A stretch of 64,000 nucleotides of DNA from Candidatus Nomurabacteria bacterium (GTDB lineage Bacteria > Patescibacteriota > Minisyncoccia > Phycocordibacterales > UBA9973). The translations under genes and the position numbers were made by a program. The notes beneath the pieces were generated by a model. That model worked only from the letters and a program-made list of their open reading frames with translations, was not told the DNA's origin and did no database searches. The stretch lies in NCBI GenBank assembly GCA_021413905.1, contig JAIOPO010000001.1, positions 73,159-137,158 on the forward strand, in the 5' to 3' direction. Below are positions 1 to 64,000 of the stretch, one piece after another. The stretch's first letter is position 1, and each line of letters starts with the position of its first letter.

Positions 1-111
1 ATGAAATTGCGCGAGAAACAAAAAAAAGGAAAGAAAAAAATGAAAGAACGTGGACGTGTAAATATTCCTCAAGATGTATTCTTGAAGATGATGCGTGCTG
101 GAGATAAATAA
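1..111 (+). CDS. C-terminal end of an unidentified CDS (basic, K/R-rich tail); partial at window edge
   Basis: In-frame run from position 1 to TAA at 109-111, followed immediately by a strong terminator hairpin. Confidence 0.3.
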   Translation: MKLREKQKKGKKKMKERGRVNIPQDVFLKMMRAGDK

Positions 112-119
112 AATATAAA

Positions 120-157
120 TTGCCCCGCTTCGCATATGCGAAGCGGGGCAATTTATT
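120..157 (+). terminator. Rho-independent terminator
   Basis: Perfect palindrome GCCCCGCTTCGCATATGCGAAGCGGGGC (122-149) followed by a T-rich tract. Confidence 0.6.
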
Positions 158-299
158 ACAAAACTATTTTAAACTAAAAATAGGAGAGTAAAGCAGTATC
201 ATACTGATAATAATAAGCACGCAAACCACTGACCAAATTATTTGTATTTTCTTTTGATGTTTTTTATTGAAAATCATAGTATTATTATAATATCAGATT

Positions 300-674
300 A
301 TGAAAAATTTTCAAGGAAAAAATAAATGGGAAAATATAATGCATTCAAAACCAGTTTTAGTATTATTTGGTGTTTTTTTAATATTTTTCATATGGAATAT
401 AATTCATTTTGTTTTAAAAACTCAAGAAACAATTAAAAATAGAAAATTTGCACAAGATAAAATAGTGGAATTAAAGAAAGAGAAAGATAGATTAACATCC
501 GATATCCAAAAACTTCAAACATCTGAAGGAAAAGAGTCGGCTATTCGTGAAAAATTTGGATGGATAAAACAAGGCGAGAATTTAGTGATTGTTGTAGATG
601 ATCAAAACCCTGGCACTGAAAAAAATCTAAAAAATAAGGGTTTTTTGTCTTTTATTAAAAATTGGTTTAAATAA
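300..674 (+). CDS. FtsB/DivIC-like septum formation initiator (N-terminal TM helix plus coiled coil)
   Basis: 124 aa; single TM segment then coiled coil and a C-terminal ESAIREKFGWIKQGE motif typical of the FtsB/DivIC family. Confidence 0.5.
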   Translation: MKNFQGKNKWENIMHSKPVLVLFGVFLIFFIWNIIHFVLKTQETIKNRKFAQDKIVELKKEKDRLTSDIQKLQTSEGKESAIREKFGWIKQGENLVIVVDDQNPGTEKNLKNKGFLSFIKNWFK

Positions 675-695
675 TAAATATGATATAATTATATT

Positions 696-938
696 ATGGA
701 CACTTTAATTCACGCAGATATATTTTTCTTTTTAGCTTCGATAGGCTTTTGTTTTATTTTTATTTTTGTAATTATTGCTCTTTATTATTTTGTATCAATA
801 TTAAAAAGTATTGACCATGTTACTAAAATAATCGAAAAAGATGTTGTTAGTGTGGATAGTAATATTCATGATTTTATATATGCAATAAAACACAGTTTTG
901 TTTTTAAATTATTATTTCCAAACAAAAAGAAAAAGTAG
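696..938 (+). CDS. Small hydrophobic membrane protein, hypothetical
   Basis: 80-aa ORF with two predicted TM segments; no recognisable motif. Confidence 0.3.
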   Translation: MDTLIHADIFFFLASIGFCFIFIFVIIALYYFVSILKSIDHVTKIIEKDVVSVDSNIHDFIYAIKHSFVFKLLFPNKKKK

Positions 939-976
939 TATAATATGAATTCATTATTAATTAATTTTTTAAATTT

Positions 977-1210
977 ATGAAAAACGTAGAAATTTATTCA
1001 ACACCGACTTGTCATTTTTGCAATTTAGCAAAAGATTTTTTTAAGGCAAATAATGTATCTTATACAGAATACAATGTAGCGACAGATTTGGAAAAAAGAA
1101 AAGAGATGGTTGATAAAAGTGGACAAATGGGTGTGCCTGTTATAGTTATTGATGGGCAAATAACTGTCGGTTTTAATCAGCCTACAGTGGCACATATGCT
1201 CGGTATGTAA
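977..1210 (+). CDS. Glutaredoxin-family thiol-disulfide oxidoreductase (CxxC)
   Basis: 77 aa; start IYSTPTCHFCNLAKDFF with a CHFC redox motif and GVPVIVIDGQ fold signature of the YruB/NrdH-like glutaredoxin subgroup. Confidence 0.6.
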   Translation: MKNVEIYSTPTCHFCNLAKDFFKANNVSYTEYNVATDLEKRKEMVDKSGQMGVPVIVIDGQITVGFNQPTVAHMLGM

Positions 1211-1264
1211 AGAACTTAGAACTATTCCCTAGTATATTTTAGGGTTCTATGTTAGTATTAGGTA

Positions 1265-1891
1265 ATGCGGGGGATATCAACTTCGGAAAATATAGTTAAA
1301 GAAATAAAAATGCTTAGGTCAAAAGGGCATAGTATTTTGGAAATATCAAAAATAGTAGGCAAGAGTAAGTCTATTGTTTCAAAGTATATTTTTGGAGTAA
1401 AAATTCTTCCGCAATATAAAAATTTATTAAAAGAAAAACAAGGAGGTAGTAGAATTAGGTCTTTGAAAGAATGGAGTAATGCACGTTTAGAAGCAGAAAG
1501 TTTCATAAGTAATATTTCAAAAAAAGAAAAACTGTTAATTTTGGCTTCGTTGTATTGGGGTGAAGGAACAAAAAGTGAACTTAATATAATAAATGGCGAC
1601 CCAAGTATGCTTAGAGTATTTTTATCTTGCTTAAAAGAACTTGATATAGTTAATTCTCAAATAAAAGCTTCTATTAGAATTTACGAAGACCTGAATCATA
1701 AAGATGTTATTAAATTTTGGTCAAATGCTATTCAGTTACCCATGGAATGTTTTAAGAATGTAAATGTATTGAAAGGCAAAAAGACAGGTAAATTGCCTTA
1801 TGGAATGTGTAGACTAAGGGTTGAAAAAAGTTCAAAATACTTTAAACTGATTATGTCTCTCATTGAGAGAATAAAAATACTGCCGTCGTAG
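1265..1891 (+). CDS. HTH-domain protein with a possible degenerate LAGLIDADG-like motif; hypothetical
   Basis: 208 aa; N-terminal helix-turn-helix (GHSILEISKIVGKSKSIVSKYI); internal LASLYWGEGTKS resembles a LAGLIDADG block; 3' end overlaps tRNA-Arg by 10 nt. Confidence 0.35.
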   Translation: MRGISTSENIVKEIKMLRSKGHSILEISKIVGKSKSIVSKYIFGVKILPQYKNLLKEKQGGSRIRSLKEWSNARLEAESFISNISKKEKLLILASLYWGEGTKSELNIINGDPSMLRVFLSCLKELDIVNSQIKASIRIYEDLNHKDVIKFWSNAIQLPMECFKNVNVLKGKKTGKLPYGMCRLRVEKSSKYFKLIMSLIERIKILPS

Positions 1892-1953
1892 TTCAATGGA
1901 TAGAATAGCTCACTCCTAACGAGCTGATACAGGTTCGATTCCTGTCGATGGCA
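1882..1953 (+). tRNA. tRNA-Arg (anticodon CCU)
   Basis: Cloverleaf folded by hand: acceptor GCCGTCG/CGATGGC, T-arm ACAGG-TTCGATT-CCTGT, anticodon loop CTCCTAA; CCA not encoded. Confidence 0.75.
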
Positions 1954-1995
1954 CAAATTATTGGCTTTTTTGTATGATTATGATAATATAAAAAT

Positions 1996-2244
1996 ATGGA
2001 CCCAGAGTCAAAAAAAATGTTAGAAGAGACATATGCAATAGTTTCTGAGAACAATAAGATTCTTAGAAAAATGCGTAGTGCTCAAAGATGGGCTTCCATT
2101 ATGCGTTATTTGTATTGGTTTGTAATAATTGGTTTAGGCGTCGGATCTTTTTATTTTATTCAACCTTATGTTGATCAAATGCAAAAAATTATAAAAGATT
2201 CTGGAGCGACAATAAATCAATTTAAAAATATTTTTCCAAATTAG
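1996..2244 (+). CDS. Small membrane protein, hypothetical
   Basis: 82-aa ORF with one central TM helix. Confidence 0.3.
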   Translation: MDPESKKMLEETYAIVSENNKILRKMRSAQRWASIMRYLYWFVIIGLGVGSFYFIQPYVDQMQKIIKDSGATINQFKNIFPN

Positions 2245-2266
2245 CCAAGGTGGCTGTTTTGGTAGG
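2244..2266 (+). repeat. Degenerate copy of the 5' end of tRNA-Phe (pseudo-tRNA fragment)
   Basis: GCCAAGGTGGCTGTTTTGGTAGG matches the intact tRNA-Phe start GCCAAGGTAGCTCAGTTGGTAG 70 nt downstream; no T-arm or acceptor 3' strand. Confidence 0.4.
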
Positions 2267-2314
2267 TATACGCAGTTAGTAAGGTATAAAATATTTTGTT
2301 TGAAAATTTAATAT

Positions 2315-2387
2315 GCCAAGGTAGCTCAGTTGGTAGAGCGCTCCCCTGAAGAGGGAGATGTCACCAGTTCAACTCTGGTCCTTGGCA
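2315..2387 (+). tRNA. tRNA-Phe (anticodon GAA)
   Basis: GCCAAGGTAGCTCAGTTGGTAGAGC...; anticodon stem CTCCC/GGGAG with loop CTGAAGA; T-arm CCAGTTCAACTCTGG; acceptor pairs perfectly. Confidence 0.85.
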
Positions 2388-2396
2388 CACATAAAC

Positions 2397-2426
2397 AAAA
2401 ATCCCCATATGGGGATTTTTGTTTTC
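2397..2426. terminator. Bidirectional rho-independent terminator (serves tRNA-Phe and the convergent hsp20 gene)
   Basis: AAAAATCCCCATATGGGGATTTTTGTTTT: GC-clamped hairpin flanked by an A-run on one side and a T-run on the other. Confidence 0.6.
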
Positions 2427-2891
2427 TTATGAAGATTTTACTTTCAAATTTTTCTTCTTTTCTTTATCTATTTTAGGAATAGTTATTGTTAGGAGTCCGT
2501 GTTTTTCTACTGCTTCAGCTTCTTCTGGTTCGACTTCGCAAGGTAGTAGCATTGTTCTTGAAAATGTACCCCAATATAATTCTTTTGCAAAATAATTTTC
2601 TTCGTCTATCGTTTTTGTTTCGTGTCTTTTTCCACGAACAGTGATCATATCACGTGCAATAGTTATTTCTAAATCTTCTGGTTTCACTCCGGCAACCATT
2701 GTTTGCACTACGATATCTTTAGGAGTTTGATATACATCAATAGTGAGTTCAGCTTCTTCATTTTCTTCTTCCATCCAGTTTTCTTTCTTTTCTCCTTTTA
2801 CTGTAATTTTTTTAGGTTCTTCAAATACTTCTTCTTCGTTTTGAATACTGCCTGTTAATCTTTCAAAAAAACTTCTTTTTTTATTTTCCAT
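2427..2891 (-). CDS. Hsp20/alpha-crystallin family small heat-shock protein
   Basis: 154 aa; alpha-crystallin domain pattern (DVYQTPKDIVV...GVKPEDLEITI...LTITIPK) with acidic N-terminal region. Confidence 0.8.
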   Translation of the reverse strand: MENKKRSFFERLTGSIQNEEEVFEEPKKITVKGEKKENWMEEENEEAELTIDVYQTPKDIVVQTMVAGVKPEDLEITIARDMITVRGKRHETKTIDEENYFAKELYWGTFSRTMLLPCEVEPEEAEAVEKHGLLTITIPKIDKEKKKNLKVKSS

Positions 2892-2932
2892 ATGTTTTTA
2901 TTTTTTCGTTTTTGAAACGATTTTAATTAATT

Positions 2933-3640
2933 TTAATTTTCTCCACTCATTCTTCTTAATTTTTCAAAAAGTAAGAGATTGATAATAGTTGTAACCCAAA
3001 GGAAAGCAAACACTTTTAAGAATTCCTTTCCACTTATATTCATTATAAAAAAATTAAACGTACTATGCAAGGCAATTGCGAATATTATTCCAAAAAATAA
3101 ATATATTTTTTTATAATTTTTACTTAAATAAAAAGATAAACCCAAAAATATACCTATCAATCCGCTCGAAACTGTATGTAAAAGAGTTGATCCCAGAAAA
3201 CGTAATTGACTTGTTATAAGTCCGTTGATTGATTGATTTAAAGACAATGGTTTTATTAAAAATAAAATATTTTCAATTGCAGCAAATCCTAAAGCTGCAG
3301 TTATTATATAAATAGCCCAATCTATTGGTTTGTTTATATATCTTGTGTTGAATAGTATTACAAAGATTGTCAATAATTTCATTATTTCTTCTACGCTAGC
3401 GAAACTTATCACTTGCCATAGATGTGATGTTATATGTGTTTGTAAAAATTCTTGTATTGGTAATACAAAAATAACAGCAATCATGCCCATGATAAAAGAA
3501 ATTGTTAAAATTATTTTTGGTTCAGGATCTTCTTTGTCTTCTCTAAGCCAAAACCAAAGCCAAAAAATAGAGGGGATTAATCCTCCGAGTAAAGCTAATC
3601 CTAAAATTTTAGGGTCGCTAGACATTTGGCCATTTTTCAA
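2933..3640 (-). CDS. PrsW-family intramembrane metalloprotease (CPBP-like)
   Basis: 235 aa, polytopic; conserved EExxK (VEEIMK), FxxxE (FAAIENILF) and HxxxN (LHSTFNF) motifs. Confidence 0.55.
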   Translation of the reverse strand: MKNGQMSSDPKILGLALLGGLIPSIFWLWFWLREDKEDPEPKIILTISFIMGMIAVIFVLPIQEFLQTHITSHLWQVISFASVEEIMKLLTIFVILFNTRYINKPIDWAIYIITAALGFAAIENILFLIKPLSLNQSINGLITSQLRFLGSTLLHTVSSGLIGIFLGLSFYLSKNYKKIYLFFGIIFAIALHSTFNFFIMNISGKEFLKVFAFLWVTTIINLLLFEKLRRMSGEN

Positions 3641-5780
3641 TCATTAAAAGATTTTTACTTTCAATAGGCATCATCGACCAAATTTCTTCGGTAACGAAAG
3701 GCATAAATGGGTGAAGGATTTTTATACAATCAATCCAAATAGGTAAAAGAATTTTTTTTATTTGCTGTCCTTCTTCATTATCTTTCTTACTTTCTTCGAT
3801 TAGCTCATCTGCAAATTTGTGCCATATATAGTGATAAATTTTTTCTGATGCTAAATGAAAACGATAATTTTCCATATCATTTGTAATATCTTTTGTAATA
3901 TCATTAAACTCGTTTACTATTTTATTTTCCCCATATGTCTGACATAGGGGAACCATTTGTCCGACATACGGATTATTATCTAAAACAAATCTCGTAATAT
4001 TCCAAATTTTATTTGCAAAATTTTTATAGCCTTTTATTTTATTTTCATCTACTTTACTATCTGTGCCTGGAGCTGTGCCGACAATGAGAGCCATACGTCC
4101 TGCATCAGAACCGTATTTTTGTGAAATTTCAATCGGGTCAACACCATTGCCTAAAGATTTAGACATTTTTTGCCCTTTTGAGTCACGAACTGTTCCATTT
4201 AAATAAATATTTTTGAAAGGTATTTCACCAAGCGCGTATTCACTCATCATTATCATTCTCGCTACCCAAAAGAAAAGAATCTCATATCCTGTTTCAATCA
4301 CATCTGTCGGATGATATGTTTCCATGTCTTTTGTTTTTTCAGGCCAGCCAAGTGTAGAAAAAGTCCACATTCCTGAAGAAAACCAAGTATCAAGAGTGTC
4401 TTCATCTTGTTTCCAACCTTCACCTTGTGGAGCTTCTGTTCCACAATAAATTTCTTCTTTACCTGCCGTGAGCGAAGTCGAACGGTACCAAACAGGAATT
4501 CTGTGCCCGTACCAGATTTGTCGGGATATACACCAATCTCGCAAATTATCTATCCAATGAAAATATGTTTTTGAAAAATATTCCGGTATTATTTTTATCT
4601 CTTCTTTTTCCAGCGGATCACGCATTAATTCTTTTAATGTTTTATTGCCTCGTTCTGGTATTGATTTATTTACATTTATAAACCATTGCAATTTTGGCAA
4701 GGGTTCGATGATACCTCCTGTTCGTTCAGCTGTGGAAATATTTTGTTTTATTTCTTCTTCTTTTTCTAAAAGATTTTGCTCGCGAAGCCATTCGACTATA
4801 ATTTCTCTAGCTTCTGTTGTTTTTTTATTAAGTAGATTTTCTCCACCAACAGTCATTTTGGAATATTCATTTATCACTTGCGGTCGAGAGAGTTCATGTC
4901 TGTCAGCTATTTCCCAGTCAATCATAGAATGCGCAGGGGTGACGCCGAGTGCACCGGTACCGAAAGTTGGATCAACTTCTTTGTCCGCAATTATTTTTAT
5001 ATGAAGTGATACACCACAAAATTCCAAATCATATTCTTTTCCAATAAATTCGATATAGCGAGTGTCTTCTGGGTGTACAGCTACAGCCACATCACCGACT
5101 TTTGTTTCAGGACGACTTGTTGAAATAGAAATAGGGAAATCTTTAGAATATTTAAAAGTATAGAGTTTTGAAGTTCTTTCTTCATAAACTATCTCATCAT
5201 CAGAAATAGTGGTTTGTCCTTTTGGATCCCAGTTTATTATTCTATTTCCACGATAAATGAGTCCATCGTCATACATTTTTTTAAACATTGTGTTAACTGC
5301 AATATTTCTTTTTTCATCTAAAGTAAAAGCTTCACGTGACCAATCACAAGAAGAACCCATTACGCGTATCTGAGAGGTGATGGTGTCGTGACTTTCTTGG
5401 GCATAAGTTTTTATTCTTTTTAACATTTCTTCTCGTCCTAAATCATGACGAGATTTTCCTTCTTTTTTTTGAACTTCTTTTTCTACTCGTGCTTGAGTGG
5501 CTATGGCTGCATGGTCTGTGCCCGGGAGCCAAAGAGTTTTATAACCTTGCATTCTTTTTTGGCGAATCATTATGTCTTGAATTGTGAGCATCAAAGCATG
5601 TCCCATATGTAAAACTCCTGTCACATTTGGCGGAGGCATTATTATTGTAAACGATTCTTTTATTACATTTGGAAGATTGTCAGGATTAAAAAAACCGCTT
5701 TCTTCCCATAGTTTGTAGATTTTTGATTCTGTTTCTTGTGGATTATAAGGTTTTAAAAGTTTTTCATTTGTTTCAGACAT
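3618..5780 (-). CDS. valS: Valyl-tRNA synthetase (short form lacking the C-terminal coiled-coil)
   Basis: 720 aa; class I HIGH region PPPNVTGVLHMGHA and a KMSKS motif; ValRS-type N-terminus. Confidence 0.85.
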   Translation of the reverse strand: MSETNEKLLKPYNPQETESKIYKLWEESGFFNPDNLPNVIKESFTIIMPPPNVTGVLHMGHALMLTIQDIMIRQKRMQGYKTLWLPGTDHAAIATQARVEKEVQKKEGKSRHDLGREEMLKRIKTYAQESHDTITSQIRVMGSSCDWSREAFTLDEKRNIAVNTMFKKMYDDGLIYRGNRIINWDPKGQTTISDDEIVYEERTSKLYTFKYSKDFPISISTSRPETKVGDVAVAVHPEDTRYIEFIGKEYDLEFCGVSLHIKIIADKEVDPTFGTGALGVTPAHSMIDWEIADRHELSRPQVINEYSKMTVGGENLLNKKTTEAREIIVEWLREQNLLEKEEEIKQNISTAERTGGIIEPLPKLQWFINVNKSIPERGNKTLKELMRDPLEKEEIKIIPEYFSKTYFHWIDNLRDWCISRQIWYGHRIPVWYRSTSLTAGKEEIYCGTEAPQGEGWKQDEDTLDTWFSSGMWTFSTLGWPEKTKDMETYHPTDVIETGYEILFFWVARMIMMSEYALGEIPFKNIYLNGTVRDSKGQKMSKSLGNGVDPIEISQKYGSDAGRMALIVGTAPGTDSKVDENKIKGYKNFANKIWNITRFVLDNNPYVGQMVPLCQTYGENKIVNEFNDITKDITNDMENYRFHLASEKIYHYIWHKFADELIEESKKDNEEGQQIKKILLPIWIDCIKILHPFMPFVTEEIWSMMPIESKNLLMIEKWPNV

Positions 5781-5826
5781 ATTAGAATAATATCATAAAA
5801 TTTAAGCATTTTCTACTTTGTTCATT

Positions 5827-6897
5827 TTACAATGACAAATTACCTACAGCTTTTATTTTTGCCGGATTTGGCACTTTTTTATTGTTTTTTATGTATTTCA
5901 AATAGCTTACTATACCTATCATAATGGCATTATCTGTCGACAATTTTTTTTCCGGGAAAAGTATTTCAAGTTTTGGATTGTCTTTTTTTAATTTCATTAT
6001 TTCTTTTCTTAAATATTTATTAGCAGATACTCCGCCAGCCACTATCAAAGTGCCAGCTTTGTGCAATGTTAAAGCTTTTTTTGTTTTGTGAATTAATGTT
6101 TCTACTACTGCATTTTCAAATTCTAAAGCTATTTTCATTTTTATTTCTTCATCTAATGTGCCGATTTTTCTTATTAAATAAAGCACAGCAGTTTTTAATC
6201 CGGAAAAAGAAAAATCAAAATTCTTTGAATACATCATCGGGCGAGGAAGAGTAAATGCAGGACTTTGCTGTAAAAGCAAAGTCCTGCCCAATTCCGCTAA
6301 CCTTGAAATCTCCGGACCGCCGGGATAAGGAAGCCCCAACATTCGCGCAACTTTATCAAAAGCTTCTCCTGCTGCATCGTCTAAAGTTTCCCCGATAACT
6401 TTATATTTCATCCAATCTTTTGCAAGGACTAATTCTGTATGTCCACCGGAAACCAATAGAGACAAAATAGGGAAATTTGTTTTAGGTATTTTAAATTCAC
6501 CTTTATTTTTTCCAAAGACTGAAAGTATGTGTCCTTCCATGTGATTCACCGGCATCAATGGCACGTTACATTTTTTTGCCAATTCTTTTGCAAAAACAAT
6601 TCCTGTCCAAAGTGCTGGTTCAAGACCAGGGCCATATGTGACAGCAATCAAATTTATTCCCTCAAGAGATTTTAATTTTCCTTTTTTCAATACTTTATTT
6701 AAAAGTATGGGCAAATTTTTTATGTGTTCACGTTTAGCTAAAGCAGGGAAGACTCCGCCGTATTCTGCGTGTATTTTTATTTGTGAAGATATTCCTTCCG
6801 CTAATACTTTAAAGGTTAGATTTTTCTCTCCACCTTTTGTTTCCAGTATTGCTATACCTGTGTCGTCGCAACTTGTTTCAATGCTTAAAATTTTCAT
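5827..6897 (-). CDS. tsaD: tRNA N6-adenosine threonylcarbamoyltransferase TsaD (Kae1/Gcp family)
   Basis: 356 aa; N-terminus MKILSIETSCDDTGIAIL, metal-binding HMEGH and C-terminal GGVSAN motif. Confidence 0.85.
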   Translation of the reverse strand: MKILSIETSCDDTGIAILETKGGEKNLTFKVLAEGISSQIKIHAEYGGVFPALAKREHIKNLPILLNKVLKKGKLKSLEGINLIAVTYGPGLEPALWTGIVFAKELAKKCNVPLMPVNHMEGHILSVFGKNKGEFKIPKTNFPILSLLVSGGHTELVLAKDWMKYKVIGETLDDAAGEAFDKVARMLGLPYPGGPEISRLAELGRTLLLQQSPAFTLPRPMMYSKNFDFSFSGLKTAVLYLIRKIGTLDEEIKMKIALEFENAVVETLIHKTKKALTLHKAGTLIVAGGVSANKYLRKEIMKLKKDNPKLEILFPEKKLSTDNAIMIGIVSYLKYIKNNKKVPNPAKIKAVGNLSL

Positions 6898-6987
6898 AAA
6901 AAGTCTATTTATAATAACAGATTTTGATATTTTTACAAATATTTTTTTATGTTATATAATATAAGAGTTATGGAAAAATGGCCAAAT

Positions 6988-7509
6988 ATGAAAAAGAAGA
7001 TTGTTGATACTGCCCGCAAGGTGGCTTTTGTTGCTCTTGCTTCTACTGCTGGAACGAGTGCTTTACATGGACAAATAGACAAAAATAATAAATTTGAAAA
7101 TACAAAAAAATCTTTACATGAAAGTGCACCAGCTTTCATACTAAAAGTTGTTTTACCTGTTTTAGAGAATAGTGTTCCGCCTAGGGCTTTTGATATTATT
7201 TATAATTTTTCTGAAATTAAACAGCCTGGTGATGAGATTTTACTTTATCGTCAGCTTGATAATAATACAGGTCATTTTTTACCTTGGACAGTAGCAGAAG
7301 ATCAAAATCATATTTCTCAACCTGTATTAGATCCTACAGGTAAACGTCAAGATGATAGGGAATATGAAAAATTTAAAATTATCTCTGTTTTCCCTTATAT
7401 TCCTGAAAAAGAAAATAAAATAAAAAAAGATACCATAAAACTTGAGAAAAAATCAAAAGACAAAAATGATGATTCTATTGAAGAGGAAAATGAAGATTCT
7501 TCTGATTAA
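6988..7509 (+). CDS. Secreted or exported hypothetical protein with an acidic C-terminal tail
   Basis: ORF called from 6949, but MKKKIVDTARKVAFVALASTAG at 6988 looks like the real signal-peptide start; ends 5 nt before tRNA-Val. Confidence 0.4.
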   Translation: MKKKIVDTARKVAFVALASTAGTSALHGQIDKNNKFENTKKSLHESAPAFILKVVLPVLENSVPPRAFDIIYNFSEIKQPGDEILLYRQLDNNTGHFLPWTVAEDQNHISQPVLDPTGKRQDDREYEKFKIISVFPYIPEKENKIKKDTIKLEKKSKDKNDDSIEEENEDSSD

Positions 7510-7514
7510 TATTG

Positions 7515-7588
7515 TGCGCGGTGAGGAATTCGAATCCCCGGCCTACCCCACGTCAAGGGGTCGCTCTAACCAGCTGAGCTAACCGCGC
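7515..7588 (-). tRNA. tRNA-Val (anticodon GAC)
   Basis: Reverse complement GCGCGGTTAGCTCAGCTGGTTAGAGCGACCCCTTGACGTGGGGTAGGCCGGGGATTCGAATTCCTCACCGCGCA folds as a cloverleaf with anticodon loop TTGACGT. Confidence 0.8.
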
Positions 7589-7596
7589 AAACTTTT

Positions 7597-8355
7597 TTAA
7601 CTATACTTAAAATTTTCTAAAATTTCAAGTTCTTCTTTTGAATTTGCAGCTAGTGCTTCATGTGGATTTATATTTATTGATTCTATTTTTTCTCCATCTT
7701 TCATTGCTATTTTTACCAAATCAGTCAAATAATATTCTTTTTGAGCATTGTCATTTTTCAATGTTTGTAATTTTTCAAACATCCATTTTGAATTAAAACA
7801 AAAGTAACATGGATTTACTTCCAATATTTTTTTCTCATCTTCATTTGCATCTTTGAATTCAACTGATTTTACAATTTTTCCATTTTCATCACGTATAATA
7901 CGAGAAAAATTTGAATAAAAAAAAGAACGCCAATCATTAAAATCAGGCAAGAGCACTGTCGCCATTGTTATTTTATTTTGATTTTCAATATGTTTATTTA
8001 CAATATTTTCTATTGTTTTTGTATTTATGAAAGGACTGTCTCCATACAATACCAATACATTTTCTGTATCTCCTATGTAATCTTTTGCGCACATTACTGC
8101 GTGCCCTGTGCCGAGCTGTTCTTCTTGTGTGATGTATTCATATTTATCACCAAGTTCTTTGATGACTTCTTCTTTTTTATAACCTACTATTATTCCTATC
8201 TTTTTAAACAAATTTGTTTTCTCTATGGATTCCAAAAGATGAGAAATCATGGGTTTGCCTTTTAGTGGCGCTAAAACTTTCGGCATTTCAGTTTGCATTC
8301 TTTTACCTTTTCCACCAGCCAATATAATTATTTTTATTTTTTCTGATATGTCCAT
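7597..8355 (-). CDS. Sugar-1-phosphate nucleotidyltransferase (GlmU N-terminal-domain-like uridylyltransferase)
   Basis: 252 aa; N-terminal IILAGGKGKRM nucleotide-binding loop and a GTGHAV motif; no left-handed beta-helix acetyltransferase domain. Confidence 0.6.
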   Translation of the reverse strand: MDISEKIKIIILAGGKGKRMQTEMPKVLAPLKGKPMISHLLESIEKTNLFKKIGIIVGYKKEEVIKELGDKYEYITQEEQLGTGHAVMCAKDYIGDTENVLVLYGDSPFINTKTIENIVNKHIENQNKITMATVLLPDFNDWRSFFYSNFSRIIRDENGKIVKSVEFKDANEDEKKILEVNPCYFCFNSKWMFEKLQTLKNDNAQKEYYLTDLVKIAMKDGEKIESININPHEALAANSKEELEILENFKYS

Positions 8356-8614
8356 AGATAGAAATTATACTCGGTAGTGAAATTTTTAGCAAAAATTCTA
8401 CTACGGGGTATACACTTAAAGATTTATATAAAACCATTATTACAAATTCCGAAAGTCTCGGTGGTAAATTCGGCTACGCTGTTTTGATTACTCTTATTGG
8501 AGTTATTATATCCATTATTTTAGGTAAAATATTTATTCGCAATAAAAAAATATCCCTTTCAAAAATCGATTAATTTTTTGCATTTTTAAAAATACATGTT
8601 AATATATATTTACT

Positions 8615-8668
8615 GGCCCTATATTTTAACCAAGTTAGAATATAGTGGACATCGCCTTTAAAGGCGAG
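8615..8668 (+). repeat. Degenerate pseudo-copy of the tRNA-Glu 5' half
   Basis: GGCCCTAT...TAAC...GTTAGAA...GGACATCGCCTTTAAAGGCG parallels the intact tRNA-Glu through the anticodon stem (anticodon mutated TTC to TTA); no T-arm. Confidence 0.45.
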
Positions 8669-8710
8669 AGAAATTAAGTTAAAGTTTTGAATTATTTTTG
8701 AAAAATATTC

Positions 8711-8782
8711 GGCCCTATCGTCTAACGGTTAGGACATCGCCTTTTCAAGGCGGTAATCAGAGTTCGATTCTCTGTAGGGTCA
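8711..8782 (+). tRNA. tRNA-Glu (anticodon UUC)
   Basis: GGCCCTATCGTCTAACGGTTAGGACATCGCCTTTTCAAGGCGGTAATCAGAGTTCGATTCTCTGTAGGGTCA; anticodon loop TTTTCAA; T-arm GAGTTCGATTCTC. Confidence 0.85.
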
Positions 8783-10449
8783 CATAAAGCAGAAAAGCGG
8801 TTTTCAAAGCACTCAAACCCTTTTTTGCACTTATAATTCAACGTATTTTGAGAAACAGAAAGTTCTGAAAAGATAACTCTGATGATTTTTTCCTTTTCGT
8901 GTGGTTTTGCGAAATTGTAATATGGTATAACGTTTTTTATGAGTTCTGAAAGTTTTTGAACCTCCTTCATTGTTTCGTGCATAGCGATGTCAGAAATATC
9001 TTCGTCGCTCTTGAGTGCTGAAAGCTCTGCTTCAAGTTTTGTTTCTTCTTCGATGAGTGCTTCTGGTGAATACACGCCCGACTTCAAGAGTGAGAGTTTG
9101 TTTGAGCGTATGTATGCGAGATTTTCTCGAATGGTTTTTTTCTTTCGTTCGAGTTGGTCCAATCCTTTTTGTCGCTTTTCTTCGAGCAGGGCGATGTCTG
9201 TACCGACACGAGCGTCCATAAGCTCGATTTCTTCGTCGGTAAAATACAAACCGTTCATCAGTCCGCCGATTTTCTCATCAATAAACTTGAAATTGAAGTT
9301 CTTGAAAGTATTTTCGCATCCGTTCACGCATCGTGCATTGAAATACTGGATACCTTTCTTGGTGTATGGAGTATAGACACGTTCACAATGTACACAACGT
9401 ACAATGCCTCGAAGTGGTTGGTCGAGTTTTTCCGTATAGTGAACGCTGACTTTCTTCTTTTTGAGTACGGCTTGAACATCGCTAAAAAGCTCGTCGCTAA
9501 CGAGAGCCTCGTGGCTGTTGCTGTGAATATAGTTACCGTCAGGGTCGAGCGTTCTTCCAGTGTAGAAGCGATTTGTAAGTATTCTGCTGACGTGGTTTTC
9601 GGTTAGAGGTCTGGACGTTTTTTCAATTTCATCGAACTCGTCTTCTTCAGCCAGCATTTCTTCTTTTGTTCTTCGTCGTCTCATTGGAACAGTAACCAAA
9701 CCTTGCTCTTTGGCGAAGCGAGCCAAGTCAGAGAGGCTCCAATCTCCCGTAGCGTAGTATTCAAACATCTGCTTGATTATAGGAGCACGTACGGGGTCAA
9801 AAGGCTTATGTTCCATTTCGCCAAGGTTGAGATAGCCGATTGGGGCACGATAGGTACAAATGCCTTTTTCTCGTGAGTTTCGTATGGTGATAGTGACCTT
9901 CTCGCTCGTAACCCGTGAGTGATGCTGTGAGAACATACCGTCGATGTCCATATGCAGAGCACCCGAAGAAGTCTTGTCATATTTTGCATAGACAAAACGA
10001 AAATCAATGCCTTTACGCATTAGCTTTCTAACAAGCGTGTCGTCGCCTTTATTACGACTGATACGGTCCCAACAAAGACACACAACGCCTTTGAAATAGC
10101 CTTGGCTTACAAACTGAAGCATTTTTTGAAACTTGGGTCTGTCGATGCGGTATTGAACCAATCCATCATCGGTGATACTCACGTCATTGTCTTCCGTGAA
10201 GCCAGAGTGCTTTTCTGAAATGATACCGTCGGCACAGAAGCCCTTGATTGTGATTGGTGCGATTAAAAGTTTTTCTTTGTAGGCGTATCGAGTATTTTCA
10301 GTTTTTTGGTATGAAATTGAGTTCTTTTGATTGTCAGCTTCATCGGTGCTTTTTCTGCCGTATAGCAAATAGTGGTCACGGTATTTACCGCTGAGTATTT
10401 CGGCTATCAAATCTTTTTCGGTTTTTATACTCGACTTTTTCATATACAT
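8722..10449 (-). CDS. Large serine recombinase (phage-integrase type, resolvase/invertase catalytic domain plus zinc-ribbon and coiled-coil)
   Basis: 575 aa; N-terminal catalytic Ser motif YGRKSTDEADNQ, a recombinase domain, zinc ribbon CVHCERV...CVNGC and a C-terminal coiled coil; the last roughly 20 codons read through tRNA-Glu. Confidence 0.8.
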   Translation of the reverse strand: MYMKKSSIKTEKDLIAEILSGKYRDHYLLYGRKSTDEADNQKNSISYQKTENTRYAYKEKLLIAPITIKGFCADGIISEKHSGFTEDNDVSITDDGLVQYRIDRPKFQKMLQFVSQGYFKGVVCLCWDRISRNKGDDTLVRKLMRKGIDFRFVYAKYDKTSSGALHMDIDGMFSQHHSRVTSEKVTITIRNSREKGICTYRAPIGYLNLGEMEHKPFDPVRAPIIKQMFEYYATGDWSLSDLARFAKEQGLVTVPMRRRRTKEEMLAEEDEFDEIEKTSRPLTENHVSRILTNRFYTGRTLDPDGNYIHSNSHEALVSDELFSDVQAVLKKKKVSVHYTEKLDQPLRGIVRCVHCERVYTPYTKKGIQYFNARCVNGCENTFKNFNFKFIDEKIGGLMNGLYFTDEEIELMDARVGTDIALLEEKRQKGLDQLERKKKTIRENLAYIRSNKLSLLKSGVYSPEALIEEETKLEAELSALKSDEDISDIAMHETMKEVQKLSELIKNVIPYYNFAKPHEKEKIIRVIFSELSVSQNTLNYKCKKGFECFENRFSALCDPTENRTLITALKRRCPNR

Positions 10450-10697
10450 TGTGGGATTTCCTTTTTACGGATAACACCATCCACGATTTCGTATCCTTCA
10501 GAAACCATACGTTTGTGAATACCTCGGAGTATGTCGCCAAGTTCTTCAAGTGCGTCGAGAGTATCCTTTGAGAGGACGGGGCTTGAGCTTAATGAGGGAC
10601 CACGTGATGATGCTTCGTTGCTACACAAAAGTCCACGTTGCCCCTCGTTAGGTTCAAACTCTGGAGCATCATATTGACCTGTGTGTAGCTCATTCAT
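10440..10697 (-). CDS. Hypothetical small protein immediately upstream of, and overlapping the start of, the recombinase
   Basis: 85-aa ORF in island-type GC context; stop overlaps the recombinase start codon (translational coupling). Confidence 0.3.
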   Translation of the reverse strand: MNELHTGQYDAPEFEPNEGQRGLLCSNEASSRGPSLSSSPVLSKDTLDALEELGDILRGIHKRMVSEGYEIVDGVIRKKEIPQCI

Positions 10698-10711
10698 AAT
10701 AACATTTCTTC

Positions 10712-11350
10712 TTATTTATTCCGACCTTTTGTTTGTGTGTTCAGTTTGTTTTCAGCAATTTTGAACATTTTGTAATTTGTAAAAACCTCCCCGTACATAC
10801 GCTCGATTTTTTTCTGCTTTTTTGTTGGCTCTCCTCGATATGTCTGTCTTTTTGCTTTTTGGCTGAGCTTCTCGATTTCATCGTAGAGTTCAATCGTATG
10901 AAGCAACGGGTAAAGGTGATATTTCTTGTTCACTTTGCGTGAGCTGTATGTGAGTTCGTAGCAATGACGGCATCCAAACCAGTCGCCATCCTTGTAAAGG
11001 ACCCCGACACGGCGACCGCAATACTGACCGTTCTTGCTTAGTGTGCATATAAACCAGTGTCGTGTACCACCAAAGTGGCACGGGCTTTCTACGATTGGGA
11101 CCTTGTAGTCAAAGTCCTTCTTTTCGCCCGTGGCGTTGTCAGTTTGGGTGTATATGAAGCGTGCGTATTTTTCGTCGTCCCAGATGGAGACTTGCACGGA
11201 GACGCTTCCTCTTGAGCCGTTCTCGCCCCAAGAGACAGTTGTGTGTTTATAACCCCCGTATTTTTTGATGTCACGGAGTAGCCACCATATTTCTATTTTC
11301 TTGCACCAGTCTGCTTCAGATTTGCTCATAGTTTTATACGCCGAAATCAA
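10712..11350 (-). CDS. Zinc-ribbon protein (CxxxxC...C...CxxC), hypothetical
   Basis: 212 aa; cysteine cluster SPCHFGGTRHWFIC...CGRRVGVLY...GCRHCYELTYSS. Confidence 0.4.
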   Translation of the reverse strand: MISAYKTMSKSEADWCKKIEIWWLLRDIKKYGGYKHTTVSWGENGSRGSVSVQVSIWDDEKYARFIYTQTDNATGEKKDFDYKVPIVESPCHFGGTRHWFICTLSKNGQYCGRRVGVLYKDGDWFGCRHCYELTYSSRKVNKKYHLYPLLHTIELYDEIEKLSQKAKRQTYRGEPTKKQKKIERMYGEVFTNYKMFKIAENKLNTQTKGRNK

Positions 11351-11391
11351 TAGGAAATCTCACTGTTATCTCCGATTTTCGGCACTTACTT

Positions 11392-11970
11392 TTACAGAAC
11401 GAACCCATTTTCGTTGTCTCCGTTTATATCGACATCAACGGCAATCGGGGGCGTTACCGCTTCGCCCTTTCGCACTGATTGCAGTCGCTGAAGCTCGTGC
11501 AGTGCCTTGTAAAGTCTGTTCTCAATCGCTATTTCATAGCGGAGATAGGTGGTGGAAAGTTTATCGACAGCCTCGTGACCAACGACTGGCGTATAGCCCT
11601 CGTTTTTGACAACGGTTTCCGTAAATGAAATCTCCATCATTGTGTCGTGAACCTCGACCAGTCTGGGGTTAAGAATTGATTGCATATACTCCTTTTCGGA
11701 TTTTGCTACTCTGTACAATTTCAGATAGTACACACCAATACGGTCCACGAGTATTTTTTCGAGTACGCCGACTGGTTGAAATTGAGCATTAAGACGGTCA
11801 GCAATGTCTTGTGAAAAGCTCTGCTCGTAATCCGTCACAGACTCCTTGAAAATACCGTGTTTGATTGCGTTGTATTTGCTCACAGCTTTTCCTTCGTCTG
11901 TTTTTACTCCGCCCTTTTTACCATTTTCACGGTTCGCTTCGAGCTGTTTTGGTGATATTTCTTGGTTCAT
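11392..11970 (-). CDS. Hypothetical protein
   Basis: 192-aa ORF in the island cargo operon; no recognisable motif. Confidence 0.3.
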   Translation of the reverse strand: MNQEISPKQLEANRENGKKGGVKTDEGKAVSKYNAIKHGIFKESVTDYEQSFSQDIADRLNAQFQPVGVLEKILVDRIGVYYLKLYRVAKSEKEYMQSILNPRLVEVHDTMMEISFTETVVKNEGYTPVVGHEAVDKLSTTYLRYEIAIENRLYKALHELQRLQSVRKGEAVTPPIAVDVDINGDNENGFVL

Positions 11971-11990
11971 AATTTGTGTTTTACTTATTG

Positions 11991-13406
11991 TTAAAATGGG
12001 AGCTCGTCGGATGGATTACTGTCTGTATCGACTGCATCGTTCACAACGTTCACGTCGTTCACTTGCTCGCCACGGATGTCAGCATCGGTAATACCAAAAC
12101 GCTCCTTCCACATATCAAGTCGCTTTCTATTTTCCTTGAAAGAGAGCACAAAACCTTTTCGTGTCTTGTAAGGTTTGAGCTGTAATTTTGTGCGGAGATA
12201 CCATCCAACCTTGCGTGCCTGAAGCGTGTCGTCGCTCAAGTCGCTTTCTCTGTTCACTTCGTCCGTAATCTGTTTGACGGTGATTTCGCTGAGCCCTGTT
12301 TGGTGCTCAAGTTTGAGAATGGAGAAGACAATATCGCTTTCCCAAGAAAGCCCTCTGTCAGCCACGAGGTCTGTGTTATATCTGACGATAAATGACTTCA
12401 GGTGCTCTCTAATAGCCTCATCCTTGATGATTGAGAGCAGGGGTATGACAATCTGGTTCAAACGTGGATGGATGCCGTCAATGAGCTCCTCTCGGCGTTC
12501 AATCGGCTCGAAGTAATTTTTAAGTCTCCACATCAGGAGCTTATTTCGGATACGTTCTGCTTCTTTGTAGAAATCTTCGCCAAGAGTGCGTGGGATGTCA
12601 GCTCTCAATTTTCCAGCCCCCATTTCTTCAACAAGAAATCTGCTCTCCAATGCCTTGTCTGAGAACGTCTCACGTGTTGCCACAATTTTGGGACAGAAGA
12701 CATCGTATGCTTTGACCTCGAAAGTGCCTTTGCCCTCGGAGCGAAGAACGGGCATTCCTTTTTGGTATCCAGTGTTCAAAATCTTAACGATTTCAGATGT
12801 CATATCGGAAAACTTGAAGTCTGCCTCGTCGATGATGAGTGTCCCGTGCACTTCGTTTATGATGCGAAATATAGGGCTCGGCGTTGTCGCCCCTCCCGTA
12901 AATACGGGCTTGTAGCACAAGATACCGATTGCCTGTATAAAGCGAGATTTACCGCTTCCAAAGTCGCCAATAGCACGCAAGTACGGGACCTCGTTGAACT
13001 TATCGAACATCCACGTGAACAGCACGTAATAGGTAGCTATCTGCTCGAATACCTCAGATATGTCGAGATACTTGTGTATGAAGGCTTGGATTTCCTTCAG
13101 GATTTCTTCTTCGTTCTCGTATTCCGTAGCAAGAGATGGGAAAAGTATCACTCCTTTTTCTACAAGATTGTACGTTGATGGAAGTGGCTTGTATCTTTTA
13201 CCATCAAGTTGGACCTCGTCGAGGTCGCTTTCAATGGTCCCGTCTCGGCTTATTTTTACGAACGAACTTTTGTGTGCCGTGTCGTCGTATACCATTTCAT
13301 ACAATGCGTCTGGGGTAACGATGGAAGTTTTGAGAATTGGTTTCTCGTTTTCATTTTCATTTTTCATATGCGTGGCAGGATTATTTGTAATTCTTACGCA
13401 TACCAA
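11991..13406 (-). CDS. P-loop NTPase (Walker A GDFGSGKS, Walker B LIIDEAD); possible plasmid/phage replication or primase-associated ATPase
   Basis: 471 aa; Walker A and B motifs clearly present; likely real start at Met14 (13367); N-terminal and C-terminal extra domains. Confidence 0.5.
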   Translation of the reverse strand: MVCVRITNNPATHMKNENENEKPILKTSIVTPDALYEMVYDDTAHKSSFVKISRDGTIESDLDEVQLDGKRYKPLPSTYNLVEKGVILFPSLATEYENEEEILKEIQAFIHKYLDISEVFEQIATYYVLFTWMFDKFNEVPYLRAIGDFGSGKSRFIQAIGILCYKPVFTGGATTPSPIFRIINEVHGTLIIDEADFKFSDMTSEIVKILNTGYQKGMPVLRSEGKGTFEVKAYDVFCPKIVATRETFSDKALESRFLVEEMGAGKLRADIPRTLGEDFYKEAERIRNKLLMWRLKNYFEPIERREELIDGIHPRLNQIVIPLLSIIKDEAIREHLKSFIVRYNTDLVADRGLSWESDIVFSILKLEHQTGLSEITVKQITDEVNRESDLSDDTLQARKVGWYLRTKLQLKPYKTRKGFVLSFKENRKRLDMWKERFGITDADIRGEQVNDVNVVNDAVDTDSNPSDELPF

Positions 13407-13719
13407 AAATGCGAGACTTTAGGTTCTTGCGAGCGTTCGCAAAATCAAGAGGGCTGACCGTGATTTTGTTGGACCAGTATCCATCGACCACGGCTCCCAA
13501 TTCAGGACTGCTATTGAACACGAACAGCAATTTTCCGCCTCGCTCGGCATCAATCGTGACGAGGGGGTGTCCCTTGCAGATGAGTGTTACCGAAAGGTCG
13601 AAGTCGGTTGAATAAAAATAGTTTTTCCAATCATCGAGTGGAATGTACTGATAATCGCTACTGTCTTTCACTGGCACTGTATTGAACTTGTCGCTCTGGG
13701 TATGTTTATTCATACGCAT
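13381..13719 (-). CDS. Hypothetical protein
   Basis: 112-aa ORF between the TPR gene and the ATPase gene on the same strand, overlapping the ATPase start. Confidence 0.3.
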   Translation of the reverse strand: MRMNKHTQSDKFNTVPVKDSSDYQYIPLDDWKNYFYSTDFDLSVTLICKGHPLVTIDAERGGKLLFVFNSSPELGAVVDGYWSNKITVSPLDFANARKNLKSRIFGMRKNYK

Positions 13720-13823
13720 ATATATTTATTCTTACTAATGCGAGGGTTTCGTGCCCTCAGGGTCAATTAGAATAAATCCTCTTTTTCAAGGGCAATGCGT
13801 TTCGAGGTAGAGGAAAAGAACAG

Positions 13824-13850
13824 CAAAAAAGCCTTATCAATAAAGGCTTA
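13824..13850 (-). terminator. Rho-independent terminator downstream of the TPR gene (minus strand)
   Basis: On the minus strand: hairpin AAGCCTTTATTGATAAGGCTT followed by TTTTTTGCTG. Confidence 0.45.
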
Positions 13851-13897
13851 AAATGCTTTCCTCTTAATATGCGGACATTATTCCTCTTTCCTCCCGC

Positions 13898-16153
13898 TTA
13901 TTTTTTAGCTAATTTCAGAGAGACAACCTCATCTCTTTCATTAAAAACAAGACTAACCCTTACTTTCTTCTTTCGGAGTGTCTCTTGTAGTTCTTTGATG
14001 CGTGTACGCAAAATATCTTGCTTTTGGGCTGTGCTAAGTGACTCAGTTTTGAACTTAGAACGGTCCGAAGATGATGTGTTAAAAATGGCATTTATAGCTT
14101 TAGCTTGTCCTAGTGGACAGAGTGCTTCCAGTAGCTTGAAAGGAATGTTTTTTGCAGGACCCACTTCAATTTTTCCTCCATCCAAAAGGAAGTAGCCTGT
14201 TCCATTCTCAACAATCGTCTGGGGCGTTTTGACCGCAACGATTTTTGGCTTCTGTATTTGTGGCTTTGACTGGCTTGTTTCGGTTTTTTTGCCTTTATCA
14301 GAAAATATGCGATTATAGTTTCTCTCAACAACCTCATCGTTTGTACTGTTTTCTTTGGCTTTTTTTATCAGCTCTTTTGCTTTTTCGATGTCTCCTTCTT
14401 TTTCATAGATGATGGCAAGATTATTAAGTGCCGACGACGAGTTCGGGCGTGTCTCAAGATGTGCCTCATAGACTATCTTCGCATTCTTGTCGTCACCGCA
14501 TTCACGCAACGAGTATGCGAGTTCAAAAAGCCCTGTTTCTGACTTTCCGTAAACAAAGTTCTCTCCGATAGAAGCGAGGTTGTTTATATTTGGTTTGACG
14601 TACTCATAGAGACTTTTTACAGATTGAAACTTCTTTTTCTCATACAGAGCTTCAACGTCTTCGGCAAATTGATATTCGATATAATCTTCGACTGAAACGC
14701 CGTAATTATCCACAGCATCTTCCAATACGCTCGTGTATGTATCGAGAAATCCATCGGTGGCATCACTCATTTTTACTTGCAGAGAAAAGAATATCTGGCT
14801 ACTACTAACACCTTCGATTGCACGCAATTTGTATCGTAGGGAGTTATCGTAATCTTTTTTAAGATATAGTAGATTTGAATAGGTGGCATTAAACATCTTA
14901 TCGTCAGGATAATAATCCAACGCCTCCTTCAATGTACCCTCTGCCTCTTTGAGCGTTTTCTTTTCTGACACTGTCAGAGCTCGGACTGGCTTATCATCAT
15001 AAGGAGTTGGCAAAGTAGAAGCCTGTATGTACGCCAATAGTCCTTTTATTCTCGTCTTCAGCATTTCATCAACCTTAAGTTTCAAAATACTTTTGAGCGT
15101 TTTTTCAGCTAAGTCTGCGTAATCAAAATCCAGTGGATACTCAACCCTTAGTTCCTGATGGCATAATTTTGCACTTTCAATAATATCCTTTATTTCAGGG
15201 ATATTTTTCGTTTTTGCATAACAAGCTAAGAGATAATAGTAACTCGCTTGCGTATCGTCCGTGTCACGAATGGTAAGAGCAATAGCGTCTCTGAAATACT
15301 GTGTGGCTTTTTCGTAATCTCCTTTTTCAAAATAAAATCTTCCTTTAAGGAGACTGTCCGTCGATTTATTAAAAATGGTTGTGCCAAGTATTTTTTCTGC
15401 ACTCGGAAAGTCTTTTTGAGCAGTCAAAAGTTTTATCACTGTGACCTTCAAATGAGGGTATCCGTGGGTCCAGTTTTGTTTCGGTATTTTCGACACGGCT
15501 GTCTCAAAAAAAGCTCGTGCCTCTTTGAGCTTTCCTTTTTTAAGAAAGTCATTCACCACAAAATCAATGAAGTACTCATCTCCGTCTTTTGGAAATAATT
15601 TCAACGCCTTTTTGGCAATATCTATTTTTCTTATCTTGTCATTCTCGTGCCTAAATAATTCAGAAAAAAAATCAGACGAAACATCCTCACAACCAATTGC
15701 ATCATAGAGACGGTGTACGGCTATATCAGAGCTTTCAAAAAGATTATGTTTGGAAAGAAGCCAATACGGCAAAGCTGACCGTGGCTTTTTTTTGTCACTA
15801 AAATCAAAAAAACTACCAGTGTCATCCTTTATCGCCAAGTCGAGATATTCTTTAGCTTTTTCTCGGTATTTTTTATCTTCATCAATTAGGGTAATGTAGC
15901 ACCATCCAACGATTGTAGCTTCCTTCTTTGACAGTGTTACTTTTGAGACAATGATTTCTTTTTTGAACTCTTTTTTCTGATGGTCGGTAATTTTAAGATA
16001 GAGTTTTACTTGCTTTTCATCCTCTTCGATTTTTTCAACCTCGGCATCGTAATATGCGTTCTTTGCTTTTGAGGCAACATCAACCAGCCCAAAAGTTTGA
16101 GCTGTTTTGGCACCAAAACGTATGGTTTCTTTTCCGTCGAGAAATCTTCGCAT
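13898..16153 (-). CDS. Large TPR-repeat protein, hypothetical; first gene of the island minus-strand operon
   Basis: 751 aa; multiple TPR-like helical repeats (for example ALNNLAIIYEKEGDIEKAKELIKKA and GRFYFEKGDYEKATQYFRDAIAL); basic C-terminal tail. Confidence 0.5.
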   Translation of the reverse strand: MRRFLDGKETIRFGAKTAQTFGLVDVASKAKNAYYDAEVEKIEEDEKQVKLYLKITDHQKKEFKKEIIVSKVTLSKKEATIVGWCYITLIDEDKKYREKAKEYLDLAIKDDTGSFFDFSDKKKPRSALPYWLLSKHNLFESSDIAVHRLYDAIGCEDVSSDFFSELFRHENDKIRKIDIAKKALKLFPKDGDEYFIDFVVNDFLKKGKLKEARAFFETAVSKIPKQNWTHGYPHLKVTVIKLLTAQKDFPSAEKILGTTIFNKSTDSLLKGRFYFEKGDYEKATQYFRDAIALTIRDTDDTQASYYYLLACYAKTKNIPEIKDIIESAKLCHQELRVEYPLDFDYADLAEKTLKSILKLKVDEMLKTRIKGLLAYIQASTLPTPYDDKPVRALTVSEKKTLKEAEGTLKEALDYYPDDKMFNATYSNLLYLKKDYDNSLRYKLRAIEGVSSSQIFFSLQVKMSDATDGFLDTYTSVLEDAVDNYGVSVEDYIEYQFAEDVEALYEKKKFQSVKSLYEYVKPNINNLASIGENFVYGKSETGLFELAYSLRECGDDKNAKIVYEAHLETRPNSSSALNNLAIIYEKEGDIEKAKELIKKAKENSTNDEVVERNYNRIFSDKGKKTETSQSKPQIQKPKIVAVKTPQTIVENGTGYFLLDGGKIEVGPAKNIPFKLLEALCPLGQAKAINAIFNTSSSDRSKFKTESLSTAQKQDILRTRIKELQETLRKKKVRVSLVFNERDEVVSLKLAKK

Positions 16154-16233
16154 ATTTATTTACATTTGCATTACCTAATTCACGTTGTAACCATTGAGAA
16201 CGTTGTGAATGTCGTGTATAATAATGGTAGCAA

Positions 16234-16452
16234 ATGTTAGGTATGAAATCAACGCATAAATCGCCGAAAAACAAAGAGGATTTACCTGAACTCTTAACTT
16301 TGGAAGAAGCCTCAGCTTATTTGAAGTGTCACCCGAACACGCTTCGACAATGGGACAAAAAAGGCATACTCGTCGCTCTCCGATTTGGAGCACGTCGAGA
16401 TAGAAAATATCGCAAGGATGCTATTATGAAAATGTTAGAACAAAAAATATGA
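16234..16452 (+). CDS. Excisionase/AlpA-like HTH DNA-binding protein (candidate recombination directionality factor or controller)
   Basis: 72 aa; LLTLEEASAYLKCHPNTLRQWDKKGIL matches the MerR-superfamily excisionase-type HTH; first gene of the plus-strand operon upstream of mod. Confidence 0.55.
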   Translation: MLGMKSTHKSPKNKEDLPELLTLEEASAYLKCHPNTLRQWDKKGILVALRFGARRDRKYRKDAIMKMLEQKI

Positions 16453-16514
16453 AAACATAGATAATTATTACAATTTAATTTGCCTAACCCTCGTCAGAGG
16501 CACGGCACAAAACC

Positions 16515-16650
16515 CCCACCACAGTAAAGAACTCCTCGTTAGAGTCTTACCTGTGGTGGGTCGTATTGGGAAACTGGTACGGGTGGCGAAAGCCACCGAG
16601 CTTTAGCGGGGAGCTTTTTGTTCTCCGTAAGCATAAAAAACCCACCACAA
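16515..16650 (+). promoter_or_regulatory. Structured leader between the HTH gene and mod: CCCACCACAG inverted repeat (16515-16524 and 16551-16560), GNRA hairpin GGTGGCGAAAGCCACC (16582-16597), third CCCACCACA copy (16641-16649)
   Basis: Read directly from the sequence; an 11-bp perfect inverted repeat ACCCACCACAG/CTGTGGTGGGT with a 27-nt spacer, and a direct copy of the same decamer just before the mod start. Confidence 0.35.
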
Positions 16651-18939
16651 ATTATGCAAAAAATACAATCGGCTGAAAAAGCCAAAGGAGGTTCTCTTTA
16701 TATCTCCGACAATGAAAAACGAGACATCATAAAATACTTGGAGGCAGGAAAACCCCTCCCAGAAAAATATCGCTTTTTACTTTTTAAGGATGACCGTGAG
16801 GTCGAGCTTGTTTGGAATGGAAAAACAAACGAAGTTACGAACGTGGTCCTGCCGTTTCAAGTCATTGAACAAATTGATGAGCCACGAGAAGGCAAAGAGT
16901 TTGGCGATGGTGGAACACTTTTTGATACATCAGGAAAACAAATAACAGGCTGGACCAACAAGCTTATCTGGGGCGACAATAAGCTCATTCTTTCGTCTCT
17001 GAAAAATGGACCTCTCCGAAAGGAAATCGAGGCACAGGGTGGCTTGAAGCTAATTTACATCGACCCGCCTTTTGACGTAGGTGCTGATTTTTCTATGGAC
17101 ATTACGATTGGTGACGACGACGAAGGAGAAAACTTCACGAAGAAACCTTCAGTAATTGAAGAAATCGCTTACAGAGACACTTGGGGTAAAGGAGCTGATA
17201 GCTTTATTTCAATGATATATGAGCGTTTGAAAATAATGTACGATTTACTCGCAGAAGATGCGAGTATCTATGTCCACTGCGACTGGAGAGTGAACGGCTA
17301 TATGAGACTGATTTTGGATGAAGTTTTTGGTAAGGATAATTTTCAAAACGAAATTGTTTGGCAAAGATTTGGTGCTCACAATGATGGAAAAAAATATGGT
17401 GTTGTCACAGATACAATTTTCTATTACAGCAAATCTTCTTCAAGGATTTACAACCAACAAACTGAACCGTACACAGAGGAATACATAAAAGAAAGATTTA
17501 CGATGCAAGACCCCGATGGTCGCCGTTTTTATCCTAACGTTATGACAGGAAAAGGCTCTGGACCTGCAAGAATATTTCGTGGTGTTTTGCTTACTCCTTC
17601 AAAAGGACGACACTGGACATATACCCAAGACGGAATTGACGAGCTTGAAAAACAAAATCGGATTTACTATACAAAAGAAGGAACCCCGTGCTTAAAGCAG
17701 TACTTGGATGAATACCTCGGTAGACCAGTTCAAAACTTATGGAGTGATATTTTTATGACAAAAAGTGGCTCTGAGCTTCTAGGTTACCCGACCCAGAAAC
17801 CTGAGGAGCTACTTACTAGAATAATAAAAACTTCAACTAACGAAGGTGACCTAGTCGCTGATTTTTTCTGTGGTTCAGGAACGACACTTGCCGTTTCAGA
17901 AAAACTTGGCAGAAAATGGGTCGGCTCGGACTTGGGTAAGTTTGGAATACACACTTCACGCAAACGATTGATTGGGGTACAACGTGAGCTTAAAAAACAA
18001 GGAAAAGATTTCAGAGCTTTTGAGATACTCAATGTGGGTAAATATGAAAGAGAGAGCTTCTTAGGAACAAATGATAATTTACGAGCTGAGGAGAAAATTA
18101 AACAAGCAGAAAGAAAAGAACGAGATTTTATAAATCTTATTTTGTCCGCATATAAAGCTGAACCCGTCGAGTCATTCATAAACGTTGTCGGTAAAAAGCG
18201 TGACCGACTCGTCGCCATCGGTCCTATCAATCTGCCCGTGTCGTCCAAGTTCATTCAAGAAATTGTGGCTGAGTGTCGAGAAAAAGGACTTTCAAAAATC
18301 GACGTGCTCGGCTTCGATTACGAAATGGGAATGAACTTTGAAGAATACAAAGACGACGGTATTGACGTTGCATTCAAAATCATTCCCCGTGAAGTATTTG
18401 ATAAGCGAGCAGTTGAACGAGGTCAGGTTAATTTCTATGACGTTGCATATATCAACGTGAAGCCGATAACGCAAGGTAGAGGTAATATAAAAGAACTCTC
18501 AATCGAGCTCACAGATTTTTCTGTTTTCTACAATCAAGATACTGGTGCAATCGACGAAGAACTAAAAGGTGGTAGGTCCAAAGTGATTGTTGAAAATGGT
18601 CAGGTTATAAAAGTCACAAAAGACAAAGATACTGACATCGTTTCAAGAGAAATCCTTACGAAAAAATGGAGCGACTGGATTGATTACTGGGCGGTGGACT
18701 ATGACTTCGCCAATCGAAAAGAAATCATCAAAGTATTGGAGGGCGATGTTGAAAAAGAAGTATGGACGGGCGACTATATTTTTGACAACGAGTGGCAGAG
18801 CTTCCGAACAAAGAAAAATCGAAATCTTGAGTTTGTGTCTGCACCAAAAGAATTACAAAAAGGAGAATACAAAGTTGCGGTAAAGGTCGTCGATATTTTC
18901 GGCAATGACACTACCAGAGTAATTGACGTGAAAATATAA
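16618..18939 (+). CDS. mod: Type III restriction-modification Mod subunit (N6-adenine DNA methyltransferase)
   Basis: 773 aa; catalytic DPPF/DPPY-type motif (LIYIDPPFD), AdoMet-binding FFCGSGTT motif and a long C-terminal extension; the second ATG at 16654 is the more likely start. Confidence 0.85.
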   Translation: MFSVSIKNPPQIMQKIQSAEKAKGGSLYISDNEKRDIIKYLEAGKPLPEKYRFLLFKDDREVELVWNGKTNEVTNVVLPFQVIEQIDEPREGKEFGDGGTLFDTSGKQITGWTNKLIWGDNKLILSSLKNGPLRKEIEAQGGLKLIYIDPPFDVGADFSMDITIGDDDEGENFTKKPSVIEEIAYRDTWGKGADSFISMIYERLKIMYDLLAEDASIYVHCDWRVNGYMRLILDEVFGKDNFQNEIVWQRFGAHNDGKKYGVVTDTIFYYSKSSSRIYNQQTEPYTEEYIKERFTMQDPDGRRFYPNVMTGKGSGPARIFRGVLLTPSKGRHWTYTQDGIDELEKQNRIYYTKEGTPCLKQYLDEYLGRPVQNLWSDIFMTKSGSELLGYPTQKPEELLTRIIKTSTNEGDLVADFFCGSGTTLAVSEKLGRKWVGSDLGKFGIHTSRKRLIGVQRELKKQGKDFRAFEILNVGKYERESFLGTNDNLRAEEKIKQAERKERDFINLILSAYKAEPVESFINVVGKKRDRLVAIGPINLPVSSKFIQEIVAECREKGLSKIDVLGFDYEMGMNFEEYKDDGIDVAFKIIPREVFDKRAVERGQVNFYDVAYINVKPITQGRGNIKELSIELTDFSVFYNQDTGAIDEELKGGRSKVIVENGQVIKVTKDKDTDIVSREILTKKWSDWIDYWAVDYDFANRKEIIKVLEGDVEKEVWTGDYIFDNEWQSFRTKKNRNLEFVSAPKELQKGEYKVAVKVVDIFGNDTTRVIDVKI

Positions 18940-18942
18940 CAT

Positions 18943-21627
18943 ATGGCACTACACAAAGATTTTCCACGGGACCCATACGCAATACTCAATCCTGAAATCA
19001 GGTGGTTTCCTGCCGACGAGGACCTTCGAGAAAAAGGATTTGAAAAGCTTATTCCACCTCTCGTTGCTGAACTCCGTAAAAAAGTGAAAGAATGGCGAGA
19101 CGAAAATTACGAAGGAGCAAGTGAGACATCGAAGACGCTTCTGACGTGGTGGTTCAAAGAAGAACACATCCTCTACAACAAGGACGGCTCGTCATACCCA
19201 TTCAGGTACTACTTCTCGCAAAGAGAGGCTCTGGAGACGGTTGTGTGGCTCTACGAGGTCGCTAAAGTGAAGGATAAGTACGACTTGATACGCTACAATT
19301 CGACGGGCGTTCTCAGTCCTCAAATGTTTACTGAAGAATGGCTCCGATTTGTCATAAAAATGGCGACAGGGGCGGGCAAAACGAAAGTGATGAGTTTGGT
19401 GATTGCGTGGGCTTATTTCCATAAACTTTACGAAGCAGACTCACGCCTCGCAAAAAACTTTTTACTGATTGCTCCGAACGTTATCGTTTTTGAGAGAATA
19501 AAAAATGACTTTGAGGGAAACAAGATATTTTTCTTGGACCCTGTGCTACCTGACAACGGATATATGGGGCAGAATTGGCAGGATGACTTTCAGGTCACTC
19601 TGCATCTTCAGGACGAACTCAGAAATGTATCCGATACAGGAAACATCTTTCTCACCAACATCCATCGAGTTTTTGAAAGTGATGTTCAGGATTTCAGTGC
19701 TGAAGATGAAGATAGTTCAGGATACTTTCTTGGTGACAAGCCTGTATCCAAAACAAGCGACTCGATGGTGGACTTGGGAATGGTCATCCGTGACATCGAC
19801 GAACTCATCGTTATCAACGACGAAGCACATCACATTCACGAAGAAAATGCGTGGCTTAAATCTATCCGTGACATCGACAACAAACTAAAACAGAAAGGTG
19901 GTGGGCTTGCTCTGCAACTGGACGTTACAGCAACACCAAAGAAAAAAGACGGGTCCATTTTCGTGCAGACGATTTCAGACTATCCTTTGGTCGAGGCAAT
20001 CCACCAGCGAGTAGTCAAAAATCCAGTCGTCCCAGACGAAGCGAGTCGTGGCAAATTGAAGCCGAACCAGAGCACGCTTTTCAGCGAAAAATACAGAGAT
20101 TACATCAATCTTGGTGTTGAGGAATGGAAGAAAACATACGTACAGCTTGAGCCGACTGGAAAGAAATCTCTGCTTTTCATAATGACTGACGACACAAAAA
20201 ACTGTGACGAGGTTGCTGAGTATTTGGAAACGAGCTTTGCTGATTTGAAAGGGGCGGTCCTTGTCATTCACACAAATCAAAGTGGAGAAATATCTGAGAG
20301 CACTTCGGGTAAGAAAAAAGAGGAACTTGAACAGCTCCGAAAACAAGCAAATGACATCGACAGTTGGGATAGTCCGTACAAAGCTATCGTCTCCGTTATG
20401 ATGCTCAAAGAAGGTTGGGATGTGAAGAACGTCACCACTATTGTCGGATTGCGTCCTTATGCTTCCGACTCAAAAATCCTCCCAGAACAGACGCTCGGAC
20501 GAGGTTTACGAAGAATGTATTTCGGTAGGGACGATATTGATGAGTACGTCAGTGTCATTGGAACCCCTGCGTTTATGGACTTCGTTGAGTCAATCAAAGG
20601 CGAAGGTGTGCTCCTTGAAAAGCGACTTATGGGTGGCGGTTCAAAGCCGATTTCTCCAATGGTTATCGAAGTAGACAAGGAAAACGAAACGAAGGACATC
20701 GAAAAACTGGATATTGAAATCCCAGTAATGACGGCACGCATACAGCGAGAGTATAAAAATCTCGCAAACTTAGATGTATCGACTTTCGGTAATCAAAAAG
20801 CAAAAGTAAAAACTTTCAGTGAGCAAGAAAAGCGAGAAATCGTTTTCAAAGATGTTGTGGCTGAGGAGGTTCATCACACGACCATTCTCACTGGCGACAT
20901 CGAGCCGAACTATCAGAGCGTTGTCGGCTTCTTCGCTCAGGCAATTATGCGTGAGATGCGATTGTTCGGTTGCTACGACATTTTGTTCGGGAAAGTGAAG
21001 GACTTTGTTGAAAATCATATGTTTGAAAGTAACGTGCAACTCACTGACTTGAATGTCCTTCGTAATCTATCAGAAGTTGAGTACATAAAGCTCATCAAAG
21101 ATGAGTTCAAAAAAGCTATTAACGAACTCACGGTGCAAGACAAGGGAGACACCGAAATCAAGAACTACATCAAGGTGAGCGATGCCCGACCTTTCGTGGT
21201 AAACGACAAGTCATTCCTTATTCCACACAAATCCGTGTTCAACAAAATCGTCGGTGACAGCAATCTTGAGCTTGAGTTTTCTGCCTTTCTTGAAAAATGC
21301 GATGATATTATTTCATACGCAAAAAACTTCCAAAACAAGGAGGCAAACGCCCTTCGTATTGAATACAAGAACAGCGATGGCTTCATCGCTACGTATTATC
21401 CCGATTTCTTCGTGAAGAAAAATGATAAGGAGGTCTTTATCGTTGAAACAAAAGGCAGAGAGGAGGAAGACGATAAAATAAAGTTCGAGCGATTGAAAAA
21501 GTGGTGTGCGGATGTGAACGAACGCCAAAGTCGAGTCGTTTACAAAGCATTATATGTTCAGCAAGAAGACTACGAAAAAAATACAGCCAAAAACTTCGAT
21601 GAACTCGTACGGCTCTTTAGTAAATAG
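18943..21627 (+). CDS. res: Type III restriction enzyme Res subunit (SF2 helicase plus PD-(D/E)xK endonuclease)
   Basis: 894 aa; helicase motif I MATGAGKT, motif II NDEAHH and a C-terminal nuclease YPDFFV...FIVETKG; starts 4 nt after mod. Confidence 0.85.
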   Translation: MALHKDFPRDPYAILNPEIRWFPADEDLREKGFEKLIPPLVAELRKKVKEWRDENYEGASETSKTLLTWWFKEEHILYNKDGSSYPFRYYFSQREALETVVWLYEVAKVKDKYDLIRYNSTGVLSPQMFTEEWLRFVIKMATGAGKTKVMSLVIAWAYFHKLYEADSRLAKNFLLIAPNVIVFERIKNDFEGNKIFFLDPVLPDNGYMGQNWQDDFQVTLHLQDELRNVSDTGNIFLTNIHRVFESDVQDFSAEDEDSSGYFLGDKPVSKTSDSMVDLGMVIRDIDELIVINDEAHHIHEENAWLKSIRDIDNKLKQKGGGLALQLDVTATPKKKDGSIFVQTISDYPLVEAIHQRVVKNPVVPDEASRGKLKPNQSTLFSEKYRDYINLGVEEWKKTYVQLEPTGKKSLLFIMTDDTKNCDEVAEYLETSFADLKGAVLVIHTNQSGEISESTSGKKKEELEQLRKQANDIDSWDSPYKAIVSVMMLKEGWDVKNVTTIVGLRPYASDSKILPEQTLGRGLRRMYFGRDDIDEYVSVIGTPAFMDFVESIKGEGVLLEKRLMGGGSKPISPMVIEVDKENETKDIEKLDIEIPVMTARIQREYKNLANLDVSTFGNQKAKVKTFSEQEKREIVFKDVVAEEVHHTTILTGDIEPNYQSVVGFFAQAIMREMRLFGCYDILFGKVKDFVENHMFESNVQLTDLNVLRNLSEVEYIKLIKDEFKKAINELTVQDKGDTEIKNYIKVSDARPFVVNDKSFLIPHKSVFNKIVGDSNLELEFSAFLEKCDDIISYAKNFQNKEANALRIEYKNSDGFIATYYPDFFVKKNDKEVFIVETKGREEEDDKIKFERLKKWCADVNERQSRVVYKALYVQQEDYEKNTAKNFDELVRLFSK

Positions 21628-21660
21628 TAAATCTGGTGAACTTGTGAACATTGTGACTAT

Positions 21661-21843
21661 ATGGAGCTCTCACAGAACGCACGGGACGACCTCAGAAAGG
21701 TCCTCGTAAATGACATCGGTCCCAAAGCCACGAGCGATATGACTGAGGAGGACTTGGACCACATCGGGTCCTTATTACTGACGGTACTAGCCGAGAGCTT
21801 GAAAATGAAAGCGAATGAAGCAATCAGAACTCAGAAAAAATAG
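21661..21843 (+). CDS. Hypothetical small protein
   Basis: 60-aa ORF in island GC context, downstream of res. Confidence 0.2.
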   Translation: MELSQNARDDLRKVLVNDIGPKATSDMTEEDLDHIGSLLLTVLAESLKMKANEAIRTQKK

Positions 21844-21929
21844 TGACTGGACGGAGGATGAAAAAAGAAATATAGTTGGTTTCTTCGCCTTGCTTTTTAA
21901 GGTTGATAGACGTGTAAATCCACACCTAT

Positions 21930-22529
21930 ATGAAAAAAACAAAAATAGTAATAGACGAGGAAAGAAAGCTCAGAAACATCACTGACTATGTTTTTGATTG
22001 CACTAGCCGTCTCTACGAGCACGCTGATTTGCTTTTGTATCTAGGTAAACATAAAGATGATTTTGTGGAGCCTGTCTCAAAAAATAGTATGTCGATTATT
22101 GTCTCAATTTTCGATGTGTACTCACGAGACGCAATAATAATGCTGAATATCCTTATTGATAAGGACGACAGAACCTCGTCTCTCACGACTCTCGTCAATC
22201 ACGTTACGGACCCGAAGAAACACAAGCGATACCTCGCTCGACTAAAGAAGCTAAAAGCTGAGTTGAACGGGCTTGTTCAAGCGAGAGCAAATCAAGTTGC
22301 TCATTTCAACACCCACAACAACATTCACGAAAATGGATTTATGCAGGTCAATCAAATAATTCAACTCGACCCACGATATTTGAAGCGAATAACGAAGAAA
22401 ATTGAAAACCTGATGTTTGACCTAAAAGAAGAACTCTCCATCGACGGTGCCTTTATTTTTCATAAAGGCGAGCGTCTCGCTCATTCATTTGCTCGACTTA
22501 TCGGTAAGCCGATTAAGCTGAAACCATAA
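21930..22529 (+). CDS. Hypothetical protein (last island gene)
   Basis: 199-aa ORF with island-type GC; no recognisable motif. Confidence 0.35.
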   Translation: MKKTKIVIDEERKLRNITDYVFDCTSRLYEHADLLLYLGKHKDDFVEPVSKNSMSIIVSIFDVYSRDAIIMLNILIDKDDRTSSLTTLVNHVTDPKKHKRYLARLKKLKAELNGLVQARANQVAHFNTHNNIHENGFMQVNQIIQLDPRYLKRITKKIENLMFDLKEELSIDGAFIFHKGERLAHSFARLIGKPIKLKP

Positions 22530-22675
22530 GAGCATTGAGATTTTCTACAGCTAAAGCTATATATTCTCGCTTGTTTACCAGTTCTGAAAGCCATACAATA
22601 GGGTCACCAATTCGTGCTAGCTCGAGAAGCATACAAAAATAGCCTAATTTGAATATGATGTGTTGATATTTATTT

Positions 22676-24169
22676 ATGAACTTTATAAACCTATTATCAA
22701 TATTAGAATCAAAAAATAATTTATCAGATGATTTATTTAATAAGTACTTAGAATACCTAAACGTCAATCTTAAAGATAATGAAAAAGAAGATCTATTAAA
22801 ATTCATAGGAAAGTTATTTGGAGAGTGTCAAATTCCAAATATTTTTGATGGGTACTATATTGGATATAAAATACCGCAGATATCCAAAGAGTTTGATTTA
22901 TTGAAAATCACAGAAAATTCAATTATTAATATTGAATTAAAATCTGGCGCAAGTAATGAAAGTATTAAAAATCAATTAATTAAAAACAGATACTATCTTG
23001 GTTCTCTCCAGAAAGATAATATTTACAATATTGCATATCAATCGAATGAGGATAAGCTTTATATTCTTACTGAGAAGAAAGAATTGGAGGAGTTGGACGT
23101 GGTAGATATGTCAAGAATATTACTATTAGAACCTCCCCTGGAAGTCAATTTAGATTCACTATTTGACCCTTCTGAATTTCTTGTATCACCCTTTAATAAT
23201 ACTGATAGATTTATTAAAGGTGAGTATTTTTTGACAAACCACCAAAAAGAAATTAAGGAGTCTATCGTCAAAATAATTGAGGATAATAAATATGGTGCTT
23301 GTGCTATCTCTGGTAAAGCAGGAACAGGAAAAACTTTACTTGTATATGATATTGTCAAAGAAATGTCACTTAAAAAAAAGGTACTAATAGTACATTGTGG
23401 GAAATTAAGTGACGGACATGAAAAGTTGAGAGATAGACACGAAATAGATTTAATTCCGATAAAATTTTTTTCAGCAGAAAAATTTAGTAAAAAATACAAT
23501 TTAATTATTTTTGACGAAGCTCAAAGAATACGTTCGAAGCAATTGAAGGTAATTTTGGAAAATAAAGAAAAGTCCAATTACTTATTTAGTTATGATAAAA
23601 CACAAACATTAAGTCACCAGGACGGTAAGTATGGTAGCAGGTCTGCGGCTGAGTTATTTGAAGGGATAAAAAATCATTTTAATTTAACTGAAAATATAAG
23701 AAGTAATGCAGAAATATCTTCTTTTATTAAAAGATTTGTTGATAAAAAAGATAATGTATCTCAAAGAAAATATAAAAATATTACAATACAAAATTTTGAA
23801 AAAATTGATTGTGTTGAAGATTATGTAAGTAATCTTGAAGATTGTGGATGGGTGTACATAAGTTATACAAATCTTTTGTACGGAAACTCAATTTACCAGA
23901 CATACAATATTAATTCCAAAACTCCCAAAAATGCCCATGATGTTATCGGACAAGAATTCGATAAAGTCGTTGTGATTGTAGGAGAAAAATTTGCATATAA
24001 AGAAACTGGCGAACTAACTCATCAAGTAACAAATGGCCCTCACTTGCCACACAAGATGCTTTTTCAAGCCATGACAAGAGTGAGAAAAGAACTTAAAATA
24101 GTTATAGTTAACAATCCCGAAATTCTAGAAAGATGTCTTGAGATATTAAGTTCACCTAAAAAAGTATAA
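22676..24169 (+). CDS. SF1-helicase-like/DUF2075-like P-loop NTPase with an N-terminal PD-(D/E)xK (NERD-like) nuclease motif; candidate defence protein
   Basis: 497 aa; Walker A ISGKAGTGKT, Walker B IIFDEAQRI, SF1 motif VI-like DVIGQEFDKVVVIV; N-terminal D...ELK nuclease-like triad (FDLLKI...INIELKS). Confidence 0.5.
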   Translation: MNFINLLSILESKNNLSDDLFNKYLEYLNVNLKDNEKEDLLKFIGKLFGECQIPNIFDGYYIGYKIPQISKEFDLLKITENSIINIELKSGASNESIKNQLIKNRYYLGSLQKDNIYNIAYQSNEDKLYILTEKKELEELDVVDMSRILLLEPPLEVNLDSLFDPSEFLVSPFNNTDRFIKGEYFLTNHQKEIKESIVKIIEDNKYGACAISGKAGTGKTLLVYDIVKEMSLKKKVLIVHCGKLSDGHEKLRDRHEIDLIPIKFFSAEKFSKKYNLIIFDEAQRIRSKQLKVILENKEKSNYLFSYDKTQTLSHQDGKYGSRSAAELFEGIKNHFNLTENIRSNAEISSFIKRFVDKKDNVSQRKYKNITIQNFEKIDCVEDYVSNLEDCGWVYISYTNLLYGNSIYQTYNINSKTPKNAHDVIGQEFDKVVVIVGEKFAYKETGELTHQVTNGPHLPHKMLFQAMTRVRKELKIVIVNNPEILERCLEILSSPKKV

Positions 24170-24343
24170 AGAATATTTCTACTACAGTGTGTTATTTTTC
24201 ACTTACGCACAAGAAGAGTCGTTTTGCTTTATCAGAATTAGCCAAATCGACCTTGTATGGCAATGAATCAAACTAGTTCTATCTGCTGAACGCTCACAAA
24301 GTGAAACGTTCGTACGAGAAGCATATAATTAAGCATTTGAATA

Positions 24344-25180
24344 TTATAAAAACTGCTCTTTCTTTTCTATAGATTTTAAGTTTTCTTCAAAGTTTTCTAA
24401 TAAATCTAATGAATTTAAATCAATATTTTTGAATGCGCTGAAAGCGTCTTTTTCAGATATTTTGTGTGAAATAACACGTGCATTTAATGTCACCACTGAA
24501 AGCAATAAATCAATTGCTTTTTTATTAAAACTTTTATCTTTTTCTAAATTTACTGATTTTAAAAAGTTTTGAAATTTTGGGTTTGAGTATGATTCACTAA
24601 TAAATTCATCCACCGAACTTAAACCATAATAATTATCAATTTCTTCTTTGGAAATATTATTTAATACTGTTTGAAAAAGATGTCGATACTTATTATGTAT
24701 TGGTAACTTGTGGATAGTATTTTTTACTTCAGTGATTGCATAAATCATATTTACACCTGAGGAAATATCTGCACCTCTAAAAACATGATGGAAGAGTTCA
24801 TGAAGTATTGTTGCATAGAAATCTCCAATTTCTGCAACATTCGCATATGTACTATCTATTTGCAATGTTTTTCTTGATGCATTGTATTGTGCCATTGAAT
24901 GATAAAGTTCTCCTTCTTTTAAATCACCCAAGTAATCTATTGATTTAAAAATAACTTTAATATCTTTAAGATTATTTAACCCCTTAATTTTTGAAAAAAC
25001 TTTTTCAAAACCAGCATTAGTTTCAACAGATGATAGTTTATCTATTAACTCCTCTGCATTTTTTACATTTTCGATTCCTAGTATGAATTGTAGTGGTTCA
25101 TAAGGATTATTCTTTATTTCACTAAGAATTCTTTGTTTTTCAAGTCCTTTATTAAAATTGCTCCCATTTTCAAGATTCAT
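24344..25180 (-). CDS. HExxH zinc-metallopeptidase-motif protein, hypothetical
   Basis: 278 aa; single HELFHH motif embedded in ATILHELFHHVF; otherwise no homology recognisable by eye. Confidence 0.4.
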   Translation of the reverse strand: MNLENGSNFNKGLEKQRILSEIKNNPYEPLQFILGIENVKNAEELIDKLSSVETNAGFEKVFSKIKGLNNLKDIKVIFKSIDYLGDLKEGELYHSMAQYNASRKTLQIDSTYANVAEIGDFYATILHELFHHVFRGADISSGVNMIYAITEVKNTIHKLPIHNKYRHLFQTVLNNISKEEIDNYYGLSSVDEFISESYSNPKFQNFLKSVNLEKDKSFNKKAIDLLLSVVTLNARVISHKISEKDAFSAFKNIDLNSLDLLENFEENLKSIEKKEQFL

Positions 25181-25242
25181 ACTTATATTTTATAATATTT
25201 TTGATAAAATAAAAAGTGGTCTTTTTGGGACCACCTTTTTAA

Positions 25243-26115
25243 TTAACCTAAATAATCTCTGAGTTTTTTACTCCTCGAGATATGACGCAAACGCCGTAAA
25301 GCTTTTTCTTTTATTTGGCGGACACGCTCTCGTGTCAAATTGTACATTTCACCAATTTCTTCTAGAGTCATAGTGTGATCTGTTTCTATGCCAAAATACA
25401 TTCTTATTATTTGAGCTTCACGTTCAGTTAATGTTTTTAAAACATTATTTATTTCATGGCAAAGAGATTCGTCGTTTAATTTTTTATCTGGTGTTGGTGA
25501 AGATGTGTTTTCCAAAAATGATAAAAAATTAGTCTCTTCTGTTTCATTAAATGGAGTGTCGATTGAAAAAGTTTTTATTGAACTGTTTAGAATGTCCTCG
25601 ACATTTTCAGTATTGATACCTGAGTCTTTTAATGCCTCAGCCAATTCCTCAAAAGTCGGCTCTTTTCCTATTTTCTGTTCAAGTTGAGCGTTTACTCTCA
25701 TTACTTTGTTGTATTCTCCAATTCTGTTTGCTGGAAGTCTGACCATTCTACCAGTATCATTTATTGCCGTTATGATACTTTGTCGAATCCACCATAGTGC
25801 ATAAGAAATAAATTTAAAACCACGTGTTTCATCAAAACGTTTTACGGCTTTGATTAATCCTAAATTTCCTTCATTGATTAAATCACCAAGACTGAGTCCT
25901 TTGAATTGGTATTGTTTAGCTACAGTAACAACAAATCTAAGATTTGCTTTTGTAAGCTTTTCTTCTGCGACTTCATCTCCGTCTTTTATTCTTTGAGCTA
26001 GCTCGATTTCTTCATCTGCTGTTAATAAATCAATTTTGCTTATGTCTGCAAGATATTTATCAAGAGATGCTGATTCTTTGCTTGTGATCATTTGGGTAAT
26101 CTTTAACTGTCTCAT
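25243..26115 (-). CDS. RNA polymerase sigma-70 family factor (primary-sigma-like, short form)
   Basis: 290 aa; region 2 DLINEGNLGLIKAVKRFD and region 4 TLEEIGEMYNLTRERVRQIKEKALRRLR. Confidence 0.8.
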   Translation of the reverse strand: MRQLKITQMITSKESASLDKYLADISKIDLLTADEEIELAQRIKDGDEVAEEKLTKANLRFVVTVAKQYQFKGLSLGDLINEGNLGLIKAVKRFDETRGFKFISYALWWIRQSIITAINDTGRMVRLPANRIGEYNKVMRVNAQLEQKIGKEPTFEELAEALKDSGINTENVEDILNSSIKTFSIDTPFNETEETNFLSFLENTSSPTPDKKLNDESLCHEINNVLKTLTEREAQIIRMYFGIETDHTMTLEEIGEMYNLTRERVRQIKEKALRRLRHISRSKKLRDYLG

Positions 26116-26208
26116 AACTCTAAATTTAAAATTGTGAAATTTTCAAATTACTAGATAGCAAAAGCTACTCTGTATTAACTCTATATTTTTATATTTTTAA
26201 GTCAAGAA

Positions 26209-27150
26209 TTATTTTGTCTTTAAGGTGACGTATATGTCTTCGAGGGCGCGCACGGCGTCGCCTGTAGCTATGTTGTTTTGGTGGTATAAAATATTAGTAC
26301 AATCACCAGCAGACCAAATCCCCGAAGTTTCGGTTTTTTGTGTCCAGGGGTCAATTTTGACGCGTCCAAGGGCATCTAATGGCACGATATCTTTGATAAA
26401 TTCAGTATTTGGTATTTGTCCTATTTCTACGAATATACCGGTGACTTTGAGTGTGATATTTTTATTTGTCAGAGTGTCTTTGTAGACTATGCCTTCCACG
26501 AATTTATCACCTAAAATTTCTAAAATCTCGGCATTTTTTACAGCTTTTACTTTTGGATTTTGTAAAACTTTTTCAACTGTTATTTCATCTGCGCGAAATT
26601 TATCACTGCGATTTAGTATGGTGACAGAATTGCAGTATGCGAGGAGTTGAGAAGCGCTTTCAAAACCGGCATTGCCTCCGCCTATTACGACGACATCCGC
26701 TCCGTCAAAGAGAGGTCCGTCGCAAGTGGCGCAATATGTGAGACCTTTGTGCTCCAATCTGTCTGCATTTTTTGCTTCCAATTTTCTGCGTTGACTGCCT
26801 GTGGCTATCAATATTGTTTTTGTTTCAAATTCTTCGTTTGTGTCAGTTTTTATTTTAAAAATGTTTTCTTGTTTGATTATAGAATTCACACGAGCGCCTT
26901 CTTTGACTGTGAGTGTGGATTTCGGATCTGTATTTGTGGAATTAGCCAATACATGTTTTTTGAAACTTTGAGCAAGTTCATTTCCTGAAATGGAAACTGT
27001 GCCTATCCAATTGTAAATTTGCTCGGATACGACACTTTGTCCGCCGAATTCAGAAGTTATAAATAGGGTATTGAGTCTTTTACGCGCAGAATAAACAGCC
27101 GCTCCTGCACCAGCCGGACCACCCCCGATAATTATTAAATCATAAATCAT
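26209..27150 (-). CDS. trxB: Thioredoxin-disulfide reductase
   Basis: 313 aa; FAD GGGPAG motif, redox-active CATCDG and NADPH GGG motif. Confidence 0.8.
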   Translation of the reverse strand: MIYDLIIIGGGPAGAGAAVYSARKRLNTLFITSEFGGQSVVSEQIYNWIGTVSISGNELAQSFKKHVLANSTNTDPKSTLTVKEGARVNSIIKQENIFKIKTDTNEEFETKTILIATGSQRRKLEAKNADRLEHKGLTYCATCDGPLFDGADVVVIGGGNAGFESASQLLAYCNSVTILNRSDKFRADEITVEKVLQNPKVKAVKNAEILEILGDKFVEGIVYKDTLTNKNITLKVTGIFVEIGQIPNTEFIKDIVPLDALGRVKIDPWTQKTETSGIWSAGDCTNILYHQNNIATGDAVRALEDIYVTLKTK

Positions 27151-27164
27151 TTAATTATTATACA

Positions 27165-28439
27165 CTATTTTTTTCTGCGTAGAAATGCTGGAACAGCGCT
27201 CCAGTCATCATTATCATCATCGATGATAATGTCTTCAACGATTTCAGGTTTTTTTTCAATTCTTTTTAGAAAATCATTGCTGTTTAGTATGTTTGTATTT
27301 GAATTATTTGTATCTGTTGTGGTGATATTTTTATTTTCTTTATTTTCAACCGGTTTTGTTTGGATTATGTTGTGAATTTCTTTTTTTATTATCGGAGCAT
27401 TTTCTTCTTTTAAAATTGGTTGAGAATTTGCTAAAGGATTAAAAAGACTTTTTCTTGGTATATCAGCAGGGAAGCTAGTAGCGATAACTGTGACTTTGAT
27501 TTCTCCTTTCTTTAATTTTTCATCACGAATAGTTCCAAAAATAACTTTGGCATCTTTGTCGATAGATTCTGTGATTATTTTCGCAGCGTCTTGAATTTCG
27601 TGGATTGTTACATCATCACCACCGGAAATGGCAAACAATACGCCTTTTGCACCTGTGATAGAAACTTCCAATAATGGGGAATTAATAGCAGACAATGCAG
27701 CTTTTTCAGCGCGTCCGTCTCCAGAAGCAGAGCCGATACCCATGAGTGCTGTGCCAGAATCAGACATGATAGCTTTGATATCCGCAAAGTCTACATTGAT
27801 AATACCAGGAGTAGTGATAAGGTCAGAGATACCTTCGACTGCTTGGCGCAATACATTGTCACAAAAAGCAAAAGCATCTTTGAAGTTAGTATTCTTTTCT
27901 GTTATTTGCAAAAGTTTGTCATTTGGGATAACGATAATTGCATCGACTTCTTTTGAAAGTTCATCGAGTCCTTTTTCAGCAATTTTCATTCTGTTTTGTC
28001 CTTCAAAGAAAAATGGTTTTGTAACTACTGCGACAGTGAGTATTCCTTGTTCTTTGGCTGCTCGAGCGATGATCGGAGCTGCGCCTGTGCCTGTACCTCC
28101 ACCCATTCCACAAGCGATAAAAATCATGTCAGAACCTTTTATGACATCTTGGATTTCTGATTTTGTTTCTTCTGCCGCTTTGCGTCCAACTTCAGGATTC
28201 ATTCCTGCACCGAGACCTTTTGTTAGATTTTTTCCAATATGAATTTTCTTTTCTGCTAGAGAATTGTGCAAGTCTTGAGTATCTGTATTCATACAGATAA
28301 ATTCAACTCCTTTAACTTTGTTGGATATCATATGGTTGAGAGCATTCTTTCCGGAACCTCCAACTCCGATGACTTTAATTCTGGCAAATGTTTCTATTTC
28401 TGGGTTTACTTTTGGCATATTCTTTTTCTCTTTTACCAC
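27165..28439 (-). CDS. ftsZ: Cell division GTPase FtsZ
   Basis: 424 aa; tubulin signature GGGTGTG and IKVIGVGG N-terminus; variable C-terminal linker. Confidence 0.9.
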   Translation of the reverse strand: MVKEKKNMPKVNPEIETFARIKVIGVGGSGKNALNHMISNKVKGVEFICMNTDTQDLHNSLAEKKIHIGKNLTKGLGAGMNPEVGRKAAEETKSEIQDVIKGSDMIFIACGMGGGTGTGAAPIIARAAKEQGILTVAVVTKPFFFEGQNRMKIAEKGLDELSKEVDAIIVIPNDKLLQITEKNTNFKDAFAFCDNVLRQAVEGISDLITTPGIINVDFADIKAIMSDSGTALMGIGSASGDGRAEKAALSAINSPLLEVSITGAKGVLFAISGGDDVTIHEIQDAAKIITESIDKDAKVIFGTIRDEKLKKGEIKVTVIATSFPADIPRKSLFNPLANSQPILKEENAPIIKKEIHNIIQTKPVENKENKNITTTDTNNSNTNILNSNDFLKRIEKKPEIVEDIIIDDDNDDWSAVPAFLRRKK

Positions 28440-28581
28440 CGTATCGGGGTATATTACTTTTAATAAAAATTATCTTTTTAAATACTTATTTGTGTATAAG
28501 CTCTATAATAGCAGAAAATAAAAAAAAGCAAAATTTGCCTTTTTTAATAATTGTGTTATAGAAATTTATAAATTTCTAAGA

Positions 28582-29745
28582 TTAAGGCATTAATTGTTTT
28601 AGCATTGTTTTCATTGAGTTTTTTAATTCAAGGAAAAGATTTGCAAATGAACCTTCTGTGTATTTTTTATTATCTTTTGTCGAAATTATTAAACCTAAGG
28701 CAGTAAACCATGCCGGATCTTTTAATTTAGTTTTAATATTTTCAAACATTTCTGTCGAGCCTATTTTGGAAGGTAATTTTAATGTATTTTTTGATAAATC
28801 TTCTAATTTTGGTATTGCTGAACTTGCTCCTATCCAAACTATACCAGCAGGCAATAATTCATTTCTTTTTATTTTCTTTAAATGATTTTCAATTAATTCA
28901 AAAATATCAGAAAGTCTCGCTTCTATTATTTCGTCTAATTTTTTCTTTGAAAATTCAATTGAAGTATTTCCTAATTTTAAATTGTCTGCTTCTTCAATTG
29001 AAATTTTTAATCCTAGAGCTATATCATTTGTTATGTCAGCTCCTCCTAAAGAAAAAGTATGCAAAGATATTAAGTTACCATTTTCAAATACAGACAACGA
29101 TACAGTTTCTGCTCCAATATTTACCAATGCCACACCGACTATTTTTTGTCTTTCTGAAAGAGTTACGTAACTGCTGGAAATAGGGGACGCTATGACGTCT
29201 ACTATTTCTATGCCTGCTGTTGATACTACTTCTATTAAATCTTCAAAATGTCTATTTGAACAAGTTACAAAAATTGATTTTACTTCGAGTTTTGTGCCAC
29301 GCATACCTTCAGGTCTACCCAAGACTTCTTTACCGTCTAGCTTGAAGCCAATAGGAAAAACTTGGATAATTTTTTTATTATCTGTTTTAATATTGTTTTC
29401 ACTGTTATGTAATGCTTTTTCTATATCAAGCGATGTGACTTCACCATCAGCTTTTGAAACAACAGCCATTCCTGAGTTTATTTCTGAACGTAATGTTACA
29501 CCGCCCATAGCCAAAAAAGCACGAGTGATTTTTACACCAGAACTTTTTTCTGCATTTAAAACGGCTTTTTTTAGAGAATTAACCGCATCTATTTTGTTTA
29601 TGATGTAGCCGTGTCGTATACCATTTGTTGTCGATTCACCAATACCAATAACCTTAGGATTTTTTTCTCCTTTTAAGAATTCTCCCACCACGACTCTTGT
29701 CGTTTGAGACCCCAAGTCTATGCCTATTGAAATATTTCTGATCAT
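28582..29745 (-). CDS. ftsA: Cell division protein FtsA (actin-like ATPase)
   Basis: 387 aa; N-terminal IGIDLGSQTTRVVVGE and actin-fold phosphate motifs; located upstream of ftsZ. Confidence 0.8.
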   Translation of the reverse strand: MIRNISIGIDLGSQTTRVVVGEFLKGEKNPKVIGIGESTTNGIRHGYIINKIDAVNSLKKAVLNAEKSSGVKITRAFLAMGGVTLRSEINSGMAVVSKADGEVTSLDIEKALHNSENNIKTDNKKIIQVFPIGFKLDGKEVLGRPEGMRGTKLEVKSIFVTCSNRHFEDLIEVVSTAGIEIVDVIASPISSSYVTLSERQKIVGVALVNIGAETVSLSVFENGNLISLHTFSLGGADITNDIALGLKISIEEADNLKLGNTSIEFSKKKLDEIIEARLSDIFELIENHLKKIKRNELLPAGIVWIGASSAIPKLEDLSKNTLKLPSKIGSTEMFENIKTKLKDPAWFTALGLIISTKDNKKYTEGSFANLFLELKNSMKTMLKQLMP

Positions 29746-30106
29746 ATTTTTCTTCCGCTTTATCCATTCTACTACTATGTTGCATTCCTTTCAAATGCAA
29801 CATGCCGTGGATAACTAAATATCCGAGGAAATTTTTATAATTTCTGTCAAAATTTTTAGCTTCTTTTTTTACTACAGCAGGGCAGATGATGAGTTCTCCT
29901 TCTTTTTTGGAATAAGCAAAAGATAAGATATTTGTAGATTTGTCTTTTCCTCTGTATGTCTTGTTGTATTCCTGAGATTTTTTTTCACTGACAAATGCTA
30001 TTGATAAATCATATTTGTCTCCCAGTATATCATTTTTAATCAATTCAAAAGGACAGGATGGTATCCTGCCTTTTGTTGTGTTTGTTATTGAGAAATAATC
30101 AGACAT
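29654..30106 (-). CDS. ybeY: Endoribonuclease YbeY (rRNA maturation factor)
   Basis: 150 aa; zinc-binding HGMLHLKGMQH motif; 3' end overlaps ftsA by about 90 nt. Confidence 0.75.
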   Translation of the reverse strand: MSDYFSITNTTKGRIPSCPFELIKNDILGDKYDLSIAFVSEKKSQEYNKTYRGKDKSTNILSFAYSKKEGELIICPAVVKKEAKNFDRNYKNFLGYLVIHGMLHLKGMQHSSRMDKAEEKYDQKYFNRHRLGVSNDKSRGGRILKRRKKS

Positions 30107-30340
30107 TTATTTTTTGATTGCTTTACCGAGCTTTTTAAGCTTTTCAATTTCTTTTCTTCTGCCTATTTTCTTTAGAGTTCCTCTTTTAATTTTGATTTTA
30201 GATTCTTTTCTTTCGTTGTAGCGAGCACCTTTTACTTTGTGGATTATGCCTGATTCTTGGATACGACGAGAAAAACGACGCAATACACTTGCATTGTTCT
30301 CGTTCGCGTTCTTTTTAACTTCGATTATTGTATTTGCCAT
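30107..30340 (-). CDS. rpsU: 30S ribosomal protein S21
   Basis: 77 aa, highly basic; ASVLRRFSRRIQESGI matches the S21 consensus. Confidence 0.75.
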   Translation of the reverse strand: MANTIIEVKKNANENNASVLRRFSRRIQESGIIHKVKGARYNERKESKIKIKRGTLKKIGRRKEIEKLKKLGKAIKK

Positions 30341-30438
30341 ATGTATATATAGATTATCATATTTAATTTTTTTCGCAAGCGTTTTATTTATACGTGTATT
30401 TTTTGACTTTAAAATATAAAAAAGTTAATATTAATCTA

Positions 30439-30897
30439 ATGGACTATATAACAGAGGAAAAAAAGAATAGTTTACAGATTGAATTGGAGGATTTGAAAGG
30501 TCCGAAAAGAAAAGAGATTTTGTCTGCATTGCAAGAAGCTAAAGCTTTGGGTGATTTGTCTGAAAATGCTGAATATCATCAAGCCAGAGAAGATCAGGGT
30601 AAACTCGAAGAAAGAATTACAAAAATAGAATATCTTTTAAAAAATTCAAAAGTTATTTCTAAAAAAGAAGGTAGTGATACTGTTCAAATGGGTTCTACTA
30701 TCGTTGTTGAGAAAGAAGGTTCTAAAGATCAGAAGACTTATACTATGGTTGGTTCTGAAGAGGCGGATATGTTGACTGGAAAAATTTCAAATCATTCTCC
30801 TATAGGTGAAGCATTGTGTGGTAAAAAAAAGGGTGATGTTGTTTCTTTTAAAACACCAGGCGGAATGGTAAATTATAAAATTATTAGCATCTCTTAA
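30439..30897 (+). CDS. greA: Transcription elongation factor GreA
   Basis: N-terminal coiled-coil with LSENAEYHQARE and a C-terminal FKBP-like domain; Met16 of the called ORF (30439) taken as the start. Confidence 0.8.
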   Translation: MDYITEEKKNSLQIELEDLKGPKRKEILSALQEAKALGDLSENAEYHQAREDQGKLEERITKIEYLLKNSKVISKKEGSDTVQMGSTIVVEKEGSKDQKTYTMVGSEEADMLTGKISNHSPIGEALCGKKKGDVVSFKTPGGMVNYKIISIS

Positions 30898-30922
30898 ATT
30901 TTTGAAAATTTAGAAATAAAAT

Positions 30923-32410
30923 ATGTCATCAATAGATGAAATAAGAGGGCAAAGAATTAAAAAGTTAGAACTTCTAAAAGAGAAGGGTATTAATCCATAT
31001 TCAGGTGAATCAAAAAGAGAGCTCAGTTTGATTGAGGCTATTTCCGATTTTGAAAATTTGGAAAAATCTGGTGAACAAAAATGGATTTCCGGACGCATCA
31101 TGTCTATTCGCGGACAAGGAGCGATAATTTTTATTACTTTAAATGATGGCACAGGTCTTTTTCAAGGACTTTTAAAGAAAGACGTGTTGGGTGAAGAAAA
31201 GTTATCATTGTTTAATAACACTGCGGATATCGGTGATTTTGTAGAATTGCAAGGTTTATTTTTTACCACAAAAAGAGGTGAAAAATCTCTGGAAGCTAAA
31301 GATTGGCGTATGCTTACAAAAAGTCTTTTACCTTTACCTGAAAAGTGGCATGGTTTGCAAGATACCGAAGAAAGATACAGAAAACGCTATTTAGAAATAT
31401 TAACAGACAAAGATGTATATGACCGTTTTGTTTTGCGAACCAATATTATAAAAGAAATTAGAAAATTTTTTGATGATTTGGGTTTTCTTGAAATTGAAAC
31501 TCCTATTTTGAAAAATAATGCGGGTGGAGCAATGGCAAAACCTTTTTTGACTCATCATAATGATTTGGATATTGATATGAAGCTTCGTATTTCTTTGGAA
31601 ATAGAACACAAGATGCTTATGACGGCGGGTTTTCCATCTGTTTATGAAATAGGTAAGAATTTCAGAAATGAAGGTTCAGATCCGACACATATTCAAGAAT
31701 TTACTATGATGGAATGGTATAGCGCTTATCATACATTGGAAGAAAATATTTCCTGGACAGAACAACTTTTAAAACATTTGGCGAAAAATGTGGTTAAGAA
31801 AAATATTTTTAATGTTTATGATAAAGATGATAATCTAGCGCAAGTTGATTTTGAATCAGCGTGGGAGAAAAAAACTTTTGCCGAACTTTTGCAAGAATAT
31901 GCGGGTGTAGATATGTTTACAGTATCTATCGATGAATTAAAAACTCAAGCATTGAAATACGGTATTGATAAAAAAGAAATGGAAAAAATGAGTAAAGCAA
32001 ATTTACTAGATTTTGTTTACAAACATACAGCCAGACCAAAACTCATAAATCCGACTTTTGTTATAAATTATCCAGGGGATTTGAAACCTCTCGCTGTGCA
32101 AAATACTGATGGCACAGCTATGGTCGCTCAGCTTATTATCGCTGGAGCGGAAATTACTAATCAATATTTAGAACTTGTAGATCCTTTGAAACAAAGAAGT
32201 TTGTTGGAAATGCAATCCAAAGCAAAAGAAAATGGTGATGAAGAAGCTATGGAAATAGATGAAGATTTCTTGACTGCAATGGAATATGGTATGCCACAAA
32301 TGACTGGTTTTGGTATGGGTATTGATAGAATAGTTGCATTTTTTACAGAACAAAAAAATCTTCGCGAAACAATATTCTTTCCAATAATGCGTCCAAAAAA
32401 TTTAGAATAA
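30923..32410 (+). CDS. lysS: Lysyl-tRNA synthetase, class II
   Basis: 495 aa; N-terminal OB anticodon-binding domain and class II motifs (FRNEG, GMGIDR). Confidence 0.85.
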   Translation: MSSIDEIRGQRIKKLELLKEKGINPYSGESKRELSLIEAISDFENLEKSGEQKWISGRIMSIRGQGAIIFITLNDGTGLFQGLLKKDVLGEEKLSLFNNTADIGDFVELQGLFFTTKRGEKSLEAKDWRMLTKSLLPLPEKWHGLQDTEERYRKRYLEILTDKDVYDRFVLRTNIIKEIRKFFDDLGFLEIETPILKNNAGGAMAKPFLTHHNDLDIDMKLRISLEIEHKMLMTAGFPSVYEIGKNFRNEGSDPTHIQEFTMMEWYSAYHTLEENISWTEQLLKHLAKNVVKKNIFNVYDKDDNLAQVDFESAWEKKTFAELLQEYAGVDMFTVSIDELKTQALKYGIDKKEMEKMSKANLLDFVYKHTARPKLINPTFVINYPGDLKPLAVQNTDGTAMVAQLIIAGAEITNQYLELVDPLKQRSLLEMQSKAKENGDEEAMEIDEDFLTAMEYGMPQMTGFGMGIDRIVAFFTEQKNLRETIFFPIMRPKNLE

Positions 32411-32446
32411 AAAAAGCGTCTTCAACTACAGAAGACGCTTTGTATT
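32411..32446 (+). terminator. Rho-independent terminator after lysS
   Basis: AGCGTCTTCAACTACAGAAGACGCT hairpin followed by TTGTATT. Confidence 0.6.
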
Positions 32447-32606
32447 CAAGGATAAGCATTTGGGCGACCAATTATTGGTCATACTTAAGCCTCTATGGGT
32501 AGGCTTGGTACCGTTAGGCCATACTTTACCCTTAGATATTTTTTGCTGAACCTCACAAAGAACATCTGTGTTTAAGTATTAAACAATAAAGAAAATATTG
32601 CAAGTT

Positions 32607-32638
32607 AAAACACCAAGTTATCCACAACTTGGTGTTTT
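32607..32638 (+). promoter_or_regulatory. Perfect 12-bp inverted repeat (AAAACACCAAGTT-ATCCACA-ACTTGGTGTTTT) upstream of mraZ
   Basis: Read directly from the sequence; lies between a TTGCAA -35-like hexamer and the MraZ boxes. Confidence 0.35.
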
Positions 32639-32643
32639 GCATT

Positions 32644-32689
32644 GTGGGGTAAAGTGGTTTACAATATATATCAAGTGGGAAGAAGTGGG
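32644..32689 (+). promoter_or_regulatory. Candidate MraZ operator: GTGGG-type direct repeats at 10-bp spacing (32644, 32654, 32675, 32685) overlapping a TACAAT -10-like element
   Basis: GTGGGGTAAAGTGGT ... GTGGGAAGAAGTGGG immediately upstream of the mraZ ATG; MraZ is known to bind GTGGG-type direct repeats spaced about 10 bp. Confidence 0.45.
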
Positions 32690-32702
32690 AAATAATAATT
32701 TT

Positions 32703-33146
32703 ATGCTAATCGGCGAATATATACATACAATAGACGAAAAAAACAGAGTTTCTCTGCCGGTTAAATTTCGAAAAGAAATGGGTAAGAAAATTATTATTAC
32801 TCCAGGGTTGGATAATTGTTTGTTCATTTTCACAACCAAAGAATGGGAAAAAGTTTCAAAGAGACTTTCTGATACTGATTCTGATTTATCTTTTTTGACA
32901 GCTGACAAGAGAAGCTTTAACAGATTTATGTTCGGACGAGCGAGTGATGTGGAAGTGGATTCTATCGGCAGAATTTTGATACCGGATTTTTTGAAAGAGA
33001 GAATTGGTCTGAAAGGCAAAGTGGCATTGGTAGGTGTTCAAGACCGTGTAGAAATCTGGAGCGAAGAGTCTTGGACTAAATACAAACATATTGCTGAAGG
33101 TCAGGCCGATGCATTAGCAGAAAAATTAGGTAGTGAGAAAAAGTAA
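32703..33146 (+). CDS. mraZ: Transcriptional regulator MraZ
   Basis: Start MLIGEYIHTIDEKNRVSLP with duplicated DUF-MraZ domains; the ORF called from 32598 is an upstream extension. Confidence 0.8.
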   Translation: MLIGEYIHTIDEKNRVSLPVKFRKEMGKKIIITPGLDNCLFIFTTKEWEKVSKRLSDTDSDLSFLTADKRSFNRFMFGRASDVEVDSIGRILIPDFLKERIGLKGKVALVGVQDRVEIWSEESWTKYKHIAEGQADALAEKLGSEKK

Positions 33147-34021
33147 TGAATAGTATTCATAAGACAGTTCTTTTAAATGAAACAATAGAAGATTTGAATT
33201 TGCCAAAGAAACCAATCGTAATAGATGGCACATTTGGCGGAGGAGGACATAGTGTAGAAATTTGTAAAAGATATCCGGGCGCGACTATCATCGCTTACGA
33301 TATGGATAAAGGGGCATGGGAACGCGCGAAAGATAAATTCTCAAAGCTTGATTGTACTGTAAAGTTTCGAAATGAAAATTTTAGAAATATTAGTGGAGAG
33401 AATATAGACGGTGTGATTTTAGATCTTGGTTTGAGTTCTGATCAGTTAGATAATTCCGGACGAGGATTTTCTTTTATGAAAGATGAGCCTTTGCTCATGA
33501 CTATGAAAGAAAATCCTTCTAGTGATGATGTTACGGCCTATGATGTCGTGAATACATGGGGAGAAGAAAATTTGGCAAATATTATTTATGGTTTTGGTGA
33601 AGAAAGATATTCCAGAAGAATAGCCAAAATGATAGTAGATGCTAGACAAAAGGCAGAAATTAAAAACACTTTTGATTTGGTAAAAATTATCAGTGATGCG
33701 GTACCGGCAGTTTACAGAAGGGGGAAAATACATTTTGCGACGAGGACTTTTCAGGCAATACGTATGGCGGTCAATGACGAACTCGGAGCATTAGAGGAAG
33801 GATTGGAGAAAAGTTTTAAAGTTTTAAAAAAAGGAGGACGTATATCGGTAATATCGTTTCATAGTTTAGAGGACAGAGTTGTAAAAAATTTTTGTAAAAA
33901 AAAGGAAAAAGAAGATTTAGCAAAAATTATAAATAAAAAAATAATCACAGCAAGTATAGAAGAATTAAAAAATAATCCAAGATCACGAAGTGCAAAATTA
34001 AGAATTTTAGAAAAAAAATAA
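33146..34021 (+). CDS. rsmH: 16S rRNA (cytosine1402-N4)-methyltransferase RsmH (MraW)
   Basis: 291 aa; VLLNETIEDL ... IDGTFGGGGHS AdoMet motif; follows mraZ. Confidence 0.85.
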   Translation: MNSIHKTVLLNETIEDLNLPKKPIVIDGTFGGGGHSVEICKRYPGATIIAYDMDKGAWERAKDKFSKLDCTVKFRNENFRNISGENIDGVILDLGLSSDQLDNSGRGFSFMKDEPLLMTMKENPSSDDVTAYDVVNTWGEENLANIIYGFGEERYSRRIAKMIVDARQKAEIKNTFDLVKIISDAVPAVYRRGKIHFATRTFQAIRMAVNDELGALEEGLEKSFKVLKKGGRISVISFHSLEDRVVKNFCKKKEKEDLAKIINKKIITASIEELKNNPRSRSAKLRILEKK

Positions 34022-34024
34022 AAT

Positions 34025-34381
34025 ATGCAAACAGCAAGTTTAAAAATAAAAAAATATGCAAATAGTATTAATATTGTAAATAACAATATTAATTTAGAAA
34101 AGAAAACTTTAAATATAATGTTGTGGACTTTTGGATTATTGTCCTTGTGTTATTTGATTCTTTTAGCGACTGTTGTTTTTAATATTATTGAAAGGAAAAA
34201 TTTTGAAGCAGAGAGTAGGAATTTAATGAATGATGTGGGTACTTTAGAATTACAATATATGGCTTTATCAAATACAGTAGATATGACATTGGCGACGAGT
34301 ATGGGTTTTCAAGAAACCAAAGCAAAATACGCAACTCTTAAAACTGTTGGTAGTATTAAATTAGCAAAAAATGAATTATAG
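34025..34381 (+). CDS. FtsL-like small bitopic cell division protein
   Basis: 118 aa, single TM plus coiled coil, at the canonical position between rsmH and ftsI. Confidence 0.4.
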   Translation: MQTASLKIKKYANSINIVNNNINLEKKTLNIMLWTFGLLSLCYLILLATVVFNIIERKNFEAESRNLMNDVGTLELQYMALSNTVDMTLATSMGFQETKAKYATLKTVGSIKLAKNEL

Positions 34382-36083
34382 TTTTTCTGCTCGAACTAAA
34401 TTTTTGTCATTTTGTTTATTATTTTTTGCTTTCATATTGATAGCAAAACTTTTTTGGGTTCAAGTCATACATAGTAATAAATATTCTGAAGAAGCAGATA
34501 GGCAATATGCCACACCTTCATCTGATATTTTTGAAAGAGGTACTATATTTTTTCAAAGAAAAGATGGAGTATTGGTTTCAGGAGCCAGTCAAGCTTCTGG
34601 TTTTAAGCTTGCCATAAATACTGCAAAATTGATTGAAAAAGAAAATGTATTTAATCAATTAAATAATATTTTACCCATAAATCATGATGATTTTATTTTG
34701 AAAGCTAGTAAGAAAAATGATCCTTATGAAGAAATTGCTGTGAAATTAACAAAAGAGCAAGCAGATGCAATCTCAGCTTTAAAAATACCAGGTGTTTCTT
34801 TGTTTAAAGAAAAATGGCGATTTTATCCTGGTGGTGATATGGCTGCTCATGCTTTGGGTTTTGTTGGTTTTAAAGGAGATGAATTGGGTGGTAGATATGG
34901 ACTAGAAAGACAATACAATAGCACTTTGTCTCGTGATAAAAACAATCCTTATGTTAATTTTTTTGCGGAAGTTTTTTCAAATATTAACGATCATTTATTT
35001 AATCCAAATGAATTGGGTGGAAATATTGTTACTACTATTGAACCTGTAGTTCAAGGTTTTTTAAGTAAAAAATTAAATGAAGTACAAGAAAAATACAATG
35101 CAGATGGTATGGGTGGAATTATTATGAATCCTGTGGATGGGTCTATTTATGCACTTGATGCAAAGCCTTCTTTTAATCCAAATGATTTTTCTAAAATAAA
35201 AAATCAAGCTGTATTTGCTAATCCTTTGGTGGAGCATGTATTAGAATTCGGTTCTGTGGTGAAGCCTTTGGTTATGGCGGCAGGGCTCGATACTGGAGTG
35301 GTGACAGCTGATACAAAATATACAGACAATGGTTTTGTTATTGTTGATGGAAAACAAATTAATAACTTTGATAAAAAAGGCAGAGGTCCCGGAACAAGCA
35401 TGCAAGATGTTTTGAATCAATCTTTGAATACCGGAATGGTATATGTATATCAACATTTAGGAAAACAAAATATGCGTGATTATATGCTTTCTTATGGAAT
35501 AAAAGAAAAAACAGGAATTGATTTACCTAATGAGACTAGTGGTTTGGTGGGTAATTTGCAAAGTCCTCGGGATTTGGAATATGCCAATGCTTCTTTTGGA
35601 CAAGGTATAGCTTTGACACCAATGGAAATGATTCGAGCTTTGGCTTCTTTGAGTAATGGTGGTAATTTAGTTACACCTCATTTAGTAAAAGCAATAAAAT
35701 ATGATGATGGAACAGAAAAAAATATTTCATATACAACTTCAAGAGTAAAAATTTCAGAAAAAACTTCTGAAGAAATTAGTCGTATGATGGTGACAGTAAT
35801 GGATAAATCTTTAAAAGGTGGACTTGGTAAACTCGACCATTATTCTGTTGCAGTAAAAACAGGAACTGCGCAAGTTGCTAAAGATAATGGAGGAGGGTAT
35901 TATCAAGATAGACATACGCATTCTTTTATCGGATATTTTCCGGCTTATGATCCAAAATTTATTGTATTTCTTTATGCTATAAATCCTAAGGGTGTACAGT
36001 ATGCATCTCAAACTTGGGCAGATCCATTTTTAGATATTACAAAATTTTTGTTAAATTATTATGAAGTTCCACCAGATAGATAA
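34371..36083 (+). CDS. ftsI: Penicillin-binding protein (class B transpeptidase, FtsI/PBP2-like)
   Basis: 570 aa; N-terminal TM anchor, dimerisation domain and transpeptidase motifs (SVVKP, SLN, KTGTA). Confidence 0.8.
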   Translation: MNYSFSARTKFLSFCLLFFAFILIAKLFWVQVIHSNKYSEEADRQYATPSSDIFERGTIFFQRKDGVLVSGASQASGFKLAINTAKLIEKENVFNQLNNILPINHDDFILKASKKNDPYEEIAVKLTKEQADAISALKIPGVSLFKEKWRFYPGGDMAAHALGFVGFKGDELGGRYGLERQYNSTLSRDKNNPYVNFFAEVFSNINDHLFNPNELGGNIVTTIEPVVQGFLSKKLNEVQEKYNADGMGGIIMNPVDGSIYALDAKPSFNPNDFSKIKNQAVFANPLVEHVLEFGSVVKPLVMAAGLDTGVVTADTKYTDNGFVIVDGKQINNFDKKGRGPGTSMQDVLNQSLNTGMVYVYQHLGKQNMRDYMLSYGIKEKTGIDLPNETSGLVGNLQSPRDLEYANASFGQGIALTPMEMIRALASLSNGGNLVTPHLVKAIKYDDGTEKNISYTTSRVKISEKTSEEISRMMVTVMDKSLKGGLGKLDHYSVAVKTGTAQVAKDNGGGYYQDRHTHSFIGYFPAYDPKFIVFLYAINPKGVQYASQTWADPFLDITKFLLNYYEVPPDR

Positions 36084-37401
36084 TATGAAAACAACATTTA
36101 AAAAAATAATCACATATATTTTAATTTTAGAATCGAGGCTTGTTCTTTGGAAATATAAACCAAAGATTGTTGCTATTACTGGATCTGTAGGTAAAACTTC
36201 TACTAAAGATGCGGTATATGCAGTGCTTTCAAAATTTACTTATGTTCGTAAAAGTGAAAAAAGTTATAATAGTCAAATTGGTTTACCTTTGACTGTCCTT
36301 GGTTGCACAAATGGTTGGAATGACCCTATGGCATGGTTTAAAAATATTTGTTTTGGTTTTTGGCTCTTTGTTTGGCCTCATAAATATCCAGAATGGCTGG
36401 TGCTTGAGGTGGGTGTGGGAAAACCAGGAGATATGAAACAAACTGCATCTTGGCTTAAAACAAATGCTGTTATAATAACAGCTATAGGTGAAACTCCAGC
36501 ACATATAGAATTTTTTAGTTCACGAGATAATTTAATAGAAGAAAAAAGCGGTTTGATAAAAACTTTAAAGAAAAATGGAATTTTGATTTTGAATGCTGAT
36601 GATGACGCTGTATTAGGAATGAAAAATAAATGTAAAAATAGAGTTGTGACTTATGGTTTCAATGAAAAATCAGATGTAACTGGTGCAAGTGAAAATATTT
36701 TTTATGATGATTCTGTTTCTGTTGGAAATTCTTTTAACGAACCAAAAGGTATTATTTTTAGAGTAGATACCGGAGGTAGTTCTTTGCCTGTTATTATCGA
36801 AGGTGTGTTTGGCATAAATCATGTTTATGCTTCACTTGCATCTATTGCTTTTGCTTATGGTTTAAAATTTAATATTGTTGATGCTGTTAATTCTTTAAAA
36901 AAATATGATGTACCACCTGGTCGTATGCGTTTAATTTCAGGAATAAATAATTCTTTGATTTTAGATGATACTTATAATTCTTCACCTTTTGCTTGTATTT
37001 CAGCGTTAAAAACTTTAAGTGAAGTAAAAACAAAAGGTAAAAAAATAGCAGTTTTGGGTGATATGCTTGAACTTGGTAAACATACTGAAGATGCACATAG
37101 AGATATAGGTAAATATGCAAAAGACCACTCTGATATTTTGTTTGTTGTTGGACCTAGAGCTAAAACAATAGCTGTGGGTGCTATGGAGAATGGCATGTTA
37201 AAAGAAAATATATTTGAATTCGGTAGTTCTTTTGAGGCGGGAGATTTTTTGAAAACTTTTATAAATGAAGGTGATCTGATTTTAGTAAAAGGTTCGCAGG
37301 GTATGCGTATGGAAAAAACAGTTGAGAAAATAATGGCGCATCCAGAACAAAAAAATAAATTCCTCGTTCGTCAAGAAGAAGAATGGATTGCCAAGAAATA
37401 G
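36061..37401 (+). CDS. murF: Mur ligase, probable UDP-MurNAc-tripeptide D-alanyl-D-alanine ligase MurF
   Basis: 446 aa; ATP-binding IVAITGSVGKTSTK and C-terminal GDMLELGKHTEDAHRDIG typical of MurF. Confidence 0.65.
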   Translation: MKFHQIDNMKTTFKKIITYILILESRLVLWKYKPKIVAITGSVGKTSTKDAVYAVLSKFTYVRKSEKSYNSQIGLPLTVLGCTNGWNDPMAWFKNICFGFWLFVWPHKYPEWLVLEVGVGKPGDMKQTASWLKTNAVIITAIGETPAHIEFFSSRDNLIEEKSGLIKTLKKNGILILNADDDAVLGMKNKCKNRVVTYGFNEKSDVTGASENIFYDDSVSVGNSFNEPKGIIFRVDTGGSSLPVIIEGVFGINHVYASLASIAFAYGLKFNIVDAVNSLKKYDVPPGRMRLISGINNSLILDDTYNSSPFACISALKTLSEVKTKGKKIAVLGDMLELGKHTEDAHRDIGKYAKDHSDILFVVGPRAKTIAVGAMENGMLKENIFEFGSSFEAGDFLKTFINEGDLILVKGSQGMRMEKTVEKIMAHPEQKNKFLVRQEEEWIAKK

Positions 37402-37502
37402 AAAAGTAATTCACTTATTTATTTGACTTTAATTTCTTATTTTTATACACTTGTTTTTACAATTGTCCTTTTTAAATTCACAATTTTAAAGATTTAATCG
37501 TT

Positions 37503-37988
37503 ATGAGAAAGTTAGTAACACGTAGTGATATTAGGAATTATTATTCCAATCACAAAAATTTTATTTTGGATCCAGTTTATAACTGGGTAAATAAAAACAA
37601 AGTAAAGATGCCCGTATCATTTGATGAGGTTGAAAAGATTTCATTGAGAGGGCAGTGTGGCAGAATTCTGCCCGGTAATTCGGTACTTATTCATGTTTTA
37701 GATGAACATGGTGAAATGGCCGAATCATCGTTGTTTGTGGTTGACGGTAATGTTTCAATTTTACCAGAAAGATTTGAGTATAAAAATCAAATCATTCTGA
37801 ACGCCAACCATAGAATGGCAAAAGCTATGATTGGAAGGAGAGTTGATTCCCTCAATCATTTTATTTCTGACGATGGTCAGAAAATTGATTTTCTCGTTAA
37901 GAAAATTTTTTCACCGAAAAGTGTTCGGTGGAATCAAATATTAAATTATTTTTTGGAAAAGAAAATTGTTGAATTTCAGCCGGCATAG
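37503..37988 (+). CDS. Hypothetical protein
   Basis: 161-aa ORF with no recognisable motif; followed by a strong terminator. Confidence 0.3.
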   Translation: MRKLVTRSDIRNYYSNHKNFILDPVYNWVNKNKVKMPVSFDEVEKISLRGQCGRILPGNSVLIHVLDEHGEMAESSLFVVDGNVSILPERFEYKNQIILNANHRMAKAMIGRRVDSLNHFISDDGQKIDFLVKKIFSPKSVRWNQILNYFLEKKIVEFQPA

Positions 37989-38013
37989 CTGAAAAAATAA
38001 GTATTTGAATGTA

Positions 38014-38043
38014 GCGCGTCTTGCAAAAGACGCGTTTTTTTAT
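38014..38043 (+). terminator. Rho-independent terminator
   Basis: GCGCGTCTTGCAAAAGACGCG hairpin followed by TTTTTTT; lies inside the 5' end of the called 38005 ORF. Confidence 0.55.
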
Positions 38044-38082
38044 TTTAAGGTGCCTAGCGGCAACACCTTAACTGGTGGTACA

Positions 38083-38895
38083 ATGAATGGAACAATGACA
38101 AATATTTGGAATTATAAAAATCAATTAACTCAAACAATAATTGGCCCTAATACCATGTCATATTTATATGATCATGAAGGGAATAGAGTAAAATATGTTA
38201 AAGGTGCAAATATTACATATTATCCCAATAAATTTTATAATATTTCTGGTACTAAAAAAACAAAACAAATTTATGTCGGCGAACAACTAGTAGCCACAAT
38301 AGAAACAAATGGTGCTGTTGTAACCCCATACTACATACACTCTGATCATTTGGGTTCAACAAATGTTGTAACTGATTCTTCTGGTACCAATGTTCAGTTG
38401 CTTGATTACTATCCATATGGAATGAAAAGAATTTCTGCTGGAACATACAATGAACAGAGACAATATATAGGCCAAATATATGATGCAGATACAATGTTTG
38501 ATTATCTTAATGCTAGATATTATAAACCAGATATAGGTAGATTCTTGAGTGAAGATCCAGTGTTCTGGAATTTATCACAAGAATTACTACTTGACCCTCA
38601 ACAACAAAATTCGTATTCTTATGGAAGAGATAATCCAATAAAAAATAGTGATCCTACTGGAAATCTTTCTTTAGAAGCATTAATAAATGATCCAATAGGA
38701 AGTATTAGAAATAGCGCAGGGTGGGGTTTATTTTCTCTCGGTGGAAATTTATTCAATAAACCATTTTCAGCGTCCTTGCTAAGACACTCTGCTTCACTTG
38801 AGCCAAATAACTTAACAATAGATTCAAACAATCAAAAACAGTATGGAAATCCAGTTAATAAGATAATGAAACAAGTCAGTATAAAAGTTATGTGA
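38083..38895 (+). CDS. Orphan Rhs/YD-repeat C-terminal module: last YD repeat, RHS repeat-associated core domain and a variable C-terminal toxin domain
   Basis: YLYDHEGNR YD repeat, then the core signature YYIHSDHLGSTNVVTDSSG...YYPYGM...LNARYYKPDIGRFLSEDP...YSYGRDNPIKNSDPTGN, then a roughly 75-aa unrelated tail; start moved past the terminator to Met27. Confidence 0.7.
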   Translation: MNGTMTNIWNYKNQLTQTIIGPNTMSYLYDHEGNRVKYVKGANITYYPNKFYNISGTKKTKQIYVGEQLVATIETNGAVVTPYYIHSDHLGSTNVVTDSSGTNVQLLDYYPYGMKRISAGTYNEQRQYIGQIYDADTMFDYLNARYYKPDIGRFLSEDPVFWNLSQELLLDPQQQNSYSYGRDNPIKNSDPTGNLSLEALINDPIGSIRNSAGWGLFSLGGNLFNKPFSASLLRHSASLEPNNLTIDSNNQKQYGNPVNKIMKQVSIKVM

Positions 38896-39203
38896 ATGAA
38901 ACAATTGAAGGAGCAAAAGGTGGTAAAATGACAAATTCTAGTCATTTCGAATTTGAGAATAAGAGTGATTTATATTACTCACTTCACGGTGCAAATATTC
39001 AATCACAAGTTTCTCAAAAAAACGGAGTATGGATTGTTAATAGCACTGTAACAGATAGATATAATTTTAATTCTACAAATCCACAGACTTATAAAGGAAC
39101 AATTGTTAAAATACCAGCAACTCAAGCATACAAAGATCAGAGTAAAGGAGTTTTAAGTAATTATAATGTAAGCATTAAAATTAGTGACAAAATTAAACAA
39201 TAA
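38892..39203 (+). CDS. Hypothetical protein; candidate immunity protein for the Rhs C-terminal toxin
   Basis: 103-aa ORF overlapping the stop of the Rhs C-terminal ORF by 4 nt. Confidence 0.3.
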   Translation: MNETIEGAKGGKMTNSSHFEFENKSDLYYSLHGANIQSQVSQKNGVWIVNSTVTDRYNFNSTNPQTYKGTIVKIPATQAYKDQSKGVLSNYNVSIKISDKIKQ

Positions 39204-39208
39204 CTTTT

Positions 39209-39721
39209 ATGAAAAAAATTACATTAATTATAATTGGCGCTATTGCAGTAATCTCTATTGGAGGGTTCATTCTATATTTTTTCTGGTTTATTAAACCAGA
39301 AAAAGAAATTGCCGAGAAGTGTCAAGGATTCACTCTTAATTGGACAGACTTCATTGATTGTCATGGAATCGTTTCAATCCATGATGGATGGGATATGGAC
39401 TATTTATCTATTGATGATCACATGCATGATTATGAAATCGCACGTGTATACAATCAGAATCAATATATCTTTTCAGACAACAAAGTGTTTGTTAAAAATT
39501 TAAAAACAATTGAAGGCAGTTCTTATGATGGATTAAAGACAGAATATTACCAAAGACTTTTCCAAGATGGAGAAGTTGTTAGAAATTTTTACGATGCTGT
39601 TTCTGATATTCCAACATATTTAGTTGTTGATATAGTTTCTGGTGAGGCAAAAGCATATAAAGCTATTATAGATGTGCCCGAAGCAGAAAAAGCATATTTT
39701 GAAGACTTAGAAAAAAGATAA
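39209..39721 (+). CDS. Membrane-anchored hypothetical protein; second candidate immunity protein
   Basis: 170 aa; N-terminal TM or signal-anchor MKKITLIIIGAIAVISIGGFILYFFWF. Confidence 0.35.
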   Translation: MKKITLIIIGAIAVISIGGFILYFFWFIKPEKEIAEKCQGFTLNWTDFIDCHGIVSIHDGWDMDYLSIDDHMHDYEIARVYNQNQYIFSDNKVFVKNLKTIEGSSYDGLKTEYYQRLFQDGEVVRNFYDAVSDIPTYLVVDIVSGEAKAYKAIIDVPEAEKAYFEDLEKR

Positions 39722-39850
39722 TTTTTAGAACTTGAACTTAAATAATTATCTATCAATTAATTTTTTAACAAACTATTGATTTATTTTTTAAATTATGTAT
39801 AATAATTTTAGATTTCATTTTGAATTAAACCTTAACCTTAATTAATAATA

Positions 39851-40450
39851 ATGAGAAAGTTCTTAATCATCGTTAGCCTTTTGTTGGCTAGTTTATTTTC
39901 TGTTGCTTTGGCGCAAGAAAATTCAAATCCTTCTGCTGGTACTTCAGCTAGTTCCAGAAAATTATTTGCTCCAGTTTTTTCTACTGGGGTTAGTGTTCAT
40001 CGAGGGCTCACTCTTGGTGGTGGTGTTCGTATCAGAGATACTGAAAAATTACCACCAATGAGGGTAGAAGGAACCTTTTCTTTACCCAAAACTTCGTTTG
40101 GGTTATCTTATAGGATTTATCCTTTTAAAAATCCTAAATGGATAGGTTTTGGAGTGGAGGGTTTGTATTTTTATAAAACAAATTTCTCTTTTTACTCTGA
40201 ATTATTTTTTGGGGGAAATGGTGCACAAACATTTAAGGATTTAAATACTTATTGGTGTGCCAAAAGATTGGTGTTAAGTCCTTTTGTTGATATCTTTATC
40301 CCAATTGGTAAATGCCGTCTTGGTTCAACGATAAATCCTTTTTTGTTTGGATTTTGGGACAGGGTAGATGGGAGATATGGCATCTGGAAGAGATGGACGA
40401 ATATAGGGATTTATTTCTCTATGCGCCTGGCTTCTAAACAGAAGAGTTAA
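39851..40450 (+). CDS. Secreted beta-rich hypothetical protein
   Basis: 199 aa; cleavable signal peptide (SVALA-QE) and alternating aromatic or Gly beta-strand pattern. Confidence 0.4.
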   Translation: MRKFLIIVSLLLASLFSVALAQENSNPSAGTSASSRKLFAPVFSTGVSVHRGLTLGGGVRIRDTEKLPPMRVEGTFSLPKTSFGLSYRIYPFKNPKWIGFGVEGLYFYKTNFSFYSELFFGGNGAQTFKDLNTYWCAKRLVLSPFVDIFIPIGKCRLGSTINPFLFGFWDRVDGRYGIWKRWTNIGIYFSMRLASKQKS

Positions 40451-40462
40451 GTGTAGTTTTTT

Positions 40463-40498
40463 AGGAGTGGTTTTTCAAAACCGCTCCTTTTGTTTTTT
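40463..40498 (+). terminator. Rho-independent terminator
   Basis: AGGAGTGG...CCGCTCCT hairpin followed by TTTTGTTTTTT. Confidence 0.5.
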
Positions 40499-40554
40499 AA
40501 AGCATTTAACAGTATAATAAAGATATTAAAATTTAAGTAAAATTATAGATATTT

Positions 40555-41586
40555 ATGTCAGAAAAAATAAAAGTAGGTATTAATGGTTTTGGACGTATTG
40601 GTAGAGCTTTTTTGAAGATAGCTTGGGAACATCCGGAAATAGAAATAGTGGCAGTCAATGATTTGGGCGATGTTGCAAATATGGCTTATCTTCTGAAATA
40701 TGACACAGTATACAGAACTTGGAATCATCAAGTAAAAGCCAGTGGTCAAGAAATATTGATAGATGGAAAGATTGTGAAAGTTCTTGCTGAAAAAGATCCT
40801 GCCAATTTACCTTGGGGTGATTTAGGTGTGGATGTCGTCGTAGAGTCTACTGGTTTGTTTACTTCTTATGATAAAGCAAATGCTCATATAAAAGCTGGCG
40901 CTAAAAAAGTTGTAATTTCTGCTCCAGCAAAAGACGGAGATAATTCTTCTGTAAAAGGAGAGACAATTCTTATGTCTGTAAATGAAGAAAAGTTTGGAAC
41001 TTGTGATATTACTTCAAATGCGTCTTGCACCACAAATGCAGCTTCGCCTTTGATTGCGATTTTGCATGAAACTTTGGGTATAGAAAAAGCATTGTTAAAT
41101 ACTGTGCACGGATATACTGCTTCACAAAGCATAGTAGATAGTCCAAATAAAAAAGATTTTCGTGAAGGACGCGCTGCTGCGCAAAATATCGTGCCATCTT
41201 CTACTGGTGCAGCTATTGCTGTAACAAAAGCATTTCCTGAATTAATAAATCTTTTTGACGGCATATCTATGCGTGTGCCTGTGCCTGCAGGAAGTATTGT
41301 AGATATAACTTTTATTTCGAAAAAAGAAACTACAGCAGAAGAAGTAAATAATATTCTTAAAAAATATTCGCAAGATTCAAAATGGTCAAAAGTTTTTTCT
41401 GTTACTGAAGATGATTTGGTTTCTTCTGATATCTTGGGCGAATCTCATGCATCCATCGCAGATTTAAAAATGACTCGTGTTGTGGGTGGTAATCTCGTAA
41501 AAGTGATGGGTTGGTACGACAACGAAATGGGGTACACTCATACTTTGGTTGAGCATGTGGTCAAAACAGGCAATACAATTAGATAA
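40555..41586 (+). CDS. gap: Glyceraldehyde-3-phosphate dehydrogenase
   Basis: 343 aa; NAD-binding KVGINGFGRIGR and catalytic SNASCTTN. Confidence 0.9.
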   Translation: MSEKIKVGINGFGRIGRAFLKIAWEHPEIEIVAVNDLGDVANMAYLLKYDTVYRTWNHQVKASGQEILIDGKIVKVLAEKDPANLPWGDLGVDVVVESTGLFTSYDKANAHIKAGAKKVVISAPAKDGDNSSVKGETILMSVNEEKFGTCDITSNASCTTNAASPLIAILHETLGIEKALLNTVHGYTASQSIVDSPNKKDFREGRAAAQNIVPSSTGAAIAVTKAFPELINLFDGISMRVPVPAGSIVDITFISKKETTAEEVNNILKKYSQDSKWSKVFSVTEDDLVSSDILGESHASIADLKMTRVVGGNLVKVMGWYDNEMGYTHTLVEHVVKTGNTIR

Positions 41587-41602
41587 AATAATTTTTATAA
41601 TT

Positions 41603-42043
41603 ATGAAAATATTTATTGGAACAGACCACGCAGGATATGAGATGAAAGAAGAACTCAAAAAATATTTGGGTGATTTAGGATATGAATTAGAGGACAAGGG
41701 CGCGTATAGTTTTGACGCAGAAGATGATTATCCAGATTTTATTTTTCCTGTAGCAAAATCTGTAACAGAAGAAAAAGGGAATTTTGGAATAATTATTGGA
41801 GGATCAGGGCAAGGTGAAGGGATGTGCGCAAACAGGGTAAAGGGTGCGCGAGCTTGTGAATATTATGGAGGAAATACAGATATTATAAAGATATCTCGTG
41901 AACACAATAATGCAAATGTCTTGTCTTTAGGTGCTAGATTTATTTCAGCAGAGGAAGCAAAACAAGTTGTAAAAATATTTTTAGAAACAAATTTTTCTGG
42001 TGAAGAAAGGCATATGAGAAGAATTAAAAAAATTGATTTATAA
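41603..42043 (+). CDS. rpiB: Ribose-5-phosphate isomerase B (RpiB/LacAB family)
   Basis: MKIFIGTDHAGYEMKEEL ... GIIIGGSGQGEGMCANR; start taken at 41603 rather than the called upstream extension. Confidence 0.8.
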   Translation: MKIFIGTDHAGYEMKEELKKYLGDLGYELEDKGAYSFDAEDDYPDFIFPVAKSVTEEKGNFGIIIGGSGQGEGMCANRVKGARACEYYGGNTDIIKISREHNNANVLSLGARFISAEEAKQVVKIFLETNFSGEERHMRRIKKIDL

Positions 42044-42053
42044 AATATAATCT

Positions 42054-42752
42054 ATGATAGAAATAATACCTGCTATTTTAACAAAAAGTTATGATGATTT
42101 GAAGAATAAAATTTCTTTGGTGCGTGGTGTGGCACCTGTGGTGCAAATAGATATTTGTGATGGAGTTTTTGTTTCAACTCAAACTTGGCCTTTTGCGACA
42201 GGTGGAGCAAATGATTATAATTTGCAAAATATTTTAAACGAGCAAGAAGGCATGCCATTTTGGGAAGATATTGATTTTGAACTTGATTTGATGGTATCAG
42301 ATGCAATAGAGAATTTTGACATTTATACAAAACTCGGACCAAAGAGAATTGTTTTCCATTTGGAAGCAATTGGTAATCTAGAAGATTTTAAACATTTTTT
42401 GGAAGCTATGGATGTGTATATCAGGGATTCTATTAAATTTGGAATAGCTATTAATACGACTACACCTGTGGAGAAAGTTTTTCCTTTTGTTAATAATGTT
42501 GATTTTGTGCAATGTATGGGTATTGAACATATTGGAATGCAAGGTCAAGATTTTGATAAAAGAGTTTTAGAAAATATTAAAATTTTGAAAGATAAATTTA
42601 GTGATTTGATTGTCTCGGTGGATGGAGGAGTGAATTTGGATAATGCGCCCGCGCTCATAAGCGCGGGCGCAGATCGCCTCGTCATCGGTTCTGCAATTTT
42701 CAAGACACAAGATATCAGAAACACTATTGAAGAATTCGAAAGTTTGGTATAA
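42054..42752 (+). CDS. Ribulose-phosphate 3-epimerase-like TIM-barrel protein
   Basis: 232 aa; IIPAIL ... QIDICDGVFV ... divalent-metal-binding pattern of the Rpe family, with an insertion. Confidence 0.55.
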   Translation: MIEIIPAILTKSYDDLKNKISLVRGVAPVVQIDICDGVFVSTQTWPFATGGANDYNLQNILNEQEGMPFWEDIDFELDLMVSDAIENFDIYTKLGPKRIVFHLEAIGNLEDFKHFLEAMDVYIRDSIKFGIAINTTTPVEKVFPFVNNVDFVQCMGIEHIGMQGQDFDKRVLENIKILKDKFSDLIVSVDGGVNLDNAPALISAGADRLVIGSAIFKTQDIRNTIEEFESLV

Positions 42753-42759
42753 TTAAAGA

Positions 42760-43653
42760 ATGGTTTTGACTCAAGCAAAAATTTTTGATTTGGAAAAAAA
42801 GGCGAATGATATTCGTATCTCTATTTTGGAATCTTTAATTGAAGCAAAATCCGGACATACTGCAGGTCCGCTCGGCATGGCAGATATTTTTACACTTTTT
42901 TATTTTCATATTTTGCGTCATGATCCTAAAAATCCATCTTGGCCGGAACGCGACAGAGTTATCCTTTCAAACGGACATATTTGTCCATTACTTTATGCTG
43001 TTATGGCTCATGCGGGATATTTTCCAATTGAAGAATTAAAAACTTTGAGAAAATTTGGAGCACGTTTGCAAGGTCATCCACACAGAGAATATTTGCCATA
43101 TGTTGAAACATCATCAGGTCCATTGGGTTTGGGTCTTTCTCAAGCTGTCGGCATGGCTTTGGCTGACAGAATGGATAATGGAAAAAATACAGAAAAATAT
43201 ATTTATTGTTTTATGTCAGACGGTGAACATAATGAAGGCAATACATGGGAAGCAATGATGCTCGCCGGAAAAGAAAAATTGCGAAATTTAATTGCTATTG
43301 TAGACAGAAACAATATTCAAATAGATGGTTTTACAGAAGATGTAATGCCTCTTGAACCGCTTGCTGATAAATGGAGAGCTTTTAATTGGCATGTGATAGA
43401 AGTTAGTGGTCATAATTTTCAAGCATTAAATGAAGCAATAGAAGAAGCGCAAGCCATATATGAAAAGCCAACTGTGATAATAGCTCATACAATACCAGGG
43501 AAAGGTGTTAAAGAATTCGAACGTGATTTTCGTTGGCATGGTACACCGCCAGGATTTGGACCCGAAGATAAAATTAAAAAATCAGAACAGGGGAAAGTCG
43601 CCCTCGACGAACTACGTACTTTAGGAGGTCAGATTATTAGTGAAAATCAATAA
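42760..43653 (+). CDS. Transketolase, N-terminal (TPP-binding) subunit
   Basis: 297 aa; GHTAGPLGMADIFTLFYF ... SNGH ... GPLGLGLSQAVGMA thiamine-diphosphate motifs. Confidence 0.8.
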   Translation: MVLTQAKIFDLEKKANDIRISILESLIEAKSGHTAGPLGMADIFTLFYFHILRHDPKNPSWPERDRVILSNGHICPLLYAVMAHAGYFPIEELKTLRKFGARLQGHPHREYLPYVETSSGPLGLGLSQAVGMALADRMDNGKNTEKYIYCFMSDGEHNEGNTWEAMMLAGKEKLRNLIAIVDRNNIQIDGFTEDVMPLEPLADKWRAFNWHVIEVSGHNFQALNEAIEEAQAIYEKPTVIIAHTIPGKGVKEFERDFRWHGTPPGFGPEDKIKKSEQGKVALDELRTLGGQIISENQ

Positions 43654-44649
43654 ATGCTAAATCCAAATTTAAAATTAAATACAAAAATTTTCAATGCTGA
43701 TGTTGAGCAAGTTCCAATTCGTAAAGGTTTCGGACAAGGTTTGGTAATTGCCGGTGAAGAAAATAAAAATGTCGTTGCTCTGTGCGCTGATTTAACAGAA
43801 TCTACACAAATGAATTCTTTTAAAGAAAAATTTCCAGAACGCTTTATCGAAATAGGTGTTGCTGAACAAAATCTAGCTACAGTATCGAGTGGTATGTCTG
43901 CAATGGGTAAAATACCATTTATGACTTCTTATGCAATGTTTTCTCCTGGAAGAAATTGGGAACAAATACGCACAACGATTTGTTACAATGATCGTCCTGT
44001 AAAAATAATTGGCAATCATTCCGGAGTTTCTGTCGGTCCTGATGGAGGTACACACCAAGCGATAGAAGACGTCGCTATTATGCGAGTGATACCAAATATA
44101 GAAGTCATTGTGCCTTGTGATGCAATAGAATCAAAAAAGGCGACTGTAGCAATAGCAAAAACAAAAATTCCAGCTTATTTGCGTTTGGCTCGTGAAAAAA
44201 CTCCAATAATAACAACAGAAGAAACTCCTTTTGAGATAGGCAAAGCGCAGATTTTTTGGATGCCGGAAGTGGGTATTGCTCAAGTCGGCATTGTTGTGAT
44301 GGGAGGTTTGACTTACAATGCAATGCTTGTTGCAAAAGAATTAGAAACTGAAGGAATAAAAACAAAAGTTTTAAATTTGTCCACTATTAAACCGATAGAT
44401 GTTAATGCTATTGTTTCGCTTGCAAAAGAAACAAAAGCAATAGTGACAGTGGAAGAACATCAAATAGCCGGAGGAATGGGTAGTGCTGTCGCGGAAGTTC
44501 TCGCACAAAATTTCCCTGTACCTATGGAATTCGTAGGAGTGCAAGATAAATTTGGTCAATCCGGTACTCCAGAAGAATTGATTGAACATTATGGTATGGG
44601 TAAAGAATCTATTAAAAAAGCCGTGCGAGATATTTTAAAGAGAAAATAA
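43654..44649 (+). CDS. Transketolase, C-terminal (pyrimidine-binding) subunit
   Basis: 331 aa; directly abuts the N-terminal subunit; EQN...pyrimidine-binding and C-terminal domain pattern. Confidence 0.8.
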   Translation: MLNPNLKLNTKIFNADVEQVPIRKGFGQGLVIAGEENKNVVALCADLTESTQMNSFKEKFPERFIEIGVAEQNLATVSSGMSAMGKIPFMTSYAMFSPGRNWEQIRTTICYNDRPVKIIGNHSGVSVGPDGGTHQAIEDVAIMRVIPNIEVIVPCDAIESKKATVAIAKTKIPAYLRLAREKTPIITTEETPFEIGKAQIFWMPEVGIAQVGIVVMGGLTYNAMLVAKELETEGIKTKVLNLSTIKPIDVNAIVSLAKETKAIVTVEEHQIAGGMGSAVAEVLAQNFPVPMEFVGVQDKFGQSGTPEELIEHYGMGKESIKKAVRDILKRK

Positions 44650-44651
44650 AA

Positions 44652-44897
44652 TTATTTATTATTATTTTTCAGTTGATTTTCTAAATTTTCCAGCTTAATT
44701 TTCAAAATATCATATTTGTCAGGATAAAGTAATTTCTCCGTGCTAGTCATTTTACTCATTTCTGCTTTTGTATCTGCGTATTGTTTTCTTATTTCTTCGA
44801 CTTTTTCTTCATCTGGTCTTTTGAACCCTATTCGTGACATGTATTCACTTTTATTACCATTTTTTGGAGTTTCGTCTGGTTTAAATCCTATTGTCAT
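44652..44897 (-). CDS. Hypothetical small charged protein
   Basis: 81-aa ORF downstream of the PfkB kinase gene on the same strand. Confidence 0.25.
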   Translation of the reverse strand: MTIGFKPDETPKNGNKSEYMSRIGFKRPDEEKVEEIRKQYADTKAEMSKMTSTEKLLYPDKYDILKIKLENLENQLKNNNK

Positions 44898-44901
44898 ATA
44901 T

Positions 44902-45909
44902 TTAATTTATGTTACTTGTAATATAATCTTTTGGAGCTTTTTGCAAGTATTCTTCAAGTTTTACTCTTGATAAAAGTCCTGCTTGAGCTCCTACATATTG
45001 TACCACAGACATTGAATTTATAGGTCCCCATGCGAGAGCTTCGGGGATAGTTTTGCCGAGTGCTATCGCCACAGTAAAGGTAGAAGAAAAAGCATCTCCG
45101 GCGCCAGTACGTTCTATTGGAGGAGCTATGTCAGGATACATTGGCATGAAATAAATATCTGTGCCGTTAGATGCATATGCACCACTTGGTCCGTCAGATA
45201 TCGCTACTATTTTTGGTCCTAAATCATGAATGCCTTTTATTAGTGTTTTTATATCTTTAGTTTGAATATTTAAAATTCTTTCAGCTTCTTCTACATTACA
45301 AAAGAAAATTTCTGTGTGAGCATAAATGTCACGAAGTTTTTCTGTACCGATTTTCATTTGAAATGTGCCTGGTTGAAAAGCAAGCTTAGTTTCCGGATGA
45401 TTTTTCAAATATTCTGCAATTTCTAAATGATAAGGTAATGAATTTTCAGCTAAAGAACTTAAATAAATCCATCCAACTTCTGGTAAATTGTCAGGAAGTT
45501 TGTAATCAAATTCTGTATGTTTAATTAAAATAGTCCTTTCTACTCCATACCAAAGAACATAATGATAATTTGTCTTTTGATTGTTTTCTATTTTTACAAA
45601 ATCAGTGATGATATTTTCTTTTTTTAAAGTTTCTATGCAATCCATTCCATTTTTGTCTTCGCCTGTATTTGTTAAAAGGGCTGAACGAAGACCTAAACGA
45701 GAAGCCGATACAGAAGCATTTGGGCTATTACCCACAGCATTGCAAATTTTTACAGATTCATAAGGAACTTTGTCGCCAAAGCGTAAACAAAGCTCGGAAC
45801 TTTCTGCATCATCTAAACCTTTATGCACATGCGCATCTTTTAATTTTATAAAAGCATCTATAACAATATCCCCAATTGCCAAGAAATCTATTTTGTCATT
45901 TTTATCCAT
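44902..45909 (-). CDS. PfkB-family carbohydrate or nucleoside kinase (ribokinase-like)
   Basis: 335 aa; PfkB signature RTGAGDAFSSTF near the C-terminus and an N-terminal GG motif region. Confidence 0.7.
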   Translation of the reverse strand: MDKNDKIDFLAIGDIVIDAFIKLKDAHVHKGLDDAESSELCLRFGDKVPYESVKICNAVGNSPNASVSASRLGLRSALLTNTGEDKNGMDCIETLKKENIITDFVKIENNQKTNYHYVLWYGVERTILIKHTEFDYKLPDNLPEVGWIYLSSLAENSLPYHLEIAEYLKNHPETKLAFQPGTFQMKIGTEKLRDIYAHTEIFFCNVEEAERILNIQTKDIKTLIKGIHDLGPKIVAISDGPSGAYASNGTDIYFMPMYPDIAPPIERTGAGDAFSSTFTVAIALGKTIPEALAWGPINSMSVVQYVGAQAGLLSRVKLEEYLQKAPKDYITSNIN

Positions 45910-45956
45910 ATGATATTATTATAACATATCATTTAATATTTTAAACAAGCTTAATT

Positions 45957-47399
45957 ATGCATAAAAAGATAATTTTGTTTTTCTTTAGTATTGTGTTTTT
46001 CTCCAGTTTTAATTTTGTTTTTGCAAGTCCGACTATAAATGAAATCATGTATGATTTAGACGGTTCTGATGTTGATTGGATAGAAATTTATAATCCTGAT
46101 CAAGCAGATTTGGATTTAACAAGTTTAAAATTATTAATTAATAACTCTACTTCAAATCATAGTATAAATAATTCATCAGGTTCTGCTATCTTACATAAAG
46201 GGGATTATGGTGTAATTGTCGCAAGTTCTTCGTTGTCTAATTATCAAAATAAATGGGGAACTACAGGTAATGTATTTACAAGTAGTTTTAGTTTGAACAA
46301 TGATTCTGGAAAAATTGAAATAAATAATGGTGATAAAACTAATCCTTTGTCTTCTGTTTCATATGATTCTACTCAGGGTGCCGGTGGTGATGGTAATTCT
46401 TTGCAATTAATTTCTGGATCATGGACTGCGACTGCACCGACTCCAAATGTAAATAATACAAATTCTTCTTTAAATTCTAATCAAAATAATAATGATAATA
46501 ATACAAATAATACTTCTTTAAATTCAAATAATAATTCTAATACAAAAACACCTGTAATATTACCAATTAAAACAAAAATAAAAACTAATTCAATTGCTTT
46601 TGTTGGTATGGCAAATATTTTTGAGATGAATGCTAGTGGTCATTCAGGTGAAGACTTACATTATGGTAAATATTTCTGGAATTTTGGTGATGGTGATTCA
46701 AAAGAAGTTAATTTGATTGATGCAAATAAATTTACACATACTTATTTTTATCCAGGTGAATATAATGTAACTTTGGGATATTATCAAAATTTTTATTCTG
46801 ATATACCGGATGCGCTTGATAAATTTACGATAAAAGTTATTCCAGTAGGAATAATAATATCTTCTGTCGGCAATGACAAAGATTTTTTCATAGAATTAAA
46901 AAATAATTCAGATTATGATACTGATATTTCGAAATGGGTTTTATTTGGTGATAATAAAAATTTTATTTTACCAAAAGGCACCATTTTAAATGCTGGTGAT
47001 ACTATGATATTATCACCAAAATTGACTCATTTTAATTTGAATGACAAGAATTTTTTAATTTTAAAAAATTCTGATTATCAAGATGTTTTTTATTATTCAA
47101 AAAATACAAAAATAAAATCTGAAAATAAGATTTCTGGTTTAGTATCTAAAAAACAAATTGCAAAAAACAATATTTCTTATGAAGATATGAATAATAATAA
47201 AATTTCATTATCAGTACCGATTCTTTCATTAAATAATTCAGCAAAAAACACAAGTGATGTTTCCGATAATGATAAAGATTTATTTTTTTATTTAGGTTTT
47301 GTTACTTTTTTAGGGCTTATGTCTGGTATCGTTTATTTTGTTCGAAAGAATAGATTTTTTTCAAAAAAAGAAGAAGATTTTAAAATTCTAGATGAATGA
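45957..47399 (+). CDS. Lamin-tail-domain (LTD) surface protein with N/S-rich linker and C-terminal TM anchor
   Basis: 480 aa; signal peptide, INEIMYDLDGSDVDWIEIYNP LTD start, low-complexity N/S/T tract, a second LTD-like block, C-terminal hydrophobic anchor plus basic tail. Confidence 0.55.
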   Translation: MHKKIILFFFSIVFFSSFNFVFASPTINEIMYDLDGSDVDWIEIYNPDQADLDLTSLKLLINNSTSNHSINNSSGSAILHKGDYGVIVASSSLSNYQNKWGTTGNVFTSSFSLNNDSGKIEINNGDKTNPLSSVSYDSTQGAGGDGNSLQLISGSWTATAPTPNVNNTNSSLNSNQNNNDNNTNNTSLNSNNNSNTKTPVILPIKTKIKTNSIAFVGMANIFEMNASGHSGEDLHYGKYFWNFGDGDSKEVNLIDANKFTHTYFYPGEYNVTLGYYQNFYSDIPDALDKFTIKVIPVGIIISSVGNDKDFFIELKNNSDYDTDISKWVLFGDNKNFILPKGTILNAGDTMILSPKLTHFNLNDKNFLILKNSDYQDVFYYSKNTKIKSENKISGLVSKKQIAKNNISYEDMNNNKISLSVPILSLNNSAKNTSDVSDNDKDLFFYLGFVTFLGLMSGIVYFVRKNRFFSKKEEDFKILDE

Positions 47400-48625
47400 T
47401 ATATAATATCTTAATGGAAAAGAATATAATTATTGTCGGAGGAGGTTTTGGTGGAATACAGTCAGCTATTTCTCTTGCTAGAAAAAAAATAAAAAATGTA
47501 AAAATAACTTTAATTTCTAATAAAGATTATTTTCAATATTATCCTGGTTTTTATCGTATTGTTACAGGGGCAAGTCCTATTGAAGTCGCAATACCTTTGA
47601 GTGATATTTTACCTAAAGAAGTAAATTTAGTAATTAAATCAGTTAATGATATTAATTTGGTTGAAAAGAAAATTTCTTGCGAAGATAATTATTCTTTTTA
47701 TTATGACACTTTAGTTTTAGCATTGGGTTCTGAAACTACATATTTTAATTTACCAGGCATTGAAGAATTATCTTTTGGTTTTAAATCAGTAGATGAAGCT
47801 TTGAAATTAAAAAAACATTTGGTTTCTTTATTTGAAGATTTTAAAGATTTTGATAAAAATGATTCAACTTCTCATTTTCATTTTATTATTGTTGGTGGAG
47901 GTCCTTCGGGCGTGGAAGTAGCAGGAGATTTGTCATATTTTTTGCCAAAATTGGCAAAAGAATACAAAATAGATCCTTCTTGGATTACAATTGATTTAAT
48001 TGATTCTAATTCTCGTATTTTGCCGACATTGCCGGAAAAAGTTTCAACCAGAATTTTAGCTCGATTAAGAAAATTAGGAATAAATATTTTTTTGAATCGT
48101 ACGATGGAAAAAGAAGAATTAGAACAAGTCTTCATAAAAGGAATGTCTATAAAAGCTAAAACAGTTATTTGGACAGCTGGAACTCAATTAAATAAATTGA
48201 TTCCAAAAATTTCTGGTTTGCAATTTTCTGCTCGCAAGAGAGTCGAGGTTAATGAATATTTGGAAGCAAAAGGAAGTGATAAAATATTTGCAGATGTTTT
48301 TATTGTGGGTGATATAGCCAATACTCCTTATGCTGGACTTGCGCAAACAGCTATACATAATGCAAGATTTGTATCAAAAGTTATTTCAATGCGAAGTAAA
48401 AATAAAAAAATAAAAATTTATAAACCTGAAAAAGTAGCTTTCTCTATTCCTGTTGGTGTGGATTGGGGAGTGTTTTCAATGGGAAATATTAATTTTTATG
48501 GTTTTTTTGCTTACTTTGTTCGCCATGCTATTGATTTCGTATTCTTTTTTCAGGTATTGTCTTTTGTTAAATTCATTGGTTTATTTATAAAAGGTTGGAA
48601 ATATAGAAAAATAAAGTTAAAATAA
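47396..48625 (+). CDS. Type II NADH dehydrogenase-like FAD/NAD(P)-binding oxidoreductase (NDH-2 family)
   Basis: 409 aa; two Rossmann GxGxxG motifs (IIIVGGGFGG, IIVGGGPSGVE) and a C-terminal hydrophobic segment. Confidence 0.6.
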   Translation: MIYNILMEKNIIIVGGGFGGIQSAISLARKKIKNVKITLISNKDYFQYYPGFYRIVTGASPIEVAIPLSDILPKEVNLVIKSVNDINLVEKKISCEDNYSFYYDTLVLALGSETTYFNLPGIEELSFGFKSVDEALKLKKHLVSLFEDFKDFDKNDSTSHFHFIIVGGGPSGVEVAGDLSYFLPKLAKEYKIDPSWITIDLIDSNSRILPTLPEKVSTRILARLRKLGINIFLNRTMEKEELEQVFIKGMSIKAKTVIWTAGTQLNKLIPKISGLQFSARKRVEVNEYLEAKGSDKIFADVFIVGDIANTPYAGLAQTAIHNARFVSKVISMRSKNKKIKIYKPEKVAFSIPVGVDWGVFSMGNINFYGFFAYFVRHAIDFVFFFQVLSFVKFIGLFIKGWKYRKIKLK

Positions 48626-48629
48626 AATT

Positions 48630-48845
48630 ATGTTTAAAAATTTTTTATTAAAAAAAATGCTTCGCACTCAAGGTGTACCAGAAGCTCAAATAGATATGGT
48701 TATCACAATGATGGAAAAAGATCCGGAATTGTTTAAGAAAATAGCTTTAGAAGTGCAAGAAAAAATAAAATCAGGAGTTGATCAACAAACTGCATCTATG
48801 CAGGTAATGCAGAAATATCAAGACCAACTTAAAAAATTGGTTTAA
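48630..48845 (+). CDS. Hypothetical small protein
   Basis: 71-aa ORF. Confidence 0.25.
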   Translation: MFKNFLLKKMLRTQGVPEAQIDMVITMMEKDPELFKKIALEVQEKIKSGVDQQTASMQVMQKYQDQLKKLV

Positions 48846-48945
48846 ATTTTGCCTTTTTTAAAATTGTGTGCTATTATGGATTTAATAAATCCCGTCGGGG
48901 TTTTTATTTTTCAACTATTAATTAATTTAAGTATTTAAGAAAATT

Positions 48946-50745
48946 ATGGAAATAAGAAATATTGCAATTATAGCTCACGTGGACCACGGCAAAACAACTT
49001 TGACTGATGCTTTAATGAAACAAAATGGAGCTATTGTGGCCGAAGGTGTATCAATGGATTCCAATGATTTGGAAAAGGAACGCGGTATTACTATTTACTC
49101 AAAAAACACTTCTATATACTATAAAGACACAAAGATAAACATTGTGGATACTCCTGGGCACGCGGATTTCGGTTCTGAAGTAGAACGTGTTTTACGCGCG
49201 ATTGATTCCGTGCTTTTGCTCGTGGATGCGGTGGAAGGCCCAATGCCTCAGACAAGATTCGTTTTGAAAAAGTCACTTGAGCTCGGTTTGAAACCAATCG
49301 TTGTTATCAATAAAATAGACAAACCTGCTTCTGATCCGGCTCGTGTACACGATGAAGTATTGGAACTTTTCTTGGACCTCGGAGCCTCAGATGAACAAGC
49401 GAATTTCGAAGTTATTTATGCTATTGGTAGACAAGGTTTGGCAAAAAAGAATTTGGAAGATGATTCAAAAGATTTGACACCATTACTTGATTTAATTTTA
49501 GAAAAAGTGCCACCGGCTTCAAAAGACGAAGATGGAAAATTAGTCGCGCAAGTTTTCAACCTTGGTTATGACAATTTTATGGGACGTTTGGCTATCGCTC
49601 GTATATATGGCGGTAAAGTAAAAATGGGCAGTCCTCTGATTATTAAAAATGAAAATGGCACACGTCCTGGAAAAATCACAAAACTTTTTGTCTTCGAAGG
49701 AATCAACAGAAAAGAAGTGCAAGAAGCTACTTCAGGAGACATTGTGTTGCTCGCCGGTATTCCTGATATTTATATTGGTGAAACTATTTGTGAAGATGAA
49801 AGTACTCAATCATTGCCAATGATTGCGATTGATGAGCCGACAATCTCTTTGAATTTTTTAGTAAATGATTCTCCTTTTGCCGGTAAAGAAGGCAAGTTCG
49901 TAACATCAAGACAAATAAAAGAAAGACTCGAACGTGAACTTGAAATCAACGTTGGTTTGAAAGTAGATTTTTCTCCTGAACAAGAAGGTTCTGGGCCTAG
50001 TTTTTTTAAAGTATACGGTAGGGGTGAATTGCATATTGCTATACTTTTAGAAAATATGCGTCGCGAAGGTTATGAATTGCAAGTCTCTCAACCTGAAGTA
50101 ATTATTAAAGAAGAAAATGGTCAAAAGACAGAACCATACGAAGAATTAGTTATAGATGTGCCAGATGAATCTTCTGGTGTTGTTATTGAAAAAATAGGAA
50201 AACGTCGAGGTATTATGAAAAACATGATACAAAAAGGAAATCTTGCCAGAATTACTTTTGAATTACCAACTCGCGGACTTTTGGGCTACAGAGGAGAATT
50301 TATTATTGACACAAAAGGTGAGGGAATTATGTCTTCTCGTGTTATTGGTTTCCAAGAGTACGCAGGAGAAATAAAGAAAAGAGAATATGGTTCTATGACA
50401 TCTATGGTTGCTGGTAAAGCCGTGGCTTTCTCACTTGCAAATCTTCAAGAGCGTGGAATTCTTTACATAGAACATGGAACAGAAGTTTATGAAGGTCAAG
50501 TAATAGGTAATGTTTTGAAAGGAGAAGATATGGCTGTGAATCCTACAAAAGGAAAACAATTAACGAACATGAGAGCATCTGGTACAGATGAAGCTTTGTC
50601 TTTAAAACCTGTTTTTGTACTTAGTATTGAACGCGGTTTGGAAACAATGGCAGGTGATGAATATTTAGAAGTTACTCCAAAATCAGTTAGACTTAGAAAA
50701 AAATTTTTAACAGAGCAAGATAGAATCAAAGCAAATAGAAAATAA
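48946..50745 (+). CDS. typA: Translational GTPase TypA/BipA
   Basis: 599 aa; [18 protein letters not shown]1 motif, DTPGH and NKID motifs, BipA-type C-terminal domain. Confidence 0.9.
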
Positions 50746-50816
50746 AATGTCAGATTTGACATTGAGTTAAAAAAGTGTATAATTAAGTTATAAATTATTA
50801 TTAAAAAATATAAATT

Positions 50817-51845
50817 ATGTCAACAATAACATTTAAACCAAAACAAGTTACAAAAAAAATAACATCTCACCTACAAGATCGTGCTAATGATGTGATAATG
50901 AATCGTTTTGGTCTAACTGTTGACGCTGAAAGAAAGACTCTAGAAGCTATTGGAGAGAAATATGGCATAACTCGTGAACGCGTTCGTCAGATAGAAGAAG
51001 CTGCCTTGAATTTAATAAAAAAATCAAGTGCTTTTAAAGGAGAACAAGCTGTTTTTGAAGAATTAAAACAATTGATTAAATCTATGGGTTCTATCGTGGC
51101 TGAACATGATTTTTTGCCTAGTTTGTCTAAAGATAAAGCTACACAAAATCACATTCATTTTTATTTAGTTTTAAGTGATTTTTTCAAAAAACATCGAGAA
51201 GATAATCATTTTCATACTCGTTGGAGTATTGATGATGAAGTTGCAGTAAAGGTCCATGATTCTTTAAAGAAACTTTATTCTTCACTTAAAGATGAAGACT
51301 TGGTTCCTGAAACAGAAATGATTAAAAAATTTTTTGATCAAATGAAAGATGTGGCTGAAGATTATAAAAATGATGAAGTTGCTAACCGATGGTTGAGTAT
51401 CTCTAAAACAGTATCTAAAAATCCTTTAGGTGAATGGGGTAAAGCTACTTCACCAAATATTCGTACTCGTGGAGTTAAAGATTATGCTTTTTTGGTTATG
51501 CGCAAACACGGCTCTCCAATGCATTTTAAAGAAGTGGCAGATGCTATAACTAAAACTTTTAGTAAAAAGACTCATTATGCTACTTGTCACAATGAACTTA
51601 TAAAAGACTCTCGTTTTGTTTTAGTTGGACGCGGTATTTATGCTTTGGCTGAATGGGGTTATAAAACAGGTATTGCTCGTGATGTCATAAAAGATATTCT
51701 GAAAGCAGAAGGCCCTTTAAGCAAAGAAGATGTTGTAGATAGAGTTATGAAAGAAAGATATTTCAAGAAGAATACTATTTTAGTTAATCTACAAAATTCT
51801 AAATTCTTTAAAAAGAATAAAAATGGTTTATACGACTTAGTTTAG
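50817..51845 (+). CDS. Sigma-70 region-4-like HTH plus HARE-HTH domain protein (putative transcription-associated factor)
   Basis: 342 aa; N-terminal YGITRERVRQIEEAAL region-4-type HTH; C-terminal PMHFKEVADAI...VGRGIYALAEWGY HARE-HTH pattern. Confidence 0.4.
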   Translation: MSTITFKPKQVTKKITSHLQDRANDVIMNRFGLTVDAERKTLEAIGEKYGITRERVRQIEEAALNLIKKSSAFKGEQAVFEELKQLIKSMGSIVAEHDFLPSLSKDKATQNHIHFYLVLSDFFKKHREDNHFHTRWSIDDEVAVKVHDSLKKLYSSLKDEDLVPETEMIKKFFDQMKDVAEDYKNDEVANRWLSISKTVSKNPLGEWGKATSPNIRTRGVKDYAFLVMRKHGSPMHFKEVADAITKTFSKKTHYATCHNELIKDSRFVLVGRGIYALAEWGYKTGIARDVIKDILKAEGPLSKEDVVDRVMKERYFKKNTILVNLQNSKFFKKNKNGLYDLV

Positions 51846-51900
51846 AGTATCCCCATTAATTCGTTTTGATTAAAATCATTTATGTATTAAAATATACTTA

Positions 51901-53193
51901 ATGATTCATTCAGTCTTATATTTATTGTCGCAGGCGGTTATGTTTTTGTGGCCATTTGTGGTCTTGTTTTATCTTGGCAAATTCGCAAGAAGTTTGTGGT
52001 TGCATTATGTTCAACAAGATTTTATATCTGGTATAGAATGGGTAATACTTGAAATAATTCCTCCTCGTGAAGTGGAACGTTCTCCGAAAGCTATGGAATT
52101 ATTTTTCACAAATGCTTTGTATCATTTTAGTAATAAAGGTGGTTTGGAAGCATGGTGGGTGGGAGCTGTGTGGTTTTATTATTCTTTAGAAATAGTGTCT
52201 ATTGAAGGCACTGTGCATTTTTATATTCGTGTTCCTTCTCGCTTAAAAGAATTTGTTGAAACTAATATGTATGCTCAGTATCCACAAGCTCAAATAAAAG
52301 TAGTCGATGATTATACTTTAGCGGTGGATGAAATATCAGATAAAAGTAGTTGGAATTTATGGGGTTGTGAATTTGCTTTGGAAAAACCAGAAGCTTATCC
52401 TATTAAAACTTATACTGATTTTGGTTTGGATAAAGATCCAAAAGAAGAATTTAAAGTAGATCCTATTTCTCCTGTTGTTGAACTTTTTGCTTCTGTGGCT
52501 AAAGGTGAACAAATGTGGGTACAAATAGTAGTGAGACCTTCTAAAAAAGAATTTCACGGAAAAGGTGAAGTACATGATTGGGTTAAAGAATCTCAAGATG
52601 AACTCGAAAGACTTTTTGAAAAATACGGTCGTATGAATGTAATTGAAGGAGAAGAAAAATTACAAAAAGTTCGTCCTCCTTTTACAATGGAGCCTATAAT
52701 GAGAGGTATCAATGAAAAGACAATGAAGCTCGGTTTTGATACTGGTATTAGAGTTTGTTATGTTGCTAAAAAAGAAGCATGGAGCATGAATAGCCGACGT
52801 AATATACGTATGATTTTTCGTCAGTATGCTAAACCAAATTCAAATAGTCTGGTTCGTGTTAATTCAACACAGGCTGATGCTTTGGGTGGGCCATTGTTTC
52901 CGGGTTGGTTTCCTTTGTCAACTAAGAATGTTCAAATATTGGCTAATAGAATGTTGATGGAATATAGAGAAAGATCTTTTTTCTATCATCCTTTAAGACA
53001 AAAGATTTTACATCATTTGCCTTGGCCTTTTTCTCCTTATTTAATGCCAGCTTATTTTCATTCAAGTTATTTCGTTTTAAATGTAGAAGAACTTGCGACC
53101 TTATGGCATTTTCCTGGTCAAATACTTAAAGTACCAACATTTGAACGTATTGAATCAAAAGAGGCTGCTCCACCTACTAATTTGCCAGTATAG
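51901..53193 (+). CDS. Membrane-anchored hypothetical protein
   Basis: 430 aa; N-terminal TM helix; no recognisable catalytic motif. Confidence 0.3.
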   Translation: MIHSVLYLLSQAVMFLWPFVVLFYLGKFARSLWLHYVQQDFISGIEWVILEIIPPREVERSPKAMELFFTNALYHFSNKGGLEAWWVGAVWFYYSLEIVSIEGTVHFYIRVPSRLKEFVETNMYAQYPQAQIKVVDDYTLAVDEISDKSSWNLWGCEFALEKPEAYPIKTYTDFGLDKDPKEEFKVDPISPVVELFASVAKGEQMWVQIVVRPSKKEFHGKGEVHDWVKESQDELERLFEKYGRMNVIEGEEKLQKVRPPFTMEPIMRGINEKTMKLGFDTGIRVCYVAKKEAWSMNSRRNIRMIFRQYAKPNSNSLVRVNSTQADALGGPLFPGWFPLSTKNVQILANRMLMEYRERSFFYHPLRQKILHHLPWPFSPYLMPAYFHSSYFVLNVEELATLWHFPGQILKVPTFERIESKEAAPPTNLPV

Positions 53194-53199
53194 TATTTT

Positions 53200-54090
53200 A
53201 TGGAAAATAAAATTACAATTAAATTATATTTAGTAATTTTATTTTGTTTTTTATCTGTTTTATTTTTGTATTATTTTTTTATAAGTGCTCCAGAAAAATT
53301 TCCTGTAAATAATATTTATAATATAGAAACAGGTGTAAGTTTACGACATATTTCAAAAGATTTAAGAGATTTGAATATTATAAGATCAAGATTTTTATTT
53401 GAATCTTTTACGATACTTTATGGAGGAGAAAAACATCTTGCTGAAGGTGATTATCTTTTTGATAAAAAAATATCTGTTATTGAAGTAGCTAGACGTATTA
53501 CATATAAAGAGAGACATTTGGCTCCGATAAAAATAACTATTCCTGAAGGATTTAATAATGAGGATATATCAACTTATATTTTTTTAAAGTTGTCTAAATT
53601 TAATAAAGATAAATTTATTTTATTATCAAAAGAAAAACAAGGATATTTGTTTCCTGATACATATTTTTTCTTCAGTGCTTCTAATGAAAATGATGTTTTA
53701 AAAGCTATGAGTGACAATTTTAATAAAAAGATAAATCCAATTTTATCTGAAATTAAAGATTCTGGAAAAAGTGAAAAAGATATTATTGTTATGGCATCTT
53801 TAATAGAACGTGAAGCAAAAGGTGATGAAGATAGAGCAATAATTTCAGGTATTTTATGGAATAGAATTGCAAAAAAGATGTCTTTGCAGGTAGATGCATA
53901 TCCTGAAACTTATAATAAAAAAGGTTTACCGGAAAACCCTATTTGTAATCCTGGTTTGAAAGCTATTAAATCCGCAATTCATCCTCAGAATTCAAATTAC
54001 TTATATTATTTACATGATAAAAATGGTATAGTGCATTATGCTGTAACTTTTACGGAACATAAAAATAATATAAAAAAGTATTTAAAATAA
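53200..54090 (+). CDS. mltG: Endolytic murein transglycosylase MltG (YceG-like)
   Basis: 296 aa; N-terminal TM anchor then the YceG pattern (GDYLFDKKISVIEV ... MASLIEREA). Confidence 0.7.
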   Translation: MENKITIKLYLVILFCFLSVLFLYYFFISAPEKFPVNNIYNIETGVSLRHISKDLRDLNIIRSRFLFESFTILYGGEKHLAEGDYLFDKKISVIEVARRITYKERHLAPIKITIPEGFNNEDISTYIFLKLSKFNKDKFILLSKEKQGYLFPDTYFFFSASNENDVLKAMSDNFNKKINPILSEIKDSGKSEKDIIVMASLIEREAKGDEDRAIISGILWNRIAKKMSLQVDAYPETYNKKGLPENPICNPGLKAIKSAIHPQNSNYLYYLHDKNGIVHYAVTFTEHKNNIKKYLK

Positions 54091-54106
54091 AAAATATTAG
54101 AATGAT

Positions 54107-54634
54107 ATGAAAAAACACAATTTAGCATTTATAGATATAGAAGCTACAGGTCTCAATGTGACAATACATGAGATTATTGAGATTGGTTGTGTTATTACTA
54201 CGCCAGATTTTGAAGTTATTGAAGAATTTGAATTGAAAATAAAGCCGGAAAATATAGAAAATGCAGATAAAATTTCTTTGAAAGTAAATGGTTATAAATC
54301 TGAAAATTGGATAGATGCTATTTCTTTAAAAGATGCGATGAGAATTTTTGCTGAAAAAGTAAACGGTTGTATTATGGTCGGTCAAAATGTTTCTTTCGAT
54401 AATGCTTTTATTGAATACAATTTAATTAAAACAAATATAACAAATACTTTGCATTATCATAAGTTGGATACTATATCTATTGCTTGGGCGAAACTTCATC
54501 GCGATCCTGACTTGGAGCATTTTTCTTTGCGTGAAATGTGTTTGCGTTTTGGTATAAAAAATGAAAATGCGCATACTGCTCTATCTGACGCCCGCGCCAC
54601 ATTTGAGCTTTACAAAAAGCTTATGGCACTGTAA
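54107..54634 (+). CDS. DEDDh 3'-5' exonuclease (DnaQ/epsilon-like)
   Basis: 175 aa; Exo I FIDIEATGL, Exo II MVGQNVSFDNAF and Exo III HTALSDARAT. Confidence 0.65.
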   Translation: MKKHNLAFIDIEATGLNVTIHEIIEIGCVITTPDFEVIEEFELKIKPENIENADKISLKVNGYKSENWIDAISLKDAMRIFAEKVNGCIMVGQNVSFDNAFIEYNLIKTNITNTLHYHKLDTISIAWAKLHRDPDLEHFSLREMCLRFGIKNENAHTALSDARATFELYKKLMAL

Positions 54635-54643
54635 ATTAAAATT

Positions 54644-55759
54644 ATGAAGAAAAAGACGATATTTGTCGGTATGTCTGGCGGAGTTGACAGCTCTGTTTCT
54701 GTGGCCTTGTTAAAAGAACAAGGTTATGACGTCGTGGGTGTTTTTATTAAGACTTGGCATCCTGATTTTTTAGAGTGTAATGAAGAGGAAGAGCGTCGTG
54801 ATGCTATGCGCAATGCGGCTCATCTTGATATTCCATTTCTTACTTTTGATTTTGAAAAAGAATATAAAAAAGGTGTAGCAGATTATATGATAAATGAATA
54901 TAAAATAGGACGTACTCCAAATCCTGATGTGATGTGCAATAAAGAGGTAAAATTCGGAGCATTTTTTAAAAAATCTTTGGAAATGGGTGCTGATTATGTG
55001 GCGACGGGGCATTATGCTCAAAATAAAAATTTTAATTTAGTAAAAGGCATTGATCCATCAAAAGACCAAAGTTACTTTCTTTGGACTTTGAAACAAGATC
55101 AATTAAATAAAATTTTATTTCCAATAGGACATTTAAAGAAAACTCAAGTCAGAGCTTTGGCAAAGAAATTCAAATTGCCTGTCGCGGAAAAAAAAGACAG
55201 TCAAGGGATTTGTTTTTTAGGTGCAGTGGATTTGAAAGATTTTTTGAAACATTATATTGAAGAAAAAAAAGGTGATGTCTGTAATGAAAATGGAGAAATT
55301 GTGGGTTATCATGATGGGGTAGTTTTTTATACATTAGGAGAAAGACATGGTTTTACTATTACTAAAAAAAGTCCTGATGATAAGCCGTATTATGTAGTAG
55401 GCAAAGATGTTGAGAAAAATATTTTGTATGCATCACAAGACAAAAATGCTCTTGAAAAACGCACGGATATTTTTTTGCTAAAAAATTCCTCGTGCTCGCG
55501 CCAGTCGCGCTCCCAAGGCGTTTTTCAAGAGCATTTTTGTCTTGCTTTAAATAATCTTAATTGGATTTCTGAAATTCCAAAAGAAGATAAAAATTATACA
55601 GCACAGATTCGTTACCATGGAGAATTTTTAACTTGTAAAATAATTTCAAATCAAAATATAACTGAAGTTATTTTTGAAAAACCAGTAATAGTGGCACCTG
55701 GACAGTCTGTTGTGATTTACGATAAAGATATTTGTTTAGGTGGTGGAATTGTAATATAA
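54644..55759 (+). CDS. mnmA: tRNA-specific 2-thiouridylase MnmA
   Basis: 371 aa; PP-loop VGMSGGVDSSV and ATGHYA motif, C-terminal beta-barrel. Confidence 0.85.
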   Translation: MKKKTIFVGMSGGVDSSVSVALLKEQGYDVVGVFIKTWHPDFLECNEEEERRDAMRNAAHLDIPFLTFDFEKEYKKGVADYMINEYKIGRTPNPDVMCNKEVKFGAFFKKSLEMGADYVATGHYAQNKNFNLVKGIDPSKDQSYFLWTLKQDQLNKILFPIGHLKKTQVRALAKKFKLPVAEKKDSQGICFLGAVDLKDFLKHYIEEKKGDVCNENGEIVGYHDGVVFYTLGERHGFTITKKSPDDKPYYVVGKDVEKNILYASQDKNALEKRTDIFLLKNSSCSRQSRSQGVFQEHFCLALNNLNWISEIPKEDKNYTAQIRYHGEFLTCKIISNQNITEVIFEKPVIVAPGQSVVIYDKDICLGGGIVI

Positions 55760-55766
55760 TACAAAT

Positions 55767-56234
55767 ATGACAAACTTTTTTGTGCAAAATAGCGATATAA
55801 TATTAAAATTATTAGTAGCGATGGTTTTGGGTACTATTATTGGAGTTGAAAGAATTTTAGTTCATAAAGAAGCGGGTATGAAAACTCACGCACTTGTGGC
55901 TATGGGGGCGGCTCTTTTTATTATAATTTCTGAGATGATTAGTATAAAATATTCTAGTGTTGGTGGTTTTGATCCTTCACGTATAGCTTCACAAATAATT
56001 GTTGGTATTGGGTTTTTAGGTGCTGGTTCTATAATGTTAAATGGCAATAGGCTTACAGGTCTTACTACAGCAGGAGGTCTTTGGGTAACGGCAGGTATAG
56101 GCATGGCAACCGGTTTTGGTTTTTTTAATTTAGCAGTTATCACTACTGTTTTGGTTTTAGTTGTTTTTGTTTTAATGAGTATAATAGAAAAACCCATAAG
56201 AGAAATGTCGAACGAGAGTAATGATAAAAAATAA
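55767..56234 (+). CDS. MgtC/SapB-family membrane protein
   Basis: 155 aa; LLVAMVLGTIIGVER ... HALVAMGAALF core of the MgtC family. Confidence 0.7.
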   Translation: MTNFFVQNSDIILKLLVAMVLGTIIGVERILVHKEAGMKTHALVAMGAALFIIISEMISIKYSSVGGFDPSRIASQIIVGIGFLGAGSIMLNGNRLTGLTTAGGLWVTAGIGMATGFGFFNLAVITTVLVLVVFVLMSIIEKPIREMSNESNDKK

Positions 56235-56255
56235 ACAAAAATAAATTAAATTTTT

Positions 56256-57968
56256 ATGCAGTCAAAAGAAATTAGAGAAAGATTTTTAAAGTTTTTTGAA
56301 AACAGGGGACATAAAATAATTCCTTCTGCTTCGCTTGTGCCAGAGGGAGATATTTCCGTACTTTTTACTACAGCTGGTATGCAACAATTTAAGCCTTATT
56401 ATTCAAATCCAGAAAATGCTGATAAAGATTTTGGAAATAGGAATATTACTTCTGCACAAAAATGTCTTCGCACTAATGACATAGATGAAGTGGGTGATTC
56501 CACTCATAATACTTTTTTTGAAATGTTGGGTAATTTTTCTTTTGGTGGATATGGCAGACGTGAAGCTATTGAGTATGCTTATGATTTTATTAAAAAAGAA
56601 TTAGGGCTTGAAATTTCTTATGTAACTATTTATAAAGGTGAAGGCATTGTACCGAAAGATATTGAATCAGAAAATATTTGGCGTAATTTGGATTCAAATT
56701 TAGAGGTTCGTGAGGACGGTAGTGATGTTTTCTGGGGTCCGACAGGTAATAATGGACCCTGTGGACCAACTACAGAAATTTATTGTAAAAACGCTTCTGG
56801 TGAAGATGTTGAAATTTGGAATATTGTTTTTAATGAATATTTTTGTGATGGTTCTCGTGAAAAATTAGATAAGGGTGAGGCAAATTTAAAAAAAATGGAT
56901 GTTTTAGGTATTGATACAGGTATGGGTCTTGAGAGACTTCTTGCCACAGTACAAAAAAAGAAAAGCATTTATGATACTGATTTATTTTTAGAACTTTTTG
57001 ATAAAATAGAGCAATTTTCATCAATAGATAATTCAAAAGCAAAATGTATAGTGGCTGATCATATTAGAACTACAATTTTTTTAATTTCAGATGGTGTTTT
57101 TCCTTCTAATACTGATAGAGGATATATTTTACGCAGGCTTTTGCGTAGAGCTGTTAGATATGCGGATATTTTAGGTATGAAGCATGGCTCACTTGTTTGG
57201 CTCTCAGAATCAATAATAGAAAAGTATCATCAAATTTATCCAAATCTTTTGAAAAATTCTGAGATAATTAAAAAAGAAATTGAGAAAGAAGAAAATAAAT
57301 TTAGAGAAACTTTAGTTAAAGGTCTTAAAGAATTTGAGAAAGGAATAGATCCATTTATCTTAGCTACGACTTATGGTTTTCCAATAGAACTGACTCAAGA
57401 ATTGGCAGAAGAAAAAGGAACAAAGATTAATTTGGAAGATTTTAATAAACAGATGAAAGCACATGTTATACTTTCACAGACTGCAAGCGCAGGGATGTTT
57501 AAAGGCGGGCTTGCGAATCATAATGAAAAAACTGTTAAATTGCATACAGCGCATCATTTGCTCTTGGCAGCCTTGCAGGATGTTGTTAATAAAGACATAA
57601 AGCAAAGGGGAAGTAATATTACAGAAGAAAGATTGCGCATAGATTTTGTTTGTGATCACAAATTGACAGATGAAGAAAAAAATAAAGTAGAAAATTTAGT
57701 GAATGAAAAAATAAAAGCGGGTTTAAATGTTGTGCGTCGCGAAATGCCCTTAGCAGAAGCAGAAAAAATAGGTGCGCAGATGGAATTCGGAGCAAAATAT
57801 CCGGAAATGGTCTCTGTGTATTTTATTGAAGATGAAAAAGGAGCATTTTCAAAAGAATTTTGTGGTGGTCCTCATATTTCCAATACAGCTGAACTTGGAA
57901 CTTTCAAAATCCAAAAAGAAGAAGCTGTTTCTGCTGGTGTTCGCAGGATAAAAGCTGTGCTTTTATAA
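56256..57968 (+). CDS. alaS: Alanyl-tRNA synthetase, truncated form (catalytic plus editing domains, no C-Ala domain)
   Basis: 570 aa; class II catalytic core (FTTAGMQQFKPYY), editing-site HTAHHLL and CGGPH motifs; ends about 300 aa short of canonical AlaRS. Confidence 0.8.
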   Translation: MQSKEIRERFLKFFENRGHKIIPSASLVPEGDISVLFTTAGMQQFKPYYSNPENADKDFGNRNITSAQKCLRTNDIDEVGDSTHNTFFEMLGNFSFGGYGRREAIEYAYDFIKKELGLEISYVTIYKGEGIVPKDIESENIWRNLDSNLEVREDGSDVFWGPTGNNGPCGPTTEIYCKNASGEDVEIWNIVFNEYFCDGSREKLDKGEANLKKMDVLGIDTGMGLERLLATVQKKKSIYDTDLFLELFDKIEQFSSIDNSKAKCIVADHIRTTIFLISDGVFPSNTDRGYILRRLLRRAVRYADILGMKHGSLVWLSESIIEKYHQIYPNLLKNSEIIKKEIEKEENKFRETLVKGLKEFEKGIDPFILATTYGFPIELTQELAEEKGTKINLEDFNKQMKAHVILSQTASAGMFKGGLANHNEKTVKLHTAHHLLLAALQDVVNKDIKQRGSNITEERLRIDFVCDHKLTDEEKNKVENLVNEKIKAGLNVVRREMPLAEAEKIGAQMEFGAKYPEMVSVYFIEDEKGAFSKEFCGGPHISNTAELGTFKIQKEEAVSAGVRRIKAVLL

Positions 57969-57991
57969 TTTACTTTGTTATAATATAAAGT

Positions 57992-59164
57992 ATGAGTTTT
58001 TTTTCATCAAAAAAAGAAGATGAATTGGTTTTAGTTTTTAATATTGGCTCTTCTTATGTTAGCGGAGCTTTTTTAGAGATACAAAAAAACAATAAACCCA
58101 AAATCATTTTCTCTATTCGTGAAAAAATAGATGTAAAAGAAAATATTGATTTTGAATCTTTTTTACATTCTACTTTCAAATCAATTGATTTGATTTCTAA
58201 CAAATTATTAAAAATAGAATTTAAAATACCTAGAAGAATTTTTTGCGTATTATCTTCATCTTTCTATGCTTCACAAATTAGAACAATAACTTTAAATAGA
58301 AATACATCTTTTGTTTTCAATCAAAAAATGGCAGATACATTGATACAAAAAGAAATTTCTATTTTTGAAGAAGAATTTATAAAAAATAATATTTCTAAAA
58401 CAGAAGATGTACGTTTGTTGGAATTTAAAAGCATGCAGATTCTATTAAATGGATATATTTCTGAAAAGCCATTAAATCAAAAAATAAAAAATTTAGAAAT
58501 GTCTATTTTTGTTTCAATTGCAAATAATTATATTTTGAAAAATATAAAAGATTCAATACGAAGATACTTTAATTTTAAAGATATTAGATTTATATCTTTT
58601 TCAATGGCATCTTTTGCTGTTATTAGGAATCTTTTTTCTTATCAAAAAGATTTTATTTTATTGGATATTGGTGGTGAAATTACAGATATATCTTTAATTA
58701 GAAAAGATATATTATGCAGTTCCGCTTCTTTTCCTTTTGGAATAAATTTTATTATTCGTGGATTGTCTAACATCATGAAATGTTCTTTTGATGAAGCAAA
58801 GACGGATTTTATGATGTATAAAGATAATCATTTAACAGAAATTTTAAAAGAGAAAACTAGAATTAACCTAGAAAAAGTTGAAAAAGAATGGATTTTGAAT
58901 TTTGAAAAATGTTTATTGTCTTTATCAAAACAAGGCCATTTATCTTCTACTGTTTTTTTAACTATAGATAAAAAATACGCGGATTATTTTTCTGAAATTA
59001 TAAAAAGAGAACAAATGAATCAATATAATATGATCGAATCAAAATTCAATGTTATTTATGTAAATATGCAAACTTTACATAACCATATTATTTTTAAAGA
59101 TAATTCTTTAAGAGATGAATTTTTAGCCATAGATTCTATTTACATTAATAATTTTCTTAGTTAA
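57992..59164 (+). CDS. Hypothetical protein
   Basis: 390-aa ORF, AT-rich host composition, no motif recognised. Confidence 0.3.
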   Translation: MSFFSSKKEDELVLVFNIGSSYVSGAFLEIQKNNKPKIIFSIREKIDVKENIDFESFLHSTFKSIDLISNKLLKIEFKIPRRIFCVLSSSFYASQIRTITLNRNTSFVFNQKMADTLIQKEISIFEEEFIKNNISKTEDVRLLEFKSMQILLNGYISEKPLNQKIKNLEMSIFVSIANNYILKNIKDSIRRYFNFKDIRFISFSMASFAVIRNLFSYQKDFILLDIGGEITDISLIRKDILCSSASFPFGINFIIRGLSNIMKCSFDEAKTDFMMYKDNHLTEILKEKTRINLEKVEKEWILNFEKCLLSLSKQGHLSSTVFLTIDKKYADYFSEIIKREQMNQYNMIESKFNVIYVNMQTLHNHIIFKDNSLRDEFLAIDSIYINNFLS

Positions 59165-59173
59165 TATATAAAT

Positions 59174-60466
59174 ATGAAAAAAAATCTTATTCAAGATATA
59201 AATATAAAAAAAAATAAAGTTGTACAAAAAGAAATTCCTATCCTTAAAAAGGATGAATTTTATGTAAATACTAAATCAACTTCTTATCAAGAAGATTCTA
59301 GAGATTATTTTTTGGATAAAAATAAAAAAAAAGATGTTGGATCTAGTTTTGCGATTTGGTTTCTTGCTTTATTTGCTGTGATTTTTTTACTTTTTGCTGT
59401 ATCTTTTCTTTTTTCTAATGCGAAAATATTGATAACCCCAAAATCTCAAGATGTCACATTGAATGAAAATTTGTCTGCTGTTAAAGATTCTAATATTGAT
59501 GGGGTTTCTTTTAATCTAATAGCATTAAATGGGGAAGAAAGTAAAACTTTGCATGGAGGTGAATTACATAATGTTAATTTGAAAGCAAAGGGCAAGGTAT
59601 TACTTTATAATAATTTCAGTACAACTCCACAATCTTTGGCGATTGATACTAGGCTCGAAGGGTCTAATGGTAAACTTTATAAAACAGATCAAAAAATAAC
59701 TATTCCAGGAGTGAATAAGACTGGTGTTCCTGGTTCAATAGAGGTTGGTATTTACGCAAATGAGGCAGGAGAAGATTATAACAGTGATCCTCTTGATTTT
59801 AAAATTTTTGGTTTTAAGGGAACAAATAAATATGAAAAAATATATGCTCGTTCTGTAGGAAAAATAAATGGTGGTATGGTGGGTCAGATTTCTGAAGTCA
59901 GTGATTCAGAAAAAGAATCTGCATTAATAGATTTAAAAAATTCACTTCAAGCTAAATTGATTCAAAAGGCTCAAGATCAAATACCATCAGGTTTTATTTT
60001 GTTTAAAGATGCTGTCTTTTTAAGTATCGAAGATCAAAATTCTGAGTATAAAGAAGATGTTTTAAATTTAAATATCAAAGGGACTTTGTACGGTATTTTA
60101 TTTAATGAAGATAAATTAACTCAAAAAATAGTCAATGATGTAATTTCTAAAAATTCTGAAGATTCAGTTTATATTCAAAATTTAAAAAATTTAAAATTTT
60201 CATTAATAAACAGTTCGGATTTGATTGGTATTTCTGATTTAAAAAATTTAAGTTTTAATTTGTCTGGTCCAGTGAAAATAATTTGGAATATTGATAATGA
60301 TAAAATAATCAATGATGTTTTAGGTCAAAATAAAAAAGACTTTAATCCTATAATGTCTAAATATCAAAATATTGATTCTGCTGATTTAATAATGAGACCA
60401 ATCTGGAAAACATCTTTCCCTGATAAAATAAAAAAAATAAAAATTAATATTAATGAAATAAAATAA
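59174..60466 (+). CDS. Membrane-anchored hypothetical protein
   Basis: 430 aa; one TM helix (AIWFLALFAVIFLLFAVSFLF) after a short cytoplasmic N-terminus; large extracytoplasmic domain. Confidence 0.3.
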   Translation: MKKNLIQDINIKKNKVVQKEIPILKKDEFYVNTKSTSYQEDSRDYFLDKNKKKDVGSSFAIWFLALFAVIFLLFAVSFLFSNAKILITPKSQDVTLNENLSAVKDSNIDGVSFNLIALNGEESKTLHGGELHNVNLKAKGKVLLYNNFSTTPQSLAIDTRLEGSNGKLYKTDQKITIPGVNKTGVPGSIEVGIYANEAGEDYNSDPLDFKIFGFKGTNKYEKIYARSVGKINGGMVGQISEVSDSEKESALIDLKNSLQAKLIQKAQDQIPSGFILFKDAVFLSIEDQNSEYKEDVLNLNIKGTLYGILFNEDKLTQKIVNDVISKNSEDSVYIQNLKNLKFSLINSSDLIGISDLKNLSFNLSGPVKIIWNIDNDKIINDVLGQNKKDFNPIMSKYQNIDSADLIMRPIWKTSFPDKIKKIKININEIK

Positions 60467-60518
60467 GCTTAATTTGATTGACTTAAGTATTTAATTTTGT
60501 TAGAATTTGTGCATACAA

Positions 60519-60740
60519 ATGAGTGATAATAAAAATGATAAAATTTTAACAGGCAGAGGTGTGATAACTGAAGCTTTACCTAGTACATTGTTCCGTGTGA
60601 TGATGGAAGATGAAAAGGAAATTCTTGCTTATTTGTCTGGAAAAATGCGTATGAATCGCATCAAGGTTTTAATAGGAGATAATGTCGAAATTGTTTTAGA
60701 TCCGTATGGAGGAAAGGGCAGAATTGTCAAACGTTTGTAA
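60519..60740 (+). CDS. infA: Translation initiation factor IF-1
   Basis: S1-like OB fold; GVITEALPSTLFRVMMEDEKEILAYLSGKMRMNRIKVLIGDNVEI; start at ATG 60519 (the called ORF begins at an upstream TTG). Confidence 0.85.
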   Translation: MSDNKNDKILTGRGVITEALPSTLFRVMMEDEKEILAYLSGKMRMNRIKVLIGDNVEIVLDPYGGKGRIVKRL

Positions 60741-60886
60741 TTAAAGTTATAAACAGTTATAAAATTTGTGTTTTTTAAACAAATAGTGTATTATAGTAGT
60801 TACAGTTTTCAATAGAAATAAAACATTGAAAAATAAGGGTTTTCCCCTTGTTTTTCGGTTAATTTATACATATTAAAAATAAATTT

Positions 60887-60997
60887 ATGAAAATCAAATC
60901 AGCCGTAAAAAAAATTTGTGATAATTGTAAAATGGTAAAACGCCAAAGGCATTTACGGATAATTTGTACTAACCCTAAACATAAACAAAAACAATAA
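60887..60997 (+). CDS. rpmJ: 50S ribosomal protein L36 (not in the ORF track; 36 aa)
   Basis: Translates to [36 protein letters not shown] with the canonical C-x2-C-x12-C-x4-H zinc ribbon; sits between infA and rpsM as expected. Confidence 0.8.
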
Positions 60998-61001
60998 TTT
61001 T

Positions 61002-61382
61002 ATGAGAATACTTGGAATCACAGTACCAAACGAAAAGAGACTTGAAATCGGTTTAACCTGCTTCTATGGCATTGGTATACCGATGGCTCGCAAAATATTA
61101 GACAAGGTTGGCATGGATCATGGCAAGAAAGCAAAAGATTTGACACCAGAAGAAGAAAATCAAATCCGTGCAATTATCGAAGCTATGACAATCGAAGGTA
61201 ATCTAAAACGTGAAATTTCTGCAAATATAAAAAGATTGAAAGATATCAAAACTCACCGAGGTGTCAGACATATGAAGAGATTGCCTGTAAGAGGACAAAG
61301 AACAAAAACAAATTCAAGAACAGTCCGAGGTAATGTACGCAGAACAATGGCATCAGGTAAGAGAAAAGAAAGTAAAACATAA
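61002..61382 (+). CDS. rpsM: 30S ribosomal protein S13
   Basis: 126 aa; MRILGITVPNEKRLEIGLTCFYGIG consensus N-terminus. Confidence 0.9.
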   Translation: MRILGITVPNEKRLEIGLTCFYGIGIPMARKILDKVGMDHGKKAKDLTPEEENQIRAIIEAMTIEGNLKREISANIKRLKDIKTHRGVRHMKRLPVRGQRTKTNSRTVRGNVRRTMASGKRKESKT

Positions 61383-61395
61383 AATAATATTATAT

Positions 61396-61824
61396 ATGGC
61401 ACAAAAACAAGTAACAAATGAAATAGAAACTCCAGTAGAAGAAGTAAAAGCAACTCCTTCAAAAACAGCAAAGAAAAAAATATCTGCTGGTATTTTAAAT
61501 ATTGATGCTACTTTCAATAACACAAAAGTTATTTTTGCAGACAAAATGGGCAATTTGTTGTTTTGGTCAAGTGCTGGTTCTTTAGGTTTTAAGGGTGCTA
61601 AAAAAGGTACTCCTTTTGCTGCTTCAAAAGTAGGAGATATTATTGGAGGTAAAGCTGCAGCTCTTGGAATAAAAGAAGCTGATGTTGTTGTTCGCGGTGT
61701 TGGTTCTGGAAGAGAGCCTGTTATAAGAGCATTTATGGCTTACAATATAGAAATCACTTCCATTAAAGATGCGACACCTGTTCCACACAATGGTCCAAAA
61801 GCAAAAAAACCTAGAAGAGTATAA
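61396..61824 (+). CDS. rpsK: 30S ribosomal protein S11
   Basis: GILNIDATFNNTKVIFADKMGN ... S11 consensus; start at MAQKQ (61396). Confidence 0.9.
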   Translation: MAQKQVTNEIETPVEEVKATPSKTAKKKISAGILNIDATFNNTKVIFADKMGNLLFWSSAGSLGFKGAKKGTPFAASKVGDIIGGKAAALGIKEADVVVRGVGSGREPVIRAFMAYNIEITSIKDATPVPHNGPKAKKPRRV

Positions 61825-61842
61825 TAATTAAATTAAAAATAT

Positions 61843-62445
61843 ATGATACCAAAACCAAAATTTAAAATTTGTAGAAGATTAGGTCCAGGAGTTTATGACA
61901 AATGTCAGACTTCTAAATTTTCAAATGCTTCCAAGAAATTAGCAGTGGGTGCAAAACGTCCAAAAGCTCTTTCCGAATACGGTTTAGGTTTAGTTGAAAA
62001 ACAAAAAGTTCGTTTTTCTTATGGTATTTCTGAAAGACAACTTTCAAATTATGTAAAGAAAGCTACTGTTACAAAAGGTGCAGGTACTGCAGAAAAATTC
62101 TTTGAAGGTCTTGAGTCTCGTTTAGACAATGTTATTTATAGAATGGGATTAGCAAATTCAAGAAGAGGTGCTAGACAAATGGTATCTCACGGTCATTTTA
62201 TAGTTAATAATCATAAAGTTACAATTCCTTCATATGAAGTTCGCACAGGAGATATTGTTAAAATCCGTGAAGGTTCAAAAAATACAAGATTGTTCGATAA
62301 TTTAGCGGAAAAATTAAAAGATTATCATGCACCTTCTTGGTTATCATTTGATCCAGCAAAGATGGAAGGAAAGATTACAGCAAAGCCGACAAATACTGAA
62401 ACATTTTTAGATTTGAACGCTGTACTTGAATTCTACAGTCGTTAA
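61843..62445 (+). CDS. rpsD: 30S ribosomal protein S4
   Basis: 200 aa; S4 domain RLDNVIYRMGLANSRRGARQMVSHGHF. Confidence 0.9.
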   Translation: MIPKPKFKICRRLGPGVYDKCQTSKFSNASKKLAVGAKRPKALSEYGLGLVEKQKVRFSYGISERQLSNYVKKATVTKGAGTAEKFFEGLESRLDNVIYRMGLANSRRGARQMVSHGHFIVNNHKVTIPSYEVRTGDIVKIREGSKNTRLFDNLAEKLKDYHAPSWLSFDPAKMEGKITAKPTNTETFLDLNAVLEFYSR

Positions 62446-62488
62446 TTAATTTATTATTAAAATTTAACAATTAACTTTTTATAAAAAC

Positions 62489-63472
62489 ATGCCTGAATAT
62501 AAAATAATTTTACCTTCAAAACCTCGTGCGGTTTTAGAAGAGGGAAATAAAGGAGTATTTGAAATAGACGGTCTGTATCCTGGATACGGACATACTTTGG
62601 GTAACAGTTTAAGAAGAATCATTTTATCTTCTTTGCCTGGTGCAAGTGTCACATCAATCAAGATTGATGGCGTTTCTCATGAATTTTCTACAATGGATGG
62701 TATTAAAGAAGATGTTATTGTTATGATTTTGAATCTTAAAAAGACTCGTTTCAAAATGATTACAGATGAACCTCAAACAGTATCTATTTCTGTTAAAGGC
62801 CCACAAATCGTAACAGCTGCTGATATAAAAACATCTGGTCAAGTAGAAGTATTAAATCCTGATTTGTATATTGCTGAAGTTACTGGAAAAATAAATTTAA
62901 ATATTGAATTAAATATAGAAAAAGGTCTTGGTTTTATTCCAAAAGAAGTTTTGCAAAAAGATAAAGTTGATGTAGGTACTATCGCTGTAGATGGTATTTT
63001 TACACCTATTCGTCGTGTTGCTTATGAAGTTGAAAACATGCGCGTAGGAGATAGAACAAACCACAATCGTCTTAGAATGACTATCGAAACAGATGGCACA
63101 CTTGCTCCTCGTGAAGTTCTTGCAAAATCAATTGAAATAATGATTAATCAATTGAAAGCCATCGTTGATTTTAAAGAAGTTGAAGAAGAAATAAAAATTG
63201 AAAAAAAATCTTCAAAAAAAGAAGAAGTTGATATGTCTGAAGATGAAGATAAAAAGGATGAAGATATCACAGACGTATTGAAAACAAGAATAGATAATTT
63301 AGATCTTTCCACAAGAACATTGAATGCTTTGACTGCTGCAAATATCCGTACTATCGGAGGTCTTGCTCGCAAGAAAAGAGATGATTTGCTTGAAGTGGAA
63401 GGTATCGGAGAAAAAGGTATTACAGAAATTAAAAAAGTACTTGGTAAGTTCGGCCTTAGTTTGAAAGAATAA
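62489..63472 (+). CDS. rpoA: DNA-directed RNA polymerase alpha subunit
   Basis: 327 aa; N-terminal dimerisation domain (GYGHTLGNSLRRILLSS) and C-terminal alpha-CTD (LDLSTRTLNAL). Confidence 0.9.
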   Translation: MPEYKIILPSKPRAVLEEGNKGVFEIDGLYPGYGHTLGNSLRRIILSSLPGASVTSIKIDGVSHEFSTMDGIKEDVIVMILNLKKTRFKMITDEPQTVSISVKGPQIVTAADIKTSGQVEVLNPDLYIAEVTGKINLNIELNIEKGLGFIPKEVLQKDKVDVGTIAVDGIFTPIRRVAYEVENMRVGDRTNHNRLRMTIETDGTLAPREVLAKSIEIMINQLKAIVDFKEVEEEIKIEKKSSKKEEVDMSEDEDKKDEDITDVLKTRIDNLDLSTRTLNALTAANIRTIGGLARKKRDDLLEVEGIGEKGITEIKKVLGKFGLSLKE

Positions 63473-63479
63473 AAAATAT

Positions 63480-63833
63480 ATGAGACATCACAACAGTAAA
63501 AGAAAATTTGGAAGAGAAAAAAATCAAAGAAATGCTTTGGTGAATTCTTTAGCGCTCAATTTGATTGTGCGTGAAAAAATAAAAACAACTTTGCCAAAAG
63601 CAAAAGAGTTAAAACCATTCATTGAGAAATTGGTTACAAAAGCAAAAAAAGCAGATGTTGCTTCTCGCAGATTGCTCGCTTCCAAGCTGACAAATCGCAA
63701 AAAAGAAGTAAAGAAATTGGTTGATGTTATCGCGCCTAGATATATTGATAGAAAAGGTGGATACACAAGATTATTAAAACTTGGAGTTCGAAAATCTGAC
63801 GGAGCAGAAATGGCTGTCATAGAATTTGTGTAA
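63480..63833 (+). CDS. rplQ: 50S ribosomal protein L17
   Basis: 117 aa; MRHHNSKRKFGREKNQRNAL consensus start. Confidence 0.9.
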   Translation: MRHHNSKRKFGREKNQRNALVNSLALNLIVREKIKTTLPKAKELKPFIEKLVTKAKKADVASRRLLASKLTNRKKEVKKLVDVIAPRYIDRKGGYTRLLKLGVRKSDGAEMAVIEFV

Positions 63834-63863
63834 TTTTAAGAAATGGTTTAATATAAAAAAGTT

Positions 63864-64000
63864 ATGAAAAAACACGACGAAAAAGTAATAGATGCAAATG
63901 GTAGAACTCTAGGTAGAGTGGCTAGTGAAGCCGCTATGTCTTTGATGGGTAAAACAAAAGCAACTTTCGAAAGAAATGTTTATTCTGGTTTACCTGTTAA
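63864..64000 (+). CDS. rplM: 50S ribosomal protein L13 (5' part; runs off the window)
   Basis: MKKHDEKVIDANGRTLGRVASEAAMSLMGK matches the L13 N-terminus; truncated by the window end. Confidence 0.7.
   Translation, partial: MKKHDEKVIDANGRTLGRVASEAAMSLMGKTKATFERNVYSGLPV

Follow-up and report, generated by a model that had tools for sequence, protein, structure and literature searches.

An integrative element at the tRNA-Glu gene of a Candidatus Nomurabacteria genome carries its attachment site within its own large serine recombinase gene

Overview

The window analysed here is a 64-kb stretch of a metagenome-assembled genome of Candidatus Nomurabacteria (Patescibacteria; GCA_021413905.1 JAIOPO010000001.1:73159-137158). 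Our analysis indicates that positions 8784-22607 represent one copy of an integrative element, composed of a backbone and variable cargo, which was inserted into the 3' end of tRNA-Glu(UUC) by its own large serine recombinase (LSR) and has its attP within the LSR gene. We give this reading a probability of roughly 0.85, based on the observed boundaries, empty site, reconstituted open reading frame (ORF), family-wide pattern and domain content.

Boundaries and empty sites

Both edges of the island are marked by a short repeat and by a step in base composition. The following features define them:

8711-8783, + strand: tRNA-Glu(UUC), the integration target, complete in attL (ARAGORN, anticodon ttc; Rfam RF00005, 61.7 bits)
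8775-8783, unstranded: attL copy of the common core TAGGGTCAC (3' strand of the acceptor stem, discriminator A, then C)
22599-22607, unstranded: attR copy of the core TAGGGTCAC (repeat search; Logan contig L002 begins exactly at 22599)
22608-22644, + strand: host DNA, the conserved tRNA-Glu trailer, displaced 13.8 kb from the tRNA (trailer comparison)

The GC content is 0.419 in the island (8784-22598) and 0.314 outside it (left flank 0.312, right flank 0.315). Counted in 1-kb intervals, the mean is 0.421 within the island (minimum 0.364, n = 26) and 0.315 elsewhere (sd 0.034, maximum 0.383, n = 97), and at a resolution of 200 nt the change is located at about 8.8-9.0 kb on the left and 22.5-22.6 kb on the right. 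The insert together with one repeat copy measures 13,824 bp. The core TAGGGTCAC occurs exactly twice in the 64 kb, once at each island edge, while the expectation from shuffling is 0.07 and two copies were reached in 0 of 100 shuffles. Its shorter version GGGTCAC, searched on both strands, is confined to the same two sites within the window; comparison of family members reduces the core to GGGTCAC or AGGTCAC, with a core length of 7-10 bp. A preliminary description of this DNA had already named the tRNA-Glu at the left edge, an abrupt GC change at both edges and the 9-bp repeat, and all three hold under ARAGORN and Rfam, the quantitative GC profile and the shuffling, respectively. The insert belongs to the genomic islands at tDNAs: the tDNA at its left edge is complete, the 3' end of this tDNA is repeated at the right edge, and a recombinase gene lies in between.

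Empty sites are found in related genomes. In L097 (GCA_964596595.1) the tRNA-Glu is followed by CCA(A/T)TTCGTGCTAGC... and then by the same Nhi gene as in the window (83% amino acid identity), and the island-deleted window is collinear with this locus and aligns without gaps across the junction. L093 has left-flank synteny with the window, and the 37 nt directly behind its tRNA-Glu match 22608-22644 with 94.6% identity; each of these two sites is thus syntenic with the window on one flank only. Seven further metagenome contigs carry the first 23 nt of core and trailer directly after tRNA-Glu. All of them join the flanks exactly at the repeat. The trailer itself begins with the CA that completes the encoded CCA, continues as ATTCGTGCTAGC(T/A)CGAGAAGCATAC..., and directly follows an intact tRNA-Glu in 8 of 9 metagenome contigs as well as in L097. 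The arrangement predicted earlier for an unoccupied site, with tRNA-Glu running directly into the sequence right of 22607, is therefore present in L097 and also matches L093, and the proposal of a site-specific integration with attL at the tRNA 3' end and attR at 22599-22607 is fully supported. Strand exchange would have taken place inside the shared core TAGGGTCAC (GGGTCAC across the family), so that the insertion would keep the tRNA-Glu complete and move its original trailer to 22608 onward.

The source sample points in the same direction. Three contigs of a Logan assembly of SRR15633504 match the window without a difference (7539-8783, 8755-22628 and 22599-25836), one of their overlaps measuring 29 nt and not 30 nt, and the flank contigs end exactly at the repeat edges. 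A de Bruijn graph would break at precisely these edges if filled and empty alleles coexist, and judging from the contig ends the sampled population seems polymorphic; the attB junction of its empty allele would, on the same contig ends, read ...TCTCTGTAGGGTCACCAATTCGTGC.... The island contig runs unbroken through 8775 and 22607, which indicates that circular molecules were not abundant in that sample.

One may still argue that the 9-bp repeat is a coincidence and the true boundaries lie elsewhere, because LSRs need only a 2-bp crossover and a repeat is hence not required by the mechanism. We consider the chance of this negligible: the repeat is unique in the window, the Logan contigs break exactly at it, and boundaries elsewhere are refuted by the empty-site junctions and by the 586-aa reading frame restored exactly across the repeat.

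The recombinase gene and its attachment site

The two parts of the recombinase gene lie at opposite ends of the island:

8722-10449, - strand: large serine recombinase, integrated form, 575 aa (Pfam PF00239, PF07508; PHROG 95 integrase, 9e-56)
22513-22598, - strand: native C-terminal tail cut off from the LSR gene (IVWLSELVNKREYIALAVENLNALMVSA and a stop codon), sharing the reading frame of the core (586-aa ORF on joining)

The last 62 nt of the integrated gene (8722-8783) are antisense to tRNA-Glu and supply 20 codons and the stop, so residues ~556-575 (TENRTLITALKRRCPNR...) are encoded by the tRNA antisense strand. Joining 22607 to 8784 gives an in-frame LSR ORF of 586 aa that ends CDPIVWLSEL..., its C-D-P linker being encoded by the core. 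In the integrated state 31 native codons are left at attR and the 20 tRNA-antisense codons stand in their place. Moreover, homologs of the detached tail form the intact C-termini of P0040, P0075, P0100, P0105 and relatives in other phyla. On this sequence comparison, attP lies within the 3' end of the LSR gene, integration would rewrite the C-terminal tail of the enzyme, and only excision as a circle would reunite the detached tail with the gene. The free circle would encode the 586-aa protein with the C-D-P linker and a conserved helical tail; once integrated, the gene would run into the opposite strand of the tRNA and end with 20 unrelated residues, leaving the native tail codons at attR. 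The preliminary description rightly saw a large serine recombinase reading through about 60 nt of the tRNA (we find Resolvase and Recombinase domains and 62 antisense nucleotides) but treated this as incidental; it is instead the signature of an attP inside the recombinase gene.

The domain content is that of an LSR. The catalytic domain (PF00239, Resolvase, 1.5e-14) contains the serine nucleophile, and R32, S34, D36, Q41 and D128-R129-x-S131-R132 are invariant in 18 homologs. It is followed by the Recombinase domain (PF07508, 4.4e-13) and then by a zinc ribbon with an inserted coiled coil, in which the cysteines C352, C355, C374 and C378 are invariant among homologs. In the AF2 model of the homolog P0040 (76% identical), long helices occupy 403-511, and its full-length Foldseek matches are solved serine-integrase complexes (9y66, 9dxh) and the LI (4kis), phiC31 and Bxb1 integrases (E from 5e-14 to 1e-9), by which the predicted fold is confirmed as that of a serine integrase. 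LSRs recombine attP and attB through a 2-bp staggered cut and require a directionality factor for excision. Inspection of the att sites revealed neither dyad symmetry nor a central dinucleotide, and the right arms of attB differ among hosts and are unrelated in sequence.

The arrangement is shared widely. The LSR ORF ends inside tRNA-Glu in about 40 of 80 related genome loci, and nearly all related loci at tRNA-Glu are binned to Patescibacteria. Of the best 120 LSR homologs, 80 end in a tRNA-antisense tail and 14 in a native one. The same core with an in-frame tail remnant at attR is found in L010, L011, L016 and L018, and all complete elements examined keep the tail reading frame open at attR. 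In L051 a similar match was rejected as an attR remnant, since it represents the unbroken tail of a second LSR in tandem. Complete related elements measure 8-10 kb, and with the window island the sizes span 8-14 kb. The element is one of a large family whose LSR gene spans its own attachment site.

The island could nevertheless be a fixed, immobile remnant, that is, the product of a single integration whose LSR is inactive with its foreign tail and which is now plain chromosome. Consistent with this, the attP junction has no match in IMG/VR, the Logan island contig is unbranched at its own ends, and the integrated LSR is missing the tail, which is conserved across phyla. However, the LSR has an uninterrupted ORF and retains its catalytic residues, the detached tail keeps an open and conserved frame, and the flank contigs ending at the core point to a coexisting empty allele. 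The base composition is also unameliorated (0.42 against 0.31), in contrast to 25 related loci where element and host sides are alike. A remnant is thus unlikely, and the integrative element may still be mobile at present.

Conserved backbone

Besides the LSR, five genes on the same strand make up the backbone:

10440-10697, - strand: 85-aa protein, LSR partner (its stop overlaps the LSR start by 10 nt)
10712-11350, - strand: Cys-rich backbone protein, 212 aa (205 aa in the Logan gene call), collinear in 22-23 loci
11392-11970, - strand: backbone protein, 192 aa, collinear in 13 loci
11991-13406, - strand: P-loop NTPase with C-terminal winged helix, putative replication helicase or initiator (motifs)
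13381-13719, - strand: DUF5659 backbone protein (Pfam PF18903, 3e-7), collinear in 15-16 loci

Their order (DUF5659, the P-loop replicase-like protein, two uncharacterised proteins, the 85-aa partner, LSR) is collinear in at least 13 related loci. No other partner of the LSR is conserved as widely as the 85-aa protein: in 62 of 80 loci a tblastn match lies immediately upstream of the LSR (E < 1e-5), and 42 of these matches span at least half the length of the protein. It has no family match in Pfam, PHROG or NCBIfam, and no member of a directionality-factor family was recognised in the island; given its position and conservation, the protein is a candidate accessory or directionality factor.

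The P-loop NTPase (458 aa in NCBI, K8Q94_00515) possesses a Walker A motif GDFGSGKS and a Walker B motif LIIDEAD. Its homologs, found in 18-21 loci in all, are 60-87% identical in the loci listed, and two of them (P0192 and P0198; 81-82% identical) have Prim-Pol and PriCT_1 fused at the N-terminus, while a Prim-Pol domain is absent from the window element by Pfam. In the AF2 model the ATPase core is of poor quality, and a search by fold recognised no helicase fold and gave only a weak winged-helix match. The Walker motifs and the fusions in homologs suggest that the protein is replicase-like, and the excised circle may replicate.

Variable cargo

The remaining genes of the island are variable cargo:

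13898-16153, - strand: TPR-repeat protein, 751 aa (Pfam TPR families)
16234-16452, + strand: HTH_17/MerR-type small DNA-binding protein (Pfam PF12728; PADLOC mad1, 7.5e-7)
16618-18939, + strand: type III restriction-modification (R-M) methyltransferase, Mod (Pfam N6_N4_Mtase, 4e-40; PADLOC MTase_III, 2e-110)
18943-21627, + strand: type III R-M restriction subunit, Res (Pfam ResIII and endonuclease domain; NCBIfam BPTD_3080, 1.6e-82; PADLOC REase_III, 4.5e-20)
21661-22529, + strand: two ORFs of 60 aa (21661-21843) and 199 aa (21930-22529), called in the Logan contig

Mod adjoins the Res helicase-nuclease, and this type III R-M system is variable cargo of the element. The TPR protein has only two weak homologs among the related loci, and the two right-end ORFs gave no matches in family-profile searches, PHROG and NCBIfam included. 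The HTH_17 gene, 165 nt upstream of mod, had been proposed as the likely directionality factor, which our survey contradicts: homologs occur in only 5 of 80 related loci (L005, L019, L028, L030 and L039), each time with a Mod homolog within a few hundred bp, and none is present in the complete 8-10 kb elements. The gene travels with the R-M system and not with the recombinase, and its product is probably a regulator of the R-M module.

The gene content also bears on whether the island is a prophage, a phage remnant (as formerly suggested) or a phage satellite packaged into virions, and not a plasmid-like element. The LSR does match PHROG 95 'integrase', and phage satellites resemble the element in the 8-14 kb size and the layout of integrase plus replicase. 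Against this, PHROG matches are limited to the integrase and the HTH protein, the LSR being the only backbone protein matched, and backbone and cargo have none to structural, packaging or lysis families (no capsid, tail, terminase, portal or lysis genes). In IMG/VR, 2.9 million contigs were scanned without finding an LSR relative, and the attP junction is missing there as well. A phage origin is accordingly quite improbable, and what the island presents instead is a six-gene backbone with a replicase-like ATPase. The earlier remark that conjugation genes of ICEs are lacking agrees with our Pfam/NCBIfam search, which found no relaxase, coupling protein or type IV secretion genes. On these families the island is not classed as an ICE or IME, although the five backbone ORFs that have no family assignment might include a novel relaxase.

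Comparison with known elements

The closest precedent is the ssrA islands of Dehalococcoides, in which the 3' end of dsiB always overlaps attL and DsiB is suggested to be perhaps fully functional only on the circle (McMurdie et al. 2011, PMC3146451). Both are serine-recombinase islands at the 3' end of a tRNA or tRNA-like gene. In both, the recombinase ORF extends across attL into the RNA gene used as target, the end of that gene recurs as a short direct repeat at the far boundary, a conserved reverse-strand multi-gene module adjoins attL, and tandem arrays occur in the family. They differ in target (tRNA-Glu here, ssrA or tmRNA there), in core length (7-10 bp against 20 bp) and in host phylum, and by Pfam the window island lacks a second small serine recombinase (DsiA) and a ParB- or Mom-like gene; the likeness lies in the arrangement of the islands. 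The native tail is reconstructed and shown to be conserved here, whereas it was only conjectured for DsiB. We also noted that a 15-bp motif beside the Dehalococcoides repeat, TTCAGRSMGMRKCCA, resembles TTCTGAAAGCCA here, which is no more than a lead.

SSV1-type integrases of archaeal fuselloviruses and integrative plasmids likewise have attP inside the integrase gene, which is partitioned by tRNA integration so that the full ORF exists only in the episome. These are archaeal tyrosine recombinases, much of which is cut off by the split, while in the serine recombinase here no more than the 31 residues of the terminal tail are exchanged for a tRNA-encoded peptide. The phage integrases phiC31, Bxb1, A118/LI and SPbeta share the domain architecture and fold, a short core and otherwise unrelated attB and attP arms. 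However, these enzymes target protein-coding genes or intergenic sites and have attP outside the int ORF, and the window island is devoid of phage genes.

Serine-family integrases were not known to target tRNA genes according to a 2014 survey (PMC4383910). The tDNA islands of tyrosine integrases (Islander signature) are similar in the intact tDNA at one end and displaced 3' fragment at the other, the integrase gene adjoining the tDNA and cargo such as defence genes. The only recombinase of the window island is of the serine family, so it falls outside the Islander definition, which involves a tyrosine integrase, and, owing to a crossover at the extreme 3' end of the tRNA, its displaced fragment is no longer than 9 bp. 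Tn4451, whose recombinase TnpX is an LSR, is a transposon-like element with loose target choice, and the joint of its circular form creates a promoter that changes recombinase gene expression; here the circle joint restores coding sequence instead. Prim-Pol/helicase replicons (pRN1-type and integrative plasmids) are comparable as small integrative elements with a P-loop ATPase, fused to Prim-Pol/PriCT_1 in close homologs, but the window copy has no Prim-Pol domain and its ATPase only a weak fold match.

Possible role of the tail swap

The overlap of attP and LSR gene may be mere genome compaction, the native tail being dispensable and the tRNA-tailed enzyme working equally in both directions given a directionality factor; we rate this at slightly below even chances. 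In the AF2 model of P0040 the tail (WLSEL...) is a predicted terminal helix that follows a low-confidence linker, outside the catalytic, recombinase and zinc-ribbon/coiled-coil domains. Its distal half is variable, selection on the detached tail is weakly detectable (pN/pS ~0.6 over roughly 25 codons), and the tRNA-encoded tails vary in length, some stopping after 10 residues. On the other hand, the motif WLSEL...Y-I..[AS][IV]..L is kept in relatives from Bacteroidota, Verrucomicrobiota, Acidobacteriota and Kordiimonas whose genes are unsplit, and stays open at attR in the complete elements.

A more speculative idea, which we regard as possible but on the whole doubtful, is that the tail swap acts as a built-in state switch, such that LSR activity or directionality would differ between the integrated and the excised form. 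If so, an LSR with the conserved helix would come only from the circle and one with a tRNA-encoded peptide from the chromosome, and the enzyme would 'know' its integration state. For instance, integration competence might be restricted to the 586-aa form, or re-excision might be locked unless the 85-aa partner is present. On this reading, the family's tolerance of unrelated attB right arms would explain tandem accretion at attL, and the family would represent a broad-host integrase targeting tRNA-Glu for the genetically intractable Patescibacteria.

Boundaries and occupancy of the integration site

The abrupt change in composition reported in the preliminary description is real and sharp: the GC content is 0.419 in positions 8784-22598, against 0.312 in the left and 0.315 in the right flank within the 64-kb window, and in 1-kb windows it reaches a maximum of 0.383 outside the island and a minimum of 0.364 inside. 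The 9-bp repeat proposed for the two edges is likewise confirmed, as TAGGGTCAC occurs exactly twice in the 64-kb window (chance expectation 0.07). The features that define the two edges are as follows.

8711-8783, complete tRNA-Glu(UUC) gene (ARAGORN and Rfam)
8775-8783, first copy of the repeat, the attL core
8722-10449, minus strand, large serine recombinase (LSR), a 575-aa ORF with Resolvase and Recombinase domains
22599-22607, second copy of the repeat, the attR core
22513-22806, minus strand, 97-aa ORF spanning attR
22676-24169, plus strand, full-length Nhi/AbiO anti-phage nuclease-helicase (PADLOC, E 7.5e-155), the first host gene right of attR

That the boundaries lie at the 9-mer follows from three independent lines of evidence, namely empty sites in other genomes, synteny of the flanks and contig breaks. 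A scan of JGI metagenomes with the core and the first 14 nt to its right matched nine contigs, and in eight of the nine this sequence directly follows an intact tRNA-Glu. One relative's contig (L093) is syntenic with the left flank over window positions 4008-6816, including TsaD, followed by tRNA-Val and tRNA-Glu; the 37 nt after the latter match 22608-22644 at 94.6% identity. In another empty site (L097, GCA_964596595.1), tRNA-Glu is directly followed by the right-flank spacer of the window and then by a homolog of the gene bordering the island on the right (83% aa identity). The alignment of L097 with the island-deleted window is gapless at the junction; the uninterrupted reading from tRNA-Glu into the right flank that the preliminary description had predicted for an empty site is thus found.

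Three contigs in the Logan assembly of SRR15633504 are identical to the window; they span 7539-8783, 8755-22628 and 22599-25836. The left flank contig ends with the final base of the left repeat and the right one begins with the first base of the right repeat; in a k=31 graph, such breaks require a second sequence that shares the 30-mers of the flanks and differs at 8784 and 22598. Judging from these contig ends, an empty allele coexisting in the sample would have exactly the required property. The island contig passes unbranched through both cores into host sequence, and circular molecules are therefore too scarce in this sample to branch the graph. No match to the attP junction was found in an IMG/VR scan, and an exact-protein lookup of the window LSR in the assembly index returned no record, the Logan gene call being cut by the contig end. 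We conclude that the element is real and precisely bounded, and that it is probably still mobile.

Integration exchanges the C-terminal tail of the recombinase

The 3' end of the LSR ORF lies 62 nt inside tRNA-Glu on the opposite strand. When position 22607 is joined to 8784, as in the excised circle, the reading frame is extended in phase to 586 aa and ends in ...CDP-IVWLSELVNKREYIALAVENLNALMVSA, with C-D-P encoded by the core itself. Hence attP is located within the LSR gene, and integration swaps the C-terminal tail of the recombinase. The stranded tail provides the end of the 97-aa ORF at 22513-22806, which starts in host DNA; this ORF is a junction artefact that an annotator could mistake for a gene. 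We also considered a second, older island lying right of attR and rejected it, because no additional core copy or tail remnant is present anywhere in the window; the shorter core GGGTCAC has no further copy on either strand. The AT-rich patches at 46-48 kb and 58-61 kb contain ordinary protein-coding genes of the host.

More than 800 LSR homologs were detectable, and the best 120 of these (62-87% identical) were used to define tail classes. Tails antisense to a tRNA are found in 80 of the 120, for example ...CDPT(E/G)NRT..., where ENRT or GNRT is the T-loop read backwards. Fourteen carry a native-type tail, ...DP(I/T)AWLSEL... followed by an amphipathic segment, the class to which the reconstructed tail of the window belongs, and 26 have other or truncated endings. 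The WLSEL-type tail is also intact in relatives from Bacteroidota, Verrucomicrobiota, Acidobacteriota and the isolate Kordiimonas aestuarii, with no tRNA adjoining, and therefore represents an old, conserved part of the LSR protein. These full-tail relatives (L027, L045, L048, L056, L060, L061, L063 and L066-L077) are 55-70% identical, and no homologs of the island's backbone proteins were found in the three checked (L027, L056 and L060). A third recurrent C-terminus, ...C(E/D)E(I/L)(I/L)T(L/F)ARTYF(E/Q)..., neither tRNA-antisense nor WLSEL, occurs in the homologs P0076, P0025, P0062 and P0093 and at loci L034 and L039; it possibly marks where a different family of elements adjoins. L039 is a closed Nomurabacteria chromosome in which a distant second LSR intervenes and tRNA-Glu is reached only after another 5 kb.

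P0040, a homolog with native tail and 76% identity to the window LSR, was modelled with AF2 (pLDDT 74.5). The model has the domains usual for LSRs, with the C-D-P region as a low-confidence linker and the tail as a terminal helix (residues 563-583). Foldseek aligned this model over its full length with solved serine integrases (E down to 5e-14).

According to the mechanism we propose, the circular element would express the full 586-aa LSR, which would recombine the attP contained in its gene with an attB at the very 3' end of tRNA-Glu. In the integrated state the tRNA is kept through ...GGGTCAC, its encoded CCA and conserved trailer are displaced to 22608 onward, and the LSR gene finishes in tRNA-antisense codons to give the 575-aa form. 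The other three tRNAs in the window have no encoded CCA, so the host must add CCA enzymatically. We place the probability of this structural account of the island, its integration and the tail swap at about 0.85. The pN/pS ratio of detached tails is about 0.6, from sites too few and too saturated for a firm conclusion, and a promoter and terminator scan around attL gave nothing above chance. That the tail swap is a genuine regulatory switch seems rather doubtful to us; the alternative that the overlap of attP and LSR is a functionally neutral compaction has a little under an even chance.

Target use across the family

Among 80 loci fetched from GTDB species representatives, the LSR ORF ends inside tRNA-Glu (UUC or CUC) in about 40, nearly all of them binned to Patescibacteria, and inside tRNA-Ala, tRNA-Val or tRNA-Ser in a few. 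The island belongs to a large, undescribed family of LSR elements targeting tRNA-Glu in Patescibacteria; no description of this LSR family was found in literature searches. Four loci (L010, L011, L016 and L018) contain the whole element (8.3-10.3 kb) within the fetched flank, and its far end consists of the core repeat followed by an in-frame tail remnant. A tail match in L051 was rejected as attR, being the intact tail of a second, tandem LSR. In some elements the core identity block narrows to GGGTCAC or AGGTCAC, which locates the crossover within these bases. Right of the core, arms from different hosts are unrelated. Dyad-symmetry scoring for the central dinucleotide on the reconstructed attB and attP of five elements yielded random-level scores.

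Tandem arrays of related elements occur at tRNA-Glu in L018 (cores at 2171 and 1320), L051 and L085, and their inner LSRs have an intact native tail supplied by the end of the neighbouring element. Such arrays imply that attL or attR took part in recombination, an unusual event for LSRs. Combined with the lack of constraint on the right arm of attB, they point to attL as a possible target for newcomer elements.

Several contigs of the LSR family (L062, L022 and L024) are binned as Pseudomonadota or Gammaproteobacteria MAGs. The tRNA-Glu arrangement is present in L062 and L022, and L062 carries Mod and Res genes 72-81% identical to those of the window. These are probably mis-binned Patescibacteria contigs; alternatively, they reflect wider transfer.

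The tRNA-Glu 3' flank as an apparent hot spot

The Nhi/AbiO gene at 22676-24169 has a host-like GC content of about 0.29. Because Nhi also adjoins tRNA-Glu in the empty site L097, a defence gene is present in the tRNA-Glu 3' flank also where the island is absent. In L096 (1-50; Logan SRR12762311), the same core and a similar spacer lie ahead of a Nhi gene 96% identical to that of the window, and the sequence left of the core, neither tRNA nor WLSEL, is possibly the end of a different element at the same site.

In many Patescibacteria, tRNA-Glu is extended by an encoded CCA, after which comes a conserved trailer, ATTCGTGCTAGCACGAGAAGCATAC (window 22608-22644; L087-L095 and L097). It holds a 14-nt palindrome, TCGTGCTAGCACGA, often with a terminator hairpin after it, and is conserved across species with differing tRNA stems; in the window copy, a T for A breaks the palindrome. 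Upstream of tRNA-Glu, at about 8623-8700 on the plus strand, lies a tRNA-Glu-like fragment (GGCCCTAT... then GGACATCGCCTTTAAAGGCG), which resembles the acceptor 5' strand and anticodon arm without a T arm. The fragment starts about 88 nt before tRNA-Glu. Its folding is strong (z = -4.0), Rfam gives no match to it, and it is conserved in L089 and L094, again upstream of tRNA-Glu. The reverse complement of L089 (1667-1960) also shows tRNA-Glu(CUC), a 194-nt scrambled insert with inverted tRNA 3'-end pieces, and a second core and trailer; the insert looks like a scar of past insertions at the same hot spot.

Backbone, cargo and nature of the element

The element has a collinear, same-strand backbone of DUF5659, a 471-aa, a 192-aa, a 212-aa and an 85-aa protein, with the LSR last. 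This backbone is complete in at least 13 loci; the 85-aa gene overlaps the start of the LSR and was detected in 42-62 of the 80. The 471-aa protein has Walker A and Walker B motifs and is 60-87% identical across the elements listed; in two of its homologs (81-82% identical), Prim-Pol and PriCT_1 are fused ahead, an architecture typical of plasmid and viral primase-helicase replicases. The AF2 model of this ATPase was poor (pLDDT 60, core <50) and gave only a weak winged-helix match in Foldseek; sequence searches of the LSR and the ATPase against PDB chains gave no match. The five backbone proteins received no assignment in PHROGs, NCBIfam or PADLOC, and no LSR relatives were found in IMG/VR. 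Based on the replicase-like backbone protein and the lack of PHROG matches for the backbone and of LSR relatives in IMG/VR, we read the element as integrative, non-viral and probably self-replicating; a phage-satellite lifestyle is conceivable.

The cargo comprises:

a TPR protein gene
an operon of HTH_17 (at 16234), Mod and Res, a Type III R-M system

The HTH_17 gene had been suggested as the likely recombination directionality factor, a role that its distribution does not support: homologs occur in five loci only, each with a Mod homolog a few hundred bp off, and are absent from the complete small elements. The 85-aa partner of the LSR is a better, though unproven, candidate.

Across 25 related loci, element-side and host-side GC are similar (means 0.405 vs 0.417), and the element is richer in only nine. 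A GC excess as a general family trait was hence rejected, and the step in the window is specific to this host-element pair. The 0.10 excess thus marks a recent arrival from a GC-richer donor.

Relation to known systems and significance

Partitioning of an integrase gene by integration is otherwise a hallmark of the SSV1-type tyrosine integrases in archaea. The closest precedent is provided by the Dehalococcoides ssrA islands, in which, according to their authors, the 3' end of the serine recombinase gene dsiB invariably overlaps attL; the authors wondered if DsiB is fully functional only on the circle (PMC3146451). The present system differs in that it targets a true tRNA, lacks a DsiA partner, belongs to a different phylum and has a demonstrable native tail.

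Serine-family integrases targeting tRNA genes were said to be unknown in the Islander paper of 2014 (PMC4383910); the present family shows that LSRs can specialise on a true tRNA gene. It is a large family: public data contain over 800 homologs of the recombinase and over 1,300 of the replicase-like protein. Its attachment sites are now defined exactly, its backbone is conserved and its defence cargo is interchangeable. Mobile elements have been little mapped in Patescibacteria (CPR), and tools for manipulating these bacteria genetically are few. For genome engineering with such enzymes, the reconstructed attP/attB pair could be of interest, as could the acceptance of unrelated right arms in attB. 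The island is also the clearest sequence-level case so far of an LSR gene that extends across its own attP and whose product is consequently edited on integration. Directionality control of serine integrases is usually ascribed to a separate factor, and a self-editing C-terminus, if true, would therefore constitute a new layer of control.

Follow-up and report, generated by a model that had tools for sequence, protein, structure and literature searches.

A window of 64,000 nucleotides from a genome of Candidatus Nomurabacteria (Patescibacteria) was analysed, and between its murF and gap genes lies what is probably an isolated, decaying orphan rhs toxin-immunity module. A 5'-truncated Rhs fragment runs into a C-terminal (CT) toxin domain which is split by one missing base, and an intact gene follows on the same strand, the candidate for the cognate immunity protein. 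A decayed toxin whose immunity gene has been retained is the most likely reading. The locus is of an ordinary kind and its novelty is modest: an unannotated toxin family resembling colicin M (ColM) and a new immunity family. In the annotation, three hypothetical ORFs would reduce to one pseudogenised rhs toxin remnant and one immunity gene. Coordinates are given in Table 1.

Table 1. Features of the orphan rhs module (positions within the window)
Feature	Position	Strand	Remarks
Intrinsic terminator of the upstream 161-aa ORF	38013..38046	+	Stem 38013-38036 and T-run; marks the rhs 5' truncation point
5'-truncated Rhs remnant (last ~3 YD repeats and RHS repeat-associated core)	38059..38664	+	TIGR03696; tblastn
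Candidate start codons of the Rhs remnant	ATG 38083, ATG 38155	+	Logan gene call (P0001) begins at 38155
Toxin domain, N-terminal part (aa 1-68)	38665..38868	+	Frame 1; helical region, HSxSLxP and NQxQYGN motifs; collinear with intact homologues
Frameshift site	38866..38871	+	1-nt deletion, ATGGAA to ATGAA; tblastn frame switch
Toxin domain, C-terminal part (aa ~69-179), the "103-aa ORF"	38868..39203	+	Frame 3; beta-sheet core, DRYNF motif
Cognate immunity candidate (ORF3), 170 aa, intact	39209..39721	+	Conserved partner directly downstream of the same CT

The truncated rhs gene and its relatives

When individual ORFs were searched against Pfam, NCBIfam and PHROGs, the Rhs core was the sole match. 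The ORF at 38005..38895 (+ strand) carries the RHS repeat-associated core (TIGR03696, E = 1.5e-16, 60.6 bits versus a cutoff of 32.5) in aa 109-193 of the protein begun at 38083; matches to Pfam RHS_repeat and RHS were below threshold. DPTGN closes the core at 38650-38664, and beyond it the CT types of the homologues diverge. Ahead of the core region are about 65 aa with about three YD repeats, and the long YD-repeat shell is absent. An earlier interpretation of this DNA from its letters and ORFs (the sequence-only reading) had described just such a module, an orphan Rhs core ending in DPTGN with a C-terminal toxin, without YD-repeat shell and without delivery part, and in these respects the core match and the truncated 5' end confirm it. 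The terminator hairpin which it had placed within the 5' end of the mechanically called ORF was also found: the terminator scan gave a stem of 10 pairs, 5 of them GC, with a loop of 4, then TTTTTATTTT, and RNA folding gave the same hairpin.

Homology to P0029 and P0137 in tblastn begins directly past this terminator. Since Rhs homology sets in directly behind the terminator of the upstream gene and comprises only about three YD repeats, the gene is considered a 5'-truncated orphan rhs module. The start codon is uncertain, because the homology reaches to ~38059, upstream of ATG 38083; the start at about 38083 proposed earlier is thus present as a candidate and no more firmly placed than that. 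The remnant has no signal peptide, and its N-terminus (MNGTMTNIWNYK...) is without a hydrophobic segment. An N-terminal secretion or delivery domain is absent; the full-length relative, the 2537-aa protein P0137, has a signal peptide, SpvB, an FG-GAP propeller and a YD shell. The rhs gene is here reduced to the last ~200 codons of shell and core and a C-terminal toxin domain of ~180 aa.

The order of murF, 161-aa ORF, terminator and orphan rhs was identical in a second assembly (Logan, SRR15633504), with no sign of the assembly collapse which the sequence-only reading had considered. No further Rhs-like sequence was detected by tblastn within the 64 kb. The flanking ORFs of 161 aa and 199 aa had no counterpart among the other Rhs loci fetched and were therefore left out of the module. 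Repeat and Rfam scans yielded nothing linked to the rhs cassette, and promoter-like matches were at chance level (17 observed, 15.9 expected).

Patescibacteria commonly carry short Rhs-core modules. The metagenome matches included hundreds of such short proteins, several of them labelled Patescibacteria, and the annotation assigns related loci to MAGs of Vogelbacteria and Saccharibacteria; the opinion that such a cassette is unusual in a reduced genome was not upheld. Some of the short proteins possess their own Sec signal peptide (P0015, P0029, P0037, P0046, P0057, P0107, P0120), and intact orphans of the same form as in the window occur in other genomes (P0002, P0003, P0004). Classical arrays downstream of a full-length rhs gene, with a recombination tract of high identity, were found in L011, L007 and L023, and L019 has a full-length gene of the parent type which a homologue of ORF3 follows immediately. 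Vogelbacteria have a classical main rhs gene plus orphan array, in which a 221-nt tract is 92% identical between main gene and orphan. The absence of long Rhs proteins from the matches of the metagenome search was not counted as evidence, since this word-indexed search also missed P0137.

The toxin domain, its relation to colicin M, and the partner gene

With the intact homologues P0002, P0003, P0004, P0014 and P0137 as queries, tblastn matches kept to frame 1 as far as 38871, and the remainder, 38868-39194, was in frame 3. The domain lies in one frame in eight related loci, among them that of the 2537-aa SpvB/FG-GAP/Rhs protein; the frame switch is seen in one of nine loci, namely the window. 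Compared with the intact homologues, the switch means that one missing base splits a single domain of ~180 aa. Where ATG GAA ACA AGT (..IM ETSQYK..) is expected, the window reads ATGAAACAAGT; the deleted form is ATGAAACA, and the undeleted form at 38866 would be ATGGAAACA. Past the site, frame 1 continues for 8 nonsense codons to TGA at 38893-38895, and an intact toxin reading frame is absent from the module.

The separate toxin tail of about 75 aa assumed by the sequence-only reading and the 103-aa ORF (38892..39203) which it took for an immunity gene are therefore halves of one domain, as they are read in the collinear homologues. The 103-aa ORF represents the C-terminal ~60% of the toxin, and the product deposited at NCBI (hypothetical protein K8Q94_00635, Candidatus Nomurabacteria bacterium) is a gene fragment. 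The C-terminal part is 58-72% identical to the C-termini of P0014, P0002, P0004 and P0003, and 63% to that of P0137. When both halves were joined, AF2 modelled one confident domain (pLDDT 84, pTM 0.79), in which residues 3-68 are mostly helical, with one short strand at 50-52; helices within residues 1-43 are H3-8, H10-30 and H33-43. The family comprises at least 925 clusters at 50% identity and is unannotated; its alignment matched nothing in Pfam. Its members always form the C-terminus, whether of Rhs proteins or of other carriers; among these are proteins of 1.6-3.3 kb bearing SpvB/FG-GAP/RHS domains.

As judged from profile comparisons and the structure model, this family is divergent from, and remotely related to, the catalytic domain of colicin M; the earlier statement that the toxin matches nothing recognised does not hold at the level of profile and structure. 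In a Foldseek search of the PDB the best match was pectocin M1 (8jc1_A, E = 1.6e-4, probability 1.00), but the TM-score was 0.33/0.25. Alignment of the CT family with a 7-sequence ColM profile by hhalign gave a probability of 92.8% (P = 3.9e-7, 117 columns), covering ColM residues ~140-265, while the controls, one reversed and 20 shuffled, all had P values of at least 0.04. Against a single ColM sequence the probability was 33%, and the family profile is needed for the stronger match. The motif DxY[D/N]F (D131, Y133, F135) aligns on the catalytic residues D226/Y228/D229 of ColM; Y133 is invariant and D131 nearly so. The window copy reads DRYNF, with N at the second Asp position, as in many family members. 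ColM has the catalytic signature DxYDx5HR (PMC5821083), of which the HR dyad is not conserved, the close subfamily having Y-K-G there and other members varying. None of 18 family members matched PF14859 at E ≤ 10, and when the CT family alignment was searched as an HMM against PDB sequences, no ColM-type chain was matched. A second Foldseek match, BtpeA-CTD, was set aside as weak (E = 0.024, 77 columns); a literature search shed no light on the function of BtpeA-CTD.

The domain could perhaps have the ColM fold and not be a lipid II phosphodiesterase, acting instead by binding or sequestering undecaprenyl-linked precursors or by perturbing the membrane through hydrophobic Gly-rich N-terminal helices. 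The lack of the HR dyad and the frequent Asn in place of the second Asp would agree with this, as would the predicted, largely helical residues 1-43, with hydrophobic Gly-rich stretches in family members (e.g., LLSQIVVQLGGGG); moreover, catalytically dead pectocin M1 is still able to lyse cells when exported (PMC5821083). We consider this mechanism rather unlikely, in view of the alignment of D131 and Y133 with catalytic D226 and Y228 of ColM and of the degenerate signatures, DXFKX5R and HXYDX5FK, found also in accepted ColM-type bacteriocins (PMC5821083).

A homologue of ORF3 follows the same CT family directly (within 80 nt) in all nine loci, with 30-60% identity. Identities are 50-60% to the partners in L002, L007, L008, L011, L019, L022 and L023, and 31% in L020, and the synteny includes a distant pair (28% and 31% identity). 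Conservation thus extends to both downstream ORFs, which the sequence-only reading had allowed might be unconserved, the 170-aa one as a partner and the 103-aa one as part of the toxin; of its two immunity genes, only the conserved, membrane-anchored 170-aa ORF stands. The anchor, which it had noted, is a single N-terminal TM helix (aa 4-27; Kyte-Doolittle 2.7 for aa 4-22), preceded by K2K3. From the positive-inside rule, ORF3 is predicted to consist of an N-terminal signal-anchor and an extracytoplasmic domain, in which C38 and C51 are invariant in 5/5 sequences. ORF3 is thus, on the grounds of synteny and sequence, the candidate for the cognate immunity protein. Its alignment matched neither Pfam nor PDB sequences, and in hhalign the family (A5) had no detectable relation to Cmi/YebF or PeiB-like proteins (probability at most 2.1% with a Cmi-like and a PeiB-like protein). 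A single-sequence structure model of ORF3 was unusable (pLDDT 46). Scans of genomes and metagenomes with the ORF3 alignment returned 2 and 3 loci, respectively, partly redundant, the GTDB-representative set being one that does not contain the genome of the window.

Origin and consequences of the single lesion

No second lesion was seen in the toxin domain: both halves are without stops and together keep all invariant and near-invariant family residues (S42, P47, D102, Y133, A155, W123, F135, Q159, G162, S165). Such a lone lesion would be expected of a mutation of very recent date and equally of an error in the consensus. In the sequence the site reads A-ATG-AAA-C and lacks a slippery heptamer of the form X-XXY-YYZ, so that programmed frameshifting was dismissed. 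An alternative genetic code was dismissed too; the frame-1 continuation has no homology, and all other genes of the window are normal under table 11.

If the deletion were a sequencing or consensus error, the module would be an intact orphan of ~350 aa, consisting of the core and a full ColM-like CT, and, together with its immunity gene, would be a silent or weakly expressed recombination reservoir for a full-length rhs gene elsewhere in the genome. The stop-free halves with every conserved residue speak for such an error, and so do the intact orphans of this form in other genomes, of which the Vogelbacteria one shares the 221-nt tract with its main rhs gene. The deletion is outside a homopolymer run, however (GG to G in ATGGAA), and no Rhs-like partner is present in the 64 kb. 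The Logan assembly is 100% identical over 1301 nt, including the frameshift site, although the two agreeing assemblies, made by different assemblers, may stem from the same reads. On balance an error appears unlikely.

It is very improbable that the fragment is still functional, as a stand-alone "mini-Rhs" or as a module of toxin-antitoxin type like that reported for orphan Rhs of Salmonella (PMC7043789), perhaps by way of ribosomal frameshifting. Short proteins of the Rhs-core type that bring a Sec signal peptide of their own are indeed known (P0015 and others), and in Salmonella the expression of orphan Rhs toxins is reported to be able to begin at internal starts (PMC7043789). The window fragment, however, has no signal peptide, it has a terminator directly upstream and no slippery heptamer at the frameshift, and the predicted location of ORF3 outside the cytoplasm speaks against a toxin-antitoxin role within the cell. 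Hardly credible, finally, is a complete ~75-aa toxin after DPTGN with two immunity genes of 103 aa and 170 aa: mechanical calling does give three ORFs, and an SD-like GGAG..GGTGG precedes an internal ATG at 38928, but this string sits in conserved coding sequence (..GAKGGKM.. versus ..RAQNGQM..), the joined sequence forms one confident AF2 domain, and tail and 103-aa ORF are collinear with one unbroken domain in no fewer than 8 further loci, as well as in many database proteins.

Under the preferred reading, a decayed toxin with its immunity gene retained, the delivery part present in full-length relatives (signal peptide, SpvB, FG-GAP propeller, YD shell) would have been lost. Intact versions of the toxin may work on the outer side of the cytoplasmic membrane, and by analogy with ColM their target would be lipid II or undecaprenyl-linked wall precursors. 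The partner protein would neutralise the toxin outside the membrane, in a topology like that of Cmi, PeiB and BmiB. In the window genome the toxin half would be non-functional, and the selected unit would be the immunity gene, shielding the cell from relatives with the full-length toxin.

Wider meaning and comparison with known systems

A more general picture can be put forward tentatively, as quite possible though not yet probable: a large ColM-like family, carried by Sec-exported SpvB/FG-GAP/Rhs (Tc-like) proteins of Patescibacteria and some other bacteria, would attack the lipid II of neighbours and be paired with membrane-anchored immunity proteins of a family hitherto undescribed, the window representing an episymbiont which keeps the immunity half alone. 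If this is true, warfare over cell wall precursors among CPR bacteria would be strong enough to keep "orphan immunity" in a streamlined genome. A first functional handle is offered on a widespread C-terminal toxin domain not covered by Pfam, for which sequence and model suggest the fold of ColM, activity on the outside of the membrane and, as the likely target, lipid II or an undecaprenyl precursor, and also on its cognate immunity family. The data add to the evidence for Tc/Rhs-type polymorphic toxin systems with orphan arrays in Patescibacteria. Should activity be confirmed, the ColM family would extend beyond the bacteriocins of proteobacteria and include toxins delivered by Rhs in ultra-small monoderm bacteria.

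The module resembles the orphan rhs-CT/rhsI modules of Enterobacteria (Poole et al. 2011, PMC3150448; also Salmonella orphan Rhs, PMC7043789) in the 5'-truncated rhs fragment with part of the core, the variable CT toxin past DPxG and the small gene for cognate immunity which follows at once in the same orientation. It differs in that the 64 kb contain no full-length rhs gene upstream of it, that its toxin is frameshifted, that the full-length relatives possess a signal peptide, SpvB and FG-GAP (Tc-toxin B/C-like) instead of PAAR/VgrG-linked N-termini, and that its host is a monoderm-like Patescibacterium. Such a host is not known to have a T6SS.

With the colicin M family of lipid II-degrading bacteriocins (PF14859; ColM, pectocins M1/M2, PaeM, syringacin M), whose activity is the hydrolysis of lipid II between undecaprenyl and pyrophospho-MurNAc, the domain shares the predicted fold and the position of DxY[D/N]F; it lacks the HR dyad, has an insertion of ~24 residues (NQxQYGN region) and is extended by a helical segment at the N-terminus. 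It is found on Rhs and other polymorphic-toxin carriers and not with receptor-binding and translocation domains, and its ColM-like activity is putative. ORF3 has the topology of Cmi, PeiB and BmiB (PMC5821083), with an N-terminal membrane anchor, an external domain and two conserved Cys, but unlike Cmi/YebF-type (PF13995), PeiB and BmiB/PmiB proteins, it has no sequence relation to Cmi/YebF or PeiB. TelC/TipC of Streptococcus (a T7SS LXG lipid II phosphatase, PMC5555719) is an analogy of mechanism alone, namely lipid II attack outside the membrane of a monoderm, delivered by contact or secretion, with a membrane-associated extracytoplasmic immunity protein; fold (Lipocone/TelC) and secretion route are unrelated. 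Comparable, too, is the "Novel Colicin M-like toxin domain" (Burroughs et al. 2025, PMC12419801), likewise a ColM-fold tip of polymorphic toxins with a fast-evolving, membrane-anchored extracytoplasmic immunity protein; its described carriers are Cystatin-like lipoproteins and its immunity proteins are BamE-like, and it may or may not be the same sequence family.

A truncated rhs gene and a divided toxin domain

The RHS repeat-associated core (TIGR03696) was detected with E = 1.5e-16, above the curated cutoff, at residues 109–193 of the ORF started at 38083. It terminates in DPTGN and is preceded by only about three YD repeats, in agreement with the sequence-only reading, which had described a core without an upstream YD shell. 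No other Rhs-like sequence was found in the 64 kb by tblastn with six homologues as queries. The hairpin noticed previously within the 5' part of the mechanical ORF has the form of a good intrinsic terminator, with a 10-bp stem followed by a T-run. Homology of the YD repeats to relatives starts at about 38059, directly 3' of the terminator and 5' of the ATG at 38083; thus, the rhs gene is truncated just after the terminator. Its start codon, placed at about 38083 by the earlier reading, is uncertain; the gene call of a second assembly (Logan, run SRR15633504) picks the ATG at 38155.

The tail of about 75 residues after DPTGN had been regarded as a self-contained toxin, and the 103-aa ORF as one of two immunity genes. 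Among the homologues retrieved with the Rhs fragment were the proteins P0002, P0003, P0004 and P0014, in which the tail (LSLEALINDPIGS...NQKQYGNPVNKIM) continues in one frame into the sequence of the 103-aa ORF (ETSQYKSY...MTNSSHFEFE...SNYNVSIKISDKIKQ). In tblastn these four matched frame 1 of the window as far as 38871 and then frame 3 (38868–39194); the same switch was obtained with the full-length homologue P0137. One G has been lost (ATG GAA ACA AGT expected, ATGAAACAAGT present), after which frame 1 yields eight nonsense codons and then TGA. Tail and 103-aa ORF therefore represent a single domain, and the model with two immunity genes is refuted. The switch is confined to the window among nine domain-bearing loci, and its site is neither a homopolymer run nor a slippery heptamer.

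Coordinates of the features in the window
Feature	Position	Strand	Remarks
tRNAs (3)	1882–1953; 2315–2387; 8711–8782		
LOOT RNA (Rfam RF03000)	16481–16597	+	86.7 bits, gathering score 46.4; adjoins (5' of) a 773-aa ORF starting at 16618
25-nt direct repeat	37494–37518; 39842–39866		80% identity; start regions of the 161-aa and 199-aa ORFs
161-aa ORF	37503–37988	+	no Pfam, NCBIfam or PHROG match
Terminator stem	38013–38036		
rhs remnant	38059–38664	+	
DPTGN	38650–38664		
C-terminal toxin domain	38665–39203	+	
Frameshift site	38866–38871		
103-aa ORF	38892–39203	+	
170-aa ORF	39209–39721	+	candidate immunity gene
199-aa ORF	39851–40450	+	clear signal peptide, beta-rich, Gly/Phe-rich; no Pfam, NCBIfam or PHROG match

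The toxin family and its relation to colicin M

A profile built from eleven C-terminal domains was run against 1.84 billion representative proteins and hit 925 clusters at E ≤ 1e-3, of which 335 reached E ≤ 1e-10. In the top 150 matches listed, the domain is situated at or near the C-terminus. Short proteins, either orphans or contig fragments, make up most of the family matches; proteins of 1.6–3.3 kb occur also, and of the long ones examined, P0137, P0161 and P0182 contain SpvB, FG-GAP and RHS-repeat domains, P0137 (2537 aa) with an N-terminal signal peptide. Remoter members carry the domain on non-Rhs N-terminal regions. In its C-terminal position on Rhs and non-Rhs carriers it thus behaves like a typical polymorphic-toxin tip. 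In the chimeric P0132 (271 aa), a signal peptide, an acidic region and the SpvB N-terminal motif lead in frame into the latter half of the domain; this looks like the outcome of a large internal deletion in a full-length toxin gene, another route of decay for the family.

Searches of Pfam and of PDB sequences, made with the family, gave nothing; the earlier statement that the domain matches nothing recognised did not hold for structure and profile comparisons. An AlphaFold2 model of the repaired domain (18-sequence MSA) was confident (pLDDT 84.4, pTM 0.79), and its best Foldseek match in 350,000 PDB chains was pectocin M1, a colicin-M-type bacteriocin (E 1.6e-4, probability 1.00, with a low TM-score of 0.33/0.25). 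A profile of the catalytic domain of colicin M (ColM) was built from a reference sequence identical to PDB 2xmx_A and six annotated lipid II-degrading bacteriocins from plasmids of Pantoea, Rahnella, two Serratia species, E. coli and Klebsiella. With hhalign it matched the family over 117 columns (probability 92.8%, P = 3.9e-7); the conserved D-x-Y-[D/N]-F was aligned on D226-K-Y228-D229-F of ColM, and the helix and strand at the C-terminus were aligned as well. Controls with the profile reversed or with its columns shuffled (20 times) gave nothing better than P = 0.04. The ColM signature is DxYDx5HR (PMC5821083); in the family, however, conservation does not extend to the HR dyad, and Asn often replaces the second Asp (DRYNF in the window), and hence the domain is called only "ColM-like". 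Cleavage of lipid II may be its activity; that a domain of this fold acts in some other way is a less probable alternative.

The candidate immunity gene and related loci

The 170-aa ORF possesses a single hydrophobic helix, located at the N-terminus and preceded by lysines, the rest being nowhere comparably hydrophobic; it is therefore predicted to be signal-anchored, with its domain facing outward. The same toxin domain has a homologue of this ORF, with 50–60% identity and two invariant cysteines, directly 3' of it in a Saccharibacteria-annotated MAG (L002/L010), in Candidatus Vogelbacteria (L006/L011), in four further metagenome contigs (L007, L008, L022, L023) and in L019, where the domain belongs to full-length P0137. 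In L020, behind P0005, a toxin variant with only 28% identity, lies a homologue of the 170-aa ORF that is distant to a similar degree (31%). Such co-variation, in nine of nine loci, is as expected of a toxin-immunity pair. Of the two downstream ORFs proposed as immunity genes, the membrane-anchored one thus stands as conserved candidate, while the other is part of the toxin. Upstream of P0137 a DsbA/thioredoxin-like gene (L019, 3085–3861) was noted, which, speculatively, would fit disulfide formation in a two-cysteine immunity protein.

The Vogelbacteria locus has the classical arrangement of a main gene plus orphans: a 1968-aa SpvB/FG-GAP/TcdB-midN/YD-shell protein with Ntox44 tip, a small gene, orphan P0002 with ColM-like tip and partner gene, and a further orphan with SLT (lytic transglycosylase) tip, followed by an ORF of 161 aa. 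First orphan and main gene share a 221-nt tract of 92% identity. A GH25 muramidase gene in opposite orientation is also present in this array; it lies with the second orphan and its ORF in the stretch L011, 9247–11399. A second Rhs-core stretch 5' of the orphan suggests that L007 and L023 are arrays as well. In the Saccharibacteria-annotated MAG, intact orphan P0014 and its partner adjoin an OLD-family AAA/TOPRIM protein and a UvrD-like helicase (Gabija-like pair), and also an N6/N4 DNA methyltransferase; the neighbourhood (L002/L010, 2223–4857 and 586–1866) looks like a small island of defence and conflict genes.

The module had been considered unusual in a reduced genome; short Rhs-core proteins are, however, abundant in databases (563 matches within a restricted set of candidates, several of them labelled Patescibacteria), so that its presence is unsurprising. 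Many such proteins of about 430–470 aa with differing toxin tips (P0027, P0028, P0030, P0035, P0040, P0054, P0056, P0062, P0063, P0070, P0075, P0088, P0104 and others) open with an Arg-rich leader, MNLVDRVNRQRSLTAISRTLRSGRIAANASVPTTTYSYDA (variant MRGTTCCEQDASLAIIRRALRFERIV...), which could mark a conserved site of joining or recombination, or else be the true N-terminus of a stand-alone "mini-Rhs" class. In L024, whose sulfatase and DUF1254 neighbours suggest a non-CPR genome, two short Rhs-core genes (4949–6163 and 10001–11407) stand apart from each other between housekeeping genes, and behind each come two small ORFs; the leader is shown there only for the 468-aa P0035. In P0015, P0029, P0037, P0046, P0057, P0081, P0107 and P0120 (280–441 aa; P0081 and P0107 labelled Patescibacteria), a Sec-type signal peptide directly precedes the final YD repeats and the core; the toxin tip behind them is a CHAP peptidase in P0057 and P0120, and ColM-like in P0029. 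Such proteins could be Rhs toxins secreted without a shell.

Genomic setting and interpretation

Gene content and order of the window resemble those of a chromosome of Patescibacteria (CPR), with mraZ-mraW-ftsL-PBP-murF upstream of the rhs remnant and GAPDH, rpiB, rpe and a split transketolase downstream; the NCBI entry for the 103-aa ORF is hypothetical protein K8Q94_00635 of Candidatus Nomurabacteria bacterium, on a 274-kb contig. The Logan assembly, possibly from the same reads, has the same gene order and shows 100% identity to the window in 1301 nt across the locus, giving no hint of the upstream assembly collapse considered before. The module is solitary, between the 161-aa ORF and the secreted 199-aa protein, neither having a counterpart in any other fetched Rhs locus. 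The direct repeat encloses the 161-aa ORF and the cassette, and may be a chance product of AT-rich DNA. Coding-strand GC skew falls to about 0–0.1 over 38100–39600 (remnant and immunity gene), compared with 0.2–0.35 in flanking housekeeping genes, with G+C near 0.30 like the surroundings; this mild difference is compatible with foreign origin.

The toxin part has no delivery part and no signal peptide, a terminator lies directly upstream, and the frame is broken; the immunity gene is intact. The locus is thus probably a decaying orphan module: the proposed toxin/immunity cassette is retained as orphan core, C-terminal domain and immunity candidate, but with a frameshifted toxin and one immunity gene instead of two. 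Apart from the lost G, both halves keep all invariant and near-invariant family residues, and the frameshift would therefore be recent or, which seems unlikely, a consensus error concealing an intact, silent orphan. A toxin still functional in shell-less or toxin-antitoxin-like form is very improbable. In intact relatives, the toxin would be freed after the DPxG site and would attack undecaprenyl-linked wall precursors on the outer side of the membrane, where the anchored partner would block it; the retained immunity gene could shield the cell against relatives bearing the full-length toxin.

Orphan rhs toxin-immunity modules are well known (PMC3150448, PMC7043789). Modestly new would be the placing of a widespread and so far unannotated toxin tip in the ColM fold, its occurrence on Rhs/Tc-like proteins of CPR bacteria, and the candidate immunity family. 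A "novel Colicin M-like" tip in polymorphic toxins was already mentioned by Burroughs et al. 2025 (PMC12419801) and could be the same family as that of the window or a separate one. The 170-aa protein resembles the ColM immunity proteins Cmi, PeiB and BmiB (PMC5821083) in topology, but with no detectable sequence relationship to them.
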